Assembly (NCBI RefSeq): GCF_044324785.1
Contig: NZ_CP172127.1
DNA from: Escherichia coli
GTDB taxonomy: Bacteria > Pseudomonadota > Gammaproteobacteria > Enterobacterales > Enterobacteriaceae
Length of the DNA: 64,000 nucleotides
Direction: 5' to 3' (one strand)
In this document: one piece after another, positions 1-64,000 of the stretch
Position numbering within the stretch: position 1 is the first letter of the stretch
Layout: each line of letters starts with the position of its first letter
Made by a program: the position numbers and the translations under genes
Notes under the pieces: generated by a model
What the model saw: the letters and a program-made list of their open reading frames with translations, nothing else
The model's database searches: none
What the model was told of the DNA's origin: nothing

Positions 1-1004
1 AATGCATCGCTGTTGTAACGACTGACACCGTGGGCGATATCGCGGCCTTCGAGGTTGCAAATGCGGATGACTTCACCACGCGAGAAGTTGCCAGTCACGC
101 TTTTAATGCCTTTCGGCAACAGGGAGCTGCCGCGTTCCAGAATGGCGGCAGTTGCCCCTTCATCTACCGTGATTTCACCCGCAGGCGGCGCACCGAAAAT
201 CCAACGTTTACGGTTTTCTAATGGCGTTGCCTGGGCATGGAACAGCGTACCGACGGAAATGCCTTCCATCACATCACCAATAACGCCCGGCTTGCTGCCC
301 GCGGCAATAATGGTGTCGATACCCGCACGGCAAGCCACGTCCGCGGCCTGCAATTTGGTACTCATGCCGCCAGTTCCAAGACCTGAAACGCTGTCGCCAG
401 CAATCGCGCGCAGTGCGTCATCAATGCCGTAAACATCTTTAATCAGTTCTGCCTGCGGATTGCTGCGCGGGTCAGCGGTATACAAACCTTTTTGATCGGT
501 CAGCAGCAACAGTTTATCGGCACCCGCCAGAATCGCCGCCAGCGCAGAAAGGTTATCGTTATCGCCGACCTTAATCTCTGCAGTCGCGACAGCATCGTTC
601 TCATTGATTACCGGAACGATATTGTTATCGAGCAACGCACGCAGGGTGTCGCGGGCGTTCAGGAAGCGTTCACGGTCTTCCATATCAGCACGGGTCAGCA
701 GCATTTGCCCGACGTGAATGCCATAAATAGAAAACAGCTGTTCCCACAGTTGAATCAGTCGACTCTGCCCTACCGCCGCCAGCAGTTGTTTCGAGGCGAT
801 AGTCGCTGGCAGTTCCGGGTAACCCAGGTGCTCACGTCCGGCGGCGATCGCGCCCGACGTCACAATAACAATCCGATGCCCGGCGGCATGTAACTGCGCG
901 CACTGGCGAACAAGTTCAACGATATGGGCACGGTTCAGACGGCGCGATCCGCCTGTTAGCACACTGGTGCCGAGTTTTACCACCAGCGTCTGGCTGTCAC
1001 TCAT
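1..1004 (-). CDS. proB: Glutamate 5-kinase ProB, partial (5' part in window; 3' end lies before coordinate 1)
   Basis: Reverse-complement translation from the ATG at 1004..1002 reads [15 protein letters not shown]..., the ProB N-terminus; the frame stays open to the window edge. Not in the ORF track because there is no stop in the window. Confidence 0.85.
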
Positions 1005-1192
1005 GATTCTCTGCCATTCAATTTTAGGAAAAATGATATCAAACGAACGTTTTAGCAGGACTGTCGTCGGTTGCCAACCATCTGCGAGCAAAGCATGGTG
1101 TTTTGTTGCGCGGGATCAGCAAGCGTAGCGGCAGTTGTTTACGCTTTTATTACAGATTTAATAAATTACCACATTTTAAGAATATTATTAAT

Positions 1193-1211
1193 CTGTAATA
1201 TATCTTTAACA
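1193..1211 (+). promoter_or_regulatory. Pho box (PhoB binding site) in the phoE promoter
   Basis: Sequence ctgtaatatatctttaaca about 80 bp upstream of the phoE start; matches the CTGTAAT-type Pho box described for phoE. Confidence 0.6.
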
Positions 1212-1291
1212 ATCTCAGGTTAAAAACTTTCCTGTTTTCAACGGGACTCTCCCGCTGAATATTCGCGCGTTAATTAAAATCAGGAATGAAA

Positions 1292-2347
1292 ATGAAAAAG
1301 AGCACTCTGGCATTAGTGGTGATGGGCATTGTGGCATCTGCATCCGTACAGGCCGCAGAAATATATAACAAAGACGGTAATAAACTGGATGTCTATGGCA
1401 AAGTTAAAGCCATGCATTATATGAGTGATAACGACAGTAAAGATGGCGACCAGAGTTATATCCGTTTTGGTTTTAAAGGCGAAACACAAATTAACGATCA
1501 ACTGACGGGTTATGGTCGTTGGGAAGCAGAGTTTGCCGGTAATAAAGCGGAGAGTGATACTGCACAGCAAAAAACACGTCTCGCTTTTGCCGGGTTGAAA
1601 TATAAAGATTTGGGTTCTTTCGATTATGGTCGTAACCTGGGCGCGCTGTATGACGTGGAAGCCTGGACCGATATGTTCCCGGAATTTGGTGGCGACTCCT
1701 CCGCACAGACCGACAACTTTATGACCAAACGTGCCAGCGGTCTGGCGACGTATAGGAACACCGACTTCTTCGGCGTTATCGATGGTCTGAACTTAACCCT
1801 GCAATATCAAGGGAAAAACGAAAACCGCGATGTTAAAAAGCAAAACGGCGATGGCTTCGGCACATCATTGACATATGACTTTGGTGGCAGCGATTTCGCC
1901 ATCAGTGGAGCCTATACCAACTCCGATCGCACTAACGAGCAGAACCTGCAAAGCCGTGGCACAGGCAAGCGTGCAGAAGCATGGGCAACAGGTCTGAAAT
2001 ACGATGCCAATAATATTTATCTGGCAACTTTCTATTCTGAAACACGCAAAATGACGCCAATAACTGGCGGCTTTGCCAATAAGACACAGAACTTTGAAGC
2101 GGTCGCCCAATACCAGTTTGACTTTGGTCTGCGTCCGTCGCTGGGTTATGTCTTATCGAAAGGGAAAGATATTGAGGGCATCGGTGATGAAGATCTGGTC
2201 AATTATATCGATGTTGGTGCTACGTATTATTTCAACAAAAATATGTCGGCATTTGTTGATTATAAAATAAACCAACTGGATAGCGATAATAAGCTGAACA
2301 TCAATAATGATGATATTGTCGCGGTTGGCATGACCTATCAGTTTTAA
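1292..2347 (+). CDS. phoE: Outer membrane phosphoporin PhoE
   Basis: ORF 1286..2347; translation [37 protein letters not shown]... ending ...VAVGMTYQF, a porin with signal peptide. Start taken at the second ATG (1292). Confidence 0.93.
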
Positions 2348-2385
2348 TGGATATTGCCGGATGTGATGCATCCGGCACATTTCAC

Positions 2386-2844
<459 letters not shown>

Positions 2845-4089
2845 TTAACACAATCGTTTTTCAATCCAGTCTGTGATTTCCTGAAGGCCTTTGTCAAAAT
2901 TCCGATACACCGGGTTAAATGGGATCTCTAATAATTTACCGTCAGCAGATGATGAGGTGATTAAGCGTGAGTCCTCTTCCGGGCTGAACGGATCGTTCTT
3001 CCAGTAGCCTGATAACATTGGCGTTGGGCAACGACGTCCCAGCAATCCTTGCACTTTTAATGAATAGCGATTCAACTCCACGCGTAACGCTTCGTCGGAA
3101 GCATCATGCATACCCAAACGACTCGCCAGAACGTCAAGATACATTTCCGGCACCTGTTGCTGGCACTTAAAATCACTCAACAGGGTATGAACTACCGGAC
3201 CAAGACAGGCAACCGCTTTCAGACGCGGCGATTCAAGGTATGCCAGACGTACGGCAACGTTAGCGCCGAAACGGAAACCAAAGGCCGCGACGCGAGTGTG
3301 ATCTACCCACGGTACGTTAGGCAGCGCCTTTAAGACGTGCTGATGCAACAGGCTGGAGTCCTGGGTGAGCTTCCATTTTGAAGAAAAGCCCACCGACGGC
3401 ATATCAATAGTCAGCATCGCAATGCCGCGCGGCGCAAAATAACGTTCATACAGGCTGTAATAGTCCGTCTGCATCGCATCCAGACCACCACACATTAATA
3501 CTGTCGGGAACGGGCCATCGCCTTTCGGCATATGCAAAAAGCCGGTGATGGGCGCACCGCCGGGTACGGTAAACTCCATCTGCCGCATGGTGCCCGGCAG
3601 ACGCTGAGCGGCCTCTTCATAGGCACGGTTTGACAAAGCCTGCGCTTGCTCGGCCAGATCATCTCCTTTCAGATGAGGATAGGCGGCAATGTTGTACAAC
3701 GTAGCCGCATGCAGCCAGTGACGACCACTGAGTTGCGGATCTTCTTCCGCACAGGCTTTTTGTTGCCACACCATCGCCTGGGTAGCCCACTCATAAATCC
3801 AGTTGCCGCCGCGGTAGCCAATCACCGTATCGTATAAATCATCGTCGGTACGTTCGGCATCGCTCATCACAATACGCGCCTGGACGTCGAGGATTTCACG
3901 TGGGTCAATGCCGCGCCAGATCCACATCAGACGGTTAATCATGCGATACCAGTGAGGGATGGTTTTACCATCAAGGGCCGACTGCACAGGCGGTTGTGCG
4001 CCGTGATTAAAGCGGCGAACTAGCGTCGAGGTTTCAGGATGTTTAAAGCGGGGTTTGAACAGGGTTTCGCTCAGGTTTGCCTGTGTCAT
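2845..4089 (-). CDS. frsA: Esterase FrsA (alpha/beta hydrolase)
   Basis: 414-aa [33 protein letters not shown]..., matching FrsA. Confidence 0.92.
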
Positions 4090-4180
4090 GGATGCAGCCT
4101 CCAGAATACTTACTGGAAACTATTGTAACCTGCCTGAAGTTAAAAAGAACAACGCCCGGCAGTGCCAGGCGTTGAAAAGA

Positions 4181-4639
4181 TTAGCGACCGGAGATTGGCG
4201 GGACGAATACGACGCCCATATCCCACGGCTGTTCGATCCAGGTATCTTGCGGGATATCAACAACATAATCATCAACCAGCGGGCGACCGGCCGGTTTTGC
4301 GAAGATGGTGACAAAGTGCGCTTTTGGATACATTTCACGAATCGCAACCGCAGTACCACCGGTATCCACCAGGTCATCAATAACGATGAAGCCTTCGCCA
4401 TCGCCTTCTGCGCGTTTCAGCACTTTAAGCTCGCGCTGGTTGTCGTGATCATAGCTGGAAATACAAACGGTATCGACATGACGAATACCCAGTTCACGCG
4501 CCAGTAACGCACCCGGTACCAGACCGCCACGGCTTACGGCAATAATGCCTTTCCATTGTTCAGAAGGCATCAGTCGGCTTGCGAGTTTACGTGCATGGAT
4601 CTGCAACATGTCCCAGGTGACGATGTATTTTTCGCTCAT
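4181..4639 (-). CDS. gpt: Xanthine-guanine phosphoribosyltransferase
   Basis: 152-aa [42 protein letters not shown]... with PRTase motif [11 protein letters not shown]. Confidence 0.94.
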
Positions 4640-4899
4640 GTGAAGTGTCCCAGCCTGTTTATCTACGGCTTAAAAAGTGTTCGAGGGGAAAATAGGTTGC
4701 GCGAGATTATAGAGATCTGGCGCACTAAAAACCAGTATTTCACATGAGTCCGCGTCTTTTTACGCACTGCCTCTCCCTGACGCGGGATAAAGTGGTATTC
4801 TCAAACATATCTCGCAAGCCTGTCTTGTGTTGACAACATTTTCTGCTAACCCTGTGACCTGCAATACTGTTTTGCGGGTGATCGACAAGGAGACTTAAC

Positions 4900-6357
4900 G
4901 TGTCTGAACTGTCTCAATTATCTCCACAGCCGCTGTGGGATATTTTTGCCAAAATCTGTTCTATTCCTCACCCGTCCTATCATGAAGAGCAACTCGCTGA
5001 ATACATTGTTGGTTGGGCAAAAGAGAAAGGTTTCCATGTCGAACGCGATCAGGTAGGTAATATCCTGATTCGTAAACCTGCTACCGCAGGTATGGAAAAT
5101 CGTAAACCGGTCGTCTTACAGGCCCACCTCGATATGGTGCCGCAGAAAAATAACGACACCGTGCATGACTTCACGAAAGATCCTATCCAGCCTTATATTG
5201 ATGGTGAATGGGTTAAAGCGCGCGGCACCACGCTGGGTGCGGATAACGGCATTGGTATGGCCTCTGCACTGGCGGTTCTGGCTGACGAAAACGTGGTTCA
5301 CGGCCCGCTGGAAGTGCTGCTGACCATGACCGAAGAAGCCGGTATGGACGGTGCGTTCGGCTTACAGAGCAACTGGTTGCAGGCTGATATTCTGATTAAC
5401 ACCGACTCCGAAGAAGAAGGTGAAATCTACATGGGTTGCGCGGGGGGTATCGACTTCACCTCCAACCTGCATTTAGATCGTGAAGCAGTTCCAGCTGGTT
5501 TTGAAACCTTCAAGTTAACCTTAAAAGGTCTGAAAGGCGGTCACTCCGGCGGTGAAATCCACGTTGGCCTGGGTAATGCCAACAAACTGCTGGTGCGCTT
5601 CCTGGCGGGTCATGCGGAAGAGCTGGACCTGCGCCTTATCGATTTCAACGGTGGCACACTGCGTAACGCCATCCCGCGTGAAGCCTTTGCGACGATTGCT
5701 GTCGCAGCTGATAAAGTCGACGCACTGAAATCTCTGGTGAATACCTATCAGGAGATCCTGAAAAACGAGCTGGCAGAGAAAGAGAAAAATCTGGCCTTGT
5801 TGCTGGACTCTGTTGCGAACGATAAAGCGGCCCTGATTGCGAAATCTCGCGATACCTTTATTCGTCTGCTGAACGCCACCCCGAACGGTGTGATCCGCAA
5901 CTCCGACGTGGCAAAAGGTGTGGTCGAAACCTCCCTGAACGTCGGTGTGGTGACCATGACTGACAATAACGTAGAAATTCACTGCCTGATCCGTTCTTTG
6001 ATCGACAGCGGTAAAGACTACGTGGTGAGCATGCTGGATTCGCTGGGTAATCTGGCTGGCGCGAAAACCGAAGCGAAAGGCGCATATCCTGGCTGGCAGC
6101 CGGACGCTAATTCTCCGGTGATGCATCTGGTACGTGAAACTTATCAGCGCCTGTTCAACAAGACGCCGAACATCCAGATTATCCACGCGGGCCTGGAATG
6201 TGGTCTGTTCAAAAAACCGTATCCGGAAATGGACATGGTTTCTATCGGGCCAACAATCACCGGTCCACACTCTCCGGATGAGCAAGTTCACATCGAAAGC
6301 GTTGGCCATTACTGGACACTGCTGACTGAACTGCTGAAAGAAATTCCGGCGAAGTAA
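4900..6357 (+). CDS. pepD: Cytosol non-specific dipeptidase PepD (M20 family)
   Basis: 485-aa ORF with GTG start, MSELSQLSPQPLWDIFAKICSIPHPSYHEEQLAEYIVGWAKEKG..., matching PepD. Confidence 0.93.
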   Translation: MSELSQLSPQPLWDIFAKICSIPHPSYHEEQLAEYIVGWAKEKGFHVERDQVGNILIRKPATAGMENRKPVVLQAHLDMVPQKNNDTVHDFTKDPIQPYIDGEWVKARGTTLGADNGIGMASALAVLADENVVHGPLEVLLTMTEEAGMDGAFGLQSNWLQADILINTDSEEEGEIYMGCAGGIDFTSNLHLDREAVPAGFETFKLTLKGLKGGHSGGEIHVGLGNANKLLVRFLAGHAEELDLRLIDFNGGTLRNAIPREAFATIAVAADKVDALKSLVNTYQEILKNELAEKEKNLALLLDSVANDKAALIAKSRDTFIRLLNATPNGVIRNSDVAKGVVETSLNVGVVTMTDNNVEIHCLIRSLIDSGKDYVVSMLDSLGNLAGAKTEAKGAYPGWQPDANSPVMHLVRETYQRLFNKTPNIQIIHAGLECGLFKKPYPEMDMVSIGPTITGPHSPDEQVHIESVGHYWTLLTELLKEIPAK

Positions 6358-6413
6358 TTATTTGATTTGCTGCCGGATGGCGTTTAATCGTCTTCCGGCA
6401 GTTTCATCCTTCA

Positions 6414-7028
6414 TTATCCTTCGATAAAAGCCATCCCGGTAAATATCCGTCGCGGGTTGCCACGTTCAATTTGATGATGGAACATTCGCCGCTGCGATTT
6501 CAGCGCCGCGCTATTTTCCTGTTGCTGTTGCTCCAGCTTCCAGGCAATCAGCAATCGCGCCAGCCGTTTGTTGGCATGTTGGCTGCGCTCTGACTGAACC
6601 TTCACGCTAATCCCGGATGCCAGATGCGTGGCGCGCACCGCCGAGTCGGTTTTATTGACATGTTGACCGCCCGGCCCCGACGAACGCAGCGTCTCATAAC
6701 GGATTGCATCCGATTGTTCCTGCTCATCAGCAGTAAAACGCCCAATGCCCAGAAACCAGTTTTTGCGCCCATGATGAGGCCGATACGGACTCGGACAAAT
6801 CCACTGGATAGTGCCGCACCAACTTTCGCTTAATGCCCATGCGTTATCGCCATCCAGAGAAATCAGCGCTGAACGCAACGTGTCAGAGTAGCGGCCCGTT
6901 TCTGTTTCCAGCACCGTTATCGCGACGTCTTGTCGGGTAGCTTCTTTAATCAACCTGTCCAGCGCCTTTTTCACTGCGAGGCAACATTCTTCCGGCCCCT
7001 GAGCTGAGGAGAGTTGTAGCAAGATCAT
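6414..7028 (-). CDS. prfH: Peptide chain release factor homolog PrfH (RF-H), apparently full length
   Basis: ORF 6414..7112; the Met at 7028 gives about 204 aa, [26 protein letters not shown]..., with GGQ motif ([16 protein letters not shown]). The start overlaps the stop of the upstream RtcB-family gene (ATGA). Confidence 0.8.
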
Positions 7029-8164
7029 CCTTTTTTCCCTCCACTGTTTTTGAGCGTTAGCACCGGACGCAGCCGCGCGACAGGAATAATTAAACCGGCC
7101 TGCACCAGACATTGCACCACGCTTTCAGCCGATTTATAGGCTTGTGGCGCTTCTTCAAAGATGAGTTGTTTATCGCGACAAATTACCCGACTGCCAAGTT
7201 CAGTACGCGAGAGTTGCGTCGCCGTGTATTTCGCTGCCAGACGCCCTTTACACTCGGTGCGCCCCCATTTACGCCCTGCCCCATGCGCCAGCGAGTGGAG
7301 TGTTTTTTCGTTCGCAACAGGTTTAACCAGCCAGGAGTAATCGCCGCGTGAACCGGGAATAATCACCAGACCGTTGTCATCCGGCGTGGCACCTTTACGA
7401 TGCAACCAGCCCTGTTGATCGCCGATTTGACAGGCGCTAACAAAGTTATGCGCCACATCCAGAACAGGACTTCCGGTGGCCTTAACTTGTTGCATTATGC
7501 GCAAAGCGATCATCTGGCGATTAATACGCGCAAACGCCAGCGCATCGTCATGTTCCGCAATATACCGTAGCGCGTCGTCACTGCCTTGAGGCAAACCATG
7601 ATGCGAAAACGAGGCAATATGCCGCTGTAAAATAGACTGCCCCACCCCCCTCGAGCCGCTATGAACCAGCAGTTGCAGATGTTGTGCATCCAGACCTGCC
7701 AGTGCAAACAGTTCAGCGTCGATGATTTGATCTACTTGTTGCAGTTCTGCGAAGTGGTTTCCGCCACCGATAGAGCCAAGCGAGCTGCGCCACGGATGCT
7801 GTGCAAATGCTGATGGCAGGTTTTCCTCCAGCCAGCTTTCTTCAGCAACGTCATCCAAAGCTGATAATCGCTTTTCAAACTTATCGGCGTTGTATTTGCG
7901 AGCGAGAATATCTGTTTGCCATAGCGCCATGCCGCAGCCGATATCATTGCCGACCAGTGCCGGGTAAAAGCGGCCTGCGGAGAAGAACGCTGCGCCAATC
8001 GGGTAGCCGCGTCCGGGATGTAAATCTGGCATCCCTACTACGCGCTGCATGTTGGGTAAATTTGCCGTGGTGTGTAATTGTTGGATCGCTAAACTCTCGA
8101 TCCACAGGTCATCAGATGCGATGGTAAATACCGCATCGGATAAGGGACGAATATATTTGCCCAT
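7025..8164 (-). CDS. rtcB: RtcB-family RNA ligase (RtcB2-type, partner of PrfH), intact
   Basis: 379-aa uninterrupted [34 protein letters not shown]... with RtcB-like metal/GTP-binding regions ([25 protein letters not shown]). The equivalent K-12 locus (ykfJ) is a fragment. Confidence 0.8.
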
Positions 8165-8174
8165 GTATCATTCC

Positions 8175-8320
8175 ATTTATACTCGTCATACTTCAAGTTG
8201 CATGTACTGCGACTGCGTTCGTTCACCCCAGTCACTTACTTTAGTAAGCTCCTGGGGATTCACTCGCTTGTCGCCTTCCTGCAACTCGAATTATTTAGAG
8301 TATATAAATATAAAAATCAG
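8175..8320. repeat. ERIC (enterobacterial repetitive intergenic consensus / IRU) element
   Basis: Core ccccagtcacttactttagtaagctcctggggattcac is the reverse complement of the ERIC core GTGAATCCCCAGGAGCTTAC..AAGTAAGTGACTGGGG; imperfect palindromic arms on both sides. Confidence 0.7.
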
Positions 8321-8481
8321 GAAATGGCAGACGAATCCAGGGCAAGAAAAAAAGAATTAATCCTGGAAAGGTCTGCAAAGAGTCATTGATAAAGGATTTG
8401 TCATGATTTACCTCCTTGCAGTTTGTGGAATAAGAAAACGCACACATACTAGGCGGGCGTTATTTTCATTGCAAGCTGGAT

Positions 8482-8934
8482 TTAATGTTGCGGTTTATAT
8501 CGCATATAAAAATTAGTAAACCACGCTCCCCGGCATTCAACGCACTGCTGCTTAACTGTCTGAAAACCATAACGTTCAAAAAAGGGCTTTGCGGTTATGC
8601 TGGCGTCCACCGTAAGTTCGGATTCAGACTTAATCAAAGGTTTTAACAAAGCGCTGGCAACCCCACGTCGGGTGTATTCCGGTTCAACAAATAACATATC
8701 GATATAATGTCCAACGCGGGTAATAAAACCAACCGGTTGTGCATTAATGACTGCAACCCGCACTTGTGATTTCGCGAGTTTATCTTTCCAGCGAGATTCG
8801 TCAATCTGCGTCCAGGCGGCAATTTGTTGTGGTGAATAATGCTGACTGGCTGTCATCGTAACCGCTCTAATGAAAATAGCGCATAGTTGCTGAAAATCGC
8901 CAGGCTGATAGTTTCTTATTTGTATGTTATTCAT
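8482..8934 (-). CDS. yafP: GNAT-family N-acetyltransferase YafP
   Basis: ORF 8482..8994; the internal Met at 8934 gives 150 aa, MNNIQIRNYQPGDFQQLCAIFIRAV..., matching YafP. Confidence 0.85.
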   Translation of the reverse strand: MNNIQIRNYQPGDFQQLCAIFIRAVTMTASQHYSPQQIAAWTQIDESRWKDKLAKSQVRVAVINAQPVGFITRVGHYIDMLFVEPEYTRRGVASALLKPLIKSESELTVDASITAKPFFERYGFQTVKQQCVECRGAWFTNFYMRYKPQH

Positions 8935-8965
8935 AATGTAAGTTTTGTTTTGAATACCCGCATCC

Positions 8966-9259
8966 TTATTCCTTAAAGTCATTGAAATCATCATCCGTCA
9001 TATCATTAAGATATTTTTCAGCGCGGCGTGTAATTTCCTCTAATCTTGCAGCACTTGGACGGAAGCGCGCCTTTATAGGCTTTTTCTCTTCTTGTTCAGC
9101 AAGCATGTCCATTAACGCTTCGAATGCGCTGGCACTTAAGAGATATCCTGCGGGGCGATTATTAGAAAGAACCGCAACTGGTTGATCAATAAAGTATTTA
9201 GCTGGGTTTTTACGTAACTCAGTGATATTGACCGATTTTTCAGCGAGAATTCGATGCAT
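8966..9259 (-). CDS. yafN: Antitoxin YafN (Phd/YefM family)
   Basis: 97-aa ORF MHRILAEKSVNITELRKNPAKYFIDQPVAVLSNNRPAGYLL...; lies directly downstream of dinB as in the dinB-yafN-yafO-yafP operon. Confidence 0.85.
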   Translation of the reverse strand: MHRILAEKSVNITELRKNPAKYFIDQPVAVLSNNRPAGYLLSASAFEALMDMLAEQEEKKPIKARFRPSAARLEEITRRAEKYLNDMTDDDFNDFKE

Positions 9260-9310
9260 ATAGTGATCCCCTCATAATAATGCACACCAGAATATACATA
9301 ATAGTCTACA

Positions 9311-10366
9311 TCATAATCCCAGCACCAGTTGTCTTTCCATTTGAGGGTCAAGCAACGTCACATGCAGCCCCACCAGACGCACACCGCGCCCGCCACGGCG
9401 TTCATCCCAGGTTTTACGCGCGGTGGCGATTAAGTCAGCTTTATTCAGCCGCGGCCAGACATGCTCCTGAGTGGTTTGCTGAAAATCGTCGAACTTTAAT
9501 TTCACTCCCTGACGGGCGATCAGTAAATCAGGTTTCACCTTTGCCAAGCGGCGTTCAAGTTCCGGGTACAGCCGCTCGATAATCGCTTCACATTCAGACC
9601 AGTGATGAATATCTTCCGCCATCGTGCGTTCCACGCCGACGGATTTTCGCAACCGTTCGCTGTTAACGTCGCGCTCGTCAATCCCCTGACTACGCTCCCA
9701 CAAAATGCGGCCAAATTTGCCAAAACGTTTGAGCAGAGTCACCAGATCACACTTTTGCACATCACCGCAGGTCCGCAGCCCCATCGCTTCCAGTTTTGCC
9801 GCCGAGACTTTGCCGACGCCGGGAATTTTTGCCAGCGGTAAGGTTTGCAGAAATGCCGGAACTTCTGCCGGAGTAATCACAAACTGACCGTTGGGTTTAT
9901 TCATGTCGGAAGCAATTTTGGCGAGAAACTTTACCGGCGCAACGCCCGCAGATGCCGTCAGTTGCAGCTCGTTGAAGATCGTCTGACGGATTTCCTGGGC
10001 GATGAGGGTCGCGGAGCCGTGGCAATGCACACTATCGGTGACATCGAGATAGGCTTCATCCAGTGATAACGGTTCAATGCGCGAGGTATAGCGCGAGAAA
10101 ATTTCGCGGATATGATTTGAGGCTTCTTTGTAGGCGTCAAAGCGCCCTGGAAGCAGCGTGAGATGTGGGCATAATTTGAGCGCCATCCCTGTCGGCATAG
10201 CGCTACGTACGCCAAATTTACGCGCGGGATAATTGGCGGTGCTGATCACCCCCCGACGTTCGCGGCTGCCGCCAATAGCAATAGGGATATCGCGCAGGGC
10301 AGGATTGTCGCGCATCTCCACCGCTGCGAAAAAGCAGTCCATATCCACATGAATGATTTTACGCAT
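9311..10366 (-). CDS. dinB: DNA polymerase IV (translesion polymerase DinB)
   Basis: 351-aa [49 protein letters not shown]..., Y-family polymerase. Confidence 0.95.
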
Positions 10367-10380
10367 TGCTCACCTCTCAA

Positions 10381-10400
10381 CACTGGTAAAGTATACAGTG
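10381..10400 (-). promoter_or_regulatory. LexA (SOS) box of the dinB promoter
   Basis: cactggtaaagtatacagtg, a CTG-N10-CAG palindrome 15-35 bp upstream of the dinB start codon; the same sequence read on the minus strand is CACTGTATACTTTACCAGTG. Confidence 0.8.
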
Positions 10401-10436
10401 ATTTCAGAGTTTGAGAAATGCGTAAAGATTCAGCAT

Positions 10437-11192
10437 TTAACGCGTTCGCTGCGAAAGCACCTGCTGCTTATCCAGCTTTTGCACCAGCGGTTGCACCACT
10501 TTATCCCCATGCTGACCAAAGTATTGATATAGCGTATCGGACGCACTTTTGGTCAGCACCATAATCTCAATGCGCCGATTGCCCGCGCTTTGCGGATTTT
10601 TGGCATCCAGCAGCATCTGGTCCGCCATTGCGCTTACCTGCATCACTTTATCTTCCGGCATTCCGGCCTCTTCCAGCACCCGACGGGCCGAAAGCGCGCG
10701 ATCGCCCGAAAGGTTCCAGTTGTTATAGATATTGTTTTTGTAGGCCATCGCATCGGTATGCCCGGTAATAATAATTTTGTTATCGAGCGAGTCGAACACT
10801 GGCGCGAGCTCCACCAGCAAAGTTTTAAAGAACGGCATAATCTGCGCGCTGCCGCGTTCGAACATATTGCGATTCTGGTCGTCTTTAATCAGCACGCGTA
10901 ATCCCTGCGGGACAATCTCCATCTCCAGATTCGCTTCCATATGCGCATCACGGGCAATGGTGTTGATACTGGTTGCCAACTCGCCAAGCTCGGTGGCGGA
11001 TTTCTTCTTCAGCAGCGCCGTTTTCTCATTCACATCACGCGCTTTTTTCTCCGTCTCTTCCGGCACCGCCACGGTGGCAGGTTTTGGCGGATGAGACGGG
11101 CTGATTTTATTTAACGGCGATAGCCCACCACCGTTAAAAATCGACTGCCCGTGCAGCGCGGCGATAATGCTTTCACGCTCGGATTTACTGAC
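10437..11192 (-). pseudogene. lafU: lafU remnant: 5'-truncated MotB-like lateral-flagellar (Flag-2) motor gene
   Basis: The C-terminal two-thirds of ORF 10437..11327 matches the MotB/OmpA-like domain (IITGHTDAMAY...NWNLSGDRALSARRVLEEAGMP...NRRIEIMVL). The N-terminal TM region is absent; the upstream part of the ORF is antisense read-through into lfhA. Confidence 0.7.
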
Positions 11193-22011: not shown

Positions 22012-22410
22012 TCAATATCCTAACGCTGGTCTTTTGCCTGTATTAACTGATTTAGCTGGTTTGCTACATATTAATGCCTTCAGATTTTCCCTTTCCTTGT
22101 CTGTGATACTGTCGCAAACCCTACTAGCCCATTCTACTTCACTCTTCTCCAGGCATTCTATTTTCTTATTGCTCATTGTTCTAATGTTTGGTGTTGCATC
22201 TCCATTTAATAACATCCATGTTTCATTTTTCTTCATAAAACATCTTCCATTATGTTCAAAGATATTAGGTGTGAATATATTATCAGAATCCCATGTTACG
22301 ACTTGCTCGAGGGCTATATTATCTTGATAGTCCATGCCAGCATTATAATAATCACAAGATATAATTATCATGGAAATAATTATCACTAATATCTTCCCAA
22401 GCATTTCCAT
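22012..22410 (-). CDS. Candidate Rhs immunity protein (RhsI-like), unknown family
   Basis: 132-aa ORF whose ATG abuts the Rhs stop (TAA-ATG); AT-rich; hydrophobic N-terminus MEMLGKILVIIISMIIISC (possible lipoprotein or signal-anchor). Confidence 0.6.
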   Translation of the reverse strand: MEMLGKILVIIISMIIISCDYYNAGMDYQDNIALEQVVTWDSDNIFTPNIFEHNGRCFMKKNETWMLLNGDATPNIRTMSNKKIECLEKSEVEWASRVCDSITDKERENLKALICSKPAKSVNTGKRPALGY

Positions 22411-25400
22411 TTACTTTACCTCTTGAAATTCAAATGGGAATCCAGTGAAAGGACCTTTAGGCATAATATATCTTTGATATCCATAAAGCTCACCGAGCAC
22501 TTGTAGGCTTATAGGCGCATTTGTATTCATAGAGGGGTTGTTAAACCCGCACGCCTCAAAAATCATGTTCGTTCGGCTAAAACAATTATTTAAAACAGGA
22601 AGAGGCCCGAGGTTAATAGTTTTTAGTTTTTTATTAAGGTCTATTGCCTTATTCATCATACATTGTTCTTCTTCATCTGTTGTATCTATTATCCAAATCC
22701 AGGTATCTCTGCGGGGTTGCATCTTTTTAAAATAATCAGAGACAGAGGCTCCCATCTCATCCCCAGTTCCCGAACTCATTAATCCATATCGATTTGCCGC
22801 CGCAGCATGCCCAAAAGGATTATCAGGAACGGGGCCGTTACCTATTATCATAGTACTAAGCCCTAATGGATCAACGTGTTGCACTGGATTCAGCGGATAT
22901 TGGTACAGATTCCATCCCCCCTTCAGCCCAATCGGGTCCTGGATGATATACCGCCCCTGCAACGGATCGTAGTACCGGTGACGGTTATAATACAGCCCCG
23001 ACTCCTCATCGTGTTGCTGCCCTGGCAGACGGTACGGCTGGTGCAGGTGATGCGGTTTTTCCTCATTCAGCAGGTTTCCCCACTCATCATACTCCCCGCT
23101 CCACGCCGTATTGCCGTCTTCGCTGATGAGCGCCAGCGGCAGGCCCCGGTGGTCGCAGTGGTAAAGATGAACTTTTCGCGCCGGTGTGTATTCCGGCTCC
23201 ACCTGTCTGGCCAGTTGCTCTACCGTCAGCCCGCACTGCGCAAGCCACGCCCGGCTTTCACTGCTCACGCGGTCTGCCCGGATTTCCCCCTCCAGCCTGT
23301 CCAGCATCCTCACAAGTTCTGCCGGGAACACCACACCGTGTCCGTTCTCGCTCCCTTCCTGCTGGAGCTTCTCCGCCAGGCTCCGCCGCTGCGTTTTCTC
23401 CCGCTCGCCGTTGTCTGTTTCGATGCGGATGAGTGGTGTGAAGCTTCCCGGCTCGTATACCGTCTGGATACGTGTGCTGTCGGTCTGCACCGTCGTCAGG
23501 TGGTCGCCGTCCCAGCCGTACCACGTCACCTCCGGTTTACGCGACAGCGACATCCACCCCGTCAGGTCACGTACCCGCCGCCACACCCGTTTACCCGTCC
23601 GGCGGCCCAGCGGGTCGTAGAGGTAGCGGCTCTCCACCTGCGGCTCGCCATGCTGTATCCGCGTGTAGAACACCAGGCGGTGCTGGCTGTCGTAGTGGTA
23701 GTGGTGGGTCCGCTCGTCGTCCGTCCGTATCACACCCGCCGGGATGCGGTCCGTCTTCTCCGTCAGCCTGCCGTATTCATCGTGGCGGTAGACATAGTGC
23801 GCATCCTCCGCGATGCGGTTATCCGGCCACACTGTGAGTGTACTGTCCGGGTGCAGCTCCGGGTCCGGCAGCCGGTTGCCCGCCGGGTCCGTGGCATACG
23901 GGATGCGGATGTCCAGGTCCGGTGCGAGGGTGCGCACACTCTCCAGCCTGCCCGTGGCGCTGTAGCCGTATTCCCGCGTCTGTCGCGGGCCGCTGATGCG
24001 CACCAGGTCGCCGTTGTCATTCCACCCGTAGTCACGGTCATACACCAGGCTGTTCAGGTGCTGGCTCTGTAACTGGCCTGCGGGGGTGTATGTGCTGGTC
24101 AGTTCGTATGCGGCATTACTGCCTGCCATGCTGCCGAAGCTGCGCACCGTCTCCCGGTGCAGCCTGTCCCGCGTATACTCGACCCGCGGCGTCCCGCCCA
24201 GCTTCATGCCCGCCAGGTAACCGCTGCCATACGTCAGCCACTCCACCGGCGGCAGGCTGTCCGGCGTGATGCGGTTTGCCAGCCCCTGCTCGTTGTATGC
24301 GTGTTTCGTCTCATGCTGCCACAGCAGTTCCCCCGTCTCCGGGTTCTCCACCGTCTGGCGTTCGCCGGTCAGGCGGCCTTTATCGTCATAGCCGTAGTGG
24401 ACCGCCACACGGTGGCCTTCACTGATATGGCTGAGGGTGGTTAACCACCCGTGCTCATCATACTGCCACTGCTCTGCCGGGTCGCCGTTCACCGTCCGGT
24501 GCGTGATGCGGTCTGCTTCATCGTAGTACCAGAGGATGACAAGCCCCTCATCTTCACTCTGCGTGAGTTTTCCGGTCAGGTCATAATGATAACGTTGCGT
24601 CCGCCCGTCAAAGCCGCGCTGCTGTACCAGGCGGTCCAGCGCATCGTAGCTGAAGTCGCTGTGACTGCCGTTCTCGTTGGTCAGGCTGATGACACGTCCG
24701 GCAGCATCGTACTCCATACTGCGCGTCAGCCCGCCCTGCGTGGTGCTGACCGCCTTTCCCCACGCATCGTACTGTGTCTCGCTCCGGTTGCCGTCCGGGG
24801 TGATAACGGCAGTCAGGTCGCCTGCGGCGTTGTACTCATACTGCGTTTCACGGCCCTGTGCGTCTTTCACCGAGGTTAACCGGCCACGGTTGTCATAGCG
24901 GCGGTAACGGCTGATACCTTCCTCACGGTGGACCGCCGTCATCTGACCAAAGCGGTCGTATTCATAACGGGTCTGGTAGCCCGAGCAGTCGGTGAACGCC
25001 AGCAACTGCCCGTAGCGGCTCCAGGTCATCTGCCGGGTGCTGCCCGTCGCATCCGTTGTCGTCGCCGGTAATTCACTGTGCGGATTATCATAAGCATACC
25101 GGATGACGTCCCCACTGCGCGATGTCTCCGTTACCAGCCTGCCCGGTTCATCATATGCCCGGCGGCTCTCCAGCCCGTCCGGGGACACCACTGCCGTCAC
25201 CTGGTTCCCGTCGTTATAGTAAAATTTCGTCTCCCGCCCGTCCGGTGTGGTGATGTCCGTGATATCGCCTGACACCACATTCAGACCGTACTCTGTCCGC
25301 CGTCCCGCCGCGTCCGTCTGCGCCGTAAGCCTTCCTGCCGCGTCATACCCGCTGCGCGTGACGCTGCCGTCCGCCAGTTCTTTTTTCACCACCCGTTTCA

Positions 25401-26640
25401 GCCCGCCTTCACCTTCTGTATGCAGCACCTCACGCCGGTTCAGGCTGTCCGTGACGGTGATGCGGTCCTGCTCATACTGGTAGCGGTAACTCAGGCCTGC
25501 CGGGTTCAGCTGCTCCACCACCCGCCCCGCATCGTCGTAGCGGTAGCGCATCTCCGGCCTTCCCGCGTAACGGTGCGCCACCATCCGGCCCGGGTGCTGC
25601 GCGTCATACGTGAAAGCGCGCACCTGCGTATTGCTGCGGTCATATACCGCCAGCAGTTCACCGGCTTCCGTATACGTGTACCGCGCCAGTGGCGCACCGG
25701 GCAGATTCTCCGGGTATGCCGGGTCGTACATCAGCCACACCGCTGAAAGACGGATACCCCTGTCGGGGCCGTATTCCGTACCGGGCAGTGTGTCGGGGAA
25801 AGCTGAGTCTGAAAGAGGGCGGGGGGTGTCAGGGGAAAATAAGGAAGCGGTGTGCTGTTTACGGGCCTCTTCCGCCCGCTGCGCCTGCGTGGTCAGCACC
25901 AGACGGAACTGCCGCCCGGCACCGTCCGTCACGCCGGTGATTTCCCCGGCCAGGTCACCGGCGGCCTCACGCCGGTACGCCAGCGTCCGCCCGAAGCGGT
26001 CTGCCAGCCCGGTAAGCACCCGGTACGGCGGCAGCGGCGCTGGCAGTACGTCCTCAGCACCCGGCACCCGCTCTGACCACCCCAGTATCCACCACGGCCC
26101 CTGTGCGCTGTTGGTCGCCAGGTAAAGATGCGGGCTTAACCGGATATCCGGCGGCAGCGCCCCCCACAGCCGTGCCAGCGTGTGGCCGTCCGGCTGCGCT
26201 GCCTTACCACCGCGCACCAGCCACATTGACTCGCTGCGGCTGTACACCGCCTCACCCGGCAGCAGCGGCTCAAAGTGAATGCTCCGCCCGCCGTTGTCGT
26301 TGAGTATCAGTCCGTCATCACGTAGCTGTAAGCGGATATCAGAAGGCGCTTTCCAGCCGGGGCCGAAAACGCCCACCGGCGCAGGCGTCTTCGTCCGGTA
26401 GCTGCTGTAGGTGCGGGAGAGAATGAACGGCAGCGGGCCGGGCAGCGCAAGGTCCGTCTCGCCGGGCAGCACCTTCGCCCCCAGCAGCGGATTTACCGGG
26501 TTGCCCGAAGTCATCCCGCCCGGACACACCGAGCACGCCACGCCGGTGGGCGCGCCAATTCTTACACCTGCCGAACCCTGGACAATGGGACCGCCATACT
26601 GAGTCATATCTCCCTGACGCGCCGCTGGTTTTCCGCTCAT
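22411..26640 (-). CDS. PAAR-domain Rhs polymorphic toxin (T6SS effector) with AT-rich C-terminal tip of unknown family
   Basis: 1409-aa ORF. N-terminus [31 protein letters not shown] (PAAR-like); long YD-repeat core; the Rhs core ends at DPLGL and is followed by about 150 aa ([25 protein letters not shown]...EFQEVK) encoded by conspicuously AT-rich DNA. Confidence 0.88.
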
Positions 26641-26706
26641 GATTCAATTCCTTCTTCTGTTTATTTTTAATGCTTGTTTGTTACTGAATACCGAACAGGT
26701 ACGGGA

Positions 26707-28815
26707 TCAGTACTCTCTCATATCCGGCGTATCCTGCTTTTCATCAGGGGTCTTCGGTGGGGATTTCGAGGCTGCACAGTTCCAGTTAATCAACAGTGAG
26801 TCACCATTAACCTGCTCCTTACCCTGCAAATGAATTTTTGTGCCGTTGAGAAAAATTTGTCCGTCCTTAGTCAGCACCAGCCTTGCCTTACCACAGCAGA
26901 GTTCCAGATGCTCACCGGCGGAGTAAATCGCGGTCTGCCCGGTATCATCCTTTTTCGTTTTACCAACGGTGAAGGTAACGTTATTTCCGACTTTGACGTC
27001 ATAACCCAGCCCGACCCTCAACGATTTATGCAAACCGATCTGCGAGGACTGCATCAGGGCCACCGAGGTGTTCATAATGCCACCTACCGTCGTCTGATAC
27101 GCCACGCCCACAGTCAGCGCACGCACAAGTCCAATCGTTTCCACCTGAACAGAGCCCACTTTAATGATCTGGTTACTGCCCACCGTCTCTATCTGGTTAA
27201 CACCCACCGTCTGTATCTGATTGTTGGTAACCGCAATCATCTGATTGTTGCCAATGGTCTCAGCATGGTTGTTTATCACATCCGTGGTGCGGTTATTCAG
27301 CACCTCGGTGTTCATATTCTTCTGCGCGTGGATGTAGACCTGTTCTTTCCCTGTCGCATCGTCAAACTTCAGTTCATTAAACCCGCTGCCCTTATAGGTT
27401 TTCGAACGAATGGTCATCTGCGTCTTTGTTCCCGGCAGGCTGCCGGGGGTGCGGTTTTCCTGGTGGTAGGTACGCCCCATAATAATCGGCTGGTCCGGAT
27501 CGCCGTTGAGGAAGTCCACAATGACTTCCTGACCCACACGCGGTATCGCCAGGTTGCCAAAGCCGGTGCCTGCCCACGCCTGTGCCACACGGATCCAGCA
27601 TGAACTGTCCTGGTTTGACGGGTTATAGCGGTCCCAGTTAAATTTCACCCGCACGCGGCCATGTTCATCACAGAAGATTTCTTCTCCTGCCGGTCCCGTC
27701 ACGACGGCGCTCTGCGGGCCGTCCACCAGCGGTTTCAGCAACGGCTGTGGCCGCCATGTCCGGTCTGCCGGTATTACCGCAAAGTGGTTATTCAGCGTGG
27801 TACCTGAACCCCTGCGTCCCGGCACCGCCTGCGGCTGCTCGCCGTGCAGTTCACTTGCCACCACCTGCCATTCCCGGTTCAGGCTCGCCTGCGGATGCCC
27901 CGTCAGCGCAATTCGCCGTCCCGGCCATATCTCCGGCGAACGGCTTGTTCCGCGCGCCACTTCTGCGTTGTTTCGCCAGCCATCCATCTGCCAGCAGGCA
28001 AAGTTCTGCCCGTGGGCACCCTTGAAACGTCCGGGGTAGTCATACACTTCATACTGTGTGCGCTGGTAATCCTGGTGCTGGCCTTCCTGATCAAAACGCC
28101 CTGCCCAGCCGGGTCGTTTAAAGGTGTAGTCTTTGGTCACCACGGAAGATGGGCGGATTTGTGCGCTGTAGCGGAACTGGCTGATGCAGAGGGTGCTCAC
28201 CTCGGTACGGGTGTTCGGATTCCAGGGGATCTCAAAGGACTCCGGCAGATAACGCACGGTGTCGCACAGGACCAGGCTCTGGTCGGTACTTTTTTGCGCG
28301 TGCTCCTCATAAAAGAAGATGCCTTCCTCCGCCGCCATCCGGCACAGGAAATCGTAATCAGTTTCGCCGTACTGGACACAAAACTCACGGGAAGGATGCG
28401 GCTCGCTGAACAGCGGACTCCACTCGGTCACCCCGTTTTCTTTCAGGATCGTCGCGAGGATGCTTTCGATGTCCTCATTCTGGAAGATACGGAAGTTCTG
28501 GCGCAGCCCTGTGCGCCACAGCGGTGGGCACACCTTCATGCTGTACAGCATCTGGTTTTTGTCGTTCTCCCCCAGTTCAAACCAGGTCACCACACCTTTC
28601 ACCCGGCGCTGTACGTCATCGCCCTGCCATACCGTCAGGTAGGCCATTTTGTCCAGCACCTGCGCAAATTCAAGGGAGAGAAACTGCTGGCTGACCAGAG
28701 AGAGATCGAGGGAAAAGAGCGAAGAGAGTGACTGGTTCAGATGAAAGGAGACCACCGCAAACGTGTCCGGTGGCAGGCCGTCCACTTCCAGCGTGAAACG
28801 TAATCCGGTTGACAT
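26707..28815 (-). CDS. vgrG: T6SS spike protein VgrG (TssI)
   Basis: 702-aa ORF MSTGLRFTLEVDGLPPDTFAVVSFHLNQSLSSLFSLDLSLVS... with gp27/gp5-like regions and a C-terminal repetitive beta segment. Confidence 0.9.
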   Translation of the reverse strand: MSTGLRFTLEVDGLPPDTFAVVSFHLNQSLSSLFSLDLSLVSQQFLSLEFAQVLDKMAYLTVWQGDDVQRRVKGVVTWFELGENDKNQMLYSMKVCPPLWRTGLRQNFRIFQNEDIESILATILKENGVTEWSPLFSEPHPSREFCVQYGETDYDFLCRMAAEEGIFFYEEHAQKSTDQSLVLCDTVRYLPESFEIPWNPNTRTEVSTLCISQFRYSAQIRPSSVVTKDYTFKRPGWAGRFDQEGQHQDYQRTQYEVYDYPGRFKGAHGQNFACWQMDGWRNNAEVARGTSRSPEIWPGRRIALTGHPQASLNREWQVVASELHGEQPQAVPGRRGSGTTLNNHFAVIPADRTWRPQPLLKPLVDGPQSAVVTGPAGEEIFCDEHGRVRVKFNWDRYNPSNQDSSCWIRVAQAWAGTGFGNLAIPRVGQEVIVDFLNGDPDQPIIMGRTYHQENRTPGSLPGTKTQMTIRSKTYKGSGFNELKFDDATGKEQVYIHAQKNMNTEVLNNRTTDVINNHAETIGNNQMIAVTNNQIQTVGVNQIETVGSNQIIKVGSVQVETIGLVRALTVGVAYQTTVGGIMNTSVALMQSSQIGLHKSLRVGLGYDVKVGNNVTFTVGKTKKDDTGQTAIYSAGEHLELCCGKARLVLTKDGQIFLNGTKIHLQGKEQVNGDSLLINWNCAASKSPPKTPDEKQDTPDMREY

Positions 28816-28977
28816 AGCAACCTCCGGGTTTAAGGAAAAACAGACAGTTCGCTGTTAAAGCGGCTGTGACAGTACAGTGTTACGCTTGCGTTCAGGCACG
28901 CTACCGCCGAAGTTTCCGGCATCCGCCATCTCCCGTGAACGTACCCCCTTACTGACAACCTTTCTTTTTACGGCGTA

Positions 28978-29014
28978 ATACAAAAACAGCATCCGGCCTG
29001 ATAGCCGGATGCTG
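28978..29014 (-). terminator. Rho-independent terminator/attenuator between hcp and vgrG
   Basis: Perfect inverted repeat cagcatccggc-ctgata-gccggatgctg immediately downstream of the hcp stop; on the minus strand it is followed by TTTTTTG. Confidence 0.5.
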
Positions 29015-29024
29015 TTGGCTTAAC

Positions 29025-29543
29025 TTATGCTTCCAGCGGTGCGCGCCAGTCGTCGGCACCAGAGGTGCCAGACTTGACGTGTTCCCACTCTATTTTGCGG
29101 TAGGCCAGTGAAACTTCGAGCAACTGGGTGAACTCGCGTTTCGCCGGATCCTGGCAATGCGGCATATGCAGTTTCATATCGACAATCGTCGAATCGGTCA
29201 GGCGGGTGGTGAAATAATGCTCCTGTTTGCCTTCCACAGAGGTACGCCACCAGTGAAGTTCAGTGGTTGGCAGCATTTCGCCGGAGGCCAGTGCGTTGTA
29301 CATCAGCGGAACAGCTTTGTTCAGCGCCACGGTAAAAATGAACGGCTTGTGAGCACGCTGACCCGCAGGCTGGCCGGACTGAGGATCTGTCGGGACAGTA
29401 ACGTTATGCAGGAATTCCTGCACCAGCATCTCGTCTTCGTGCCCCTGCACATAGATGTTGCCGACAGAATCAGCGGTAAATGCACCTGCAGTAATATTTC
29501 CCTGGGTCTGACCAGTGATGGAGATATAACACGGTGTTGGCAT
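29025..29543 (-). CDS. hcp: T6SS tube protein Hcp (TssD)
   Basis: 172-aa ORF MPTPCYISITGQTQGNITAGAFTADSVGNIYVQGHEDEMLVQEF..., Hcp1 family. Confidence 0.9.
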   Translation of the reverse strand: MPTPCYISITGQTQGNITAGAFTADSVGNIYVQGHEDEMLVQEFLHNVTVPTDPQSGQPAGQRAHKPFIFTVALNKAVPLMYNALASGEMLPTTELHWWRTSVEGKQEHYFTTRLTDSTIVDMKLHMPHCQDPAKREFTQLLEVSLAYRKIEWEHVKSGTSGADDWRAPLEA

Positions 29544-30239
29544 TTGTAAACTCCTTGTTAACGTGGTTAATTACTACTTACAATGACCTGCCGTTAATCC
29601 CAGACAGGCAGATGCAGCTCACTTCACGGAACCGCATCATTTTTCAGTATTTTTTACATACAAACCGAGCTAGAATTTACGGTTGTCGTAAAAACTATTT
29701 TTAAAATCATTAAATCTCTTATTCAGCAATAACTTAATAATATATATCTGGATAACCATACCCAACTGTTCAAAGTCCGTATTGCCTCCATAAAATGGCC
29801 AAAACTGAATCATGAATAAATATTGTATTTATCCTTTATGAATTATCATTTTGATAATTTTTGAGATATTCCTTAAAAATACCCACTTAATCAATCACAA
29901 AACAAATATATAAACAAGCAATCATCAGATTAGCTTATGTTTAATGAAATTATTGTATAATTCAATAAGTTATATAAAAACTCTATATTTAAATTATTGC
30001 CATAATACACCTGACGCGAATTGCAAAGGTTCACACAATCTATTTAACGCTTGCAGAATACCCCTCTTTACGATCGATAAAAAGTCCTTTTCTTATTTAT
30101 TTTGAAGCGTAGAATGCGGGGTGATGAAGGAGTGGTGATTTTATTTTCACCGCCATTAGGGCGGCATTGCCGATATTTTTTTGCGGTACAAATATGCCGT
30201 GTTCATGGCCTGTACGAGATAACATGACGGATCACTTTT
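29544..30239. promoter_or_regulatory. AT-rich divergent control region between hcp (minus) and tssB (plus)
   Basis: About 700 bp non-coding and very AT-rich; contains a Fur-box-like motif aattatcattttgataatt (29841-29859) and a GATC site near 30072. Confidence 0.45.
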
Positions 30240-30740
30240 ATGAGCAAAAAATTTGAAGGCAGCGTCGCGCCTCGCGAGCGTATAAATATATCCTATGTCC
30301 CGAAGACAGACGGCCAGACGGCTGAAGTGGAGCTTCCGCTTAACATGCTCGTTGTCGGCGATACCGGAAATACGCAGGAGACATCCCCACTGGATGAACG
30401 TCAGGCAGTTTCCGTTAACAAGCACAATTTCGGTGCGGTGATGGCTGAAGCAGCCATTGGCCTCAATTTTACCGTCCCCGCCACGCTGAAGGGAAGCACA
30501 ACGGACGATGAACTGAATGTGGCGCTGAATATCAAATCACTGGATGATTTTTCACCAGATAGCGTGGCCCGGCAGGTTCCGGAAGTGAATAAATTGCTGG
30601 AACTGCGTGAAGCACTGACTGCACTGAAGGGGCCGATGGGTAACCTTCCGGCATTCCGTACCCAGCTCCAGGCATTGCTGGAAAATGAAGAGTCCCGCGA
30701 GCAGTTGCTCAAAGAAATCGGCCGGGTGAGCAATAAATAA
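30240..30740 (+). CDS. tssB: T6SS contractile sheath small subunit TssB (VipA/ImpB)
   Basis: 166-aa ORF MSKKFEGSVAPRERINISYVPKTDGQTAEVELPLNMLVVGD... Confidence 0.9.
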   Translation: MSKKFEGSVAPRERINISYVPKTDGQTAEVELPLNMLVVGDTGNTQETSPLDERQAVSVNKHNFGAVMAEAAIGLNFTVPATLKGSTTDDELNVALNIKSLDDFSPDSVARQVPEVNKLLELREALTALKGPMGNLPAFRTQLQALLENEESREQLLKEIGRVSNK

Positions 30741-30774
30741 CCACCACTATTTCATTAAACAGGGTTATCCAGGC

Positions 30775-30999
30775 ATGACGGCACACAAAAATATCTCCGG
30801 GACATACCACCTCTCTGTTGCAGACATTCTGCAGGTGGTTTACCAGGTATGTTTCAGCCCGTCCGTTGAAATCAACCAGGATGGTGTGGCTGCGCTGATT
30901 ACAACACTGGATCGCCGTATCAGTGATCTATTGGATGAGATTATCCATTTTTGTGAGTTTCAGCAGAGCGCGTCGCACTGGCAGCGCGTACTTCACTGA
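30775..30999 (+). CDS. Small ORF resembling the TssC N-terminal region (possible gene remnant or accessory mini-protein)
   Basis: 74-aa ORF; ...NQDGVAALITTLDRRISDLLDEIIHFCEFQQSASHWQRV aligns with TssC residues ...NKLAVDSMIADIDERISRQMDVIIHAPAFQQVESFWRSL from the adjacent tssC. Confidence 0.4.
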   Translation: MTAHKNISGTYHLSVADILQVVYQVCFSPSVEINQDGVAALITTLDRRISDLLDEIIHFCEFQQSASHWQRVLH

Positions 31000-31049
31000 T
31001 GGCGAAAAGCCGGTTTCAGACACACAGCTAAAACAGAAGGATTTTCAGT

Positions 31050-32525
31050 ATGTCTTTACAGGAAGAGGAACTCGTTTCCAGTCATGCCGGGCAGCCTGAG
31101 CAGGCATCGTCGCTGCTTGATCAAATCATGGCACAGACCCGTATTCAGCCCGGTTCGGAAGGTTATGACGTTGCCCGCCAGGGTGTGACAGCCTTTATTG
31201 CCAGCATCCTGCAATCCACTGCATCTGCCGAACCGGTCAATAAACTGGCCGTGGACAGCATGATTGCAGATATTGATGAACGCATCAGCCGCCAGATGGA
31301 TGTCATCATCCATGCGCCTGCCTTTCAGCAGGTCGAGTCGTTCTGGCGCTCACTGAAAACCATGGTGGATCGCGTTGATTTCCGTGAAAACATCAAGGTC
31401 AACGTGCTTCATGTCACCAAGCAGGAACTTCTGGAAGACTTTGAGTTTGCGCCAGAAATTATTCAGTCCGGATTTTATAAGCACGTTTATTCGTCCGGTT
31501 TCGGACAGTTTGGCGGTGAACCCATCGCTGCCGTGCTGGGCGCTTATGAGTTCAAAAATACCGCGCCTGACATGAAACTACTGCAATACGTCAGTGCCGT
31601 GGGCGCAATGGCGCACGCACCGTTCCTGTCCTCCGTTTCCCCGGAGTTTATGGGGCTGAACTCGTGGACCGAACTGCCTAATATCAAAGAGCTTTATGCC
31701 ATCTTTGAAGGTCCGGCCTACACCAAATGGCGCGCTCTGCGTGACTCGGAAGATTCGCGCTATTTAGGGCTTACGGCACCCCGCTTCCTGCTTCGCCAGC
31801 CTTATTCACCAACAGATAACCCTGTTAAGAACTTTAACTATCACGAAGATGTCAGCCGGAACCACGAAGATTATCTGTGGGGTAATACGGCCTGGATGCT
31901 GGCATGCAATATCGCAGACAGTTTTGCCAAATACCGTTGGTGTCCAAACATCATCGGCCCGCAAAGCGGCGGCGCAGTGAAAGATCTGCCGGTGCATCTG
32001 TTCGAAACGATGGGTCAGATTCAGGCCAAAATCCCAACCGAGGTGCTGGTCACCGATCGCCGCGAATTTGAACTGGCTGAAGAGGGTTTTATCACCCTTA
32101 CCATGCGTAAAGACTCTGATAATGCAGCCTTTTTCTCTGCAAACTCGGTACAAAAACCGAAGCACTTTCCGGGTAAAGACGCAGAAACCAACTATAAGTT
32201 GGGTACGCAGCTTCCTTATCTCTTCATCATTAATCGGTTAGCGCACTACATCAAGGTGTTGCAGCGTGAACAACTGGGGTCATGGAAAGAAAGGAGCGAC
32301 TTAGAGAGGGAGCTTAATACCTGGATCCGTCAGTATGTTGCCGACCAGGAAAACCCGCCTGCGGACGTGCGCAGCCGCAAGCCTCTGCGTGCTGCCAGAG
32401 TTGAGGTTATGGATGTGGAGGGCGAACCCGGCTGGTACCAGGTCGCGCTGAGCGTGCGGCCCCATTTTAAATTTATGGGGGCAAACTTTGAGCTTTCCCT
32501 GGTTGGCCGGTTAGACAGGGAGTAA
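31050..32525 (+). CDS. tssC: T6SS contractile sheath large subunit TssC (VipB/ImpC)
   Basis: 491-aa ORF with agaagga RBS; MSLQEEELVSSHAGQPEQASSLLDQIMAQTRIQPGSEGYDVARQG... Confidence 0.92.
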   Translation: MSLQEEELVSSHAGQPEQASSLLDQIMAQTRIQPGSEGYDVARQGVTAFIASILQSTASAEPVNKLAVDSMIADIDERISRQMDVIIHAPAFQQVESFWRSLKTMVDRVDFRENIKVNVLHVTKQELLEDFEFAPEIIQSGFYKHVYSSGFGQFGGEPIAAVLGAYEFKNTAPDMKLLQYVSAVGAMAHAPFLSSVSPEFMGLNSWTELPNIKELYAIFEGPAYTKWRALRDSEDSRYLGLTAPRFLLRQPYSPTDNPVKNFNYHEDVSRNHEDYLWGNTAWMLACNIADSFAKYRWCPNIIGPQSGGAVKDLPVHLFETMGQIQAKIPTEVLVTDRREFELAEEGFITLTMRKDSDNAAFFSANSVQKPKHFPGKDAETNYKLGTQLPYLFIINRLAHYIKVLQREQLGSWKERSDLERELNTWIRQYVADQENPPADVRSRKPLRAARVEVMDVEGEPGWYQVALSVRPHFKFMGANFELSLVGRLDRE

Positions 32526-32531
32526 CACGCC

Positions 32532-32945
32532 ATGATACCGGATCGGGAAAGAACCACAGGTTCTCTTTTTGAGCGTATGGAAGCCTCACCGGCCAGAAAC
32601 TGGCAGGGAAGCAGTATTCATGCGCTCAGGCAGTCCATTCGCCAGAACCTGCGAAACATTCTTAATACCCGGTCCGGTAGTTGCCGGGGTGCGCCTGAAC
32701 TGGGCATTGATGAACCGGAAGGGGCTGAAAACTTCCGCGAATCAATGAGTCTGGCCATCGCGCAATGTATAGAACGCTATGAACCCCGGATCTCACACGC
32801 TGAAGTGCAGGCAGTGGTTTCATCCGCCACCAACCCGCTGGATATGACGTTTCATATTACAGCCTGGGTGACATTTAACGAAACGCATGAAGTGCTTGAA
32901 TTTGATATGGCACCGAATGGCAGCCAACATTATCGGGTGGACTGA
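32532..32945 (+). CDS. tssE: T6SS baseplate protein TssE (gp25-like)
   Basis: 137-aa ORF MIPDRERTTGSLFERMEASPARNWQGSSIHALRQSIRQNLRNILNTR... Confidence 0.88.
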   Translation: MIPDRERTTGSLFERMEASPARNWQGSSIHALRQSIRQNLRNILNTRSGSCRGAPELGIDEPEGAENFRESMSLAIAQCIERYEPRISHAEVQAVVSSATNPLDMTFHITAWVTFNETHEVLEFDMAPNGSQHYRVD

Positions 32946-32948
32946 CAG

Positions 32949-34799
32949 ATGGAATTTGAAGAACGCTATTTCCGGGAAGAACTCGATTACCTGCGCCAGC
33001 TCAGCAAGCTGCTGGCAACGGAAAAACCCCATCTTGCCCGCTTCCTGGCCGAAAAAGATGCGGATCCGGATATTGAACGCCTGCTGGAAGGCGTGGCTTT
33101 TCTTACCGGCAATCTCCGCCAGAAAATTGAGGATGAATTCCCAGAACTGACGCACGGGCTTATTAAGATGCTCTGGCCTAATTACCTGCGTCCGGTTCCG
33201 GCAATGACCCTTATTGAATATACGCCGGATATGGATAAGTCTTCTGTGCCGGTGTTAATCCCCCGTAATGAGCAGCTTACAACCAACGCCGGGGAAATCA
33301 GAGTCGATGAAGTGCTGCCCTCCGATGCTAAAAAGGAGGAGCCGCCTCCCTGTACCTTCACCCTCTGCCGGGATATCTGGCTGCTGCCCGTTCGCCTGGA
33401 GCAGATTGAAAACCGCAGTACGACCCGTAATGGTGTTATCAACATCACCTTTTCGGTCGCACCGGGAACGGACTTCCGCACGCTGGATCTGAACAAACTT
33501 CGCTTCTGGCTCGGCAATGACGACAACTATACCCGTGACCAGCTTTATTTATGGTTCTGTGAATACTTGCAGGGTGCCGACCTGACTGTGGGTGAACAGC
33601 ATATTCGCCTGCCTGAGTTTATGCTGAAAGCTGTCGGTTTTGAGCCGCAGGATGCCATGCTGCCTTGGCCGAAAAACGTCCACAGCGGCTACCGGATCCT
33701 TCAGGAGTATTTCTGTTACCCGGATGCGTTTCTCTTTTTTGATCTTTGTGGTTGCCCGGCGTTGCCTGACGGATTGCAGGGTGAATCCTTTACCCTACAA
33801 CTGCGTTTTTCGCGCCCATTGCCCGTGGACATCCGGTTGCGCCGCGACTCCCTGCGCCTGTATTGCGCGCCTGCCATTAATTTATTTATCCACCATGCAG
33901 AAGCCATCACGCTGAACAACCGGCGGGCAGACTATCCGCTGGTTCCCAGCCGCCATTATCCGGAACATTACGATGTCTTTTCCGTTAACGGCGTGATAAG
34001 CCAGGTGCAGGATATGTTCAGGAAAAAAGATCTGGGGCGTCCTGTTTCGACGCAGGCCGCGCGCCAGTGGCCTGCCTTTGAAAGTTTCAGCCATCAGATG
34101 GAATACAGCCGGAAGCGGGAAGTGGTGTACTGGCATCACCGGACCAAAACATCCCTGTTCCATCGCGGCTTTGATCATACCCTTGCTTTTATACATGCTG
34201 ATGGCAGTTATCCGTCAGACGAATCGCTGCTCAGTAATGAAGTGGTTTCGGTATCGCTGACCTGTACCAACCGTGAGCTTCCGTCACAAATTCGTTCCGG
34301 CGATATCACCGGCACAACCGGTAAAAATGCGGCTGTTGCTTCATTTCGCAACATTACCCGCCCGACGCAACCGCTCTGGCCGGTCATTGATGGCAGCCTG
34401 CACTGGTCCCTGCTCTCCGCCATGAACCTGAATTATCTGTCATTACTGGATACGGACGCGCTGAAGCAGGTCATCGCCAACTTTGATCGCCACGCAATCC
34501 ATCATCCGCAGACGGCGCGGCTGTCACAACAAAAGCTGGATGCCATTGAGCGTCTGGAGACCCGCCCCGTTGATCGCCTGTTTACGGGTATTCCCGTCCG
34601 GGGGCTGGCCTCCACGCTGTATCTGCACCCGGAGCCGTTTGTCTGTGAAGGGGAAATGTATCTGCTCGGTACGGTGCTTTCGCATTTTCTGTCGCTGTAC
34701 GCCAGCGTTAACTCATTCCACATGCTGACCGTTGTGAACACAGAAAGCCAGGAGACATGGAAATGGACGGAAAGAACCGGGCAGCATCCTCTTATCTGA
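32949..34799 (+). CDS. tssF: T6SS baseplate protein TssF (ImpG/VasA)
   Basis: 616-aa ORF MEFEERYFREELDYLRQLSKLLATEKPHLARFLAEKDADPDIERLLEGVAFLTGNLRQKIEDEFPE... Confidence 0.9.
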   Translation: MEFEERYFREELDYLRQLSKLLATEKPHLARFLAEKDADPDIERLLEGVAFLTGNLRQKIEDEFPELTHGLIKMLWPNYLRPVPAMTLIEYTPDMDKSSVPVLIPRNEQLTTNAGEIRVDEVLPSDAKKEEPPPCTFTLCRDIWLLPVRLEQIENRSTTRNGVINITFSVAPGTDFRTLDLNKLRFWLGNDDNYTRDQLYLWFCEYLQGADLTVGEQHIRLPEFMLKAVGFEPQDAMLPWPKNVHSGYRILQEYFCYPDAFLFFDLCGCPALPDGLQGESFTLQLRFSRPLPVDIRLRRDSLRLYCAPAINLFIHHAEAITLNNRRADYPLVPSRHYPEHYDVFSVNGVISQVQDMFRKKDLGRPVSTQAARQWPAFESFSHQMEYSRKREVVYWHHRTKTSLFHRGFDHTLAFIHADGSYPSDESLLSNEVVSVSLTCTNRELPSQIRSGDITGTTGKNAAVASFRNITRPTQPLWPVIDGSLHWSLLSAMNLNYLSLLDTDALKQVIANFDRHAIHHPQTARLSQQKLDAIERLETRPVDRLFTGIPVRGLASTLYLHPEPFVCEGEMYLLGTVLSHFLSLYASVNSFHMLTVVNTESQETWKWTERTGQHPLI

Positions 34800-35845
34800 G
34801 TCCGGGAAATCCCCCGGCAGATAAAGAGCAGAATGATCCGCTGGTACAGGTTTTTCATAACGCCTGCTCTTACAATTTTTTTGCGATGGCGGAGCTGTTG
34901 CACCGCCTGGCACAGGGTGAAAAGGGGACGCCGGAATTATCCCTGCGCGACGATCCGGCACAGGAAACCCTGCGTTTCAGCGCCGATGCCAGCCTTGCGT
35001 TTCCCCTGAGTGATATCAGTGCGCTGAAACGGGATACGTCAGGGGCATTCAGGATGACCACCACCTTTATGGGGTTACAGGGGAGCCAGTCGCCTCTCCC
35101 CGGTTATTACCTCGATCACCTGGCCTGGAAAGCGGTACATGAACAAAGTCCGGTAGGTGATTTTCTGGATATGTTCAGCCACCGCTTGACCCAGTTTGTC
35201 TGGCATATCTGGCGTAAGTACCGCTATCACATCAGTTTTCGTAACGGCGGTGTGGATGCGTTCTCGCAGCGCATGTACTCCCTTGTTGGGCTGGGCCACC
35301 GCCAGCTTCGCGATAAGCTGGCGATTAATCACAGCAAAATGCTGGCGTATTCCGGGATCCTGGCAAATCCGGGACGATCCCCGGAAATAATCTGCGGCCT
35401 GGTGTCCCACTGCTTTGATTTGTCAGACGTGACGCTGCAAAACTGGCAACGTCGCAAGGTGGATATTGAACCGGATCAGCAAAACAGTCTGGGGAGCTAT
35501 TCACTTAAAAATGGCGAAAAACTGGCGGGAAGATCGGTACTGGGCAACTTTGTTCTGGGTACACGGGTGCCCGATCTCAGCGGAAAATTCCAGCTCAGTA
35601 TTACCAGTCTGACCCGAAAACAGTTCCTCTCTTTTCTGCCGTCCGGCGAAAACTTCCTGCCACTGACGATGTTTGTGTCCTTCATCCTGCGCGATCAGCT
35701 TGCCTGGGACTTACATCTGGGGCTGGCGCCGGAGCAGGTGGGCGCAATGCGCCTGGGCGATAACAAAAGTGCGCTGCTGGGCTGGACCAGCTTCCTCGGC
35801 ACACCGGAAGAACGACCCTCAGTCACCATCAGGGTACGGTCGTAA
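34757..35845 (+). CDS. tssG: T6SS baseplate protein TssG (ImpH/VasB)
   Basis: 362-aa ORF overlapping the tssF 3' end by 43 nt; ...VQVFHNACSYNFFAMAELLHRLAQ... region typical of TssG. The exact start is uncertain. Confidence 0.85.
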   Translation: MEMDGKNRAASSYLSPGNPPADKEQNDPLVQVFHNACSYNFFAMAELLHRLAQGEKGTPELSLRDDPAQETLRFSADASLAFPLSDISALKRDTSGAFRMTTTFMGLQGSQSPLPGYYLDHLAWKAVHEQSPVGDFLDMFSHRLTQFVWHIWRKYRYHISFRNGGVDAFSQRMYSLVGLGHRQLRDKLAINHSKMLAYSGILANPGRSPEIICGLVSHCFDLSDVTLQNWQRRKVDIEPDQQNSLGSYSLKNGEKLAGRSVLGNFVLGTRVPDLSGKFQLSITSLTRKQFLSFLPSGENFLPLTMFVSFILRDQLAWDLHLGLAPEQVGAMRLGDNKSALLGWTSFLGTPEERPSVTIRVRS

Positions 35846-35869
35846 ATTATGATAATCACGGAGCAGAAT

Positions 35870-37150
35870 ATGCCGGAAGAGAAACTACAGACGCTTTCAT
35901 TGCAGGTCATTAACGGCAGTGAGCTGGAAAGCGGGCGGGCGGCGCGCTGTCTGTTCACGCAGCAGGGACATGTCGGCCATGGCCCCGAATGCCACTGGTC
36001 GGTACAGGATCGTCAGCAGAGCATTCCGGCTCAGGCTTTTACCGTTATCCTGCACGATGGCACATTTTGTCTGCGCCCGCAGACGGCACAACTGTGGCTG
36101 AACCAGGCAAAAGTCACAGCAATATCAGACCTGATACAGCTGCGCCAGGGCGATGAGATCCAGATAGGGCGTCTGATGGTGAGGGTTCATCTGAACCGGG
36201 GAGATATCCCCCATTACGATGAGGAAATGGCCACTCCCGAAACCATCGTCACCAATCGCGATATGCTCACGGATACCCTGCTGTCAACGGAGGGTGCGCC
36301 ACACTATCCGGGAATGACTCACCGGCATCAGCTTGCAGACACCGTGGTAAACGGTTTTTCTGCCGATCCACTCCAGGCACTTCAGTCCGAAAGCCTGATT
36401 ACCACGGGCGATCCGCTTTCAGGCATTGCGGCTGTCCGGCCATCGGCACCGCTGTCCGATCCGGCAAGTAATGGGGGGATCAATACTCCGTTTATGGATC
36501 TGCCGCCCATTTATGCCAGCCCCGGCGATCGTAATGATGACTTCTCTGTGGCAGAAATGGCGCAACGCCACCTTGCGGTCACCCCCTTACTGCGCGGTCT
36601 CGGCGGCTCGCTTACCGTGAGCAATTCTGACGATGCGGATGATTTTCTGGAAGAGGCCGGACGCACGTTACAGGCCGCAATAAAAGGTCTGCTCGATTTG
36701 CAGCAACAGCGTAACAGCCTCTCAGACAAACATTTGCGCCCGCTGGAAGATAACCCGCTGCGCCTGAACATGGATTACGCCACCGCGCTCGACGTGATGT
36801 TTGCCGAAGGTAAAAGTCCGGTACATCTGGCGGCTCCCGCCGCTGTCAGTGAAAGCCTGCGTAATGTCCGCCACCACGAAGAAGCTAACCGGGCAGCGAT
36901 TGTGGAGTCACTTCGTGTCCTGCTTGACGCTTTCTCACCACAAAATCTGCTGCGCCGCTTTGTGCAGTACCGCCGCAGCCATGAACTGCGCCAGCCGCTG
37001 GATGATGCCGGAGCATGGCAAATGTACAGCCATTATTACGAAGAACTGGCCTCCGATCGCCAGCAGGGGTTTGAGATGCTGTTTAACGAGGTCTACGCCC
37101 AGGTCTATGACCGGGTGCTTCGTGAAAAACAGCGGGAGCCGGAAGCATGA
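35870..37150 (+). CDS. tagH: FHA-domain protein TagH (Fha)
   Basis: ORF 35849..37150; the start at 35870 is preferred (ggag RBS 7 nt upstream). The N-terminal ~110 aa look like an FHA domain (...FCLRPQTAQLWLNQAKVTAISDLIQLRQGDEIQIGRLMVRVHL). Confidence 0.8.
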   Translation: MPEEKLQTLSLQVINGSELESGRAARCLFTQQGHVGHGPECHWSVQDRQQSIPAQAFTVILHDGTFCLRPQTAQLWLNQAKVTAISDLIQLRQGDEIQIGRLMVRVHLNRGDIPHYDEEMATPETIVTNRDMLTDTLLSTEGAPHYPGMTHRHQLADTVVNGFSADPLQALQSESLITTGDPLSGIAAVRPSAPLSDPASNGGINTPFMDLPPIYASPGDRNDDFSVAEMAQRHLAVTPLLRGLGGSLTVSNSDDADDFLEEAGRTLQAAIKGLLDLQQQRNSLSDKHLRPLEDNPLRLNMDYATALDVMFAEGKSPVHLAAPAAVSESLRNVRHHEEANRAAIVESLRVLLDAFSPQNLLRRFVQYRRSHELRQPLDDAGAWQMYSHYYEELASDRQQGFEMLFNEVYAQVYDRVLREKQREPEA

Positions 37151-37671
37151 ACAGGAAGGCGTTTCTGGCCTGCGTGCTGATGTGCGTCATATTAACCGGC
37201 TGCGAAACGGCGAAAAAAATCAGCGAGGTGATCAAAAACCCGGATATCCAGGTCGGGAGCCTGAAGGAGCAACCTTCGGAAATAACCGTCACCCTGCTGA
37301 CCGAACCGGACACCAATACCAATGCGGAGGGTGAATCAGCCGCCGTGGATGTGCAACTGGTGTACCTGACTGACGACTCAAAATTGCTGGCAGCCGACTA
37401 TGACCAGATAGCCAGTACGCCGCTACCGGATGTGTTGGGTAAAAACTATATCGACCACCAGGATTTCAACCTGTTGCCGGACACCATCAAAACCCTGCCG
37501 CCGGTAAAGCTGGATGAGAAAACGCAGTTTATTGGTGTCGTGGCCTATTTCTCCGATGACCAGGCCACTGAATGGAAACAAATCGAGACGGTGGAAGGAA
37601 CCGGCCACCATTACCGCCTGCTGGTGCATGTACGTCAAAGCAGCATCGAAATGAAAAAAGAGGATGAATAA
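37147..37671 (+). CDS. tssJ: T6SS outer-membrane lipoprotein TssJ (SciN)
   Basis: 174-aa ORF MNRKAFLACVLMCVILTGCETAKK... with lipobox LTGC; start overlaps the tagH stop (ATGA). Confidence 0.85.
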   Translation: MNRKAFLACVLMCVILTGCETAKKISEVIKNPDIQVGSLKEQPSEITVTLLTEPDTNTNAEGESAAVDVQLVYLTDDSKLLAADYDQIASTPLPDVLGKNYIDHQDFNLLPDTIKTLPPVKLDEKTQFIGVVAYFSDDQATEWKQIETVEGTGHHYRLLVHVRQSSIEMKKEDE

Positions 37672-37673
37672 TT

Positions 37674-39005
37674 ATGGCAACCACCCGCAACAAGGTGATG
37701 TGGCAGGAAGGGATGCTGATGCGCCCACACCATTTCCAGCAACAGCAGCGTTACAACGACTACCTGGATAACCAGCGCTTCCGGGCCATGAATGATTTAT
37801 CCTGGGGATTTACCGAACTCACCCTCAACAATGAACTGCTGGCGCAGGGTAAGATCATGATTGACAGCGCGTCAGGCACACTGCCCGACGGCACCGTCTT
37901 TTCTATCCCCGACCAGGACGCACTGCCCGATCCGCTGCACCCGCAACATTTTCCGGACGAAAGAAGCCGCAATATCTACCTCGCTCTGCCGGTCGCCAGT
38001 GATGTGAGAAATGAAATCAGCGACGGGCGGCGAATCGGGCGTTACCGGCTGAATTATGCCGATGTCCGGGATCTGCATTCAGAAGAAGGTGACGCGCGAA
38101 CATTGACGCTGGGTCAACTGACGCCGCGCATTATGAGCGGTGCAGAAGATATGAGCGCCTATATTACGCTCCCGCTTTGCCGTATCAGCGATCGCCATGC
38201 CGACGGCTCACTGACGCTGGATGACGATTTTATCCCCTCCTGCCAGAATATTCAGGTCAGTAAGAAACTGCGTGTTTATCTCAAAGAGGTACAGGGGGCC
38301 ATTGGCGGACGGGCAAGCGATCTGGCAAACCGCATTGGCTCTCCGGCGCAGAGCGGCATCGCGGATGTGGCGGAATTTATGATGTTGCAGTTACTTAACC
38401 GTAACCAGACCCGGTTTACCCATCGCGCTCGTCGATCCCAGCTCCACCCGGAAGATTTCTACCTTGATCTTGCCGGGTTGCTGGGTGAACTGATGACCTT
38501 TACCGAGCCGTCGCGCCTGCCCTGCCCGCTTGATGTGTATGATCATCATGACCTGACCAAAACATTTAAAACGCTGTTACCGGAAGTCAAACGGGCGCTG
38601 CATACCGTACTGTCGCCAAGAGCCGTCAATCTGCCGCTACATCTGCGTGACGGTATCTGGCAGGCCGATATTCATGACACAGAACTGCTGCAATCTGCCA
38701 CCTTTGTCCTGGCCGTGGCGGCAAACATGCCGGTCGATCAGATCCAGCGCCAGTTTATCCAGCAGTCGAAAATTTCCTCGCCGGAAAAAATCCGCAATAT
38801 GGTCAGTGTGCAGATACCCGGCATTCCATTGCGTGCCCTGATGGTGGCTCCCCGCCAGCTTCCTTACCATTCCGGGTTCAGCTATTTCGAACTCGACAAG
38901 AGCGGACAGGCCTGGACAGAAATGGCTGCCGCCGGGGCCGTTGCACTGCATGTATCCGGCAGTTTCCCGGATCTGAACATGCAACTGTGGGCGATAAGAG
39001 GGTAA
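37674..39005 (+). CDS. tssK: T6SS baseplate protein TssK
   Basis: 443-aa ORF MATTRNKVMWQEGMLMRPHHFQQQQRYNDYLDNQRF... Confidence 0.9.
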   Translation: MATTRNKVMWQEGMLMRPHHFQQQQRYNDYLDNQRFRAMNDLSWGFTELTLNNELLAQGKIMIDSASGTLPDGTVFSIPDQDALPDPLHPQHFPDERSRNIYLALPVASDVRNEISDGRRIGRYRLNYADVRDLHSEEGDARTLTLGQLTPRIMSGAEDMSAYITLPLCRISDRHADGSLTLDDDFIPSCQNIQVSKKLRVYLKEVQGAIGGRASDLANRIGSPAQSGIADVAEFMMLQLLNRNQTRFTHRARRSQLHPEDFYLDLAGLLGELMTFTEPSRLPCPLDVYDHHDLTKTFKTLLPEVKRALHTVLSPRAVNLPLHLRDGIWQADIHDTELLQSATFVLAVAANMPVDQIQRQFIQQSKISSPEKIRNMVSVQIPGIPLRALMVAPRQLPYHSGFSYFELDKSGQAWTEMAAAGAVALHVSGSFPDLNMQLWAIRG

Positions 39006-39009
39006 GACG

Positions 39010-39771
39010 ATGGATGAGGGGTCACTGTCTCTGCCACCATTTACCGGATACGACGAAAAAAGCCAGCGCGACTATCATCTCGCGCTTCGTGGCAACAGCC
39101 TGAATCCGATGATCGACGCAGCCACGCCGCTCCTCGGTATGGTGATGCGCCTTTCAACCATGAACAGCCAGACGATGCCGGAGCATCTTTTTGCTCAGGT
39201 GGTGACGGATGTTCAGGCCGTGGAGCAACTGCTTCAGGAGCAGGGCTACGAACCGGGCGTGATTATCTCGTTTCGCTACATCCTCTGCACGTTTATTGAT
39301 GAAGCGGCGCTCGGTAACGGCTGGTCGAACAAGAACGAGTGGATCAAGCAGTCATTGCTGGTCCATTTCCACAACGAAGCCTGGGGTGGCGAGAAGGTTT
39401 TCATCCTGCTGGAGCGCCTGATCCGTGAACCCAAACGTTACCAAGATCTGCTGGAATTTCTCTGGCTCTGTTTTTCTCTGGGATTTCGCGGGCGCTACAA
39501 AGTGGCAGCACAGGATCAGGGGGAATTTGAGCAGATCTACCGCCGCCTGTACCACGTCCTGCATAAACTGCGCGGCGATGCCCCTTTCCCGCTGTTACAC
39601 CAGGACAAAAAAACCCAGGGCGGGCGTTATCAGCTCATCAGTCGCCTGACCATTAAACATATTTTTTGTGGTGGCGTTGTCGTGCTGGCGTTGTTTTACC
39701 TGTTCTATCTGTTGCGGCTGGACAGCCAGACGCAGGACATCCTGCACCAGCTAAACAAATTACTTCGATAA
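39010..39771 (+). CDS. tssL: T6SS membrane complex protein TssL (DotU/ImpK family, no OmpA-like extension)
   Basis: 253-aa ORF with a C-terminal TM helix (IFCGGVVVLALFYLFYLL). Confidence 0.88.
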   Translation: MDEGSLSLPPFTGYDEKSQRDYHLALRGNSLNPMIDAATPLLGMVMRLSTMNSQTMPEHLFAQVVTDVQAVEQLLQEQGYEPGVIISFRYILCTFIDEAALGNGWSNKNEWIKQSLLVHFHNEAWGGEKVFILLERLIREPKRYQDLLEFLWLCFSLGFRGRYKVAAQDQGEFEQIYRRLYHVLHKLRGDAPFPLLHQDKKTQGGRYQLISRLTIKHIFCGGVVVLALFYLFYLLRLDSQTQDILHQLNKLLR

Positions 39772-39779
39772 GGACGTTT

Positions 39780-42563
39780 ATGATCCAGATTGATCTTCCC
39801 ACGCTGGTAAAACGGCTTAACCTGTTCTCCCGCCAGGCGCTGGAGATGGCCGCCTCTGAATGTATGAGCCAGCAGGCAGCGGAAATTACCGTCAGCCATG
39901 TGCTTATTCAGATGCTCGCCATGCCACGCAGTGACCTGCGGGTTATTACCCGCCAGGGCGATATTGGCATGGAAGAGTTGCGCCAGGCGCTGACGGTGGA
40001 GAACTACACAACTGCCCGTTCTGCGGACAGCTACCCGGCATTTTCCCCGATGCTGGTTGAGTGGCTGAAAGAGGGCTGGCTGCTGGCGTCGGCTGAGATG
40101 CAGCACAGCGAATTGCGTGGCGGCGTGTTGCTGCTGGCCCTGCTGCATTCGCCGCTGCGTTATATACCGCCTGCTGCCGCCCGGCTGTTGACCGGCATTA
40201 ACCGTGACCGTCTGCAACAGGACTTTGTGCAGTGGACACAGGAGTCGGCGGAATCAGTCGTGCCGGATGCAGACGGTAAAGGCGCAGGCACACTGACGGA
40301 CGCTGCTGACACCCTGCTTGCCCGCTACGCCAAAAACATGACCGCAGACGCCCGTAACGGCAGGCTTGACCCGGTACTGTGCCGCGACCACGAAATCGAC
40401 CTGATGATCGACATTCTCTGCCGCCGCCGCAAGAACAACCCGGTGGTGGTGGGCGAAGCAGGCGTGGGTAAAAGTGCCTTAATCGAAGGGCTGGCGCTGC
40501 GCATCGTGGCAGGCCAGGTGCCGGACAAACTGAAAAACACCGATATCATGACCCTTGACCTGGGCGCATTGCAGGCCGGGGCGTCGGTGAAGGGCGAATT
40601 CGAAAAACGCTTCAAGGGGCTGATGGCGGAGGTCATTTCCTCTCCGGTGCCGGTCATTCTGTTTATTGACGAAGCACATACCCTGATTGGCGCGGGCAAC
40701 CAGCAGGGCGGGCTGGATATCTCCAACCTGCTCAAACCGGCGCTGGCGCGCGGCGAGCTGAAAACCATCGCCGCCACCACCTGGAGCGAGTACAAAAAAT
40801 ACTTCGAGAAAGATGCCGCCCTGTCGCGCCGCTTCCAGTTGGTGAAGGTCAGCGAACCCAACGCCGCCGAAGCCACCATTATTCTGCGCGGTCTGTCGGC
40901 GGTCTATGAACAGTCTCACGGCGTGCTGATTGACGATGACGCCTTACAGGCCGCAGCAACACTGAGCGAGCGTTATCTCTCCGGGCGTCAGTTGCCGGAC
41001 AAGGCGATTGATGTACTGGATACGGCCTGCGCCCGTGTGGCCATCAACCTGTCATCGCCACCAAAGCAAATCTCGGCGCTGACCACCCTGAGCCACCAGC
41101 AGGAGGCGGAAATTCGCCAGCTTGAGCGCGAGCTTCGCATCGGGCTGCGTACCGACAACTCACGGATGACGGAGGTGTTGGTGCAGTACGATGAAACGCT
41201 GACGGCGCTGGATGAACTGGAAGCGGCCTGGCATCAGCAGCAGACGCTGGTCCAGGAAATTATCGCGCTGCGCCAGCAGTTACTGGGCGTGGCAGAAGAC
41301 GATGCGGCGTCGTTGCCGGACGCAGATGCCGCGGAGGATACGCCGCCAGAGTCAGAGTCAGAGTCAGAGTCAGAGTCAGAACAGGATAATACCGGTGCCG
41401 TACCGGCTGATGAGGCCGACAGAGAACAGCCGGAAGAGACCGCTGAAACAGTTTCCCCGGTACAGCGGCTGGCCCAGCTCACTGCCGAACTGGACGCCCT
41501 GCATAACGACCGGTTGCTGGTCTCCCCGCACGTCGATAAAAAACAGATTGCGGCGGTGATTGCCGAATGGACCGGCGTACCGCTTAACCGCCTGTCACAG
41601 AATGAAATGTCGGTCATCACCGACCTGCCAAAATGGCTGGGCGACACCATCAAAGGCCAGGACCTGGCGGTTGCGAGCCTGCATAAACACCTGCTGACCG
41701 CACGCGCCGACCTGCGCCGTCCGGGACGCCCGCTTGGCGCGTTCCTGCTGGCTGGCCCCAGCGGCGTGGGTAAAACCGAAACCGTCCTGCAACTGGCGGA
41801 ACTCCTCTACGGCGGTCGCCAGTACCTGACTACCATCAATATGTCCGAGTTTCAGGAGAAGCACACCGTCTCGCGACTGATTGGTTCCCCTCCGGGCTAT
41901 GTCGGCTACGGAGAAGGCGGTGTACTGACCGAAGCGATCCGCCAGAAACCCTACTCGGTGGTGTTGCTCGATGAAGTGGAAAAAGCGCACCCGGATGTGC
42001 TCAACCTGTTCTACCAGGCGTTTGACAAGGGCGAGATGGCAGACGGTGAAGGCCGCCTGATTGACTGTAAAAATATCGTTTTCTTCCTGACCTCCAACCT
42101 TGGCTACCAGGTGATTGTCGAACACGCCGATGACCCGGAAACCATGCAGGAAGCCCTCTATCCGGTGCTGGCGGACTTCTTTAAACCTGCCCTGCTGGCG
42201 CGCATGGAAGTGGTGCCTTACCTGCCGCTGTCGAAAGAGACGCTCGCTACCATTATTGCCGGGAAACTGGCCCGCCTGGATAACGTGCTGCGCAGCCGCT
42301 TTGGCGCGGACGTGATTATTGAGCCGGAAGTGACGGACGAAATCATGAGCCGCGTCACCCGCGCGGAAAACGGCGCGAGGATGCTCGAATCGGTCATCGA
42401 TGGCGACATGCTGCCGCCGCTCTCGCTGCTGCTGTTGCAGAAAATGGCGGCCAACACGGCGATTGCCCGCATCCGCCTGTCGGCGGCAGACGGCGCGTTC
42501 ACGGCAGACGTGGAAGATGCTCAGGACAACGAGTCCGTTACAGAGGATGAAACGGTTTTATGA
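39780..42563 (+). CDS. clpV: T6SS AAA+ ATPase ClpV (TssH)
   Basis: Start taken at MIQIDLPTLVKRLN (39780), 9 nt after the tssL stop. Two AAA modules with Walker A motifs (GEAGVGKSA and GPSGVGKTE). The ORF-track extension from 39666 overlaps tssL and is not credible. Confidence 0.9.
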   Translation: MIQIDLPTLVKRLNLFSRQALEMAASECMSQQAAEITVSHVLIQMLAMPRSDLRVITRQGDIGMEELRQALTVENYTTARSADSYPAFSPMLVEWLKEGWLLASAEMQHSELRGGVLLLALLHSPLRYIPPAAARLLTGINRDRLQQDFVQWTQESAESVVPDADGKGAGTLTDAADTLLARYAKNMTADARNGRLDPVLCRDHEIDLMIDILCRRRKNNPVVVGEAGVGKSALIEGLALRIVAGQVPDKLKNTDIMTLDLGALQAGASVKGEFEKRFKGLMAEVISSPVPVILFIDEAHTLIGAGNQQGGLDISNLLKPALARGELKTIAATTWSEYKKYFEKDAALSRRFQLVKVSEPNAAEATIILRGLSAVYEQSHGVLIDDDALQAAATLSERYLSGRQLPDKAIDVLDTACARVAINLSSPPKQISALTTLSHQQEAEIRQLERELRIGLRTDNSRMTEVLVQYDETLTALDELEAAWHQQQTLVQEIIALRQQLLGVAEDDAASLPDADAAEDTPPESESESESESEQDNTGAVPADEADREQPEETAETVSPVQRLAQLTAELDALHNDRLLVSPHVDKKQIAAVIAEWTGVPLNRLSQNEMSVITDLPKWLGDTIKGQDLAVASLHKHLLTARADLRRPGRPLGAFLLAGPSGVGKTETVLQLAELLYGGRQYLTTINMSEFQEKHTVSRLIGSPPGYVGYGEGGVLTEAIRQKPYSVVLLDEVEKAHPDVLNLFYQAFDKGEMADGEGRLIDCKNIVFFLTSNLGYQVIVEHADDPETMQEALYPVLADFFKPALLARMEVVPYLPLSKETLATIIAGKLARLDNVLRSRFGADVIIEPEVTDEIMSRVTRAENGARMLESVIDGDMLPPLSLLLLQKMAANTAIARIRLSAADGAFTADVEDAQDNESVTEDETVL
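41347..41378 (+). repeat. Hexanucleotide tandem repeat (gagtca x5) inside clpV encoding (Ser-Glu)5
   Basis: gagtcagagtcagagtcagagtcagagtcaga encodes ESESESESESE in an acidic, Pro-rich stretch between the ClpV AAA modules. Confidence 0.8.
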
Positions 42564-43303
42564 GCAGGTTGCGCGTTTTCCGGCAGACAGGATGGTTTAT
42601 CGCGGGCCTGATGGCGGGCTTACCCGCCAGTGCCGCGCCCGCAGAAACATCGTCAATGGCCGGTGTGGCGGTAGCTGTTGCCACGGCGACCCCGCCGGAT
42701 GCGGCAGCCACGTTACAGGCCATGCAGTCCTGTCGGCGGGAGTCCGCGGCGCTGGAGCGGCTTGACTGCTATGACCGCCTGCTGGAACCGCTGTCCCCGT
42801 CAGGGTTTGACGGGGCGCTGGTCAAAGCCGGTTTTGTGGGCGAAGCCTGGACCCGCGCCACAGAGCAGGAAAAACACCGCCAGGGCAACACCACAGAGCT
42901 GCTGGTGACGCAGGTGCCGGGGGAACGCCCGACGGTGGTGATAACCACCCCGGCTATCGGCCATGTTCCGCCACGCCCGGTGCTGATGTTCAGTTGCGTG
43001 GACAATATCACCCGAATGCAGGTGGCGCTGATGCACCCTCTGGATGTCCATGATATCGCCGTCACCCTGAATACCGACAGCCGGGCATTGCGCAGCCACT
43101 GGTTTGTGCGCGAGAACGGCACCCTGCTGGAGTCCAGCCGGGGGCTGTCCGGGATTGATGAAATTAAGCAACTGTTCGGCGCAAAAACGCTGACGGTGGA
43201 TACCGGCGCAGACAATGCCGCCGGAAAGCTGACCTTTAACATTGACGGGCTGGCACAGGTTATTGCGCCGCTACGCGACGCCTGCCACTGGGCGGGAGAA
43301 TAA
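42560..43303 (+). CDS. T6SS-associated periplasmic protein (VasI-like)
   Basis: 247-aa ORF with signal peptide (MSRLRVFRQTGWFIAGLMAGLPASAAPA). It lies between clpV and tssA, the position VasI occupies in the Vibrio cholerae cluster; start overlaps the clpV stop. Confidence 0.65.
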   Translation: MSRLRVFRQTGWFIAGLMAGLPASAAPAETSSMAGVAVAVATATPPDAAATLQAMQSCRRESAALERLDCYDRLLEPLSPSGFDGALVKAGFVGEAWTRATEQEKHRQGNTTELLVTQVPGERPTVVITTPAIGHVPPRPVLMFSCVDNITRMQVALMHPLDVHDIAVTLNTDSRALRSHWFVRENGTLLESSRGLSGIDEIKQLFGAKTLTVDTGADNAAGKLTFNIDGLAQVIAPLRDACHWAGE

Positions 43304-43307
43304 AAAT

Positions 43308-44723
43308 ATGGCAATGGACTTACGTAATCCTGATGTATGGCTTGCACACTTGCTGGAAAACCTGCCGGAAGAGAAGCTGACATCGGCGCTGAAAGATGAT
43401 AACCCGGACTGGGAGTATATCGACGGTGAAATAGTCAAGCTGGGGTCTCTGGCCCACGCTCAGCTTGATATTCCCGAACTACAACGCAGGGGGCTACAGC
43501 TTCTGGCTTCTGAAAGCAAAGACTTCCGGCTACTGGCACATCTACTCAGAACCCTGCAACACGCCGGTGATCCTCATCTCGCATTGCGCCTGCTGGCGCT
43601 GTATGTGGAGCATTACTGGGTGGTGGCCGCGCCGCAGAATATGGCGCATAAAAAACGCTTTGCCAGCCAGGTCATTAAACGCTTTGAAACAGGTATTGAA
43701 GGCTTTTCACAGAACGCCGCCACAGCGCAGCGCGATGCGCTATTAGGTGAACTGGCGAAACTGGCGCAGTGCTGGCAGTCACATAACGCCCCGGAACTGG
43801 CACAGGCTACCGATGATCTTTTTGCCCTGTACCAGCGAGCTTTTAATCGTGCGGCTCCTGCTCTCGCCCCCACTTCTGCGGCCTCCAGTAGACCACAACA
43901 GACCACCGTCACGTCTGAAAGCGACGTGATGCAAACCAGTATTCCGACTCCACAGGTCACCATTGACAGCCACAACGATAAAGCCTGGCGCGACACGCTG
44001 TTAAAAGTGGCAGCCATCTTATGCGAGCGCCAGCCGGAATCGCCGCAGGGCTATCGCCTGCGCCGCCATGCCCTGTGGCAATCCATCACCAGTACGCCTC
44101 AGGCGGAAAGCGACGGACGTACCCCACTGGCCGCAGTCTCCGCCGATATGGTTGCGGATTACCAGTCCCGGCTTGCCAGCGCGGATATGGCGCTGTGGCA
44201 GCAGGTGGAGAAAAGCGTACTACTGGCTCCCTACTGGCTGGATGGCCACTGTCTTTCTGCACAGACCGCGCACCGTCTTGGCTATACCGCCGTGGCCGAT
44301 GCCATCCGCGATGAAGTCGTTTCCTTTCTTGGCCGTCTGCCCGCTCTTGCCGATCTTCTCTTTAACGACCGCACACCGTTTGTTTCAGAAAAAACTAAGC
44401 AGTGGCTTGCGTCTCAGGCTGGCAACCCGGCAGCTCCGGTCATACAGGCGAGTAATGAAAATATTCAAGCTGCGCGAGCGTGTTTTGATGAACATGGGCT
44501 GGAGGCCGCCTTACGGTATCTAAACACTTTGCCCGATGGTGACCCTCGCAACCAGTTTCATCGCCAGTATTTTAGTGCGCAGCTTATGGAAGAGGCGGGA
44601 CTGATACAGCTTGCACAGCAGCAGTACCGAATGCTGTTCAGGTTGGCTGGAGAAATGATGGTTATTGACTGGGAGCCGTCTTTACTTACGCAGCTCGAAC
44701 AAAAATTCACGGCAGAATACTAA
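43308..44723 (+). CDS. tssA: T6SS protein TssA (ImpA family; VasJ-like)
   Basis: Start taken at MAMDLRNPDVWLAHLLENLPEEK (43308; the ORF-track start at 43242 overlaps the upstream gene). ImpA N-terminal-like region, about 471 aa. Confidence 0.82.
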   Translation: MAMDLRNPDVWLAHLLENLPEEKLTSALKDDNPDWEYIDGEIVKLGSLAHAQLDIPELQRRGLQLLASESKDFRLLAHLLRTLQHAGDPHLALRLLALYVEHYWVVAAPQNMAHKKRFASQVIKRFETGIEGFSQNAATAQRDALLGELAKLAQCWQSHNAPELAQATDDLFALYQRAFNRAAPALAPTSAASSRPQQTTVTSESDVMQTSIPTPQVTIDSHNDKAWRDTLLKVAAILCERQPESPQGYRLRRHALWQSITSTPQAESDGRTPLAAVSADMVADYQSRLASADMALWQQVEKSVLLAPYWLDGHCLSAQTAHRLGYTAVADAIRDEVVSFLGRLPALADLLFNDRTPFVSEKTKQWLASQAGNPAAPVIQASNENIQAARACFDEHGLEAALRYLNTLPDGDPRNQFHRQYFSAQLMEEAGLIQLAQQQYRMLFRLAGEMMVIDWEPSLLTQLEQKFTAEY

Positions 44724-44741
44724 GCGATAACAGGAGTTTGT

Positions 44742-47700
44742 GTGTTCAAATTACCAACCCCGCGACTCTTCAGCGGACTCAAATCAGCCCTTCGGCCAGC
44801 CATGCCCAGGTTTAAAGTCTCCGCGTTCTGGCTGCTGATTCTGGCGTGGATTTTTCTGCTGGTATGGATCTGGTGGAAAGGCCCGGCCTGGACACTGTAT
44901 GAAGAGCAGTGGCTCAAGCCACTGGCGAACCGCTGGCTGGCCACGGCAGCGTGGGGTATTGTTGCCCTGATATGGCTTATTGTCAGGGTGATGAAGCGCC
45001 TGCAACAGCTTGAAAAACAGCAAAAACAACAGCGCGAGGAAGCCATTGATCCGCTCAGTGTGGAACTGAACGCCCAGCAGCGTTACCTCGACCGCTGGCT
45101 GCTGCGCCTGCAACGCCATCTCGACAACCGCCGTTTCCTGTGGCAATTGCCGTGGTATATGGTCATCGGCCCGGTGGGTAGTGGCAAAACGACACTGCTG
45201 CGCGAGGGTTTTCCATCAGACATTATTTATGCCCCGGAGGGCGCGCGCGGCACAGAACAACGCCTGTACCTCACGCCCCATGTTGGTAAACAGGCGGTGA
45301 TCTTTGATATCGACGGCACACTCTGCGCCCCCGCAGATGCGGATATCCTGCATCGCCGTCTGTGGGAAAATGCCCTCGGCTGGCTGAAGGAAAAGCGCGC
45401 GCGCCAGCCGCTGAACGGGATTATTCTGACACTCGATTTACCCGATCTGCTGACCGCAGACAAACGCCGCCGCGAGCATCTGTTACAGACGCTGCGCAGC
45501 CGCTTGCAGGATATACGCCAGCATCTTCACTGCCAGTTACCGGTTTACGTGGTACTTACCCGGCTTGATTTATTGCAGGGTTTTGCCGCCCTGTTTCAGT
45601 CCCTGAACAGACAGGATCGCGATGCGATTCTGGGCGTCACGTTCACCCGCCGTGCCCATGAAAATGATGACTGGCGAACAGAGTTGAATGCGTTCTGGCA
45701 GACATGGGTGGATCGAATGAATCTGGCGTTGCCGGATCTGATGGTCACCCAGACTCACACCCGCGCGTCTTTATTCAGTTTTTCCCGCCAGATGCAGGGA
45801 AGCCGTGAACCGCTGGTGTCACTGCTTGAGGGTCTGCTTGACGGTGAAAATATGAACGTAATGCTGCGTGGTGTCTATCTCACCTCTTCGCTTCAGCGCG
45901 GGCAGATGGATGATATATTCACCCAGTCTGCCGCCCGCCAGTACCGGCTGGGCAATAACCCACTGGCATCCTGGCCCCTGGTGGACACCGCGCCTTATTT
46001 CACCCGCAGCCTGTTCCCGCAGGCATTACTCGCAGAGCCTAATCTGGCAACAGAGAGCCGCGCCTGGCTGATGCGTTCCCGTCGCCGCCTGACGGTTTTC
46101 TCTGCCACCGGCGGCGTGGCGGCACTGCTGCTCATCACCGGCTGGAATCACTATTACAACGGTAACTATCAGTCCGGCATCACCGTGCTTAAGCAGGCCA
46201 AAGCCTTTATGGACGTGCTGCCTCCGCAGGGGGAAGATGACTACGGCAACCTGCAACTGCCGCTGCTGAACCCGGTACGCGATGCCACACTGGCCTATGG
46301 CGACTGGGGCGACCGCAGCCGTCTGGCCGATATGGGACTGTACCAGGGGCGACGTATCGGGCCATATGTGGAACAGACCTATCTGCAACTGCTGGAGCAG
46401 CGTTACCTGCCCTCGCTGTTTAACGGGCTGGTCAAAGCGATGAATGCCGCGCCGCCGGAGAGTGAAGAAAAACTCGCGGTGCTGCGCGTGATGCGAATGC
46501 TGGAGGACAAAAGCGGACGTAACAATGAGGTGGTGAAGCAGTATATGGCAAAACGCTGGAGCGAAAAATTCCACGGCCAGCGCGATATCCAGGCACAACT
46601 GATGTCCCATCTTGACTACGCGCTGGCTCATACTGACTGGCATGCAGAGCGTCAGGCGGGCGACGGTGACGCCATCAGCCGCTGGACGCCATATGACAAG
46701 CCCGTGGTATCAGCACAGAAAGAACTGAGCAAACTGCCTGTCTACCAGCGGGTTTACCAGAGCCTGAAAACGCGGGCGCTGGGCGTTCTTCCTGCTGATC
46801 TCAATTTGCGTGACCAGGTAGGACCAACCTTTGACCAGGTGTTTACATCTGCCGATGACAACAAACTGGTTGTTCCACAGTTTCTTACCCGTTACGGCCT
46901 GCAAAGCTATTTTGTAAAACAGCGCGATGAACTGGTTGAACTGACGGCGATGGATTCCTGGGTACTCAACCTCACCCGCAGCGTGAAATACAGTGACGCC
47001 GACCGCGCGGAAATCCAGCGCCAGTTGACCGAGCAGTATATCAGCGACTACACCGCCACCTGGCGGGCCGGGATGGACAATCTGAATATCCGCAATTTTG
47101 AGTCCATCGGACAACTGACCGGGGCGCTGGAGCAGGTTATCAGCGGCGACCAGCCTTTGCAGCGGGCGCTGACCGTGCTGCGTGACAACACACAGCCAGG
47201 CGTCTTTTCTGAAAAACTCTCTGCCAAAGAGCGGGATGAGGCCCTGGCAGAGCCGGATTACCAGTTACTCACCCGCCTCGGGCATGAATTCGCCCCGGAA
47301 AACAGTACCCTGACAGTACAGAAAGACAAAGAAAGCACGATGCAGGCCGTATACCAGCAGCTCACCGAGTTACACCGCTACCTGCTGGCAATCCAGAACG
47401 CGCCTGTACCAGGGAAATCGGCGCTGAAAGCAGTGCAATTACGGCTGGATCAGAACAGCAGCGATCCAATATTCGCTACCCGACAGATGGCAAAAACGCT
47501 GCCTGCTCCGCTCAACCGCTGGGTTGGCAGGCTGGCTGACCAGGCCTGGCATGTGGTGATGGTGGAAGCCGTTCACTATATGGAAGTGGACTGGCGCGAC
47601 AGCGTGGTGAAACCGTTTAACGAGCAACTGGCAAATAACTATCCGTTTAATCCACGTTCTGCACAGGATGCCTCACTGGATGCCTTCGAACGCTTCTTTA

Positions 47701-48266
47701 AACCGGATGGCATTCTGGATACCTTCTACCAGCAGAACCTGAAACTGTTTATCGACAATGATCTGAGCCTGGAAGACGGCGATAACAGCGTCATTATCCG
47801 CGAAGATATTATTGCGCAACTGGAAACCGCGCAGAAAATCCGTGACATTTTCTTCAGCAAACAGAACGGTCTGGGAACATCCTTTGCCGTGGAAACGGTA
47901 TCGCTTTCCGGCAACAAACGCCGCAGCGTACTGAACCTTGACGGTCAGTTAGTCGATTACAGCCAGGGCCGTAACTATACCGCCCATCTGGTCTGGCCTA
48001 ACAACATGCGCGAAGGCAACGAAAGTAAGCTGACGCTCATCGGCACCAGCGGCAACGCACCGCGCAGTATCAGCTTCAGCGGGCCGTGGGCGCAGTTCCG
48101 CCTGTTCGGGGCCGGACAACTTACCGGAGTACAGGATGGCAACTTTACCGTGCGCTTTAGCGTGGACGGTGGCGCGATGACCTACCGTGTGCATACCGAC
48201 ACCGAGGATAACCCGTTCAGCGGTGGGTTGTTCAGCCAGTTTGGTCTGTCAGACACACTGTACTGA
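44742..48266 (+). CDS. tssM: T6SS membrane complex protein TssM (IcmF)
   Basis: 1174-aa ORF with GTG start after a caggag RBS; N-terminal TM helices and Walker A GPVGSGKTT. Confidence 0.92.
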   Translation: MFKLPTPRLFSGLKSALRPAMPRFKVSAFWLLILAWIFLLVWIWWKGPAWTLYEEQWLKPLANRWLATAAWGIVALIWLIVRVMKRLQQLEKQQKQQREEAIDPLSVELNAQQRYLDRWLLRLQRHLDNRRFLWQLPWYMVIGPVGSGKTTLLREGFPSDIIYAPEGARGTEQRLYLTPHVGKQAVIFDIDGTLCAPADADILHRRLWENALGWLKEKRARQPLNGIILTLDLPDLLTADKRRREHLLQTLRSRLQDIRQHLHCQLPVYVVLTRLDLLQGFAALFQSLNRQDRDAILGVTFTRRAHENDDWRTELNAFWQTWVDRMNLALPDLMVTQTHTRASLFSFSRQMQGSREPLVSLLEGLLDGENMNVMLRGVYLTSSLQRGQMDDIFTQSAARQYRLGNNPLASWPLVDTAPYFTRSLFPQALLAEPNLATESRAWLMRSRRRLTVFSATGGVAALLLITGWNHYYNGNYQSGITVLKQAKAFMDVLPPQGEDDYGNLQLPLLNPVRDATLAYGDWGDRSRLADMGLYQGRRIGPYVEQTYLQLLEQRYLPSLFNGLVKAMNAAPPESEEKLAVLRVMRMLEDKSGRNNEVVKQYMAKRWSEKFHGQRDIQAQLMSHLDYALAHTDWHAERQAGDGDAISRWTPYDKPVVSAQKELSKLPVYQRVYQSLKTRALGVLPADLNLRDQVGPTFDQVFTSADDNKLVVPQFLTRYGLQSYFVKQRDELVELTAMDSWVLNLTRSVKYSDADRAEIQRQLTEQYISDYTATWRAGMDNLNIRNFESIGQLTGALEQVISGDQPLQRALTVLRDNTQPGVFSEKLSAKERDEALAEPDYQLLTRLGHEFAPENSTLTVQKDKESTMQAVYQQLTELHRYLLAIQNAPVPGKSALKAVQLRLDQNSSDPIFATRQMAKTLPAPLNRWVGRLADQAWHVVMVEAVHYMEVDWRDSVVKPFNEQLANNYPFNPRSAQDASLDAFERFFKPDGILDTFYQQNLKLFIDNDLSLEDGDNSVIIREDIIAQLETAQKIRDIFFSKQNGLGTSFAVETVSLSGNKRRSVLNLDGQLVDYSQGRNYTAHLVWPNNMREGNESKLTLIGTSGNAPRSISFSGPWAQFRLFGAGQLTGVQDGNFTVRFSVDGGAMTYRVHTDTEDNPFSGGLFSQFGLSDTLY

Positions 48267-48276
48267 GGCGGCAGGG

Positions 48277-49626
48277 ATGAATAGTAACGTACTGACACAA
48301 ACTATCGTTACCGGCAGTGACCCGCGCGGGCTGCCGGAATTCAGCGCCATTCGCGAGGAAATAAACAAAGCCAGCCACCCGTCACAGCCTGAGCTGAACT
48401 GGAAACTGGTGGAGTCGCTGGCGCTGGCGATTTTTAAAGCTAACGGTGTGGATTTACACACCGCCACCTACTATACGCTTGCACGGACACGGACACAGGG
48501 ACTGGCGGGATTCTGCGAAGGTGCGGAACTGCTGGCGGCAATGGTAAGCCACGACTGGGATAAGTTCTGGCCACAGGGCGGTCCGGCGCGTACTGAAATG
48601 CTGGACTGGTTTAACTCCCGAACCGGCAATATTCTGCGTCAGCAAATCTCCTTTGCGGAATCCGACCTACCACTGATCTACCGCACAGAGCGGGCATTGC
48701 AGCTTATCTGCGACAAGCTCCAGCAGGTAGAGCTGAAGCGCGTTCCTCGTGTGGAGAATCTGCTCTATTTTATGCAGAACACGCGTAAACGGCTTGAACC
48801 CCAGCCGAAGAGTAACGCAGAGAACGCCGCACAGACCACAGTCAGAACGCTGATTTATGCCCCGGAAACACCGGCATCTTCCACACCAGAAACGGTAGTG
48901 CCTCCCCTGCCCGACCTGCCTGAGATGAAAGTGGAAGTGCGCAGTCTGACAGAGAATCCCCCACAGGCCAGTGTGATAAAGCAAGGCAGTACGGTAAGAG
49001 GGTTTATCGCAGGGATCGTCTGTTCAGTGGCTGTCGCCTCAGCATTGTGGTGGTGGCTGGTCTATCCGGTGCAGCAGCAACTGTTACAGGTTAACGACAC
49101 CGCTCAGGGCGCGGCAACGGTGTGGATGGCCTCACCTGAACTCGAAAACTATGAGCGCAGGCTGCAACAACTTCTTGATACCTCCCCGGTACAGCCGCTG
49201 GAAACCGGGATGCAGATGATGCGTGTTGCCGACAGTCGCTGGCCGGAAAGCCTGCAACAGCAGCAGGCCTCGACACAATGGAATGAGGCACTCAAAACCC
49301 GCGCACAGAGTAGCCCACAGTTGCGCGGCTGGTTGCAGACCCGCCAGGACTTACATGCTTTTGCTGATCTCGTGATGCAGCGCGAGAAAGAGGGATTAAC
49401 CCTTTCCTATATCAAAAATGTCATCTGGCAGGCGGAGCGGGGACTGGGGCAGGAAACACCTCTGGAATCCCTGCTGACGCAGTACCAGGATGCCCGTGCG
49501 CAGAAGCAGAATACAGATGCGCTGGAAAAACAGATTAACGAGCGGATGGACGGCGTGTTAAGTCGCTGGCTGCTGCTGAAGAATAATACGATACCGACGA
49601 TAAAAAAAGACATTGAATTTCAATAA
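48277..49626 (+). CDS. T6SS accessory protein with ImpA-N-like domain and central TM helix (VasL-like)
   Basis: Start at MNSNVLTQTIV (48277, 10 nt after the tssM stop). N-terminal region GSDPRGLPEFSAIREEINKASHP...WNSVE... resembles ImpA_N; hydrophobic helix GFIAGIVCSVAVASALWWWLVY; same position as V. cholerae vasL. Confidence 0.65.
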   Translation: MNSNVLTQTIVTGSDPRGLPEFSAIREEINKASHPSQPELNWKLVESLALAIFKANGVDLHTATYYTLARTRTQGLAGFCEGAELLAAMVSHDWDKFWPQGGPARTEMLDWFNSRTGNILRQQISFAESDLPLIYRTERALQLICDKLQQVELKRVPRVENLLYFMQNTRKRLEPQPKSNAENAAQTTVRTLIYAPETPASSTPETVVPPLPDLPEMKVEVRSLTENPPQASVIKQGSTVRGFIAGIVCSVAVASALWWWLVYPVQQQLLQVNDTAQGAATVWMASPELENYERRLQQLLDTSPVQPLETGMQMMRVADSRWPESLQQQQASTQWNEALKTRAQSSPQLRGWLQTRQDLHAFADLVMQREKEGLTLSYIKNVIWQAERGLGQETPLESLLTQYQDARAQKQNTDALEKQINERMDGVLSRWLLLKNNTIPTIKKDIEFQ

Positions 49627-49652
49627 CATTCATGAATACAAAGGAGCTTTAA

Positions 49653-50132
49653 ATGGCGAATTTAATTTATTTAACACTAAATGGTGATAATCAAGGGCTC
49701 ATTTCAAGTGGTTGTTCATCACAACCATCCATTGGAAATAAAGCTCAAACAGCACACATTGATCAAATTATGATTTATGAATTCATGCATGGATTAAATC
49801 GAGATCAAAACGTCAACCATCATCATTTGACAATAAAAAAACCTATAGATAAAGCATCACCCTTATTAGGTAAAGCAATTTGCGACAATGAATTATTGAC
49901 ATGTGATTTTTCCTTTTATCGTACAAATAAATTTGGAATTAATGAACTGTACTATAAAATCAAATTAACTGGAGCAAAGATAAGCGACATTCATGTCTCT
50001 ATATCACATATTGTTGTTGATAACAGCGTTCAACCCGAAGAGTCAGTTTCTTTCAGTTATGAGTCAATTATATGGGAGCATTGTTCCGCTGGCACTAGTG
50101 CATACAGTTTATGGGAAGATCGTCTTCTTTAA
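49653..50132 (+). CDS. Divergent second Hcp (Hcp-family tube protein paralog) in an AT-rich module
   Basis: 159-aa ORF with aaggag RBS; MANLIYLTLNGDNQGLISSGCSSQPSIGN... and ...WEHCSAGTSAYSLWED align with the main Hcp (MPTPCYISITGQTQGNITAGAFTADSVGN..., ...WEHVKSGTSGADDW); the DNA is visibly much more AT-rich. Confidence 0.75.
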   Translation: MANLIYLTLNGDNQGLISSGCSSQPSIGNKAQTAHIDQIMIYEFMHGLNRDQNVNHHHLTIKKPIDKASPLLGKAICDNELLTCDFSFYRTNKFGINELYYKIKLTGAKISDIHVSISHIVVDNSVQPEESVSFSYESIIWEHCSAGTSAYSLWEDRLL

Positions 50133-50152
50133 AAATATCTGGGATTATTATA

Positions 50153-51049
50153 ATGGCTAACAATATTTTACACTCTTCAACATCAGACAGTGAAAGCAAA
50201 AATACAAGCACTGACAGTACGTTATTTAATGAAAAATTCCCATTTCGATTAAGGCAAGATTTCGCATCAAGAATAACAGAAGATGAAAGTGATTTTTTTA
50301 AATGGAAAAAAATAAGAGAGTTGGCAATTGTGAGCAATCATAAAGAATGGAATAAATATGACTTATTAATTTCAAAATCTGTTAATGAAATCAACATTCA
50401 TTTGTCCAGCACTCCATACTTTCAGCCGTTGGATTGGTATATAATAAAAGCCATGCTCTGGACTGAAAACGATGCGGCAAATACTTCTCAGTGGAATGGT
50501 TATCCATTACAAATTGGTCGTTTTCGGAAAGATAAAGCGATGCCTGCTTTAATCTCTGGTGAAAAATCCACAGCCCTTGTTACCCCACCACAATGGAGAA
50601 ACAAAGCATTCAATGGGTTAAAAGATCCAGAAAGAAATTACTGGGCAAAAGAACAAATAACTGGCTCTCCAGAAGAGAATGTCAAAGCAGCAATTACTTA
50701 CTTAATGATGAAACTTTCTAATACAAAGGAAGAATCAACTATCGATCAATATGACTCAACTCTATATAGCGCCATTGTCCAAAAAGGCGATTTGGCTGAC
50801 AACATCAGAAAAGAGAGAAAAACGACCATACCTAACTTAACGAAAAACAACCCTGGAAAAAATCTCGATAAAATACACCCGGGAGATATTTTATATTATC
50901 AAAAAGCATCCATGAAAGTAATAATTACTGGATGGAAACCTATCACAATAAAAAATGTAGCGATGAATTATAATGGTGGTGGAGATCCCAAGTATGCAAT
51001 AAAACTTCAGTTCGTTTATACATTGCTCACAAAAAACAGAGTGTTATGA
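50153..51049 (+). CDS. Candidate T6SS effector, cysteine-free, possibly cell-wall-targeting
   Basis: About 298 aa (ORF track 50111..51049); AT-rich; directly downstream of hcp2 and upstream of a secreted small protein. Weak SLT/lysozyme-like motif spacing (LWTENDAANTSQWNGYPLQI ... AMNYNGGGDP), not verified. Confidence 0.5.
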   Translation: MANNILHSSTSDSESKNTSTDSTLFNEKFPFRLRQDFASRITEDESDFFKWKKIRELAIVSNHKEWNKYDLLISKSVNEINIHLSSTPYFQPLDWYIIKAMLWTENDAANTSQWNGYPLQIGRFRKDKAMPALISGEKSTALVTPPQWRNKAFNGLKDPERNYWAKEQITGSPEENVKAAITYLMMKLSNTKEESTIDQYDSTLYSAIVQKGDLADNIRKERKTTIPNLTKNNPGKNLDKIHPGDILYYQKASMKVIITGWKPITIKNVAMNYNGGGDPKYAIKLQFVYTLLTKNRVL

Positions 51050-51501
51050 GAATGGGAAAAATAACAATTATTCTACTGCTTACATTCTCATGTACAAAAG
51101 GTCTGGCATTTGACATTTCCATGTCTAAAGAATGTAGTGGCGTTGATGAACTTGAATTTGTTGATTGTGTTAAAAACTCATTTATTATGAGCACTATTAC
51201 ACTTAAAAAAGCAGAAGCAAATATAAAAGAGAAAATTAAAAAATGGAATAACGATGAGGACGAAGCAATAAGAAAAGAAGCAGTTATTTCTTTAAAAAGA
51301 CTAGAATCTTCTAATCGGGAATTTATACGTTACAGATTTGCTCAATGCTCTTTTGCTCTAACCTGGGGGGCCAGAGTAGGACGCCTGGCATTCTCTCGAC
51401 TATATCCATGCTATACTGAGTTAAACAAAATAAGAGCCATGCAACTAAACAATGCTTACATTTCAGATTTTCAAAATCCAGATGAGATATCCAGCAAATG
51501 A
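51046..51501 (+). CDS. Candidate periplasmic immunity protein (small, Cys-containing, signal peptide)
   Basis: 151-aa ORF overlapping the effector stop (ATGA); signal peptide MRMGKITIILLLTFSCTKGLA; six Cys; resemblance to LprI/DUF1311-like proteins is recalled but unverified. Confidence 0.5.
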   Translation: MRMGKITIILLLTFSCTKGLAFDISMSKECSGVDELEFVDCVKNSFIMSTITLKKAEANIKEKIKKWNNDEDEAIRKEAVISLKRLESSNREFIRYRFAQCSFALTWGARVGRLAFSRLYPCYTELNKIRAMQLNNAYISDFQNPDEISSK

Positions 51502-51854
51502 TTATTATAAAATTAAGATTAACATTACTATTTATACTGGCCACAATTACATATTCAGTACAATCAGACGAATTCGATGATCAAACCACTTACACGCAAT
51601 ACCGTTATTTTTCCACAGCCATACCAGAAGATATACGTAGATTTATGTTCTACGTAGATTTGTGCTTTGTAGATTTAGCATTCGATATCGAAACTGACTC
51701 AATGACAGCTAAAAATGATATTATTAATGAATGTACCCCATTAAAAGAAAGAAACAAAACATTAAAAGAAAAATATAAAAAAGATGAAGAGATAATAGCA
51801 ATTCTTTCCATTGCAGATGATACCATTTTAATTTATGAAGAATTAAAAAAATAA
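51498..51854 (+). CDS. Second small secreted protein (possible additional or orphan immunity protein)
   Basis: 118-aa ORF overlapping the previous stop; signal peptide MIIIKLRLTLLFILATITYSVQS; AT-rich. Confidence 0.4.
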   Translation: MIIIKLRLTLLFILATITYSVQSDEFDDQTTYTQYRYFSTAIPEDIRRFMFYVDLCFVDLAFDIETDSMTAKNDIINECTPLKERNKTLKEKYKKDEEIIAILSIADDTILIYEELKK

Positions 51855-51978
51855 CTCACATGCAATTCACTGGCAATATATATTATAATTTTATAAAAAA
51901 TCATATTTACATTATAGAAATACTCAGCTCCTGTTTGCTGCCCGCCCTAAACTACAGGCGGCAGCATAACAATAACGA

Positions 51979-64000: not shown

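Follow-up and report, generated by a model that had tools for sequence, protein, structure and literature searches.

The window examined here is a 64,000-nt stretch of the Escherichia coli contig NZ_CP172127.1 (assembly GCF_044324785.1); two draft assemblies, GCA_032695445.1 and GCA_037030465.1, and one ENA MAG match its sequence with 100% identity. Positions 6414-8164 consist of exactly two coding sequences, rtcB2 and prfH (Table 1), which confirms an initial annotation of a gene for a 379-aa RtcB-like ligase overlapping by 4 bp (ATGA) a gene for a ~204-aa PrfH with a GGQ motif (residues 120-122). That annotation was silent on strand; both genes lie on the minus strand. Other E. coli are annotated with the same ATGA arrangement, and the overlap was noted by Baranov 2006 (PMC1586002); we read it as translational coupling of the two genes.

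Table 1. Features of the rtcB2-prfH locus, with positions in the window.
Feature	Position	Strand	Details
Candidate sigma-70 promoter	8446..8474	minus	-35 TTGCAA (8474-8469), 17-nt spacer, -10 TAGTAT (8451-8446)
Conserved leader helices	8320..8421	minus	RNAalifold, 11 genera
Leader	8357..8417	minus	SD AAGGAGGT (8417-8410) and 15-codon ORF 8404..8357, MTNPLSMTLCRPFQD*; cross-genus comparison
ERIC/IRU-type repeat, in the loop between the arms of the last helix	8182..8305	minus	124 nt; hairpin -57.9 kcal/mol, z -8.6
3' arm of last leader helix	8168..8174	minus	GGAAUGA here; GGAAUGG or GGAUUGG elsewhere
rtcB2	7025..8164	minus	release-factor-linked RtcB-family 3'-phosphate/5'-OH RNA ligase, 379 aa, MGKYIRP...GGKKG*
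Segment missing in K-12, O157:H7 and many other strains	6940..7966	not assigned	1027 bp; alignment
ATGA overlap, rtcB2 stop TGA/prfH start ATG	7025..7028	minus	plus strand reads TCAT
prfH	6414..7028	minus	release-factor homologue H, 204 aa + stop, MILLQLSS...AFIEG*, lacks RF domain 1
GC-rich hairpin between convergent prfH and pepD stops	6370..6401	none	-17.9 kcal/mol, z -5.05

Both products score above the NCBIfam equivalog cut-offs. The rtcB2 product matches the NCBIfam models NF007153 (642.7 bits, cut-off 407) and TIGR03073 (621.3 bits, cut-off 271.8), and PrfH matches TIGR03072 (IPR017509; 330.4 bits, cut-off 166.65). Pfam places PF01139 in RtcB2 (two matches, 1.5e-59 and 1.4e-12) and PF00472 in PrfH, whose alignment to RF2 is confined to RF2 residues ~115-300. 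Because of these NCBIfam equivalog and Pfam matches, the two genes are not chance ORFs. Neither protein matched a family among the PADLOC-DB models of anti-phage defence systems. No structure of RtcB2 itself has been solved; its closest PDB relatives score ~1e-31.

PrfH is identical at 201 of 204 positions, over its full length, to chain 8 of PDB 7SA4 (98.5%), the E. coli ATCC 25922 PrfH in a structure with a toxin-damaged 70S ribosome. The three substitutions (R20K, V37I and T195I) are conservative, and none falls among the listed contact residues. R52, S53, R83, H85, H86, R88, K89, N90, R181, H184, R189 and G11-P12 are all identical to 7SA4, and with them PrfH keeps the pocket for the 3'-phosphorylated A1493 end and the contacts to h18, S12 and H69. 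RtcB2 likewise retains the residues of the metal and GMP sites (D74, C77, N136, H137, H168, H239 and H294), which align with D95, C98, N202, H203, H234, H329 and H404, respectively, of Pyrococcus horikoshii RtcB; the roles of the metal ligands and of the guanylylated histidine are well established for the RtcB family. Mutation of H294 (H294N) inactivates EcRtcB2 (PMC9304027). Synonymous changes far exceed non-synonymous ones in comparisons with four other E. coli alleles; relative to APEC O18 there are 29 synonymous and 9 non-synonymous codon changes in rtcB2, and 26 and 2 in prfH. This pattern indicates that both genes are under purifying selection.

The function of the pair was described by Tian 2022 (PNAS) and Maviza 2022/2026 from in vitro, structural and in vivo work (PMC9304027, PMC9223846, PMC13166195). 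According to PMC9304027, PrfH frees the peptide from damaged 70S ribosomes only, being inactive on intact 70S, and the RtcB2 of ATCC 25922 repairs damaged 30S subunits and not tRNAs; the same paper reports that the pair restores growth under E3-like toxins. ATCC 25922 resists colicin E3, unlike its double knockout and K-12 BW25113 (PMC9223846), and repair of translating ribosomes by RtcB2 is speeded by PrfH (PMC13166195). The initial annotation had proposed a role in ribosome or rRNA rescue and repair, and these experiments on near-identical ATCC 25922 proteins bear it out.

The locus closely resembles that of ATCC 25922. The two occupy the same slot (yafP/dinB ... pepD) and share gene lengths, the ATGA overlap and, apart from the substitutions listed above, the PrfH sequence. 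They differ in that the window belongs to a different lineage, with ~3-4% nucleotide divergence from B2-type alleles, carries in its 5' leader an ERIC element that is absent from the B2 strain APEC O18, and lacks yafO upstream. Function has been established experimentally for a 98.5% identical PrfH and for an RtcB2 of the same E. coli orthologue group; here it rests on the intact genes, the conserved residues and purifying selection, and the 30S specificity of RtcB2 rests on the biochemistry of the ATCC 25922 enzyme, since RtcB2 has no structure of its own. On these grounds the locus very probably (a probability of roughly 0.9) represents a working rtcB2-prfH operon, with which E. coli undoes the harm that ribotoxins inflict on the decoding centre of the ribosome. 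The damage arises when colicin E3, CdiA-CT(ECL) or a related toxin cleaves 16S rRNA between A1493 and G1494, which leaves the 70S ribosome stalled; the GGQ motif of PrfH (Q122) then hydrolyzes the peptidyl-tRNA, allowing the ribosome to be disassembled, after which RtcB2 re-ligates the 16S rRNA by standard RtcB chemistry, with a His294-GMP intermediate and a two-metal site.

RtcB2 has the same Pfam family (PF01139), ligation chemistry and active-site residues as RtcB1 of the rtcBA-rtcR system, and one could read it as a tRNA or general RNA repair ligase of that kind with an incidental link to prfH. We regard this as extremely improbable: the window protein is shorter (379 aa), matches the release-factor-linked equivalog rather than a generic RtcB, is linked to prfH instead of rtcA/rtcR, and pairs with prfH invariably at all loci examined, and RtcB2 is reported to act on 30S subunits and not on tRNA (PMC9304027). 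PrfH, for its part, shares with the PrfH-CT subfamily (Capnocytophaga gingivalis PrfH, PDB 9MOR/9MQ4) and with the rescue factors ArfB/ICT1 a GGQ peptidyl-tRNA hydrolase domain and stop-codon-independent rescue, with a weak match to the ArfB profile (33.7 bits, cut-off 100). It is of the short type, however, ending in ...GMAFIEG like EcPrfH, and has no basic C-terminal tail; it is thus expected to act only on damaged ribosomes.

The initial annotation also drew attention to the adjacent SOS-regulated dinB operon. The pair shares its strand with dinB-yafN-yafP and lies 317 bp 3' of yafP, with yafO missing from the upstream gene order, and the arrangement dinB...rtcB2-prfH...pepD is kept in Salmonella, Citrobacter, Enterobacter, Klebsiella, Cronobacter and Kosakonia; the adjacency is real synteny within the Enterobacteriaceae. 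A simple scan of the spacer between yafP and rtcB2 called neither a terminator nor a promoter (9/12 threshold) on the operon strand. Strand, distance, the absence of a called terminator and the gene order shared by the six genera would all suit an SOS-controlled extension of dinB-yafN(O)P, transcribed by read-through after DNA damage and serving a DNA-damage role. A search for LexA boxes (CTGT-N8-ACAG, up to 1 mismatch) nevertheless found none in the spacer (8165-8481); the nearest matches were that of dinB itself (10383-10398) and an intragenic one at 7696. On the strength of this search, SOS control of rtcB2-prfH was rejected. The spacer instead contains a conserved promoter-like pair and a leader with a strong SD, and in Pragia, Pseudomonas and Entomomonas the operon is no longer linked to dinB yet retains the leader; the Kangiella operon also has other neighbours and the same leader type. 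The published function, moreover, is unrelated to DNA damage. The significance attached to the dinB neighbourhood is thus unsupported, and the reading of the pair as an SOS-controlled extension of that operon is very improbable. At the other end of the operon, the hairpin between prfH and pepD is probably a shared transcript end for the two genes; the terminator scan did not call it because there is no T run on the prfH side.

The candidate promoter scores 8/12, just under the scan threshold of 9/12. A TTGnnn-17-TAnnAT pair, equally far upstream of the leader SD, can be read by eye in most of 12 other genera, and this conservation suggests that it drives the operon, which would then be transcribed from its own promoter just 3' of yafP. 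Five nucleotides separate the SD AAGGAGGT from the ATG of the 15-codon ORF that precedes rtcB2. An ORF of this form, with 13-15 codons, an ending of (L/I)CR plus 4 residues and a stop, and the box CUGCAAAGGAGG ahead of it, precedes rtcB2 in 13 genera; one of the species is P. aeruginosa, where it reads MIQFSTLCRLRLA and has the Q3 and F4 described in PMC13041342. Judged by this comparison, the E. coli leader is orthologous to PA5471.1, which in P. aeruginosa controls armZ-PA5470 as an attenuator that works by ribosome stalling. The attenuation mechanism of PA5471.1 has been worked out in P. aeruginosa, where the leader reacts both to drugs that target the ribosome and to defects in suhB, cca, fmt and folD (PMC12057347, PMC13041342). 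We found no description of the leader in E. coli, or elsewhere outside Pseudomonas, in the searchable literature, which did not cover Morita 2006 and 2009, where it may be mentioned. A 50-aa spacer ORF (8447..8295) was judged spurious, with no SD and a C-terminus that runs into the ERIC element.

A wider set of prfH loci was collected with the pattern G[PA]GGQHVN, which also matches RF1 and RF2, such that only ~12 of 80 loci are true prfH. The leader comparison covered the Proteobacteria of this set: the leader type recurs in Kangiella, Delftia preserves the CUUUGCAG box but reads it in a different frame, and the short ORFs of Massilia and Methylobacterium are unrelated. In the Bacteroidota of the set, RtcB is longer.

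The leader RNA is predicted to form conserved helices. The first pairs CUGCAAGG (8421-8414) with CUUUGCAG (8380-8373), and the second consists of AGAC/GUCU (within 8376-8371 and 8332-8327) and CCAGG/CCUGG (within 8367-8361 and 8342-8336). The last has CCAUUUCC (8327-8320) as its 5' arm and closes just 5' of the rtcB2 AUG, its 3' arm covering the sole SD-like bases of rtcB2, 3 nt 5' of the AUG. Across the alignment rows of the different genera, this 5' arm varies together with the central A/U of the 3' arm. In the helices 97% of cells are paired (24-47% in slid controls); two pairs have compensatory changes, and most helix columns are invariant, which makes for thin support from covariation. 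Single-sequence folds of the leader are no more stable than shuffled ones (z -1.3 and -1.6, not significant). Boxes common to the 13 genera are CUGCAAAGGAGG, CUUUGCAGR, GYCUGCC and GGAWUGG. The enterobacterial leader yielded no canonical stem-plus-U-tract terminator; a U run at 8318-8310 lies 9 nt past the conserved hairpin and has no abutting stem. Rfam contains no family for the leader, and its sole match (V_AS5, 46.7 bits, below the gathering score) falls on the ERIC-like repeat. We call this repeat ERIC on the assumption that the ERIC primer sequences we recognized in it identify the element. APEC O18 and CB7453 lack it, and two of the compared loci (L004 and L006) have lost part of it. 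In the window, position 8168 of the last leader helix has also changed from G to A.

In K-12 the locus is decayed, as the initial annotation had stated (a ykfJ fragment and a truncated prfH): ykfJ (b0235) and prfH (b0236) are annotated as pseudogenes between yafP and pepD in MG1655, and alignment to the window resolves the lesion as a single deletion of 1027 bp, so that the K-12 locus is not equally intact. The deletion is flanked by 9-bp direct repeats, TACCCGGCA (7966-7958) and TACCCGACA (6939-6931), with a junction that is ambiguous inside the repeat, and it takes RtcB2 residues ~70-379 and PrfH residues 1-30. K-12 is otherwise orthologous at this locus, with the same promoter, leader, ERIC element and first ~69 rtcB2 codons. 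Identical breakpoints occur in K-12 (L001), O157:H7 (L009) and three further compared loci (L004, L005 and L006), and K-12 lost the operon through one old deletion, as reported earlier by Baranov 2006 (PMC1586002) and Tian 2022. Of 5426 complete E. coli genomes, 2714 (about half) carry the 1027-bp segment.

Loss of the segment in the other half, a further 166-bp deletion in prfH (L005 and L006), IS2 or IS3 transposases annotated at the locus in some E. coli records, and the ERIC insertion and point change in the leader of this window could together mean that the genes are intact here by chance, non-functional and heading for decay of the K-12 kind. This is highly improbable given that the genes have no stops or frameshifts, keep all catalytic residues and show the synonymous excess described above; the exact RtcB2 protein, furthermore, occurs in 464 blocks of a public collection, and an ERIC-bearing leader coexists with an intact pair in strains PEC408 and N3 as well. 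The pair, the K-12 deletion and the function were all known before, and the finding that an intact operon lies here is correct and ordinary.

The P. aeruginosa operon PA5471.1-armZ(PA5471)-PA5470(prfH) is similar in several respects: it has the same gene order, ArmZ is also 379 aa long and 60% identical to the window RtcB2 (228 of 379 residues), and the leaders, MIQFSTLCRLRLA and MTNPLSMTLCRPFQD, agree in their SD context, in the CUUUGCAG box, in the GYCUGCC box further downstream and in the GGAUUGG ahead of the AUG. The leader-to-gene distance is ~250 nt in Pseudomonas, with extra GC-rich hairpins, and ~65 nt in ERIC-less E. coli; ArmZ is additionally the MexZ anti-repressor, and attenuation is experimental in Pseudomonas only. 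This resemblance raises the possibility that the main role of the pair is a general translation-stress response like that of armZ-PA5470, with ribotoxin repair as one use. Orthology of the leader with the drug-responsive PA5471.1 would fit, as would the reports that PA5470 relieves macrolide-induced stalling and that K-12 ykfJ is inducible by 4-azaleucine (PMC3516279). We nonetheless consider it unlikely as the main role. EcPrfH is inactive on intact 70S (PMC9304027), the dual-activity PrfH-CT subfamily depends on a basic C-terminal tail (total length of the protein 225-250 aa) not found in the 204-aa PrfH, and the anti-repressor role of ArmZ requires MexZ. A translation-stress response concerns induction more than biochemical activity, and is in that sense compatible with the ribotoxin-repair reading preferred here.

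Combining the repair function with the leader, we propose that in E. coli and other Enterobacterales the operon may be switched on by the damage that it repairs, an idea to which we give even odds. Through the 15-codon ORF, stalled ribosomes would raise expression of their own repair genes: as the sensor of stalled or E3-cleaved ribosomes, the PA5471.1-type MTNPLSMTLCRPFQD leader with its helices would lift the attenuation of rtcB2-prfH or the occlusion of its ribosome-binding site. The ERIC element, which many E. coli lineages besides this one carry in the loop of the last helix, would modulate the response, and there would be no link to SOS. For E. coli, the 4-azaleucine inducibility of ykfJ is an indirect hint of such control.

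The gene pair itself is a further intact copy of an already characterized module for ribosome rescue and repair against ribotoxins, which roughly half of E. coli carry. K-12 represents the defective state, and K-12 measurements of sensitivity to colicin E3 or CdiA therefore do not carry over to strains like this one. The leader is of more interest than the genes. If the operon in E. coli is indeed controlled by the conserved leader of the PA5471.1 type, the cell would couple the expression of ribosome repair directly to ribosome stalling, the literature on colicin defence by E. coli RtcB2-PrfH would be joined with that on the ArmZ/MexXY antibiotic response of Pseudomonas, and the leader would offer a simple reporter for decoding-centre damage.

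The window encodes an intact rtcB2-prfH pair, an RtcB-family RNA ligase gene followed by a release-factor homologue, in which all functional residues are conserved. ORF reading on the minus strand reproduces exactly the position assigned to the pair in the initial annotation (6414-8164), and TCAT on the plus strand at 7025-7028 means that the rtcB2 stop and the prfH start overlap as ATGA. A 232-aa version of the prfH ORF was discarded as a mechanical first-ATG extension; the 204-aa start agrees with every annotated E. coli prfH. RtcB2 scored 642.7 bits against NCBIfam NF007153 (cut-off 407) and 621.3 bits against TIGR03073 'release_rtcB' (cut-off 271.8), PrfH scored 330.4 bits against TIGR03072 'release_prfH' (cut-off 166.65), and the pair matched PF01139 and PF00472 in Pfam. 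When four other E. coli alleles are compared with the window, both genes show mainly synonymous rather than non-synonymous codon changes (29:9 for rtcB2 and 26:2 for prfH against the B2 strain APEC O18), and both are thus under purifying selection.

Features of the rtcB2-prfH locus and its surroundings (window coordinates)
Feature	Position	Strand	Remarks
LexA-box-like site	10383-10398		belongs to dinB
dinB	10366..9311	minus	upstream of rtcB2
yafN	9259..8966	minus	upstream of rtcB2
yafP	8934..8482	minus	upstream of rtcB2
Promoter-like pair	8474-8446	minus	TTGCAA-17 nt-TAGTAT; within near-invariant 172 nt
Near-perfect SD	8417-8410	minus	AAGGAGGT; within near-invariant 172 nt
Leader ORF	8404..8357	minus	15 codons, MTNPLSMTLCRPFQD then stop; starts five nucleotides 3' of SD
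Imperfect palindrome	8182-8305		124 nt
rtcB2	8164..7025	minus	ORF, 379 aa
prfH	7028 (ATG) to 6414	minus	ORF, 204 aa
GC-rich hairpin	6370-6401		between pepD and prfH stops

PrfH is identical at 201 of 204 positions, over its full length, to chain 8 of PDB 7SA4, the E. coli ATCC 25922 PrfH solved on the damaged 70S ribosome (differences: R20K, V37I, T195I). It retains GGQ with Q122 and all residues that Tian et al. report as contacting A1493-3'P, h18/S12, H69 and C1054. No close solved structure was found for RtcB2, the best being T. thermophilus or P. horikoshii RtcB (~1e-31 to 1e-29). Its residues D74, C77, N136, H137, H168, H239 and H294 are retained and, in alignment with P. horikoshii RtcB, match its metal-binding and guanylylation residues; mutation of H294 inactivates EcRtcB2 (PMC9304027).

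The ribosome/rRNA repair or rescue role initially proposed for an intact pair is established by published experiments on near-identical proteins. Baranov et al. 2006 had recognised the pair as conserved and translationally coupled (PMC1586002). According to Tian et al. 2022 (PMC9304027), PrfH releases peptide only on ribosomes cleaved at A1493/G1494, and RtcB2 repairs damaged 30S subunits and not tRNAs; in the same study, damage by E3-like toxins was reversed in vivo by the two proteins together. Maviza et al. 2022 reported colicin E3 resistance in ATCC 25922 and none in its double knockout or in K-12 BW25113 (PMC9223846). Work from 2026 refined the kinetics (PMC13166195) and described a dual-function PrfH-CT subfamily, to which the 204-aa window protein does not belong. 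For near-identical proteins, others have thus shown that PrfH recognises the cleaved A1493 end and releases the peptide in a GGQ-dependent manner, that RtcB2 ligates the 16S rRNA, and that the pair protects from colicin E3; the window pair would act likewise.

The decay noted for K-12 (a ykfJ fragment and a truncated prfH) is borne out by the MG1655 annotation, in which ykfJ (b0235) and prfH (b0236) are pseudogenes between yafP and pepD, and by alignment, which shows a single lesion of 1027 bp relative to the window. Direct repeats, TACCCGGCA (window 7966-7958) and TACCCGACA (6939-6931), bound the deletion, and the loss runs from about residue 70 of RtcB2 to its end and through PrfH residues 1-30, with a shift of reading frame. 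Baranov et al. had reported a ~1000-nt deletion in K-12 and O157:H7 that is not present in CFT073, 042 and UTI89 (PMC1586002), and Tian et al. also noted the K-12 deletion (PMC9304027). O157:H7 and the three other strains examined (loci L004-L006) share the K-12 breakpoints, and in L005 and L006 the prfH remnant has lost a further 166 bp internally (window-equivalent 6579-6744). The pattern looks like the spread of a single old deletion, with decay appearing to proceed stepwise thereafter. IS2 or IS3 transposases are annotated at the locus in two other records. The RefSeq text for the RtcB remnant of NZ_CP098217.1 (L006) states that mutants are impaired in drug-inducible mexXY expression; this is a carry-over from P. 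aeruginosa armZ, wrong for E. coli yet a clue to orthology.

Of 5426 complete E. coli genomes, 2714 contain the segment missing from K-12, and in 2709 genomes positions 6300-8500 are covered to at least 80%; about half of E. coli thus have an intact pair, which is no rarity. One of the undeleted records, NZ_CM135829.1 (4.83 Mb), is labelled E. coli 'DH5alpha', which is unexpected for a K-12 derivative; the label is probably wrong. In NZ_OZ392432.1 and another record, ~0.9 kb with two additional genes, one for a metal-dependent hydrolase and one for a hypothetical protein, lies between prfH and pepD, and these strains have an intact pair. In the window, pepD and prfH converge, and the 56 bp between their stops hold a stable hairpin (-17.9 kcal/mol, z -5), missed by a simple scan, that is likely their shared transcript end.

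None of the complete RefSeq E. coli genomes matches the window closely; the nearest is N3 (98.3% identity for query 1-25000 and 99.3% for 40000-64000; all others ≤97.7%), while two drafts (GCA_032695445.1, GCA_037030465.1) and an ENA MAG are 100% identical to the window over 7.1 kb. The window seems to represent a divergent, rarely completed E. coli lineage. N3 annotation matching ~10400-25000 and 40000-64000 includes remnants of lateral-flagellar genes (lafU, truncated flhA-like gene), ISAs1 and RHS core protein pseudogenes, a type VI secretion cluster (tssM, tssH, tssA) and an rRNA operon.

The initial annotation also drew attention to the adjacent dinB-yafN-yafP genes. These do lie upstream on the same strand, but a link to SOS is not supported: near the locus, dinB alone has a LexA-box-like site, and we thus saw no evidence for SOS control of rtcB2-prfH. 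The order dinB...rtcB2-prfH...pepD is kept in Salmonella, Citrobacter, Enterobacter, Klebsiella, Cronobacter and Kosakonia and is not kept in Pragia, Pseudomonas and Entomomonas; the adjacency looks like inherited synteny. Relative to N3, K-12, PEC408 and APEC O18, the window lacks yafO, the toxin gene of yafNO, through a ~379-bp deletion between yafP and yafN (~8939-8941), and keeps the yafN antitoxin gene alone, as do the 100%-identical public assemblies.

Between yafP and rtcB2 lie 317 nt, of which the first 172 are near-invariant among E. coli lineages with ~3% coding divergence. In every Gammaproteobacterial genus fetched, rtcB2 follows a promoter-like pair, strong SD and leader ORF, and across 13 genera the ORF has 13-15 codons and ends in (L/I)CR, four residues and a stop (Salmonella, MTLYSLNALCRPFQD; Klebsiella oxytoca group, MNTDFQNILCRPSQE; Klebsiella aerogenes, MNKYCLDSLCRPSQE; Citrobacter, MMTHYKNSICRLSQE; Enterobacter, MTHHALISLCRPLQA; Kosakonia, MTQHALISLCRPFQD; Cronobacter, MTYSTLITLCRLTQE; Pragia, MQQLEISTLCRRIQG; Entomomonas, MLVTTILCRSFQG; Pseudomonas sp., MQALITLCRSRLA; Kangiella, MKYTLHLCRSYPV). 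In P. aeruginosa the ORF MIQFSTLCRLRLA lies upstream of armZ, which encodes 379 aa with 60% identity to the window RtcB2, and its Q3 and F4 agree exactly with published PA5471.1 (PMC13041342). On these sequence comparisons, the E. coli leader ORF is the orthologue of PA5471.1, which in P. aeruginosa is reported to couple ribosome stalling to armZ-PA5470 read-through via transcription attenuation (PMC12057347, PMC13041342).

Within the ORF, CUU-UGC-AGR is conserved at the nucleotide level, with invariant synonymous positions, and Delftia retains this box in another reading frame, which points to a constraint on the RNA rather than on the peptide. RNAalifold, run on 11 genera, predicted three helices: GCAAAG, adjoining the SD, with CUUUGC; a hairpin (AGAC/GUCU plus CAGG/CCUG) with its 5' arm within the ORF; and CCAWUUCC/GGAWUGG, which ends 3-4 nt 5' of the rtcB2 AUG and covers the only SD-like bases of rtcB2. 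In these helices 97% of cells are paired, compared with 24-47% when partners are slid, but only 2 pairs show compensatory changes and single-sequence folds of the leader were no better than shuffles; a conserved structure is therefore plausible, though unproven.

Between the arms of the last predicted helix, ~17 nt 5' of where rtcB2 starts, the window carries an imperfect palindrome (-57.9 kcal/mol, z = -8.6), which we take to be an ERIC/IRU-type repeat; its sole Rfam match, V_AS5, is under the gathering score. The element is present in K-12, N3 and PEC408, absent from APEC O18 and CB7453, and partly deleted (internal ~64 bp) in the K-12-type loci L004 and L006. A G-to-A change at 8168, specific to the window allele (GGAAUGG to GGAAUGA), weakens the terminal pair of this predicted helix and turns an upstream in-frame ATG-GAA-TGG into ATG-GAA-TGA; the K-12 annotation starts ykfJ at that ATG (MEWYMGK...).

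The leader is retained in K-12, where ykfJ is inducible by 4-azaleucine according to a review citing Morita 2006 (PMC3516279); this fits a translation-sensing leader. No description of the leader for E. coli was found in the searchable literature, a scope outside which Morita 2006 and 2009 fall. We infer that rtcB2-prfH would be expressed from the proposed promoter downstream of yafP and that stalled ribosomes would induce it. The pair as found here is already known and common, and the PA5471.1-type leader may be the only element at the locus that adds something new.

What the first reader, a model, noticed from the sequence alone, without database searches (positions are those of the whole stretch)
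8935..8965. yafO toxin gene missing: yafN antitoxin is followed directly by yafP
In the K-12 dinB–yafN–yafO–yafP operon the YafO toxin gene (about 400 bp) lies between yafN and yafP. Here the yafN stop (8966) and yafP start (8934) are separated by only about 31 bp, leaving an orphan Phd/YefM-type antitoxin under SOS control with no cognate toxin in cis.
Basis: partly seen in the sequence, partly recalled or inferred. Interest (0 to 1): 0.4.

Follow-up and report, generated by a model that had tools for sequence, protein, structure and literature searches.

The report
Toxin gene yafO deleted, antitoxin kept
In this E. coli chromosome a clean 379-base deletion has removed the YafO toxin gene from the SOS-controlled dinB operon and left its antitoxin gene yafN intact, which is a rare but ordinary example of a toxin-antitoxin pair decaying toxin-first.

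Summary
On the minus strand the window carries dinB (9311-10366), yafN (8966-9259) and yafP (8482-8934), with 31 bases between the yafN stop and the yafP start.

Compared with K-12, exactly 379 bases are missing. The deletion lies between two TTA(T) microhomologies. The yafO ribosome-binding site, start codon and first 8 codons remain. They now form a 10-codon mini-ORF (8931-8963) whose TGA overlaps the yafP ATG.

YafN is full length and differs from K-12 YafN only by Q82K. The LexA box and dinB promoter match K-12, and no YafO-like sequence lies elsewhere in the 64 kb.

Among 5,426 complete E. coli genomes, about 52% carry yafO and about 48% lack both yafN and yafO, the published two-gene form. 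Only two share this junction. The window's own lineage appears on about 268 public contigs, and Escherichia sp. E1V33 has the same deletion.

Other strains lost yafO by a nonsense mutation or an IS1-associated deletion while keeping yafN. The best reading is toxin-first decay of a chromosomal type II module, leaving an orphan antitoxin of unproven function.

Interest is low. This is a rare third architecture of an operon already known to vary in gene content.

The parts
10383..10398 (-). LexA (SOS) box of the dinB promoter. It reads CTGTATACTTTACCAG on the minus strand and is overlapped by sigma-70-like hexamers at 10417-10390.
   Evidence: Pattern match CTG-N10-CAG. Promoter-like site. No mismatch to K-12 between 10326 and 10407.
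9311..10366 (-). dinB, DNA polymerase IV (351 aa), first gene of the operon.
   Evidence: ORF. Pfam IMS, IMS_HHH and IMS_C. Annotated as dinB in collinear genomes.
9310..9339 (-). Promoter-like hexamers (TGGAAA, 18 nt, TATGAT) at the end of dinB, just upstream of yafN. This is a candidate for the published second promoter upstream of yafN.
   Evidence: Consensus scan only. The existence of a yafN-proximal promoter is taken from PMC7781912, which cites McKenzie 2003. It was not shown here.
8966..9259 (-). yafN, an intact Phd/YefM-type antitoxin gene (97 aa) that is now an orphan.
   Evidence: NCBIfam NF007300 equivalog, 196.7 bits against cut-off 99, positions 1-97 of 97. Pfam PF02604. One substitution, Q82K, against K-12. 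This exact protein is very common and normally sits next to yafO.
8969..8974 (-). AAGGAA, the former yafO Shine-Dalgarno sequence. It lies inside the last yafN codons, 6 nt before the remnant ATG.
   Evidence: Read directly from the sequence. Its function is inferred.
8931..8963 (-). yafO remnant, now a 10-codon mini-ORF (MRVFKTKLTL*). The first 8 codons are those of yafO. Its TGA (8933-8931) overlaps the yafP ATG (8934-8932) as ATGA.
   Evidence: Translation. Alignment to K-12. tblastn remnant hit at 8940-8963.
8938..8941 (-). Deletion junction. TTA (8941-8939) is the microhomology present at both ends of the deleted segment in K-12. Position 8938 is C here, where yafO-bearing strains and Escherichia sp. 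E1V33 have T.
8482..8934 (-). yafP, a GNAT acetyltransferase (150 aa) and the last gene of the operon. It has no recognisable Shine-Dalgarno sequence of its own.
   Evidence: NCBIfam NF007338, 321 bits. Pfam Acetyltransf_10. Upstream sequence read directly. The lack of an SD was also noted for the two-gene form in PMC3105422.

Best explanation
A single 379-base deletion between two short direct repeats (TTAT...TTAT in K-12-like sequence) removed codons 9-132 of yafO, its stop codon and the first bases of the yafO-yafP spacer in an ancestor of this E. coli lineage. The ribosome-dependent mRNA interferase YafO is therefore gone.

Losing the toxin is harmless, whereas losing the antitoxin first would not be. 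That is why yafN survives intact as an orphan antitoxin gene. It is still transcribed from the LexA-controlled dinB promoter, and probably also from the promoter upstream of yafN.

The deletion length is 1 modulo 3. This puts the retained yafO start into a frame that ends at a TGA overlapping the yafP ATG. Ribosomes that load at the old yafO ribosome-binding site translate 10 codons and can reinitiate on yafP, which has no Shine-Dalgarno sequence of its own. yafP expression is probably preserved in this way, much like the dinB-yafP ATGA overlap of the published two-gene operon.

Shown here: the deletion, its boundaries, the intact yafN, yafP, dinB and LexA box, and the rarity and distribution of the allele.

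Inferred: the microhomology mechanism, continued expression of yafN, translational coupling to yafP, and that orphan YafN is a largely neutral leftover with no new function.
For: The gap is a clean 379 bases relative to K-12 and to the closest genome, N3.

The retained yafO 5' end rules out the idea that yafO was never present. All 19 more distant YafN homologs found in other genera sit directly upstream of a YafO homolog. E. whittamii and another divergent Escherichia have the four-gene operon, so the yafN-yafO pair is the ancestral unit.

Escherichia sp. E1V33 carries the same deletion with the junction TTAT. That is exactly the product expected from recombination or slippage between the two TTAT repeats.

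yafO has been lost independently by other routes while yafN stayed intact. These are a nonsense codon E66* in CP164244.1, K120* in SCPM-O-B-8794, and an IS1-adjacent deletion in KCTC 2571.

The allele is rare. It occurs in 2 of 5,426 complete genomes with the C junction and in none with the T junction, while yafO DNA is present in 2,844 genomes. It is fixed in the window's lineage: the exact YafP is on 268 contigs, and all 24 contigs read lack yafO.

Close YafO homologs on plasmids occur only in 12 Escherichia records and 1 Shigella record. The two examined are large E. coli K-12 laboratory plasmids with YafO 100% identical to the chromosomal protein. There is thus no obvious mobile toxin for orphan YafN to neutralise.

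Orphan antitoxins are reported as abundant in E. coli (PMC10790755).
Against: The junction reads TTAC, not the TTAT expected from simple microhomology deletion. An extra T-to-C change or a more complex event is therefore needed.

The identical C-type junction occurs in three E. coli backgrounds whose flanks differ by 3-4%. This needs either spread by short-tract recombination or recurrence, and it could hint at selection for the allele.

yafN shows no disruption in any of the four deletion-bearing backgrounds. That fits recent neutrality but also fits retained function.

No expression data exist here for yafN, the mini-ORF or yafP.
Confidence: 0.85

Rival explanations
1. Orphan YafN has been kept for a function. 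Possible functions are an anti-addiction or immunity factor against incoming YafO-like toxins on mobile elements, cross-neutralisation of another chromosomal toxin, or regulation of transcription. On this view the yafO-deleted allele has spread between lineages because it is advantageous.
For: The identical junction, including the derived C at 8938, is found in three unrelated E. coli backgrounds. yafN is intact in all four deletion-bearing backgrounds. Such roles are proposed in general for orphan antitoxins (PMC10790755). Distant YafO-family toxins (32-37% identity) exist on Klebsiella plasmids.
Against: The allele is very rare, at 2 of about 2,800 yafN-bearing complete genomes, with no hit in the metagenome scan. 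About half of all E. coli have dispensed with yafN altogether (PMC3105422). Close YafO on E. coli plasmids is confined to a handful of records, and those examined carry K-12-identical YafO. Two deletion-bearing backgrounds carry lineage-specific changes in the acidic C-terminal tail (D90N and D92E in MEI003, D91E in E1V33). That is, if anything, a hint of relaxed constraint.
Confidence: 0.1
2. The three-gene arrangement is ancestral, and yafO was inserted later in K-12-like strains.
For: None beyond the bare gene order.
Against: The first 22-25 bases of yafO, including its start codon and ribosome-binding site, are still present at the junction. yafN-yafO pairs are adjacent in all 19 other genera sampled. 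E. fergusonii (PMC3105422) and E. whittamii have four genes.
Confidence: 0.01
3. The gap is a sequencing or assembly artefact, or an engineered deletion.
For: None.
Against: The same junction occurs in 24 independently assembled contigs carrying the same YafP. It also occurs in two complete genomes from different sources, and with one base different in Escherichia sp. E1V33. There is no scar or cassette sequence at the junction.
Confidence: 0.01
4. The deletion arose independently several times at the same microhomology and does not have a single origin followed by recombination.
For: The flanking haplotypes of the window, GPT24-02, MEI003 and E1V33 differ. The identical tract shared with the window is at most 115-157 bases. 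E1V33 has a T-type junction. Toxin loss by other routes is recurrent.
Against: Three backgrounds share the unexpected C at 8938. None of the 16 yafO-bearing loci examined has C at either repeat. No yafO-bearing complete genome gave a perfect two-piece match to the junction. The stretch around the junction is nearly invariant in all strains, so short recombination tracts would leave no trace.
Confidence: 0.25

Closest known systems
E. coli K-12 dinB-yafN-yafO-yafP operon (SOS-regulated type II toxin-antitoxin module YafNO inside the Pol IV operon)
   Same: The gene order, strand and neighbours (lafU upstream, rtcB-prfH and pepD downstream) are the same. The LexA box is identical. YafN is 96 of 97 residues identical and YafP 140 of 150.
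   Different: 379 bases covering yafO codons 9-132 and its stop are missing. A 10-codon mini-ORF replaces yafO and overlaps the yafP start.
Two-gene dinB-yafP operon of CFT073-like strains (Gutierrez et al. 2011, PMC3105422)
   Same: This is another natural deletion variant of the same operon. There too the reading frame upstream of yafP ends in a TGA that overlaps the yafP ATG (ATGA), and yafP has no Shine-Dalgarno sequence (alignment; PMC3105422).
   Different: That form lost both yafN and yafO and is common, at about 48% of complete genomes. The form here lost only yafO, keeps the antitoxin and is rare, at 2 of 5,426 complete genomes plus the window's lineage.
Orphan antitoxins and decaying chromosomal type II toxin-antitoxin loci in E. 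coli (for example the survey in PMC10790755)
   Same: An intact antitoxin gene sits without its adjacent toxin as a result of gene loss.
   Different: Here the event can be reconstructed to the base, and the antitoxin is embedded in a larger SOS operon and is not a stand-alone locus.

Membership tests
YafN antitoxin (NCBIfam NF007300 equivalog; Phd/YefM superfamily, Pfam PF02604) | Full-length match to the curated YafN equivalog model above its cut-off | tested here: met
   196.7 bits against cut-off 99, positions 1-97 of 97. PF02604 at 31.5 bits against 29.8.
YafN antitoxin (NCBIfam NF007300 equivalog; Phd/YefM superfamily, Pfam PF02604) | Genomic position immediately downstream of dinB, in the same orientation | tested here: met
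   There is a 51-base gap after the dinB stop, the same as in K-12.
YafN antitoxin (NCBIfam NF007300 equivalog; Phd/YefM superfamily, Pfam PF02604) | Neutralises YafO and is proteolytically labile | not testable with these tools
   This can only be inferred from 96/97 identity to K-12 YafN.
Complete type II toxin-antitoxin module YafNO | A YafO toxin gene (PF13957, about 132 aa) directly downstream of yafN | tested here: not met
   Only 8 codons of yafO remain. Neighbouring loci with the same YafN do carry a 132-aa PF13957 protein.
Complete type II toxin-antitoxin module YafNO | A cognate toxin anywhere else in the genome (split module) | tested here: inconclusive
   There is no YafO-like sequence in the 64-kb window. 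The rest of the genome is not available.
SOS (LexA) regulon operon dinB-yafNOP | A LexA box and promoter upstream of dinB, with all genes on one strand and short or overlapping junctions | tested here: met
   CTG-N10-CAG box at 10383-10398, identical to K-12. Promoter-like hexamers. Gaps of 51 and 31 bases. Transcription itself was not tested.
Published dinB operon architectures (four-gene and two-gene; PMC3105422) | Either all four genes are present, or dinB and yafP are fused with an ATGA overlap | tested here: not met
   This is a three-gene form, dinB-yafN-yafP. Neither published form fits.

The most novel reading that the evidence does not exclude
The yafO-deleted allele may not be a neutral scar. 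It could be a selected, recombinationally spreading allele. The same derived junction (TTAC) in three unrelated E. coli backgrounds would then reflect repeated import of a cassette that does three things. It removes the SOS- and starvation-induced translation inhibitor. It keeps YafN for a toxin-independent or cross-protective role. It uses the 10-codon yafO remnant as a dedicated coupling ORF for YafP synthesis.
Probability: 0.08. Interest if true: 0.4.

Novelty: new member of a known kind. Interest (0 to 1): 0.15.

Why it matters
The finding matters mostly as a caution and a small natural experiment.

It shows that the dinB operon has at least three natural architectures, not the two described. 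It documents to the base how a chromosomal toxin-antitoxin module decays toxin-first.

It also provides natural strains in which YafN and YafP are expressed from the SOS operon without YafO. Such strains could be used to ask whether YafN has any role of its own, and whether yafP translation depends on an upstream overlapping reading frame.

It does not change the current understanding of toxin-antitoxin systems or the SOS response.

Tried and rejected
1. I looked for a yafO-bearing parent allele with C at either TTAT repeat, or with a 15-base in-frame deletion between the AACTTA repeats, which would be a possible two-step route to the TTAC junction. None was found among 16 yafO-bearing loci. 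No complete genome gave a perfect two-piece match to the 91-base junction query. The origin of the C stays unexplained.

2. I tried to identify the source lineage.
- No complete RefSeq E. coli genome is closer than strain N3, at 98.1% over 1-20 kb and 99.3-99.4% over 20-64 kb.
- The source genome was not found among the species-representative genomes.
- The exact YafP is labelled E. coli and is seen on 268 contigs.
- Neither phylogroup nor sequence type could be assigned.

3. A metagenome scan for the junction in either form found nothing.

4. I tried a subtraction test for a second yafO copy in the two complete deletion-bearing genomes, using counts of yafO-positive against yafN-positive genomes. 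The counts do not match closely enough to use.

5. The Singletary 2009 paper on YafNO is not held. Statements on the two promoters and on YafO activity come from the review PMC7781912.

6. The RNA structure of the junction region is no more stable than shuffled sequence, with z = -0.07. No Rfam family matches the junction.

7. A very stable hairpin upstream of rtcB briefly looked like a mimic of the 16S rRNA decoding site. It turned out to be an ERIC/IRU repeat.

Full report
**What is at the coordinates**

The window is E. coli chromosome. Its closest complete genome is strain N3, at 98.1% identity over 1-20 kb and 99.3-99.4% over 20-64 kb. The exact YafP protein is labelled E. coli in public sources.

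On the minus strand lie:
- dinB, 9311-10366
- a 97-aa ORF, 8966-9259
- a 150-aa ORF, 8482-8934

The 97-aa protein matches the curated YafN equivalog NF007300 from end to end, at 196.7 bits against a cut-off of 99. It also matches Pfam PhdYeFM_antitox. It differs from K-12 YafN only by Q82K.

The 150-aa protein is YafP (NF007338, 321 bits).

**What happened**

Alignment with K-12 W3110 shows a single gap of 379 bases and no other rearrangement. The nearest genome, N3, is collinear over 20 kb except for the same 379 bases.

The 31-base spacer is made of three pieces:
- GG
- the yafO start codon and the next 19-22 bases (ATGCGGGTATTCAAAACAAAAC)
- the last bases of the yafO-yafP spacer

In K-12 both ends of the deleted segment carry TTAT (AAAAC-TTAT-TCGCC at the 5' end, TGAAT-TTAT-ATTATG at the 3' end). 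The event therefore looks like a microhomology-mediated deletion. tblastn with K-12 YafO finds only the 8-residue remnant in the whole window.

The remnant now reads ATG CGG GTA TTC AAA ACA AAA CTT ACA TTA TGA (MRVFKTKLTL*, 8963-8931). Its TGA overlaps the yafP ATG as ATGA.

The old yafO Shine-Dalgarno sequence (AAGGAA, 8974-8969) is retained inside the end of yafN. yafP itself has no recognisable Shine-Dalgarno sequence, as Gutierrez et al. also noted for the two-gene form (PMC3105422). I infer that yafP translation is coupled to the mini-ORF. This was not tested.

**Direction of the change**

The retained yafO 5' end shows that this is a deletion and not a never-inserted state.

A scan of species-representative genomes with YafN found 22 loci:
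- E. whittamii and E. coli SCPM-O-B-8794 have dinB-yafN-yafO-yafP.
- Nineteen loci from other genera, among them Serratia, Klebsiella, Pantoea, Pectobacterium, Dickeya and Halovibrio, have yafN directly followed by a yafO homolog, with no dinB or yafP nearby.
- Escherichia sp. E1V33 has the same 379-base deletion.

The E1V33 junction reads AAAAC-TTAT-ATTATG. That is precisely the product expected from the two TTAT repeats.

The window reads TTAC. None of the 16 yafO-bearing loci I examined has C at either repeat. The C is most simply a later T-to-C change, but this is unproven.

**How common it is**

Among 5,426 complete RefSeq E. coli genomes:
- yafO DNA is present in 2,844.
- About 2,600 have dinB fused to yafP with neither yafN nor yafO. 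This is the published two-gene form (PMC3105422).
- A 40-base probe that can match only across the junction hits just two genomes, GPT24-02 (NZ_OZ282453.1) and MEI003 (NZ_CP071263.1).
- The T-type junction hits none.

A metagenome scan for either junction found nothing.

The window's own lineage is absent from the complete-genome set but is real. Its exact YafP occurs on 268 contigs. All 24 contigs read have dinB-yafN-yafP without yafO, and the two fetched loci (L005, L006) are identical to the window over the 2.2 kb compared.

**One origin or several**

The window, GPT24-02 and MEI003 share the junction, including the C at 8938. Their flanks nevertheless differ by 3-4%: 30-51 differences in dinB and 11-20 in yafP. 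The tract identical to the window is at most 8859-9015 for GPT24-02 and 8872-8986 for MEI003.

That central stretch is almost invariant in all strains. Short recombination tracts would therefore be invisible. I favour a single origin of the C-type allele followed by recombination, but I cannot exclude recurrence.

**Other routes to the same end state**

Loci carrying the same YafN protein normally carry a 132-aa YafO. Three exceptions were seen:
- CP164244.1 has yafO with a stop at codon 66.
- SCPM-O-B-8794 has a stop at codon 120.
- KCTC 2571 lost the 3' two-thirds of yafO and all of yafP next to an IS1, and keeps yafN.

Toxin loss with antitoxin retention is thus recurrent at this locus. This fits the asymmetry expected of a toxin-antitoxin pair: the toxin can be lost freely, but the antitoxin cannot be lost first.

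**What the orphan YafN probably does**

From the review PMC7781912, YafO is a ribosome-associated endoribonuclease that cuts mRNA 11-13 nt downstream of the start codon. The same review states that yafNO is transcribed both from the LexA-controlled dinB promoter and from a promoter upstream of yafN.

In the window the LexA box (10383-10398) and its surroundings are identical to K-12. Promoter-like hexamers lie at 10417-10390 and 9339-9310. yafN is therefore probably still expressed and SOS-inducible.

I find no positive evidence for a new role:
- The allele is rare.
- Half of the species lacks yafN entirely.
- Close YafO homologs on plasmids are few (12 Escherichia and 1 Shigella record). The two examined are E. 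coli K-12 laboratory plasmids with YafO 100% identical to the chromosomal protein.
- Two deletion-bearing backgrounds carry private changes in the acidic C-terminal tail of YafN, D90N and D92E in MEI003 and D91E in E1V33.

Orphan antitoxins are reported as abundant in E. coli (PMC10790755). My best reading, at 0.85, is a neutral or nearly neutral leftover of toxin-first decay with operon function otherwise preserved. A retained function such as anti-addiction, cross-neutralisation or regulation gets about 0.1.

**Comparison with what is known, and verdict**

The locus passes the membership tests for YafN, YafP, DinB and the LexA-controlled operon. It fails the test for a complete YafNO module.

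It fits neither published architecture of the operon, which are four genes or the two-gene ATGA fusion (PMC3105422). It is a third, rare architecture. The kind of event, a deletion polymorphism in this operon that leaves an orphan antitoxin, is well known.

Novelty is modest and interest is low, at 0.15.

Noticed in passing
window 8182-8305 (minus strand), between yafP and rtcB: A 124-nt, very stable hairpin (MFE -52.2 kcal/mol, z = -8.35) matches Rfam RF02818 'V_AS5' end to end but below its gathering score (46.7 against 96 bits). It contains the ERIC1R and ERIC2 primer sequences, so from my own knowledge it is an ERIC/IRU intergenic repeat. Its inner roughly 64 nt are absent in several other strains (L007, L009-L013, L018). 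The Rfam family may itself be an ERIC copy.
   Followed up: partly
window 6414-8164 (minus strand): The rtcB2 (7025-8164) and prfH (6414-7028) genes are intact and overlap by ATGA. This is the ribosome rescue and repair pair that protects against colicin E3 (PMC9223846, PMC9304027). K-12, GPT24-02 and MEI003 carry only deletion remnants of it.
   Followed up: partly
window about 5000-13000: This segment, from pepD to the flhA-like remnant, is 2.2-4.1% diverged from the otherwise closest genome, N3. The flanks are 0.3-2.1% diverged and 20-64 kb about 0.6-0.7%. The dinB operon region is thus a separate recombinant haplotype that was not found in any complete RefSeq E. coli genome.
   Followed up: partly
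window 8482-8934 (yafP) and loci L001-L020: YafP accumulates many amino-acid changes relative to silent ones. Against K-12 the window has 10 nonsynonymous and 7 synonymous codons, and several other strains have 13 against 3-4. YafN is nearly invariant. This suggests relaxed or diversifying selection on yafP.
   Followed up: no
L016 2797-3195 (CP164244.1); L020 3297-3692 (E. coli SCPM-O-B-8794); L042 (KCTC 2571, NZ_CP147025.1): These are independent yafO-inactivating alleles that keep yafN intact: stop codons at positions 66 and 120, and an IS1-adjacent deletion that removed the yafO 3' part together with yafP.
   Followed up: partly
window 8482-8994 (minus strand): The deletion leaves the yafP frame open upstream of its start. 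A 170-aa ORF beginning inside yafN is therefore listed mechanically. Gene callers on related contigs use the 150-aa start. This is a possible annotation trap.
   Followed up: no
window 10437-12906: A lafU-like ORF (minus strand) and a 579-aa FlhA-like ORF (plus strand) overlap head to head around 11167-11327. In collinear genomes the FlhA-like gene is annotated as an N-terminally truncated pseudogene. From my own knowledge this is the known scar of the deleted Flag-2 lateral flagellar cluster, as in K-12.
   Followed up: no
window about 20400-50000: By collinearity with N3, this region holds an ISAs1-family transposase pseudogene, an Rhs core protein with VgrG and Hcp, and a full type VI secretion cluster (tssB to tssM). 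It is followed by dnaQ-rnhA and the end of an rRNA operon. In N3, tssA, the VasL-domain gene and the Rhs gene are annotated as frameshifted. Their state in the window was not checked.
   Followed up: no

Follow-up and report, generated by a model that had tools for sequence, protein, structure and literature searches.

How does transcription pass from the gene of a type VI secretion (T6SS) tube protein to the genes of the spike and the effector that follow it? The question is raised by the chromosomal T6SS island beside yafV, which is contained in the window analysed here, a 64,000-nt stretch of Escherichia coli DNA. Islands of this yafV-adjacent type have been named the T6SS-2 family in a recent paper on EHEC (Vazquez-Lopez et al., Microbiol Spectr 2026, PMC13141884). 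According to the list of open reading frames, three genes follow one another on the minus strand of the window: hcp (tssD; 29025..29543), which encodes the 172-aa tube protein, vgrG (26707..28815, with its ATG at 28815), which encodes the 702-aa spike, and an rhs effector gene (22411..26640; 1409 aa). The tssB operon diverges from hcp and runs on the plus strand from 30240. The identity of Hcp follows from a Pfam match (T6SS_HCP, E=5e-31) and from the RefSeq annotation of a 99.5% identical genome; VgrG has the Pfam domains Phage_GPD, Phage_base_V and Gp5_trimer_C (gpD, OB and gp5_C), and Rhs has RHS_repeat, RHS and DUF6531. Between hcp and vgrG lies a spacer of 209 nt, and it is here that the initial annotation noticed a strong hairpin with a T-run and proposed that partial termination at this site gives high Hcp and lower VgrG and Rhs.

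As for its position, that proposal is borne out: the hairpin lies on the transcribed (minus) strand just past the hcp stop codon and upstream of vgrG-rhs, the three flanking genes being confirmed by Pfam. From the stop codon TAA (29027..29025, minus strand), an 8-nt linker, GUUAAGCC (29017..29024), leads to the base of the stem, and the hairpin itself occupies 28985..29016 on the same strand, with 14 pairs and the loop AUCA. Read along the minus strand from 29016 to 28985, its DNA is AACAGCATCCGGCT-ATCA-GGCCGGATGCTGTT followed by TTTGTATTAC, which as RNA becomes AACAGCAUCCGGCU-AUCA-GGCCGGAUGCUGUU followed by UUUGUAUUAC. The perfect stem of 11 bp described at first is the core of a longer one, which can be drawn either as 13 perfect Watson-Crick pairs around a 6-nt loop or as 14 pairs with a closing U.G and a 4-nt loop; G-C pairs account for 8 of the 14. 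The U-tract UUUUUGUAUUAC (28975..28986, minus strand) begins with two U that pair with AA at the stem base, and U fills 8 of the 10 positions of the hairpin tail, UUUUUGUAUU. The run of six T originally reported (TTTTTTG) has to be corrected to five (28986..28982), followed by G.

The hairpin is far more stable than expected from its composition. RNAfold gives −25.2 kcal/mol for the bare element and −27.8 kcal/mol with its flanks, compared with −13.4 ± 2.9 kcal/mol for shuffled sequences (z = −5.0), none of 200 shuffles being equally stable. The hairpin pattern occurs once in the window, against an expectation of 0.00, and no other hairpin in the 64 kb has at least 11 perfect pairs, 0.15 being expected per simulated 64 kb. 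A generic terminator scan of the 24-34 kb region revealed no overall enrichment (10 sites found, 9.2 expected), and the hcp-vgrG site was by far the strongest among them. Read on the plus strand, the hairpin precedes GGCUUAAC and lacks a U tail, so that termination is possible in the hcp-sense direction only and a bidirectional terminator is ruled out. Thus, the element shows the features of a Rho-independent terminator: a stable GC-rich stem-loop, a U-rich tract directly 3′ of it, a location on the same strand past the end of hcp and a stem kept by compensatory substitutions.

These substitutions emerged from a comparison of homologous loci. An Hcp protein scan with one genome per species yielded 80 loci whose Hcp is 81-100% identical, and in nearly all of them a hairpin directly follows the hcp stop codon. 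Under a strict rule (5 or more pairs in a perfect stem, 5 or more T among 8 positions, and a start within 60 nt of the stop), a terminator-like site was present in 53 of the 78 non-redundant loci, as opposed to 3.9% of random windows of the same loci. Hairpins homologous to the one in the window are represented by 23 sequences from about 20 enterobacterial species or genera. In this set, 8 of the 14 pairs have undergone compensatory double changes and pairing is kept in 93.4% of cells; such values did not arise in any of 500 shuffles, and sliding the register left only 35-58% paired. The outer stem (ACAGCAU/AUGCUGU) is nearly invariant, the inner stem and the loop vary, and the T columns past the stem are again invariant or nearly so. 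Identity to the window amounts to 79% in stem columns and 37% in loop columns, the figure for hcp four-fold degenerate sites being 53%. Judging from this pattern of substitutions, selection acts on the structure of the hairpin, not on its sequence.

Within E. coli, a 53-nt query covering the element finds a match in 2193 of 5426 complete genomes, at exactly one place in each, and O157:H7 carries it with 100% identity. The layout recurs, with a compensated stem, in another T6SS variant of E. coli, that of strain AST217. In another strain, E. coli 23CRST024 (L084, 1319-2946), a truncated tssD (hcp) is fused straight into a partial RHS gene, a natural deletion having removed vgrG and most of the spacer, the terminator hairpin included. 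The distance from stop codon to stem is 5-18 nt in the 30 closest homologous loci, with a median of 9. The spacer as a whole is much less constant in length. In 12 homologous loci it measures at most 100 nt, and the class of 67-84 nt (L031, L025, L015, L017, L020-L023 and L063) is devoid of the conserved non-coding block described below and has the hairpin immediately in front of the vgrG ATG. In one of these loci, that of Enterobacter asburiae (L031, 3020-3090), the U8 tail of the hairpin ends about 18 nt before the vgrG ATG; hence every vgrG transcript there must cross the hairpin. The U-rich tail itself is absent from the hairpin in 7 of the 12 short-spacer loci, for example in Rahnella (L020, L023) and Lelliottia (L015). 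A different arrangement is seen in Dickeya, Pectobacterium, Siccibacter and one Enterobacter (L035, L039, L040, L044, L057, L059, L070, L074, L076, L078 and L081), where the short terminator of hcp (CCCGG..CCGGGUUUU) precedes another conserved hairpin, UGCUGAG...CUGAGCA, which lies about 35-90 nt past the hcp stop and is unrelated to the E. coli block. The comparison thus adds three points: selection has maintained the stem in about 20 genera, its stop-adjacent position is kept, and gammaproteobacterial loci with an Hcp of this type have, as a rule, a terminator-like hairpin directly behind hcp.

The element itself is not new, and among bacterial terminators it is of the most commonplace kind. 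In EHEC O157:H7 EDL933, the hcp3-vgrG3 spacer has been named h3R and subdivided: region I is a hairpin of 32 nt and 14 pairs, located at +8 past the stop and predicted to be a terminator, region II is a predicted promoter, and region III is the vgrG3 5′ UTR (PMC13141884). Our alignment with NZ_CP008957 shows that the hairpin, the U-run and the 8-nt linker of region I are base-for-base identical to those of the window; their position in the T6SS-2 island is also the same, with tssB divergent and on the yafV side. The window nevertheless comes from another E. coli strain, which departs from EDL933 at 5 other positions of the 209-nt spacer, in the C-terminus of its vgrG and in its rhs.

The published dissection of h3R was made on this identical hairpin and U-run. 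Deletion of region I, or of regions I and II, lowered hcp3 mRNA to 6% and Hcp3 protein to about 50%, and the same deletions in a gfp-h3R-mCherry construct halved GFP and doubled mCherry (PMC13141884). These phenotypes indicate a twofold action: transcription is terminated, or at the least blocked, and the upstream message is stabilised, both as one would expect of an intrinsic terminator. The reporter result moreover implies that termination in that construct is nearer 50% than 100%. End-point RT-PCR in wild-type EHEC gave no hcp3-vgrG3 junction product; from plasmids, junction RNA was faint with an intact spacer, stronger with region I deleted and stronger still with regions I and II deleted (PMC13141884). 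The last step shows that something beyond the hairpin also blocks transcription. When an inducible promoter that had been put in place of the native divergent one upstream of hcp3 was induced, vgrG3 mRNA rose, although "not as high as hcp3", and VgrG3 protein stayed undetectable even with the arabinose- or IPTG-inducible AraBAD or Lac promoters driving hcp3 (PMC13141884). Read-through is thus insufficient for VgrG production. Deletion of hns likewise raised vgrG3 mRNA, and the isolated spacer reporter was unresponsive to hns (PMC13141884). Taken together with the comparative data, the hairpin and U-run between hcp and vgrG are a real, evolutionarily conserved intrinsic terminator and mRNA stabiliser.

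How much passes this terminator is a separate matter. We favour, with a probability of about 0.6, a leaky terminator at which most hcp transcripts end and from which a minority read through into vgrG. The hairpin and its U-tract would then act as a one-directional Rho-independent terminator 8 nt past the hcp stop, and most transcripts from the hcp promoter would end at the U-tract. The 3′ hairpin left on them would shield hcp mRNA from 3′-to-5′ decay, allowing the Hcp message and protein to accumulate, and a minority of polymerases would pass into the leader of about 170 nt, into vgrG and onwards to rhs. In EHEC vgrG is under-transcribed relative to hcp, and read-through would be the main source of what vgrG mRNA there is. 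What speaks for the leak is the rise of vgrG3 mRNA upon induction of the hcp promoter and in the hns deletion, the lack of a sense TSS in the spacer by Cappable-seq, homologues whose terminator closely precedes the vgrG ATG, and a stem so near the stop codon that ribosomes may suppress termination. If the behaviour of the lambda terminator tR2 is a guide, the leak would grow with tight coupling of hcp translation to transcription and shrink without it. In its general form, the dosage effect put forward in the initial annotation survives, since deletion of the identical EHEC hairpin shows that it lowers transcription into vgrG. Termination is, however, not the whole of it. Much of the effect on Hcp is mRNA stabilisation by the 3′ hairpin, as the loss of all but 6% of hcp3 mRNA indicates, and regions II and III together with post-transcriptional control contribute to low VgrG. 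The extension to Rhs needs a similar qualification. In EDL933, rhs has a mapped transcription start site (TSS) of its own at 267066, 13 nt upstream of the rhs/PAAR start at 267079, detected in 5 of 8 conditions (PMC10469882), so that the dosage of Rhs is not set by the hcp terminator alone. If the two genomes are colinear, this TSS falls at about 26653 of the window.

The EHEC authors read the same spacer as the boundary between separate operons, with a complete terminator and an independent, conditionally active promoter in region II that serves vgrG-rhs; where they see two operons, we take their own qPCR as evidence of a leak. We consider two operons possible but a good deal less probable than a leak. 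The negative junction RT-PCR in wild-type EHEC and a strong hairpin with U in 8 of 10 tail positions would suit a complete terminator, yet its deletion merely doubled mCherry, and vgrG3 mRNA follows induction of the upstream promoter. As to a promoter of its own for vgrG, software places one in region II (BPROM, Sapphire and Virtual Footprint, including transcription-factor sites), but all spacer reporters stood behind the Trc promoter, and among the media supplements tested only stachyose raised the reporter, by less than 2-fold (PMC13141884). Our promoter scan found no sigma-70-like site on the minus strand of the hcp-vgrG spacer, which is the strand of vgrG, and inspection by eye revealed no −10/−35 or sigma-54 pattern in its conserved columns. 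The strongly conserved block of about 95 nt could nonetheless carry regulator sites or hide a regulated promoter of a type outside the coverage of the scan, and V. cholerae offers a reported precedent for a separate vgrG promoter. Cappable-seq of EDL933 under 8 conditions detected no sense TSS between hcp +27 and vgrG +177; those near the junction lie only within coding sequence, at 264161 (hcp +27) and 265039 (vgrG +177), which correspond to 29516 and 28638 on the minus strand of the window (PMC10469882). In the same data the tssB TSS appeared in 8 of 8 conditions and the rhs TSS was found as well, whereas a canonical hcp TSS appeared in none of the 8 (PMC10469882). The missing spacer TSS is for this reason weak evidence, since the H-NS-silenced locus is hardly expressed and the hcp TSS was not seen either. 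In the short-spacer homologues there is no room for a promoter past the hairpin.

The other readings of the hairpin have less in their favour. That it is nothing but an RNA-stability element, a barrier to 3′ exonucleases that may act after processing of a long hcp-vgrG transcript and adds little to termination, with differential decay setting the Hcp:VgrG ratio, seems to us unlikely. The drop of hcp3 mRNA after deletion of region I and the halving of GFP in a heterologous reporter agree with such a barrier, but junction RNA and the downstream reporter both rise without the element. Similarly, the tailless hairpins of 7 of the 12 short-spacer homologues would suit it, whereas in the E. coli-type family the U-run, which a pure stability hairpin does not need, is nearly invariant and the element is built like a canonical intrinsic terminator. 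A classical regulated attenuator, in which an antiterminator structure, a leader peptide or a ligand switches read-through, is very improbable. The word attenuation comes from the initial annotation. The conserved block does show that the spacer is under selection, but, lying downstream of the terminator, it is unable to serve as an antiterminator. When the fold was extended by 150 nt of upstream hcp, the MFE and centroid structures both retained the terminator hairpin and showed no competing pairing; the upstream reading frame is full-length hcp, not a leader peptide; and no Rfam family, cis-regulatory ones included, matched at E ≤ 1 in 26000-31500. As there is no alternative antiterminator structure, the element is better described as a constitutive leaky terminator than as a regulated attenuator. 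We give almost no credence to a dispersed repeat of the REP/BIME kind or to a chance palindrome with no specific role at the locus. The 3′ arm of the hairpin (28987-28995, minus strand) contains GCCGGATGC, which we take to resemble the core of the E. coli REP consensus. Yet the element occurs in one place per genome rather than in many copies, both in the 2193 matching genomes and in the window; its stem has undergone compensatory evolution across genera, with different inner-stem sequences in other genera; and the expectation of 0.15 such hairpins per 64 kb speaks against chance.

A leaky terminator of this kind has relatives among better-known systems. In papA-type pilus operons, a 3′ hairpin after the major subunit gene leads to excess subunit mRNA. 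The excess in pap is for the most part a product of RNase E processing and of unequal mRNA stability, and the system is unrelated to hcp. What the two share is a logic, with a repeated structural subunit first, then a stabilising or terminating hairpin, and minor tip components downstream. Closer in anatomy are canonical intrinsic terminators that act as partial terminators within operons, which likewise consist of a GC-rich stem-loop and a U-tract past a stop codon. Such intergenic partial terminators have been discussed as setters of the upstream:downstream expression ratio (PMC4824070); the hcp hairpin differs from them in lying unusually near the stop codon, at 8 nt.

Other hcp-vgrG pairs give a mixed picture. 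In the hcp-vgrG effector operons of Proteus mirabilis, RT-PCR across the junction was positive (Alteri et al., PLoS Pathog 2013, PMC3764213), which means that the genes are co-transcribed. The corresponding locus in our set (L037) encodes an Hcp 84% identical to that of the window and has a hairpin with a U-rich tail after hcp, but its spacer is 393 nt long and unrelated. In the orphan hcp-vgrG clusters of V. cholerae, vgrG is reported to be transcribed separately from hcp (Zhang et al., BBRC 2021). The gene pair is the same as in E. coli, with hcp reportedly uncoupled from vgrG at the transcript level; the vgrG promoter reported there is regulated by IHF and HapR, while the promoter in the E. 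coli spacer is a predicted one, and the spacer sequences are unrelated, judging by the Vibrionaceae loci compared here, those of Photobacterium. For the V. cholerae hcp-1 cluster, one promoter and one terminator have been predicted for the whole cluster (PMC3166118).

The closeness of the hairpin to the stop codon suggests a further layer of control. With the stem only 8 nt past the stop, a ribosome finishing hcp can overlap its 5′ arm. The lambda terminator tR2, placed in E. coli a few bp after a stop codon, is nearly fully repressed: its efficiency stays under 10% at a distance of 5 bp and climbs to about 0.9 past 30 bp, and uncoupling of translation abolishes the repression (Li et al., NAR 2016, PMC4824070). 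The hcp hairpin lies within the distance range in which a trailing ribosome represses tR2; the measurements were made on another terminator, a single one from a phage, in a synthetic reporter. The tR2 distance curve is moreover sequence-dependent, efficiency at 17-18 bp being either 0.12 or 0.8 (PMC4824070), so that no number can be transferred to the hcp hairpin. By analogy, a ribosome finishing hcp should weaken the terminator and thereby tie the leak to hcp translation.

Taking this one step further, we tentatively suggest a two-step checkpoint, in which a translation-gated valve, set by a stop-to-stem distance of 5-18 nt in every close homologue, is combined with the block of about 95 nt as a second control element. 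The ribosome terminating on hcp would suppress closure of the hairpin, and polymerases would enter vgrG-rhs only during active translation of hcp, for example once CsrA-type repression of hcp has been lifted. The read-through RNA would then meet the block at 28958..28865 as a second control. Were this true, synthesis of spike and toxin would be licensed only once tube protein is being made.

This conserved non-coding block is the most interesting by-product of the analysis, and a more useful lead than the hairpin. It spans about 95 nt on the minus strand (28865..28958; TGTCAGTAAGGGG..GGCGGTAGCGTGCCTGAA..CGTAACACTGTACTG), inside h3R regions II and III. Across about 20 genera it is 77% identical on average, which is near the level of hcp coding sequence and compares with 53% at hcp four-fold sites. 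Both of its flanks, one just after the terminator and the other in the 50 nt before the vgrG Shine-Dalgarno sequence, are scrambled between genera; in the window, the variable leader part occupies 28816..28864 (minus strand) and is scrambled among genera except for the Shine-Dalgarno GGAGG (28825..28821), 5 nt 5′ of the ATG. The nhmmer matches to the block comprise 22 loci, always 65-75 nt after the hcp stop, and 2762 E. coli genomes each contain a single copy of it; the loci of Photobacterium (Vibrionaceae) among those compared are without it. In EHEC, the part of h3R that overlaps the block was found to be inhibitory to vgrG3 (PMC13141884).

We considered several identities for this block. 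Among 22 candidate pairs there was 1 compensatory change, against 1.4 in shuffles, with a score equal to the shuffled mean, and the folding energy of the spacer was no better than that of shuffles (z = +1.1). A structured RNA was consequently rejected, the RNAalifold model having neither covariation support nor excess stability, nor any Rfam match. A small coding gene was rejected as well, both for a 24-codon ORF starting ATGGCGGAT and for a 45-codon ORF (window 28855-28992, minus strand) whose ATG lies inside the 3′ arm of the hairpin. Codon periodicity is absent (0.21/0.18/0.19), the start codon is lost in one locus (L008), and stops or indels break the frame in five further genera, so that the substitution pattern is a non-coding one. 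The 45-codon ORF is RS01235 of the 2017 EDL933 annotation and is absent from the current RefSeq version; the EHEC paper probably refers to it as 'EDL933_0238'. Of the two or three GGA motifs that the block conserves, the best one placed in a hairpin loop (GGC-GGAU-GCC) is lost in several genera and in EDL933; a CsrA site here is speculation.

A TSS does map to the block, on the opposite strand. The antisense TSS at EDL933 264783, on the minus strand there, was detected by Cappable-seq in 5 of 8 conditions and was significantly regulated in one contrast (PMC10469882, Tables S4 and S6). Its equivalent in the window is 28894 on the plus strand, a coordinate mapping that we checked on the sequence. 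A −10-like TACGCT (28881..28886) falls in the conserved block, and the proposed −35, GTTAAA, 21 nt away, falls in the variable part. An RNA started here would contain the complement of the hairpin and continue into hcp in antisense orientation. The site may also be one of the many spurious TSSs of H-NS-silenced DNA.

Overall, the task that the hairpin performs is a textbook one, for the tube requires far more of its highly repeated subunit than the secretion system does of a three-copy spike. Since VgrG is never made, the choice between a leak through the hcp terminator and an operon of its own for vgrG is relevant to the question of why the T6SS-2 of E. coli resists activation under laboratory conditions.

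Follow-up and report, generated by a model that had tools for sequence, protein, structure and literature searches.

The stretch of Escherichia coli DNA that we analyzed, 64,000 nucleotides in length and called the window here, holds a complete T6SS cluster. Its two divergent transcription units are separated by a gap that open reading frames and Pfam matches define as 696 bp of non-coding DNA, at exactly the coordinates first proposed for it. To one side lies hcp, followed by vgrG and rhs, and to the other tssB, followed rightward on the plus strand by tssC, tssE, tssF and the rest of the cluster (Table 1). The GC content of the gap is 32.8%, against 51.9% for the window, and the initial annotation of the region as about 700 bp of AT-rich non-coding DNA between two divergent T6SS units is borne out.

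Table 1. Genes, sequence elements and candidate promoters at the hcp-tssB junction (positions in the window)
Feature	Position	Strand	Basis or remark
rhs	22411-26640	-	After vgrG
vgrG	26707-28815	-	After hcp
hcp	29025-29543	-	Pfam T6SS_HCP, E = 5e-31; first gene of the hcp-vgrG-rhs unit
hcp-tssB intergenic region, bidirectional promoter region ("t6sP") of E. coli T6SS-2	29544-30239	.	ORFs, Pfam, genome occurrence
AT-rich core, likely H-NS-bound tract	29700-30050	.	25.6% GC; H-NS motif matches; H-NS dependence from the literature
Central block of raised cross-genus conservation	29799-29858	.	Sliding identity 0.56-0.69, against a gap mean of 0.52
Candidate hcp-directed sigma-70 promoter	29822-29849	-	Consensus scans; -35 ATGATA (29849-29844), 16 nt, -10 TACAAT (29827-29822)
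Palindrome AATTATCA-TTT-TGATAATT, proposed Fur box	29841-29859	.	Fur matrix 4.7 bits; chance level
Most conserved tssB-proximal block, AGAATACCCCTCTTT ... AAAAAGTnCTTTTC ... GTAGAAT	30054-30118	.	Identity 0.62-0.66
GATC nearest the palindrome	30072-30075	.	213 bp away
Candidate tssB core promoter	30088-30115	+	Alignment column; -35 TTTTCT (30088-30093), 16 nt, -10 TAGAAT (30110-30115)
Inferred tssB 5' leader (~118 nt)	30122-30239	+	Folds better than shuffles, z = -2.8
Second GATC, just upstream of the tssB ATG	30230-30233	.	371 bp from the palindrome
tssB (VipA)	30240-30740	+	Pfam T6SS_VipA, E = 1e-51; heads the structural operon

The locus is the E. coli T6SS-2 on the aspV island. It has the divergent hcp and tssB genes, the gene order, the gap length (635-705 bp across the variants) and the aspV-yafV island of that system; relatives carry the cluster between aspV and yafV/ivy/fadE. 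Of 5426 complete E. coli genomes, 2235 have the same gap (type A), once each and at 95-99.4% identity, O157:H7 and O104:H4 among them. The O157:H7 gap is 97% identical and equal in length, and its counterpart in Sakai spans 263438-264133, between ECs0233 (tssB) and ECs0234 (hcp). The same hcp/gap/tssB layout recurs in a B2-type variant (type B; UPEC F11, EAEC 042), with a gap of 702-705 bp, and in a rarer variant (type C; strain 21AR0303), with a gap of 682 bp. The arrangement is also that of E. albertii, Citrobacter youngae and Yokenella regensburgei, where the gaps are 635-645 bp. The 705-bp B2-type gap aligns with the present one at its ends only, and the TssB protein encoded beside it is about 55% identical. 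Two small ORFs within the gap (47 aa on the minus strand, 53 aa on the plus strand) were considered as coding and rejected, because the longer one spans a hot spot of indels and SNPs (29944-30043) and because the cross-genus alignments contain non-triplet gaps. A scan of 29000-30800 against Rfam at E <= 1 returned no RNA family.

AT content well above that of the surroundings, as looked for in an H-NS-controlled promoter, is found in the gap as a whole and more strongly in its core (Table 1). Measured over 200-bp intervals, GC content reaches its minimum, 19.5%, at 29800-29999. The H-NS motif used for scoring, TCGATAAATT, is said to be that of Lang et al. 2007. With up to two mismatches allowed, it is matched four times in the 696 bp and 77 times in the 64 kb, an enrichment that largely reflects AT content. 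Three of the matches (29787, 29851 and 29962) lie in the AT-rich core, with the last one at 30074. The right arm of the palindrome supplies one of these matches, agreeing with the motif at 8 of 10 positions. Scoring for H-NS motifs, as the initial annotation proposed, fits with H-NS binding, though the motif density is largely a matter of AT content.

In EHEC EDL933, T6SS-2 is nearly silent, and deletion of hns raises the z0264 transcript 60-fold, which complementation reverses (PMC5363993). A 2026 paper, in which the gap is named t6sP, reports that hcp3 and tssB mRNA and t6sP reporter activity all rise in an EHEC hns mutant, and that no medium activates either t6sP promoter in wild-type EHEC (PMC13141884). 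Binding of H-NS to the hcp-tssB gap is attributed to Wan 2017 and Kim et al. 2022, as these are cited in that paper. The EHEC hns mutant produced larger amounts of T6SS protein when grown in DMEM or modified M9, which are poor in iron (PMC13141884). Inactivation of hns in APEC likewise raises clpV2, hcp2A and hcp2B (PMC5874247), and the S. sonnei homologue shows the same behavior (PMC10924462). The divergent units, hcp-vgrG-rhs and tssB...tssM-hcp, are almost off in culture, and hns deletion de-represses both. To read a divergent, H-NS-silenced promoter region here is correct, and this is already known for EHEC (PMC5363993, PMC13141884) and APEC (PMC5874247). Mechanistically, H-NS would coat the 25%-GC core and spread from there over the promoters.

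Conservation within the gap was examined in an alignment of seven orthologous gaps; the TssB contig scan gave four loci, and footprinting drew on six non-redundant sequences. Cross-genus conservation peaks at both gap ends, at 29799-29843 and at 30054-30113, and drops at 29754-29798 and 29979-30053. Variation within type A is unevenly spread as well: among nine sequences there are 37 variable columns, 20 of which fall in the hypervariable stretch 29944-30043, and positions 30044-30093 show zero variation. Within the tssB-proximal block, a NarL/NarP heptamer, TACCCCT (30059-30065), fits TACYYMT by eye in five of the seven orthologues. NarL/NarP sites were also predicted by the EHEC authors, who found no inducing condition (PMC13141884).

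Only one sigma-70-like match, that at 30088-30115, shares an alignment column in all seven orthologous gaps. Its -10 hexamer is TAGAAT here and TAAAAT in most strains. From its position we infer a tssB start near 30122 and a leader of about 118 nt, so that the tssB operon would begin at a weak sigma-70 promoter. The sigma-70 scan suggested earlier yields this one conserved tssB-directed match. In all, the gap holds 6 promoter-like hits, which does not exceed what shuffles give (3.8 +/- 1.9). On the hcp strand, no promoter-like site scores well in all gaps. Transcription of hcp would be driven by one or more promoters on the opposite strand, and in one candidate the -35 is formed by the palindrome's left arm; at the aligned place, type C carries GTGACA-16-TATAAT. 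A sigma-54 promoter (TGGCAC-N5-TTGC) in the tssB-proximal block was rejected by eye, the GG/GC spacing fitting type C only. The T6SS cluster is without a VasH-type activator. In the putative tssB leader, GYTCATGGCCTG (30201-30212) is conserved and complementary to the AUGAGC start region, with weak covariation support. A conserved RNA structure for the leader was rejected, the consensus fold being weak (-6.1 kcal/mol) and made mostly of invariant pairs. Also rejected was an attenuator hairpin, CGGC-ATT-GCCG followed by T7, which the alignment shows is not conserved, and an intrinsic terminator scan of the plus strand of the leader found none.

The palindrome at 29841-29859, aattatcattttgataatt / AATTATCATTTTGATAATT, had drawn attention as a Fur-box-like motif. 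The string is there, and it is a perfect inverted repeat with 8-bp arms and a 3-nt spacer, but its resemblance to a Fur box is at chance level. Perfect inverted repeats with arms of at least 8 bp arise in 20% of gap shuffles. For scoring we used a 19-bp symmetric Fur matrix derived from 16 footprinted or gel-shifted MG1655 sites, with coordinates from Chen et al. 2007 (PMC2189734) and sequences from NC_000913.3. Its values agree well with published ones (gpmA 27.5 vs 27.4, ryhB 25.1 vs 25.2, sodA 23.5 vs 23.3 bits), and the leave-one-out scores of the 16 proven sites have a mean of 19.8 bits and a minimum of 8.6. The motif itself scores 4.7 bits. The best frame anywhere in the gap reaches 8.1 bits at 29838-29856; dinucleotide-preserving shuffles of the gap have a mean maximum of 9.7 bits, and 8.13 bits is attained in 66% of the shuffles. 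The 64-kb window has nine sites with scores of 8.13 bits or higher. Against the classical Fur consensus the motif matches 12 of 19 positions, and 91.5% of dinucleotide shuffles contain a match as good or better.

The company that the motif keeps does not improve this picture. Footprinted E. coli Fur regions are clusters of overlapping sites whose strongest member scores about 11.5 bits or more (Chen 2007 Table 3, PMC2189734); the only positive frames around the motif score 8.1, 4.7, 4.3 and 1.7 bits, and no member of such strength is present. Across the whole gap there are 24 positive frames against 15.5 expected, a slight excess that 3% of shuffles reach. The 8.1-bit frame requires A29838; O157:H7, O104:H4 and four other type-A strains have C at this position, and their maximum is 7.0 bits. 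The motif lies 390 bp from the tssB ATG. It is about 272 bp upstream of the start proposed for the only conserved promoter, and it overlaps the -35-like hexamer of the candidate hcp-directed promoter. Judged by its letters, the motif does not rise above local composition, and it resembles a Fur box no more closely than chance would allow.

Orthologues point the same way. Although the palindrome is unchanged in eight of the nine type-A sequences compared, and its mean identity (0.61) exceeds that of the gap (0.52), among Escherichia variants only the right arm (TTGATAA) is kept. The left arm reads AATCTCA in E. albertii, AATTGTCA in type C and ATTATCG in a 99%-identical Citrobacter MAG; type B carries a 10-bp insertion there, and the arm is altered in C. 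youngae and Yokenella too. Only the TA of GATAA is invariant. The dyad, which a Fur operator would be expected to conserve, is thus not conserved in orthologues, and the Fur-matrix maxima of six orthologous gaps fall at non-homologous positions. The palindrome would be no Fur operator, just AT-rich sequence of the kind that chance gives, and H-NS-preferred DNA and/or promoter -35 sequence is probably the better description of it.

Fur occupancy and the response to fur deletion have been measured genome-wide. Gao et al. 2023 (PMC10164565) combined Fur ChIP-exo, in M9 with 0.1 mM FeCl2 or 0.2 mM dipyridyl, with RNA-seq of fur deletions in nine strains. In the four T6SS-2 carriers checked there is no Fur ChIP-exo peak in the gap, iron-replete or iron-starved. 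The flanking peaks are P10 (193075) and P11 (288115) in Sakai (type A; gap 263438-264133), P9 (190105) and P10 (358916) in W (type A; gap 260316-261012), P15 (233934) and P16 (286589) in the type-A W derivative KO11FL (gap at about 260-261 kb by collinearity with W), and P8 (194612) and P9 (329858) in 042 (type B; gap 263117-263818). T6SS-2 locus tags are absent from the peak lists and from the 469-gene pan-regulon. Expression in the W fur deletion relative to wild type changes little: the log2 fold changes are 0.94 for tssB (p = 0.19), 0.66 for hcp (p = 0.18), 0.25 for tssC (p = 0.51), -0.03 for vgrG (p = 0.97) and 0.01 for rhs (p = 0.97), on about 1-23 normalised counts for each gene. The first genes, hcp and tssB, drift up 1.6-1.9-fold, which is not significant; for core Fur genes the change is about log2 5-10 in those strains whose values are shown (PMC10164565). 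In APEC, clpV2 and hcp2B are not regulated by iron limitation or Fur, and T6SS1 is Fur-controlled (Ma et al. 2018, PMC5874247). De-repression in a fur mutant or in low iron, the mark of a Fur operator, is therefore seen neither in the W RNA-seq nor in the APEC qRT-PCR. Iron and Fur control of the T6SS-2 promoter, as first proposed, finds no backing in occupancy or in expression.

These data have a defined reach. The proven sci1 fur1 box (TATAATGATCAAAATTAAA) gets no more than 5.2 bits from this matrix, and so a weak score says that the motif is not above chance, which is no proof that Fur cannot bind. Similarly, the ChIP-exo tables, which record no Fur occupancy in the gap, also miss the proven sci1 site: the sci1 promoter is absent from the 042 list, indicating that weak sites are missed by the method. 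Because sci1 fur1 is weak in the one and unlisted in the other, a weak site could escape both matrix and ChIP-exo. The APEC result likely comes from a B2-type locus, to judge by the matching operon order, and the gap of that type is without the palindrome. Moreover, in wild-type backgrounds a Fur effect could be hidden by H-NS silencing. The residual chance of a weak, H-NS-masked Fur site is small.

Three other accounts of the palindrome and its surroundings deserve consideration. The one that survives best, while still unlikely, holds that the palindrome and the block at 29799-29858 are promoter DNA and/or the operator of another dimeric regulator, with the two arms serving as back-to-back -35 hexamers. 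Scans do place a -35/-10 pair on each strand at the palindrome (ATGATA/TACAAT on the minus strand, TTGATA/AAAAAT on the plus strand). The strong GTGACA-16-TATAAT of type C stands at the aligned position, a conservation peak covers 29799-29843, and several start sites in the gap are credited to Kim et al. 2022, as cited in PMC13141884. However, promoter-like hits in the gap are no more numerous than in shuffles, as noted above. The hcp-strand candidate passes a relaxed threshold in only four of the six non-redundant gaps, weakly in two of them, and the plus-strand cluster near 29853 is built from non-equivalent hexamers. Starts at the palindrome would also require 5' UTRs of about 270-350 nt.

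Far less probable is that the palindrome acts as a weak Fur operator of the sci1 kind beneath H-NS silencing, blocking the hcp-directed -35 and becoming visible once H-NS is relieved. What lends it some appeal is that the proven sci1 boxes, fur1 and fur2, are themselves poor matches (13/19 and 11/19), with fur1 at 5.2 bits set against 4.7-8.1 for the present candidate. The left arm coincides with a -35-like hexamer, and the palindrome is retained in all but one of the nine type-A sequences. T6SS proteins of the EHEC hns mutant rise in iron-poor DMEM and MM9, and hcp and tssB show the small, non-significant rise in the W fur mutant. Yet the match is at chance level, its symmetry is lost in E. 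albertii, type B, type C and the Citrobacter MAG, and the 8.1-bit frame is absent in O157:H7 and O104:H4. ChIP-exo gives zero peaks in three type-A strains under both iron conditions, and the W fur mutant shows no significant change. Predictions of transcription factor sites for the gap by two groups contain no Fur site, and low-iron media do not induce wild-type EHEC.

In its broader form, this account would make the whole weak Fur-like cluster at 29809-29868 a real low-affinity Fur site in H-NS-bound DNA, active once H-NS is lifted, to which we give marginally less credence still. Fur is an antagonist of H-NS at ftnA. If the cluster were such a site, it might repress the hcp-directed promoter through the left-arm -35, or it might antagonise H-NS. 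It could then explain the extra T6SS protein that the EHEC hns mutant makes in iron-poor DMEM/M9, and it would constitute a second regulatory layer that escapes standard ChIP-exo and the transcriptomes of fur mutants in otherwise wild-type backgrounds.

The last account, a Fur/Dam epigenetic ON-OFF switch of the EAEC sci1 type operating in the hcp-tssB gap, has virtually no chance of being right: it draws on the analogy with sci1 (PMC3145626) and on the two GATC sites in the gap and nothing else, whereas the sci1 GATC lies inside the Fur box and beside the -10, those here are 213 and 371 bp off, and GATC positions differ among the three E. coli variants. The initial annotation had placed a GATC site near the motif. 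None overlaps it, the sites at 30072 and 30230 being the only two in the gap, and neither lies inside or abutting a Fur box and core promoter as such a switch would demand. For the motif proposed, a Fur/Dam switch is already refuted at the level of sequence, and T6SS-2 would operate with no Dam/Fur switch.

We consider it probable that a single explanation covers these observations: the region is a bidirectional regulatory region, silenced by H-NS, with promoters as inferred above, a palindrome that is no Fur operator, and no control by Fur, iron or Dam. The Fur/Dam hypothesis fails every test that was possible, namely those of chance matching, GATC placement, dyad conservation, occupancy and expression. 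T6SS-2 would accordingly be expected to run independently of iron and Fur. Taken together, the sequence, its conservation and the published genome-wide data speak against iron and Fur as its missing signal. About 40% of complete E. coli genomes carry T6SS-2, EHEC O157:H7, O104:H4 and Shigella sonnei among them, and its activating signal has eluded several groups; ruling out candidate controls saves effort. Mutagenesis could be aimed instead at the promoter-like element at 30088-30115, at the conserved blocks 29799-29858 and 30054-30118, and at the hypervariable stretch 29944-30043.

The gap represents no new kind of system, its H-NS-silenced promoter region being already known. Its closest counterpart is the t6sP of EHEC O157:H7 EDL933 and Sakai (z0264 tssB / hcp3; ECs0233/ECs0234), which is the same locus, with the same flanking genes and chromosomal neighborhood. 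That region is silent in vitro, loss of hns de-represses it, and attempts to find an inducing condition have come up empty. It differs from the present gap at about 3% of positions, including C at A29838 and a -10 of TAAAAT where TAGAAT is found here, and strains also vary in the effector cargo downstream of vgrG. The T6SS2 of APEC TW-XM (hcp2B-vgrG2 / vipA2...hcp2A; Ma et al. 2018) has the same divergent architecture and the same pattern as T6SS-2, with repression by H-NS and no regulation by iron limitation or Fur. Its order hcp-vgrG-DUF2169-PAAR effector matches the B2-type (F11, L014), an assignment of variant that is judged by gene order.

The precedent invoked for iron and Dam control is sound in itself: an iron- and Dam-controlled E. 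coli T6SS promoter does exist, that of EAEC sci1 (PMC3145626), but sci1 is T6SS-1, a different cluster. There, too, a promoter upstream of tssB carries weak matches to the Fur consensus (11-13 of 19), and Fur binding at two boxes (13/19 and 11/19) was proven by FURTA and EMSA (Brunet et al. 2011, PMC3145626). The sci1 promoter is one-directional, however, whereas the present gap is bidirectional. Its fur1 box, 77 bp from the ATG, overlaps the -10 and has GATC-I inside it; the motif here is without a GATC and far from the tssB ATG, and published data show no Fur occupancy or effect. The sci1 Fur/Dam model should therefore not be carried over to T6SS-2. In Salmonella, the clpV promoter of SPI-6 is reported to be Fur-repressed as well, a control for which T6SS-2 gives no evidence. 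SPI-6 and other enterobacterial T6SS clusters are described as horizontally acquired, with AT-rich regulatory DNA, and silenced by H-NS, and in this respect the hcp-tssB gap resembles them.

Across the variants and genera compared (loci L013, L014 and L016-L019), Hcp is 94-100% identical, whereas TssB identity ranges from 55 to 99%. The hcp-tssB intergenic region may therefore hold an old recombination boundary that separates a conserved hcp module from structural operons that have diverged. The 74-aa ORF between tssB and tssC is labelled a hypothetical protein in the annotation of strains carrying the gap variant found here, type A (ECs0232 in Sakai, ECW_RS01180 in W); no counterpart is found in the B2-type and type-C clusters, where only about 20 bp separate tssB from tssC. 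Among nine type-A gap sequences, the first 150 bp adjoining hcp show zero variation, and 20 of the 37 variable columns, 1-2 bp indels at 29975 among them, fall in one hypervariable stretch, the same place where conservation across genera is lowest.

Two stretches fold better than shuffled sequences, with z = -2.8 for the inferred tssB leader and z = -2.3 for the hcp-proximal 143 nt. In the tssB leader, the conserved segment GYTCATGGCCTG is complementary to the AUGAGC start-codon region of tssB (30240-30245), and could therefore sequester the start codon. Such sequestration would agree with reports of increased tssB mRNA in the absence of TssB protein. The fold has weak support from covariation (consensus -6.1 kcal/mol, most pairs being invariant).

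Three copies of the hexamer ATACCC lie in the gap, at 29758, 29879 and 30058. The third copy sits in the most conserved block of the gap, as TACCCCT, some 55-60 bp upstream of where tssB transcription is inferred to begin, and this sequence fits the NarL/NarP heptamer TACYYMT in five of seven orthologues.

Matches to the Fur matrix, built from 16 proven MG1655 sites, also occur elsewhere. In the E. albertii gap, ATTAAAAATACTTATCAAT (L017 1048-1066), centred 263 bp upstream of tssB, scores 18.2 bits, within the range of real Fur sites. The sole positive frame near the aligned position in the window scores 2.6 bits, and 5% of shuffles of the E. albertii gap reach 15 bits; ATTAAAAATACTTATCAAT may be either a chance match or a lineage-specific Fur site. 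The top scores of the whole window, 9.1-11.8 bits, cluster at 49600-51750 and 55880-56900, distant from the T6SS promoter. A Fur effect is hinted at only by RNA-seq of an E. coli W fur mutant, in which the first gene of each divergent operon (ECW_RS01185 and ECW_RS01195) rose non-significantly (1.6-1.9-fold, p = 0.18-0.19) at very low counts, while the genes downstream of them were unchanged (PMC10164565, Dataset 3).

Features in and around the hcp-tssB region, with high Fur-matrix matches elsewhere in the window
Feature	Position	Strand	Description
hcp-vgrG spacer	28816-29024		209 bp
Hairpin	28985-29016	-	14-bp stem including 8 G-C pairs, then U-run
hcp-proximal stretch	29538-29680	-
Invariant stretch	29544-29693
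21-mer with ATACCC	29753-29773
21-mer with ATACCC	29874-29894
Hypervariable stretch	29944-30043
TACCCCT	30059-30065
Inferred tssB leader	30118-30245	+
GYTCATGGCCTG	30201-30212
74-aa ORF	30775-30999	+	between tssB and tssC
Fur-matrix match	50146-50164		11.5 bits
Fur-matrix match	50384-50402		11.8 bits

At the other end of hcp, the spacer that separates it from vgrG contains a hairpin 9 nt beyond the hcp stop codon. This hairpin agrees with the terminator or mRNA-stabilising hairpin of EHEC named 'h3R region I' (PMC13141884).

Follow-up and report, generated by a model that had tools for sequence, protein, structure and literature searches.

Small open reading frame between tssB and tssC of the Escherichia coli T6SS-2-type cluster is probably a relic of an old partial tssC duplication

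The helix through which the sheath subunit VipB recruits ClpV lies in its disordered residues 1–60, residue 61 being the first ordered residue of the contracted sheath; in EAEC, the ClpV-binding helix corresponds to residues 23–35 of TssC1 and 15–29 of TssC2 (PMC5048182). The T6SS-2 of EHEC is the same island as the one analysed here (PMC7216683). Its tssB and tssC genes were placed in separate operons by an earlier study and in a polycistronic tssB operon by the own data of a report that also describes repression of tssC by CsrA and an AGGA motif 8 nt before the tssC ATG (PMC13141884). In E. coli O157:H7 Sakai, ECs0232 is annotated between impB/tssB (ECs0233) and impC/tssC (ECs0231). Public annotation gives neither an origin nor a function for ECs0232 and its RefSeq 'hypothetical protein' WP_000123970.1, and a literature search by locus tag found no mention of ECs0232, Z0263 or WP_000123970. 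The mini-ORF described here is the same gene call at the identical position and encodes the identical protein. We consider it probable that this mini-ORF is a remnant, tssC', left when the 5' part of tssC was duplicated long ago inside a T6SS-2-type cluster. Homology to TssC, phylogenetic distribution, near-neutral substitution and independent disruptions of the frame carry this reading.

The window, the whole stretch of 64,000 nt that was analysed, is a segment of an E. coli chromosome with a T6SS-2-type island. Genes for Rhs (22411–26640), vgrG (26707–28815) and hcp (29025–29543) lie on the minus strand and are followed by a 696-bp, AT-rich, divergent promoter region between hcp and tssB (29544–30239). 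From tssB onwards, the plus strand carries tssB, tssC, tssE, tssF and further genes. The sheath small subunit gene tssB (30240–30740, 166 aa) was assigned from the ORF list, the RefSeq annotation of a 99.5%-identical locus and PF05591 in orthologues. The sheath large subunit gene tssC (31050–32525, 491 aa) is intact; its product matches the V. cholerae VipB structures with an E value of 1e-246, and chain 3j9g_B of a VipB structure begins at residue 64 of the window TssC. The plus-strand spacer between the two genes measures 309 bp (30741–31049). Within it, the coordinates given for a 74-aa ORF in the initial annotation were confirmed: the mini-ORF runs over 74 codons on the plus strand (30775–30999), from an ATG at 30775 to a TGA at 30997–30999. 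The last 50 nt of the spacer (31000–31049) form the tssC leader, with AAGGA at 31037–31041. Downstream of the T6SS island, two tRNA-Asp(GTC) genes are located ~8 kb apart on the minus strand (53106–53182 and 61329–61405), the first of which is probably aspV, the insertion site of the island.

The proposed similarity of the mini-ORF to the adjacent TssC withstood comparison with shuffled controls. BLASTP aligned mini-ORF residues 15–72 with TssC residues 50–102 (20 of 58 identities, E 2e-8), and the Smith–Waterman score of 76 was reached by none of 2000 shuffles (27.9 ± 4.3, z = 11.3). With 12 mini-ORF homologues against 12 TssC N-termini, hhalign returned a probability of 97.3% and an E value of 2.7e-11, the aligned span being mini-ORF residues 31–72 and TssC residues 61–102; identity to the adjacent TssC is 38% across 42 residues. 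On the DNA level, single-sequence alignment was marginal (score 27, shuffle maximum 28), while an nhmmer profile of nine spacers matched tssC nt 191–307 with an E value of 6e-11. Similarity is thus above chance for both protein and DNA, as expected of a TssC-derived sequence, and the demonstrable homology is confined to ~42 residues, i.e. codons 31–72 of the mini-ORF (30865–30990, plus strand) and their ancient template, codons 61–102 of tssC (31230–31355, plus strand). Two sub-threshold fragment matches fall at the very start of the VipB domain: Pfam VipB PF05943 is matched at model positions 2–33 of 301 only (E 0.003) and NCBIfam TIGR03355 (TssC) at positions 43–82 of 473 (19.1 bits, E 5e-4). 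The mini-ORF is not a functional member of the TssC/VipB family, as it lacks full-length PF05943 and PF18945 and stays, with 17–19 bits, below the curated TIGR03355 cut-off of 271.5 bits. In comparison with TssC/VipB it keeps the positions N-x4-D-x2-I-x3-D-x-(R/K)-I, II/ILH, FQQ and W, and the shared D-RIS, IIH, FQQ and S-W positions that had been singled out initially are present in the alignment. It comprises, however, only ~42 of ~490 residues; a C-terminal domain and a recognisable ClpV-binding helix are missing, and purifying selection is absent.

The alignment had initially been drawn over TssC residues ~45–105. Homology to residues 61–102 stands, but the first 30 residues of the mini-ORF have no significant similarity to TssC 1–60. 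When the N-terminal 26–30 residues of six mini-ORFs were compared with TssC 1–60 of three lineages, 133 of 3000 shuffles reached the score of the best case (uncorrected). Resemblances of MSLRK/MSLQE and ARTD/ARTE to the TssC N-terminus, seen in some copies from Citrobacter and its allies, were dismissed as not significant. Weak nhmmer cross-hits to tssC codons 17–26 were likewise set aside, because they stem from a resemblance within TssC itself (LLDEIM to QMDEI(I/L)H) and not from positional homology; LLDQIM/LLDEIM and QMDVIIH/QMDEILH occupy TssC codons 21–27 and 82–88 (31110–31130 and 31293–31313). Since homology begins at TssC residue 61, the copied piece is the start of the sheath core and not the ClpV-binding helix. 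The expectation that the copied region is one engaged by partner proteins is therefore imprecise, the helix bound by ClpV lying in residues 1–60 (PMC5048182). Mimicry of this helix is not apparent, the mini-ORF having no significant similarity to TssC residues ~15–35; a structural model also predicts a short N-terminal helix in the mini-ORF (residues 15–26), but the homologous part begins only downstream of the ClpV-recruiting region.

About 2240 of 5426 complete E. coli genomes (about 40%) contain the mini-ORF, and the 1.2 kb around it are 95–100% identical in 2222 of the 5426. Two E. coli allele classes were distinguished, with 1965 genomes at at least 99% identity and 288 at ~92%. The frame is annotated in 59 of 60 sampled E. 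coli genomes, still so because the alleles are young. By protein search, the 74-codon frame occurs only in Escherichia (E. coli, E. albertii, E. marmotae). Counterparts of 70 codons with ~35–45% identity were recovered from Atlantibacter, Citrobacter and Salmonella, and from Yokenella in the set of orthologous clusters; this second group is termed the Citrobacter-type clade here. Searches returned only mini-ORFs of these two clades and no homologue outside the Enterobacteriaceae. Scanning one genome per species with TssC gave 68 loci. Those with a spacer of 290–309 bp and a mini-ORF homologue all have a TssC that shares at least 87% identity with that of the window (Escherichia, C. youngae, Atlantibacter subterranea, Yokenella regensburgei). 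In the clusters next in similarity (Rahnella, Buttiauxella, Yersinia nurmii, Trabulsiella and others; TssC identity 74–78%), tssB and tssC are ~30 bp apart and a mini-ORF is lacking, and across ~56 related clusters the ~300-bp spacer is limited to the mini-ORF-bearing ones. We therefore trace the insertion back to one old event that took place before the two cluster lineages separated. What had been called unusual inside a sheath operon is indeed so with respect to this ~300-bp spacer, but the ORF itself is common in E. coli and already annotated.

Several deviating loci were encountered in these searches. One MAG labelled Citrobacter sp. (DXKH01000078.1) has a cluster 99% identical to that of E. 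coli, mini-ORF included, and is probably mislabelled or chimeric. Seven contigs encode a 100-aa fusion of mini-ORF residues 1–26 with the last ~74 residues of TssC (P0033), corresponding to window positions 30775–30852 joined to about 32300–32525 by an internal deletion that took most of tssC. Island deletion variants with break points inside the spacer were found on NZ_CP074042.1 (H20) and NZ_AP027800.1 (H80). Strain PI6 (NZ_CP074042.1) retains only window positions 30766–30854, adjoining tagH, and strain 2017.10.01CC only nt 160–225 of the frame, adjoining an RHS gene.

The source of the copy was sought among TssC sequences. A mini-ORF profile scored 37.5–40.7 bits on the seven TssCs that adjoin a mini-ORF and at most 35 bits on all others, nhmmer scored highest on the cluster's own tssC, and none of 1.84 billion representatives contained a closer TssC donor at E ≤ 1e-3. 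This ranking and the absence of a closer TssC make a duplication inside the cluster more likely than acquisition from another T6SS. The initial annotation had also offered recombination between T6SS loci, by which the mini-ORF would be the scar of an illegitimate or homologous exchange with another cluster that left a tssC 5' end behind. E. coli and its relatives often have several T6SS clusters, the present cluster is visibly mosaic, and at 38% identity over 42 residues the donor is not identifiable by identity alone. We nevertheless regard such a scar as improbable, given that the TssCs of mini-ORF-bearing lineages rank first and that no closer TssC was recovered, although the age of the copy makes this less than certain; an identity this low would be expected had the copy been decaying neutrally since before the two clades separated.

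Duplication inside the cluster, the preferred reading, would have involved the tssB–tssC junction together with some 105 codons from the start of tssC. It would have occurred in the cluster ancestral to both the Escherichia T6SS-2 cluster and its orthologue in Citrobacter, Salmonella, Atlantibacter and Yokenella. The upstream copy would subsequently have lost ~90 nt and changed frame at ...TCACTGA..., whereby a stop codon was created, and only the stretch equivalent to TssC 61–102 would have remained recognisable. A tandem duplication across the junction predicts tssB-3'-like sequence before tssC. A resemblance to the tssB 3' end and spacer is indeed present in the 50 nt that precede tssC of the Citrobacter-type clade (2–88 of 2000 shuffles reach the score), but Escherichia lacks this signal, and for this reason we only infer the tandem mechanism. 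Collinear nhmmer matches for the duplicated unit had E values of 3.6–4.8. The borders of the duplication are not statistically established, as the N-terminal 30 codons match nothing, and those given above are presumptive.

Substitution patterns within both clades are those of a sequence evolving at or near the neutral rate. In Escherichia, dN/dS of the mini-ORF is 0.9–2.3, as opposed to 0.11 for tssB and 0.03–0.08 for tssC (comparisons with the low-quality contig L079 left out); in the Citrobacter-type clade the mini-ORF has a dN/dS of ~0.5, and over both clades tssC spans 0.01–0.08. Between the window and E. albertii, the mini-ORF has an all-site distance of 0.122 and the 4-fold sites of tssB and tssC one of 0.107–0.113. 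Between the two E. coli allele classes, 15 of 74 mini-ORF residues are different, compared to 2 of 166 in TssB and 6 of 491 in TssC, and the nucleotide differences in the mini-ORF are distributed 6/10/2 over the three codon positions. Nucleotide diversity (pi) of the mini-ORF in the Citrobacter-type clade is 0.100, 0.102 and 0.105 at codon positions 1, 2 and 3, with position-3 values of 0.10–0.12 in the adjoining 300 nt of tssB and tssC. Neither clade has codon periodicity or an excess of position-3 changes, and neither half of the mini-ORF a protein-type substitution pattern. Binomial tests rejected omega ≤ 0.3 (p = 0.009 and 8e-4 in Escherichia, 0.03 in the Citrobacter-type clade) and omega ≤ 0.1 (p < 1e-7). 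Rate and pattern are thus neutral, as in a pseudogene, and the purifying selection on the encoded protein that would mark a small gene was not found.

Between the clades, the mini-ORF distance is 0.63 and that of local 4-fold sites 0.73–0.79. Third positions differ at 38 of 70 sites versus 50 of 140 first and second positions (Fisher p = 0.012); together with the dN/dS of ~0.5 in the Citrobacter-type clade, this excess hints at some constraint, weak or past. Both clades, ~0.63 substitutions per site apart, keep the frame open between the same start and stop positions; simulation with substitutions alone gave this a chance of ~0.10 per lineage at the observed divergence. Strong long-term constraint, suggested by a between-clade Nei–Gojobori dN/dS of 0.15–0.4, was rejected as an artefact of saturation (dS ~2) and of mosaic genealogy on the basis of the local 4-fold and codon-position benchmarks. 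An apparently slow spacer in the Citrobacter-type clade (0.10, versus 0.25–0.28 at gene-wide 4-fold sites and 0.16–0.41 in the hcp–tssB intergenic region) vanished once the adjoining 300 nt served as benchmark. Third-position diversity along tssB and tssC varies in blocks between 0.10 and 0.26 in this clade (tssB–tssC region of loci L004, L005, L006, L071, L072, L074 and L082), which indicates recombination within the cluster, and gene-wide neutral benchmarks were misleading. Separately, tssC on contig L079 (GCA_008916885.1, SKED01035276.1) has a dN/dS of ~0.5 to the other Escherichia copies and is either a decaying tssC or the product of a low-quality assembly.

The mini-ORF is broken in three of six species-level representatives, each time by different mutations. 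C. youngae ATCC 29220 has a TTA>TGA change at codon 21 and has lost the stop codon, Yokenella regensburgei has a +1 frameshift insertion and a CAG>TAG change, and in the E. albertii type strain NBRC 107761 the start ATG is gone and indels of -1, +4 and -18 are present. All three loci encode full-length Hcp and TssB, and those of C. youngae and Yokenella also full-length TssC, TssE and TssF; in E. albertii the contig breaks off at TssC residue 344. Independent disabling mutations next to undisrupted neighbours, a hallmark of pseudogenes, are hence present, and a check of related strains that the initial annotation had called for yielded broken frames in otherwise undisrupted clusters, an outcome which it had itself named, together with a missing phenotype, as refuting. 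Like truncated pseudogene copies in general, the mini-ORF lies beside its parent gene and combines a neutral pattern with lineage-specific stops and frameshifts. It differs from them in having stayed open for unusually long, in two clades, hence its being called a protein by gene callers. These results agree with a remnant of partial tssC duplication, which had been among the initial proposals.

The frame had also been proposed to encode a small mimic of the TssC N-terminal region. Such a micro-protein would copy TssC 61–102, comprising the N-terminal linker and first helix, and would compete with TssC for sheath contacts, thereby modulating or capping sheath assembly. Twelve residues are conserved between the two mini-ORF clades (N34, L41, I42, D46, R48, I49, L52, E55, I56, Q63, Q64, W69), largely at positions that are also conserved in TssC. 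AlphaFold2 predicts two helices for the mini-ORF with good confidence (pLDDT 82.8), and Citrobacter-type mini-ORFs are preceded by a good GGGAG Shine–Dalgarno sequence (-8 to -12 kcal/mol); the between-clade position-3 excess points in the same direction. We nonetheless hold a functional micro-protein, and with it any effect on sheath assembly, to be very unlikely. The mini-ORF has no codon periodicity within either clade, evolves at the local neutral rate, is incompatible with strong constraint (omega ≤ 0.1) and was inactivated three times independently. The Shine–Dalgarno sequence in E. coli is weak (-3.8 kcal/mol, versus -5.5 kcal/mol for tssC), the ClpV-binding helix lies outside the homologous part, the locus tags are not mentioned in the literature searched, and a Foldseek search of the PDB with the predicted model gave no match. 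The model and the empty Foldseek search are in themselves uninformative about mimicry. We read the open frame, the position-3 excess, the dN/dS of ~0.5 and the good Shine–Dalgarno sequence as traces of weak or past constraint and not of present function; the peptide, if made at all, would be functionless in E. coli today.

The spacer could also matter as RNA or DNA. Its diversity drops towards the 3' end, from a pi of 0.13 to 0.057, and in the Citrobacter-type clade the 48–50 nt before tssC have a pi of 0.03; over the last 16 nt the two clades do not differ. Clear constraint within the spacer is limited to the ~50-nt leader with the ribosome-binding region of tssC, and a tssC leader with AAGGA is also present in outgroups without the spacer. 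Scanning positions 29400–31300 revealed neither a sigma-70-like promoter nor an intrinsic terminator in the spacer; all six sigma-70-like matches fall into the hcp–tssB intergenic region (29544–30239), in which H-NS binding is located according to the literature. Between E. coli and E. albertii, this intergenic region evolves faster (distance 0.172) than 4-fold sites (0.11). A structured RNA or known RNA family was not apparent in the spacer: Rfam had no match at E ≤ 1, and RNAalifold gave a weak consensus fold of -24.4 kcal/mol for 318 columns with a covariation term of -2.9 kcal/mol, all double changes being single clade splits.

A role of the spacer that depends neither on the peptide nor on its sequence appears unlikely, if less so than a working micro-protein. 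Selection would then keep an open frame or the 3' part of the spacer and leave the amino-acid sequence unconstrained. The spacer could serve as a long tssC leader that houses an internal promoter, a partial terminator or the region bound by CsrA or the ribosome; alternatively, ribosomes translating an open frame, whatever its sequence, could protect tssC from Rho-dependent polarity. In keeping with this, the frame is open in two clades despite a drifting protein sequence, the 3' end is strongly conserved, and the conflicting EHEC operon reports as well as the CsrA effect and its AGGA motif concern this very junction (PMC13141884). However, the three lineages with a broken frame keep undisrupted neighbours, so that an open frame is not required; the spacer lacks the promoter, terminator and RNA-family matches searched for, its consensus fold is weak, and the conserved leader can be accounted for simply as the translation-initiation region of tssC, also present in outgroups without the spacer. 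The unusual spacer may all the same be relevant to regulation.

In the window tssC is intact, but in O157:H7 (strains Z1832 and Sakai) a CAG>TAG change at codon 464 removes the last 28 residues of TssC (…VALSVRPHFKFMGANFELSLVGRLDRE). This nonsense codon, observed in locus L002 (3851–5323) and in Sakai ECs0231 (L084), corresponds to window positions 32439–32441. The two EHEC T6SS papers searched both discuss the split tssA, and no mention of the stop at tssC codon 464 was found in them.

Taken together, a long-lived and still open tssC fragment that is annotated as a hypothetical protein is ordinary biology, and it is most likely a leftover and not a working gene. The 'hypothetical protein' ECs0232, carried by ~40% of complete E. 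coli genomes including O157:H7, can accordingly be renamed a tssC-derived remnant instead of being counted as an unknown T6SS component. The T6SS-2 tssB–tssC junction is atypical (~300 versus ~30 bp), which bears on the question of tssB and tssC co-transcription in EHEC and on the post-transcriptional control of tssC. It seems improbable to us that the mini-ORF encodes, where intact, a fast-evolving TssC-copying micro-protein that tunes the sheath, or that the spacer was co-opted as a regulatory leader uncoupling tssC from tssB. If true, the former would be one of few instances in which a piece of a structural protein has been turned into a modulator of a contractile machine, and the latter would explain both the disagreement over the operon and the effect of CsrA on tssC in EHEC.

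What the first reader, a model, noticed from the sequence alone, without database searches (positions are those of the whole stretch)
35870..43303. Fha present without a PpkA/PppA kinase–phosphatase pair, and no VasH activator
The cluster encodes an FHA-domain protein (TagH/Fha) but no Ser/Thr kinase or phosphatase and no sigma-54 enhancer-binding protein is recognisable anywhere in the island. This suggests Fha acts as a structural or scaffolding component, or is controlled by a kinase encoded elsewhere, and that regulation differs from the Pseudomonas H1 and Vibrio paradigms.
Basis: partly seen in the sequence, partly recalled or inferred. Interest (0 to 1): 0.35.

Follow-up and report, generated by a model that had tools for sequence, protein, structure and literature searches.

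The report
E. coli T6SS Fha without kinase or VasH
This is the common aspV-linked type VI secretion island of E. coli; it has an Fha/TagH protein but no kinase, phosphatase or VasH activator, which is true but already reported, and Fha most likely acts as a phosphorylation-independent assembly scaffold.

Summary
The window is an E. coli chromosome. Its T6SS island lies between yafV and tRNA-Asp (aspV). It encodes TagH/Fha (35870-37150), and no Ser/Thr kinase, PP2C phosphatase or sigma-54 activator was found. This holds for HMM scans of every island ORF and for a six-frame tblastn of all 64 kb with real PpkA, PppA and VasH queries. clpV and vasI overlap by 4 nt at the position where vasH sits in Vibrio.

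It is not new. The literature already lists E. coli O157, which has the same aspV cluster, and V. cholerae as having Fha without PpkA/PppA. So only the missing VasH departs from the Vibrio pattern.

My additions:
- The TagH N-terminus has a confident FHA fold but none of the four canonical phosphothreonine-binding residues (R/S/H/N become H37/P53/A56/A73). TagH relatives from kinase-containing clusters keep all four.
- TagH has the FHA, disordered-region and helical C-domain layout of the published Fha condensate scaffold.
- Related Enterobacterales show either no vasH or a VasH that lacks its AAA+ domain.

Best reading: TagH is a phospho-independent scaffold, and control is transcriptional, by H-NS silencing as shown in EHEC. 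The finding is ordinary and of low interest.

The parts
35870..37150 (+). tagH/fha, T6SS-associated FHA protein, 426 aa
   Evidence: TIGR03354 scores 339.8 bits. PF20232 scores 2e-41 and PF00498 scores 22.3 bits. RefSeq calls the N3 ortholog tagH.
35888..36199 (+). FHA-fold domain (aa 7-110) with a degenerate pThr pocket: H37, P53, A56 and A73 replace R, S, H and N
   Evidence: AF2 pLDDT is above 90. Foldseek TM-score to solved FHA domains reaches 0.85. Alignments to kinase-linked TagH proteins give the residue mapping.
36218..36547 (+). Predicted disordered linker of TagH (aa 117-226), rich in P, D, T and S
   Evidence: AF2 pLDDT is below 50. Composition was counted.
36548..37147 (+). Helical C-terminal T6SS_FHA_C domain of TagH, the most conserved part
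   Evidence: PF20232 covers aa 249-422. AF2 predicts helices. Mean identity among group A orthologs is 82%, against 54% for the FHA domain.
37147..37671 (+). tssJ lipoprotein
   Evidence: PF12790
37674..39005 (+). tssK baseplate subunit
   Evidence: PF05936
39010..39771 (+). tssL (DotU)
   Evidence: PF09850
39780..42563 (+). clpV/tssH ATPase. The true ATG is at 39780, not the TTG at 39666.
   Evidence: AAA_2 and ClpB_D2-small domains. The N-terminus MIQIDLP matches orthologs.
42560..42563 (+). clpV stop and vasI start overlap (ATGA). This is the position occupied by vasH in Vibrio-type clusters, and no remnant is left.
   Evidence: Sequence read. VasH lies between clpV and vasI in L004, L005, L088 and L089.
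42560..43303 (+). vasI
   Evidence: PF11319 scores 3e-53 and covers aa 58-244. No other domain was found.
43308..44723 (+). tssA (VasJ)
   Evidence: ImpA_N and T6SS_VasJ domains
44742..48266 (+). tssM (IcmF). The start codon is uncertain.
   Evidence: IcmF-related domains
48187..49626 (+). vasL, a TssA-like protein with ImpA_N and VasL domains and no kinase domain
30240..35845 (+). tssB, tssC, tssE, tssF and tssG (sheath and baseplate), upstream of tagH
29544..30239 (.). AT-rich divergent promoter region between hcp (-) and tssB (+). It is 67% A+T, against 46% for the island. It is a likely H-NS target and has no sigma-54 consensus.
   Evidence: H-NS silencing of the EHEC ortholog cluster is reported in PMC5363993.
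22411..29543 (-). hcp, vgrG and rhs effector operon
49653..51854 (+). A second hcp, a 312-aa putative effector, an LprI-like putative immunity protein and a 118-aa ORF. None has a kinase, phosphatase or EBP domain.
53106..53182 (-). tRNA-Asp (aspV), the right border of the island. yafV at 19641-20420 is the left flank.

Best explanation
The region is the core of the widespread aspV-linked E. coli T6SS. It is called the T6SS-2 type in PMC10711316 and has a V. cholerae-like gene order. It belongs to a lineage of T6SS clusters that never carry the PpkA/PppA threonine-phosphorylation pathway. Within that lineage it sits in a sub-branch (Escherichia, Citrobacter, Enterobacter and relatives) that has also lost the sigma-54 activator VasH.

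TagH/Fha is kept because it is an assembly factor, not a phospho-switch. By analogy with V. cholerae and A. citrulli Fha, I infer that its FHA-fold domain, disordered linker and helical, probably membrane-associating, C-domain nucleate or scaffold the membrane complex and baseplate. Binding would not depend on phosphothreonine, because the four canonical pThr-contacting residues are all replaced.

On/off control is therefore transcriptional. It acts at the AT-rich hcp/tssB divergent promoter, which is silenced by H-NS. That silencing was shown for the EHEC ortholog and is inferred here.

What is shown here: the gene content, the absences, the fold, the residue substitutions and the comparative distribution. 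What is inferred: the scaffold or condensate function, phospho-independence in vivo, and H-NS control in this strain.
For: - Absence of kinase, phosphatase and EBP: and RefSeq annotation.
- Identity of the locus: 99.7% to E. coli N3. The segment is present in 2933 of 5426 complete E. coli genomes. The island is bounded by yafV and tRNA-Asp.
- TagH structure: an FHA fold at high confidence, an IDR and a helical C-domain. This is the same three-part layout as the Fha scaffold of bioRxiv 10.1101/2023.12.21.572528. That preprint also reports that V. cholerae Fha forms condensates and is needed for TssG foci.
- pThr pocket: the positions equal to P. aeruginosa Fha1 R32 and S48 are H37 and P53, with the same 16-residue spacing. 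The canonical His and Asn positions are A56 and A73.
- Context of relatives: TagH relatives with R/S/H/N sit in clusters encoding PP2C and Pkinase. Relatives with Ser at the Arg position sit in VasH/VasI clusters with no kinase in view.
- None of 80 Enterobacterales and Pasteurellaceae loci has a PpkA or PppA hit within about 10 kb.
- The FHA domain evolves faster than the C-domain (54% against 82% identity).
- V. cholerae TagH is required for Hcp secretion, yet no phosphorylation of it was detected (PMC8993066).
- The EHEC aspV T6SS secretes Hcp once hns is deleted (PMC5363993).
Against: - In V. cholerae, alanine substitutions at TagH S38 and K54, the same two positions, reduce Hcp secretion. 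The authors read this as phosphopeptide binding (PMC8993066), so a non-canonical pocket may still matter.
- E. coli carries a Hanks-type kinase and PP2C pair, yegI and pphC, elsewhere.
- No experiment on E. coli TagH was found.
- The kinase co-occurrence sample is small: two informative canonical loci and three Ser-type proteins (four loci).
- H-NS control is extrapolated from EDL933.
Confidence: 0.6

Rival explanations
1. TagH is still a phospho-reader. A kinase encoded outside the island, such as YegI with the phosphatase PphC, phosphorylates TssL or another partner, and TagH binds that mark through a non-canonical pocket.
For: yegI and pphC are annotated as a Ser/Thr kinase and a PP2C phosphatase in K-12. 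They are present in 5416 of 5426 E. coli genomes. They are characterised in bioRxiv 10.1101/819920 and 10.1101/303594. V. cholerae TagH S38A and K54A mutants lose Hcp secretion (PMC8993066). The review PMC10482370 suggests unidentified kinases.
Against: All four canonical pThr-contacting residues are replaced, and the Ser position is a proline. yegI and pphC are core genes that are also present in K-12, for which PMC2492809 reports no T6SS orthologs, while only 2933 of 5426 genomes carry the T6SS segment, so there is no co-inheritance. No phosphorylation of V. cholerae TagH was detected (PMC8993066). The FHA domain is the fast-evolving part of the protein.
Confidence: 0.2
2. The missing regulators reflect decay. 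The cluster is a degenerating, non-functional island and TagH is a relic.
For: The closest genome (N3) has frameshifted tssA, vasL and rhs. IS insertions interrupt the segment in several strains. T6SS loss or degeneration in E. coli lineages is reported (PMC10711316, PMC12981562). The EHEC cluster is nearly silent in vitro (PMC5363993).
Against: In this window all core genes are intact full-length ORFs with full domain coverage. The kinase-less and vasH-less layout, with clpV abutting vasI, is conserved across about 30 Enterobacteriaceae species. The EHEC ortholog secretes Hcp when hns is deleted (PMC5363993).
Confidence: 0.07
3. A kinase, phosphatase or sigma-54 activator is hidden in an unassigned or mis-called ORF of the island, for example in vasL or vasI.
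For: Several island ORFs have no Pfam family (312, 118, 266 and 132 aa). VasL has an unassigned central segment.
Against: Permissive Pfam (E<=10) and NCBIfam scans of those ORFs, VasL and VasI show no such domain. Six-frame tblastn with PpkA, PppA and VasH gave a best E of 0.23. The intergenic gaps are too short for a domain of about 170-250 aa.
Confidence: 0.02

Closest known systems
Vibrio cholerae large T6SS cluster (VCA0107-VCA0123; TagH/Fha = VCA0112)
   Same: The gene order is the same: tssB-C-E-F-G, fha, tssJ-K-L, clpV, vasI, tssA, tssM, vasL. Fha is present without PpkA or PppA (PMC10482370, PMC8993066). The Arg position of the FHA pocket is not Arg.
   Different: E. coli lacks vasH between clpV and vasI. 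Its TagH also lacks the His that Vibrio-type proteins keep, giving 0 of 4 canonical residues instead of about 1 of 4. No sigma-54 consensus was seen in the island, but that scan was uninformative (see Tried and rejected).
Pseudomonas aeruginosa H1-T6SS threonine phosphorylation pathway (TagQRST-PpkA-PppA-Fha1)
   Same: It has an Fha/TagH-family protein with an N-terminal FHA domain and a conserved C-domain, encoded beside tssJ, tssK and tssL.
   Different: There is no PpkA, PppA, TagF or TagQRST here. The residues equivalent to Fha1 R32 and S48 are His and Pro (mapping via PMC8993066).
EHEC O157:H7 EDL933 aspV T6SS (z0243-z0275)
   Same: It is also an aspV-associated island of about 37 kb with hcp, vgrG, clpV and icmF (PMC5363993). 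It is listed as an FHA-only cluster without PpkA/PppA (PMC8993066). This window's fha-vasI segment is found in 2933 complete E. coli genomes.
   Different: Strain-level differences in effectors and in rhs. I did not align EDL933 directly.
Fha condensate scaffold of Acidovorax citrulli (also tested for V. cholerae and P. aeruginosa Fha)
   Same: It has the FHA, IDR and helical C-domain architecture (compared with bioRxiv 10.1101/2023.12.21.572528).
   Different: The E. coli IDR is much shorter, about 110 aa against about 460 aa. A. citrulli has a PpkA axis (PMC12607579). Condensate formation by E. coli TagH is untested.

Membership tests
T6SS-associated FHA protein TagH/Fha (TIGR03354 / PF20232) | Full-length match to the TagH family model above its curated cutoff | tested here: met
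   TIGR03354 scores 339.8 bits against a cutoff of 120.25, covering aa 9-418.
T6SS-associated FHA protein TagH/Fha (TIGR03354 / PF20232) | N-terminal FHA fold | tested here: met
   PF00498 scores 22.3 bits against a cutoff of 20.7. The AF2 beta-sandwich has pLDDT above 90. Foldseek hits to GarA, Rv0020c, Rad53 and OdhI FHA domains have E about 1e-7 and TM-scores up to 0.85.
T6SS-associated FHA protein TagH/Fha (TIGR03354 / PF20232) | Encoded inside a T6SS cluster between tssG and tssJ | tested here: met
Threonine phosphorylation pathway (PpkA-PppA-Fha) | Hanks-type Ser/Thr kinase PpkA in the cluster | tested here: not met
   No Pkinase hit in any ORF. tblastn gave a best E of 0.86.
Threonine phosphorylation pathway (PpkA-PppA-Fha) | PP2C phosphatase PppA in the cluster | tested here: not met
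   No PP2C hit. tblastn gave a best E of 0.23.
Threonine phosphorylation pathway (PpkA-PppA-Fha) | FHA domain with canonical pThr-binding residues (Arg, Ser, His, Asn) | tested here: not met
   H37, P53, A56 and A73 occupy these positions, whereas kinase-linked TagH P0253, P0257 and P0223 have R, S, H and N.
Threonine phosphorylation pathway (PpkA-PppA-Fha) | Thr phosphorylation of Fha or TssL in vivo | not testable with these tools
   Needs Phos-tag or MS. It was negative for V. cholerae TagH (PMC8993066).
VasH/sigma-54-activated T6SS (V. cholerae, Aeromonas, V. fischeri) | bEBP with a Sigma54_activat AAA+ domain encoded between clpV and vasI | tested here: not met
   clpV and vasI overlap by 4 nt. 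There is no Sigma54_activat hit. tblastn with VasH gave a best E of 1.2.
VasH/sigma-54-activated T6SS (V. cholerae, Aeromonas, V. fischeri) | Sigma-54 (-24/-12) promoters in front of hcp or structural operons | tested here: inconclusive
   No TGGCAC-N5-TTGCW match with up to 2 mismatches lies in the island's intergenic regions, and the total is below chance. Two VasH-containing control loci also showed none upstream of tssB, so the scan does not discriminate.
VasH/sigma-54-activated T6SS (V. cholerae, Aeromonas, V. fischeri) | Synteny with the V. cholerae large cluster, including vasI, vasJ, vasK and vasL | tested here: met
   compared with the L004 gene order
E. coli aspV-linked T6SS ('T6SS-2' type) | Island at tRNA-Asp aspV with rhs, an FHA gene, two TssA-like genes and extra hcp genes | tested here: met
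   The description of this type is in PMC10711316, and the aspV link in PMC5363993.

The most novel reading that the evidence does not exclude
The Escherichia/Citrobacter-clade TagH has completely abandoned phosphothreonine recognition and works purely as a condensate or scaffold nucleator. It would then be a natural 'phospho-dead' FHA for separating the scaffold role of Fha from its signalling role. In parallel, Enterobacterales T6SS clusters record a stepwise dismantling of VasH. Vibrio-like clusters have the full bEBP. Yersinia, Photorhabdus, Xenorhabdus, Proteus and Morganella have a 262-265-aa protein made of the VasH N-domain plus HTH_8, without the AAA+ domain. Escherichia, Citrobacter, Enterobacter and Aggregatibacter have no gene. 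This implies a switch from sigma-54 activation to sigma-54-independent control, with derepression from H-NS.
Probability: 0.4. Interest if true: 0.35.

Novelty: already known. Interest (0 to 1): 0.17.

Why it matters
What Fha does in T6SSs that lack PpkA/PppA is still described as unclear (PMC8993066, PMC10482370). This very common E. coli system has an FHA fold with none of the canonical pThr-binding residues. It has no cluster-encoded kinase, phosphatase, TagF or VasH. That makes it a clean genetic background for testing whether Fha's essential role is scaffolding rather than phospho-signalling.

For annotation purposes, nothing is missing or mis-called. The absence of these regulators is the normal state of this cluster type.

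Tried and rejected
- PDB sequence search with TagH found no hits at E<=1, so fold comparison was used instead.
- The sigma-54 promoter scan found nothing in the island's intergenic regions. VasH-containing control loci L088 and L089 were equally empty upstream of tssB, so I do not count this as evidence. A loose GG-N10-GC scan was useless.
- The genome-contig scan returned only the 80 best loci, all Enterobacterales or Pasteurellaceae. It could not sample kinase-linked Fha clusters. The link between canonical residues and kinases therefore rests on a few encoding-contig look-ups. Three of these contigs (P0130, P0223, P0210) were too short to be informative.
- Bernard et al. 2011 on sigma-54 and EBPs in T6SS (PMC3133059) is not held.
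- PMC12981562 mentions neither TagH nor H-NS.
- PMC2492809 treats VasH as universally present on the basis of genome-wide orthology, so it is not informative about in-cluster vasH.
- The idea of a kinase hidden in vasL, vasI or the orphan ORFs is rejected.
- The idea that the TTG at 39666 starts clpV is rejected. The ATG at 39780 matches orthologs.
Full report
**What the window is.** The fha-vasI segment is 99.7% identical to E. coli strain N3. Similar DNA occurs in 2933 of 5426 complete E. coli genomes, and 2215 of these carry at least 80% of it. RefSeq annotation of the N3 locus, my Pfam scans and the tRNA scan agree on the layout. A T6SS island of about 32 kb is inserted between yafV (19641-20420) and tRNA-Asp aspV (53106-53182).

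Its genes, in order, are:
- an ISAs1 transposase remnant;
- rhs, vgrG and hcp on the minus strand;
- an AT-rich divergent promoter region;
- tssB, tssC, tssE, tssF, tssG, tagH, tssJ, tssK, tssL, clpV, vasI, tssA, tssM, vasL and hcp on the plus strand;
- a small putative effector/immunity module.

This is the aspV-associated T6SS described in EHEC EDL933 (PMC5363993). PMC10711316 calls the rhs-plus-FHA E. coli cluster the 'T6SS-2' type.

**Checking the observation.** The coordinates given (35870-43303) run exactly from the tagH start codon to the vasI stop. TagH is a clear family member: TIGR03354 scores 340 bits and PF20232 scores 2e-41. Its FHA domain barely passes Pfam, at 22.3 bits against a cutoff of 20.7. 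Close homologs carry only PF20232 in their precomputed annotations.

No island ORF hits a protein kinase, PP2C or sigma-54 interaction domain. This holds at E<=0.01. It also holds at E<=10 for the unassigned ORFs, VasL and VasI, and in NCBIfam.

As a check independent of gene calling, I took real PpkA, PppA and VasH sequences from related T6SS loci (L002, L003, L004). I ran tblastn with them against all six frames of the 64-kb window. The best E-value was 0.23. The clpV stop and vasI start overlap in ATGA, so not even a remnant of vasH remains where Vibrio-type clusters carry it.

**What TagH looks like.** The AlphaFold2 model has three parts:
- a beta-sandwich at aa 7-110 with pLDDT above 90;
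- a segment at aa 117-226 with pLDDT below 50, rich in P, D, T and S;
- a helical C-terminal domain at aa 227-425.

Foldseek against the PDB returns FHA domains almost exclusively among the top hits (GarA, OdhI, Rv0020c, Rad53 and MDC1), with E about 1e-7 and target TM-scores up to 0.85. The fold is therefore a genuine FHA fold.

This layout of FHA, IDR and helical C-domain is the one described for the Fha scaffold of Acidovorax citrulli. That study reports that Fha forms condensates recruiting membrane-complex and baseplate proteins. It also reports that V. cholerae Fha forms condensates and is required for TssG foci (bioRxiv 10.1101/2023.12.21.572528).

**The phosphothreonine pocket.** I aligned 95 full-length representatives from an exhaustive HMMER search and TagH from 80 genome loci. 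Only four sequences carry the canonical FHA residues, namely Gly-Arg, Ser-x-x-His and Ser-Thr-Asn-Gly. They are P0253 (which is L002), P0257 and P0223.

In E. coli TagH these positions are H37, P53, A56 and A73. A pairwise BLASTP alignment (E 3e-10) gives the same mapping. The spacing of 16 residues between the first two positions equals that of P. aeruginosa Fha1 R32/S48 and V. cholerae TagH S38/K54, as mapped in PMC8993066.

Vibrio-type relatives mostly have Ser at the Arg position but keep the His. The Escherichia/Citrobacter/Enterobacter clade keeps none of the four.

Within that clade the FHA domain is also the fast-evolving part. Its mean identity is 54%, against 82% for the C-domain.

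**Genomic context of relatives.**
- The two canonical-pocket TagH proteins with enough contig sit in clusters that encode PP2C and Pkinase genes next to tssM.
- Three Ser-type proteins (P0160, P0185, P0194; four loci) sit in clusters with a full VasH (Sigma54_activat plus HTH_8) adjacent to vasI, and with no kinase in view.
- Among 80 species-level genome loci, none has a PpkA or PppA hit within about 10 kb. They fall into two groups.
- In Escherichia, Citrobacter, Enterobacter, Lelliottia, Buttiauxella, Rahnella and relatives, and in Aggregatibacter, clpV abuts vasI and there is no vasH.
- In Yersinia, Photorhabdus, Xenorhabdus, Serratia, Proteus, Morganella and Providencia, a 262-265-aa ORF lies between clpV and vasI.
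- That ORF aligns to the N-terminal domain and to the C-terminal HTH_8 of VasH but lacks the whole sigma-54 AAA+ module. Databases call it only 'Fis family transcriptional regulator'.

The E. coli state therefore looks like the end point of a stepwise loss of VasH.

**Kinases elsewhere.** E. coli has a Hanks-type kinase and a PP2C phosphatase, yegI and pphC, at another locus (bioRxiv 10.1101/819920 and 10.1101/303594). That DNA is present in 5416 of 5426 genomes. This includes K-12, for which PMC2492809 reports no T6SS orthologs. Only 2933 genomes carry the T6SS segment. So a trans-acting kinase exists in principle, but nothing links it to the island.

**Regulation.** The 696-bp hcp/tssB intergenic region is 67% A+T, against 46% for the island. 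It carries only sigma-70-like matches, at about the chance rate. In EHEC the orthologous cluster is nearly silent in vitro. Deleting hns derepresses it (hcp-2 rises 60-fold) and Hcp secretion follows (PMC5363993). A sigma-54 consensus scan found nothing relevant. My positive controls were also empty, so I treat that test as uninformative.

**Comparison with what is known.** The first half of the finding is explicitly published. PMC8993066 states that some T6SS clusters, 'such as those of V. cholerae, E. coli O157, and Y. pestis', contain the FHA gene without PpkA and PppA. The review PMC10482370 says V. cholerae encodes neither enzyme, yet needs TagH for Hcp secretion, and no TagH phosphorylation was detected. 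So the absence of a kinase is the Vibrio pattern, not a departure from it. Only the absence of VasH differs.

I did not find a paper that states the vasH loss or the 0-of-4 pocket for E. coli. Both are small extensions of known facts about a well-annotated, very common locus.

**Verdict.** My best explanation, with confidence about 0.6, is that TagH is a phosphorylation-independent assembly scaffold. The system would then be controlled at the level of transcription, through H-NS silencing, rather than by the threonine phosphorylation pathway or VasH/sigma-54. Novelty is 'already known' and interest is low (0.17).

The most novel reading still open is a fully phospho-blind FHA scaffold combined with stepwise VasH dismantling across Enterobacterales. 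It would be of moderate interest if confirmed experimentally.

Noticed in passing
L041:16586-17383, L077:16577-17374, L084:13547-14335 (and about 45 other group B loci): In Yersinia, Photorhabdus, Xenorhabdus, Serratia, Proteus, Morganella and Providencia T6SS clusters, a 262-265-aa ORF sits between clpV and vasI and is translationally coupled to both. It aligns to the VasH N-terminal domain and HTH_8 but lacks the whole sigma-54 AAA+ domain. Databases name it only 'Fis family transcriptional regulator'.
   Followed up: partly
window 30775-30999 (+): A 74-aa ORF between tssB and tssC weakly resembles the N-terminal part of TssC (VipB positions 2-33, E 0.003; TIGR03355 positions 43-82). It may be a duplicated tssC fragment. 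RefSeq annotates it as hypothetical in strain N3.
   Followed up: no
window 35888-36199 compared with 36548-37147, and loci L008-L037: Among Enterobacteriaceae orthologs, the FHA domain of TagH is much less conserved (mean 54% identity) than the C-terminal domain (82%). It is about as variable as the disordered linker (58%).
   Followed up: partly
window 50000-52800: The island's right end is very AT-rich (33% GC at 50-52 kb). It holds hcp, a 312-aa ORF (RefSeq: peptidoglycan-binding protein), an LprI-like putative immunity gene, a 118-aa ORF and a 266-aa minus-strand ORF with no family. It looks like a separately acquired effector/immunity module.
   Followed up: no
window 20595-21550 (-): An ISAs1-family transposase split by an internal stop lies at the left border of the island, next to yafV.
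   Followed up: no
L001 (E. coli N3) compared with window 22411-26640, 43308-44723 and 48187-49626: In the closest complete genome (99.7% identity), rhs, tssA and vasL are annotated as frameshifted pseudogenes. The window has intact ORFs with full domain coverage. The N3 frameshifts could be real decay or assembly errors.
   Followed up: no
window 61329-61405 (-) and 62000-64000: A second tRNA-Asp lies just beyond dkgB, followed by a stretch with strong negative GC skew. From memory of the K-12 map, this is probably aspU at the end of an rRNA operon. I did not check it.
   Followed up: no
window 39666-39779: The mechanical ORF for clpV starts at a TTG at 39666 and overlaps tssL. The real start is the ATG at 39780 (MIQIDLP...), which matches orthologs.
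   Followed up: yes

Follow-up and report, generated by a model that had tools for sequence, protein, structure and literature searches.

ClpV acts on the sheath of the T6SS (type VI secretion system), and ClpB works with DnaK. In ClpB and Hsp104, the middle (M) domain is a regulatory element. For typing of E. coli, the generic MLVA scheme GECM-10 was reportedly introduced by Lindstedt 2007 and Lobersli 2012. Perfect short repeats that lie inside coding sequence and are prone to slippage are represented by the contingency loci of Neisseria and Haemophilus, where frameshifts switch expression on and off. In E. coli O157:H7, 6-bp VNTRs gain or lose whole units at rates of ~4e-5 to 2e-3 per generation, which has been attributed to slipped-strand mispairing, and the rate climbs in alleles of more than 13 units (PMC3777172). 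A recent comparison of EHEC EDL933 with O55:H7 CB9615 reported a 12-bp deletion of two units in clpV (PMC12981562, 2026). The corresponding loss of Ser531-Glu532-Ser533-Glu534 was counted among 26 changes read as degenerative in EHEC, and a (GGTGAA)6 insertion was described in Z0269 of EDL933 relative to CB9615 (PMC12981562).

We analyzed a 64,000-nt stretch of E. coli DNA (contig NZ_CP172127.1, hereafter the window), in which the original prediction had noted a repeat inside clpV. Both Pfam domains and synteny support this identification of the gene. The product carries AAA (aa 223-334), AAA_lid_9 (aa 363-453), AAA_2 (aa 650-811) and ClpB_D2-small (aa 817-892) domains, that is, the two AAA+ modules and ClpB-type D2-small domain of ClpV/TssH, with matches to ClpB structures in the PDB (E 2e-150). 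Residues 2-159 match the N-domain chain of V. cholerae ClpV (3zri_A, E 2.7e-33), demonstrating a ClpV-type N-domain. The exact protein is already on record as E. coli TssH, and its syntenic counterpart in strain N3 of E. coli carries a TssH annotation within a T6SS cluster. The window and N3 share the gene order vgrG, hcp, tssB, C, E, F, G, tagH, tssJ, tssK, dotU, tssH, vasI, tssA, tssM, vasL, hcp. The T6SS core cluster genes of the window are all intact ORFs and, judged from the sequence, its T6SS-2 cluster is apparently intact; the N3 cluster is decayed, with tssA and vasL frameshifted. By family membership, TssH of the window would be the ATPase that disassembles contracted TssB/C sheaths. 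The coordinates of the features are listed in the table.

Table. Features of the tssH/clpV repeat locus (positions in the window)
Feature	Position	Strand	Details or basis
tssH/clpV CDS, 927 aa, AAA+ ATPase of T6SS-2	39780..42563 (stop included)	+	ORF list, Pfam, PDB matches, synteny
MLVA primer site CGCCGCCGAAGCAAATCTC, 2 mismatches	41056..41074	+	Primer table of PMC8143711 (Table 1), in-silico match
Segment encoding the 58-aa acidic low-complexity loop (predicted), aa 503-560, array central	41286..41459	+	AF2 model, 1qvr alignment, homologues
(GAGTCA)5 perfect hexanucleotide array	41349..41378	+	Encodes (Glu-Ser)5, residues E524-S533 of TssH
Partner MLVA primer site GCAATCACCGCCGCAATCTGTT, 0 mismatches	41542..41563	-	Primer table of PMC8143711 (Table 1), in-silico match

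The repeat had been described as a perfect hexanucleotide repeat at 41347-41378 encoding (Ser-Glu)5, and this was confirmed, with coordinates good to 2 nt. The five GAGTCA units are bordered by ccgcca on the 5' side and gaacag on the 3' side. In the tssH frame (ATG at 39780) each unit reads Glu-Ser and E534 follows the array; the same residue run can also be read as (Ser-Glu)5, S525-E534. In the CAGAGT phase, TRF reported perfect periodicity over 41347-41380 (period 6, 5.7 copies, 100% matches, score 68). Among perfect repeats with units of 4-12 nt and 3 or more copies, the 64-kb window contains just the tssH array and one GCGG x3. The (GGTGAA)n array of Z0269, another in-frame hexanucleotide VNTR belonging to the same T6SS cluster, was searched for in the window and is absent there. 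The lag-6 self-match run at the array is 28 nt long, whereas 200 shuffles averaged 7.7 and reached 13 at most; with an analytic expectation of ~3e-12, a chance origin is ruled out. Two overlapping ORFs, one at 41212-41559 (+) reading the array as QSQSQS and the other at 41234-41653 (-) reading it as DSDSDS, lie wholly within the strongly supported CDS and were judged spurious.

The repeat had also been placed between the two AAA modules. This holds in the primary sequence, where the array follows AAA_lid_9 and precedes AAA_2, but the array is not part of a plain D1-D2 linker. It is instead predicted to sit in an intrinsically disordered acidic loop within the ClpB-type M domain. The AlphaFold2 model of TssH has a mean pLDDT of 90.8, with values below 50 at aa 513-541 and 543-551, and aa 509-559 are modelled without secondary structure. 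The helices on either side (aa 461-501 and 560-575), together with that at aa 429-453, correspond to the M domain of ClpB/Hsp104, a coiled-coil insertion in the AAA-1 small subdomain, with aa 587-598 as the last D1-small helix. The loop fails to align to ClpB and falls between residues 466 and 497 of 1qvr; ClpB has ~30 structured residues there, whereas ClpV of the window has the predicted disordered acidic chain. Among 100 diverse TssH homologues (36-64% identity), the equivalent loop varies between 0 and 62 aa (median 12) and is enriched in A/E/D/G/S/T/P, and the E. coli loop ranks among the longest. A homologue search with a 187-aa loop segment returned only fragments of at most 328 aa, used qualitatively to view other enterobacterial loops and not for allele counts; those from Salmonella and Klebsiella carry unrelated acidic fillers at the loop position.

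We then compared the copy number of the array across E. coli. The segment is carried by 2,736 of 5,426 complete genomes, in 2,712 of which at least 80% of it lies in one place. Arrays were read directly in 13 sequences (12 fetched loci and the window). In L010 the allele is repeat-free and reads GAGGCA, and the others contain 1, 1, 2, 3, 5, 5, 8, 9, 11, 16, 19 and 30 GAGTCA units. Length differences in step with this allele series fall in the array, and the divergent alleles L010 and L011 carry additional in-frame indels elsewhere in the loop. For genomes without a fetched locus, copy number was inferred from BLAST span lengths, giving 0 to ~35 units among 118 listed genomes. In a systematic sample of 59 genomes, 36 had at most 2 units and 23 had 3-30. 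The original prediction had expected length variation without frameshift and named an invariant copy number as the finding that would refute it. The results showed that copy number varies widely and that every array length difference in the 12 fetched loci and the 118 listed genomes is a multiple of 6 nt. The reading frame is open throughout the fetched segments with 1-30 units, and alleles of 11-35 units are annotated as intact CDS. The tssH genes of L008, L011 and UTME-7 are flagged as pseudogenes, and in their fetched segments the array itself is in frame; the flag in UTME-7 stems from scattered 1-nt insertions that lie outside the array. A span shortened by 13 nt in UTME-7, considered as a non-modular array change, was rejected, being five scattered 1-nt insertions outside its 2-unit array. 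In RefSeq, the product name is 'AAA family ATPase' and not TssH for alleles of ~14 units upwards.

Copy number changes fast relative to point mutation, as seen from differing arrays on identical flanks. The window (5 units) and N3 (8 units) have 0/971 flank mismatches, and the O157:H7 genomes F8092B (5 units) and H52_982342 (3 units) have 0/968. Strains 99_0849 (19 units) and 95NR1 (9 units) differ at 1/971 flank positions. On a single flank haplotype, defined by identical BLAST score and present in 58 genomes, the array ranges from 11 to 35 units. The arrays are perfect save for one synonymous GAATCA interruption in the 30-unit allele.

This polymorphism is already known, since the locus is an established MLVA typing locus, most likely CVN016 of the generic E. 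coli scheme. A published primer pair flanks the repeat, though the table in PMC8143711 labels it CVN017. Its in-silico amplicon (41056-41563) is 508 bp, or 478 + 5x6, so that (508-478)/6 returns the 5 copies observed. The 6-bp unit and the offset of 478 + 6n are those of CVN016, for which an independent laboratory reported 475 bp as the product size at 0 repeats (PMC3877011). The pair labelled CVN016 yields ~279 bp beside tRNA-Ser (serW), a size that fits the offset of 202 listed for CVN017, and the labels therefore appear to be swapped in the primer tables. The CVN017 label for the matching pair occurs in two secondary primer tables from one group; the size formula and the independent amplicon size favour CVN016. 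The pattern of presence and alleles across lineages also agrees with published typing data. Among ESBL E. coli, 59% lack CVN016 (PMC5217547), and the segment is present in about half of the genomes examined here. In ST38, alleles of 10-20 units have been reported (PMC3407997), and a genome named 'strain ST38' has 15 units and belongs to the 11-35-unit haplotype above. The published range for STEC is 1-15, and STEC-type genomes here have 1-19 units. Nothing biological distinguishes CVN016 from the array of the window: they are most likely one locus, which about half of E. coli lack and which is highly polymorphic in the carriers. In the MLVA literature surveyed, CVN016 is an anonymous marker whose clpV location and encoded product are unmentioned, and literature searches linking E. 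coli VNTRs to ClpV, and tandem repeats to type VI secretion, O157 and MLVA, returned nothing relevant. The PulseNet-type hexanucleotide VNTRs of O157:H7 (TR and O157-n) resemble the array in their perfect 6-bp units, whole-unit changes and a rate that rises with allele length (PMC3777172), but they are other loci. Primers for the O157:H7 PulseNet loci VNTR-3, -9, -17, -19, -25 and -37 had no match in the window at up to 6 mismatches, and the array is therefore probably none of these loci.

Taken together, the array is very probably a slippage-driven, largely neutral VNTR in tssH/clpV of the E. coli T6SS-2. By analogy with E. coli O157, where 6-bp VNTRs have been measured, slipped-strand mispairing at replication is the most likely mechanism: perfect GAGTCA units would misalign, and whole 6-nt units would be gained or lost. 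As the unit spans two codons, a Glu-Ser pair would be added or removed at each event and the frame kept; because a disordered loop would tolerate almost any length, alleles from 0 to ~35 units could persist and drift. The locus would thus serve as a rapid, essentially neutral molecular clock and not as a switch. The array shares perfect, slippage-prone coding repeats with the contingency loci of Neisseria and Haemophilus, but its 6-nt unit always keeps the frame, and the absence of any non-modular array difference among the loci and genomes compared argues against a phase-variable on/off locus. Copy number itself is probably neutral in function, although loop length may affect ClpV activity.

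Such an effect is the core of an alternative in which the length of (Glu-Ser)n alters the ClpV middle domain, through autoinhibition, hexamer contacts or sheath engagement, and selection tunes T6SS-2 firing or recycling between lineages. The array does lie inside the M-domain coiled coil, a domain that regulates ClpB/Hsp104 activity (cited in PMC11975955), the long alleles stay open, and the E. coli loop is unusually long among homologues. However, functional-looking TssH homologues have loops of anywhere between 0 and 62 aa with unrelated sequences, ~60% of the E. coli carriers have at most 2 units, and copy number differs even between genomes with identical flanks. It differs as well in decayed systems, both in N3 and in EDL933, where tssM and vipB are damaged (PMC12981562), and the repeat is not known to be linked to any phenotype. 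We therefore consider selective tuning quite unlikely. It is decidedly improbable that an acidic disordered chain of 0 to ~70 residues at the tip of the ClpV middle domain, which could modulate hexamer regulation or sheath engagement, serves as a heritable, rapidly adjustable rheostat of T6SS-2 recycling.

The EDL933 deletion affects the same array, its residues carrying the same numbers (Ser531-Glu534), and takes it from 5 units, the state of the window, to 3. In PMC12981562 it is grouped with degenerative changes in EHEC, so that unit loss would be one of several damaging mutations marking T6SS decay, whereas here it appears as ordinary VNTR polymorphism. Across E. coli, unit changes run in both directions (0-35 units), even on identical flanks; in the window, 5 units go together with T6SS core genes whose ORFs are all intact; and the 4 residues are lost from a loop predicted to be disordered. 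Decay is thus a very improbable explanation. Misassembly of a short repeat could in principle also create copy-number differences, and UTME-7 does have scattered single-base insertions in tssH typical of long-read error, but these errors lie outside the array. The arrays, at 6-210 nt, are shorter than reads, and among complete genomes produced by many laboratories they differ only in whole units. The related isolates 2022N21-074, 2022N21-074-17 and 2020N21-110 share a match span of 1,051 nt, equivalent to 30 units, and MLVA fragment sizing by PCR shows the same range for CVN016 (1-15 and 10-20). An assembly or sequencing artefact is therefore extremely improbable.

The reading of the array as a largely neutral VNTR ties an anonymous typing marker, most likely CVN016, to a gene and a protein setting, a loop of the ClpV middle domain that is predicted to be disordered. 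It also indicates that the two-unit EHEC difference lately read as T6SS degeneration falls within ordinary repeat polymorphism. The shift in RefSeq naming of long alleles could make automated surveys miss T6SS core genes. A new biological question would arise only if loop length affects ClpV function, and the practical value is otherwise modest; the rheostat reading, if true, would make this repeat an in-frame analogue of a contingency locus.

Direct reading of the sequence around the repeat in tssH/clpV gave ccgcca-(GAGTCA)5-gaacag, and TRF reported the same array in its CAGAGT phase (period 6, 5.7 copies, 100% matches, score 68). A scan of the 64-kb window showed this to be its only perfect repeat with at least three copies of a 4-12-nt unit, besides one GCGG x3. 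The lag-6 self-match of the array was 28 nt; in 200 shuffles such runs averaged 7.7 nt and never exceeded 13. These results confirm, at the coordinates first given, the hexanucleotide array of the original prediction, which is genuine and not a product of chance. The predicted (Ser-Glu)5 coding also held, the units reading Glu-Ser in the tssH frame (E524-S533, then E534). TRF additionally listed three imperfect tandem repeats (Table).

Table. Features in the window and in comparison loci
Feature	Position	Strand	Details
tssH/clpV ORF	39780 (ATG)-42563		927 aa; array in frame (ORF list); RefSeq annotations of tssH homologues correspond to this span
GAGTCA array	41349-41378		5 units
Same array, CAGAGT phase	41347-41380		TRF
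MLVA primer site	41542-41563	-	0 mismatches
MLVA partner primer site	41056-41074	+	2 mismatches
tssH protospacer	41193-41224	+	32 nt, identical to MS 21-1 spacer
Imperfect repeat in vgrG	27167-27219		period 24, 2.2 copies
Imperfect repeats	1814-1853; 51739-51780		period 21, ~2 copies each
T6SS island	20587-49735		99.57% identity to N3
Left core genes	1-20507		97.8-98.3% identity to N3
Right core genes	49736-64000		99.0% identity to N3
One flank of island			proB, phoE, crl, frsA, gpt, pepD through yafV
Island gene order			ISAs1 remnant, Rhs, vgrG, hcp, tssB, C, E, F, G, tagH, tssJ, tssK, dotU, tssH, vasI, tssA, tssM, vasL, hcp
Other flank of island			tRNA-Asp, dnaQ
N3 sequence missing from window	~8939		~377 bp at yafP/yafO toxin-antitoxin junction; alignment goes from 8941 to 9318 of the N3 locus (L014)
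MS 21-1 spacer site	L013 701-734		NZ_CP146670.1 1137566-1137599
Product region of CVN016-labelled pair	L016 1589-1780		O157:H7 PV15-279, serW-clpA intergenic, just downstream of serW

The clpV identity was borne out by Pfam domains (AAA, AAA_lid_9, AAA_2, ClpB_D2-small), by PDB matches to ClpB (E 2e-150) and, at the N-terminus, to the V. cholerae ClpV N-domain (3zri, E 3e-33), by an identical protein already recorded as E. coli TssH, and by synteny with the collinear strain N3. Every T6SS core gene in the window is an intact ORF, and the cluster type is named T6SS-2 in EHEC (PMC12981562). Rhs, tssA and vasL, intact in the window, are frameshifted in N3. The island is closer to N3 than are the core genes beside it, which suggests that it was swapped by recombination.

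We then located the array in the protein. In phmmer alignments to T. thermophilus ClpB, ClpV 178-497 matched residues 151-466 and 564-886 matched 497-825, leaving aa 498-563 unaligned within the ClpB middle-domain region. An AlphaFold2 model from a 101-sequence alignment was confident overall (mean pLDDT 90.8, pTM 0.78). It assigned no secondary structure to aa 509-559, with pLDDT <50 at 513-541 and 543-551; coiled-coil helices 461-501 and 560-575 bracket these segments. Across 100 diverse TssH homologues (36-64% identity) the corresponding loop spans 0-62 aa (median 12), with mutually unrelated sequences enriched in A/E/D/G/S/T/P; the 58-aa E. coli loop lies near the upper end, and fragments from Salmonella, Klebsiella and others carry different acidic fillers or almost no loop. 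The array is between the AAA modules, as proposed, but is thus predicted to occupy a disordered, unconstrained M-domain loop and not a plain linker, which accounts for the tolerance of 0 to about 70 added residues.

To compare copy number across strains, a 901-nt query around the array was searched against 5,426 complete E. coli genomes; 2,736 matched, 2,712 of them with at least 80% of the query in one place, and matched spans ran from 853 to 1,051 nt. Twelve loci were fetched and their DNA and translation inspected, which assigned the allele-tracking length differences to the array. The window and 11 of these loci carried 1, 1, 2, 3, 5, 5, 8, 9, 11, 16, 19 and 30 units; the twelfth, type strain ATCC 11775 (L010), has GAGGCA (Glu-Ala) in place of repeats. 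Further in-frame indels occur in the flanking loop of L010 and another divergent locus (L011). All arrays were perfect except for one synonymous GAATCA in the 30-unit allele. In a systematic sample of 59 genomes, with unfetched copy numbers inferred from span length, 36 had at most 2 units and 23 had 3-30, and the 58 genomes ranked directly below N3, on one flank haplotype of equal bit score, had 11 to 35. The one odd span, -13 nt in UTME-7, was rejected as a non-modular array change: the array there has 2 units, and the shift comes from five 1-nt insertions scattered elsewhere. In the fetched loci and listed genomes array differences were always multiples of 6, so the array never breaks frame. 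Far from being invariant, copy number ranges from 0 to about 35, in whole 6-nt steps only, as the predicted in-frame variation implied.

Unit number also differed on nearly or fully identical flanks: window versus N3 (5 and 8 units, 0/971 mismatches), O157:H7 F8092B versus H52_982342 (5 and 3, 0/968), and 99_0849 versus 95NR1 (19 and 9, 1/971). Such change on point-identical backgrounds bears the signature of a hypermutable VNTR and agrees with the predicted slippage-proneness. During O157:H7 passage, comparable 6-bp VNTRs gained or lost whole units at ~4e-5 to 2e-3 per generation, faster in alleles >13 units, and the changes were ascribed to slipped-strand mispairing (PMC3777172); by analogy, we infer the same mechanism here.

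The clpV VNTR is already known and in use as a typing marker. A generic E. coli MLVA primer table (PMC8143711) includes a pair binding around the array, with an in-silico amplicon of 508 bp, for which the formula (PS-478)/6 from that paper gives exactly 5. The formula is assigned to locus CVN016, yet the matching pair is labelled CVN017, as it is in PMC8261245. Several further lines favour CVN016. An independent laboratory reported a 475-bp CVN016 product with 0 repeats (PMC3877011). Among ESBL isolates, CVN016 was null in 59% and CVN017 in all (PMC5217547), compared with about half of genomes having tssH. ST38 alleles of CVN016 span 10-20 units (PMC3407997), and genome 'strain ST38' has 15 at the clpV array. 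The pair labelled CVN016 primes from tRNA-Ser (serW), its ~279-bp product suiting the 202 offset. The array is therefore most likely CVN016, and we conclude that the labels are probably swapped in both primer tables. In O157:H7 a type I-F-like CRISPR repeat (CTGCCTGTACGGCAGTGAAC) occurs twice in the region downstream of serW, which suggests that the other MLVA locus may be a CRISPR remnant.

In E. coli MS 21-1, one spacer of a type I-E CRISPR array is identical to tssH ~125 nt upstream of the GAGTCA array; the 901-nt query found no other match in that genome. With the base beside the protospacer on the crRNA-sense strand, the PAM reads GCC, not AAG, and the CRISPR repeat adjoining the spacer ends in C, not G, which is what copying of that base from the protospacer would produce. 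In RefSeq, tssH products with at most about 13-14 units are called 'type VI secretion system ATPase TssH' and those with ~14 or more merely 'AAA family ATPase', with one exception seen (H50, 1 unit); the change of name seems to be an annotation artefact caused by repeat expansion.

Taken together, the feature is very probably a slippage-prone in-frame VNTR within a disordered ClpV loop, and both the observation and the interpretation originally offered were right. Compared with O55:H7, EDL933 ClpV lacks Ser531-Glu534 through a 12-bp deletion, which was taken as degeneration (PMC12981562, 2026). That deletion is a change from 5 to 3 units, well inside normal polymorphism. A functional tuning role for repeat length seems unlikely and found no support, and the clpV VNTR is most likely neutral.
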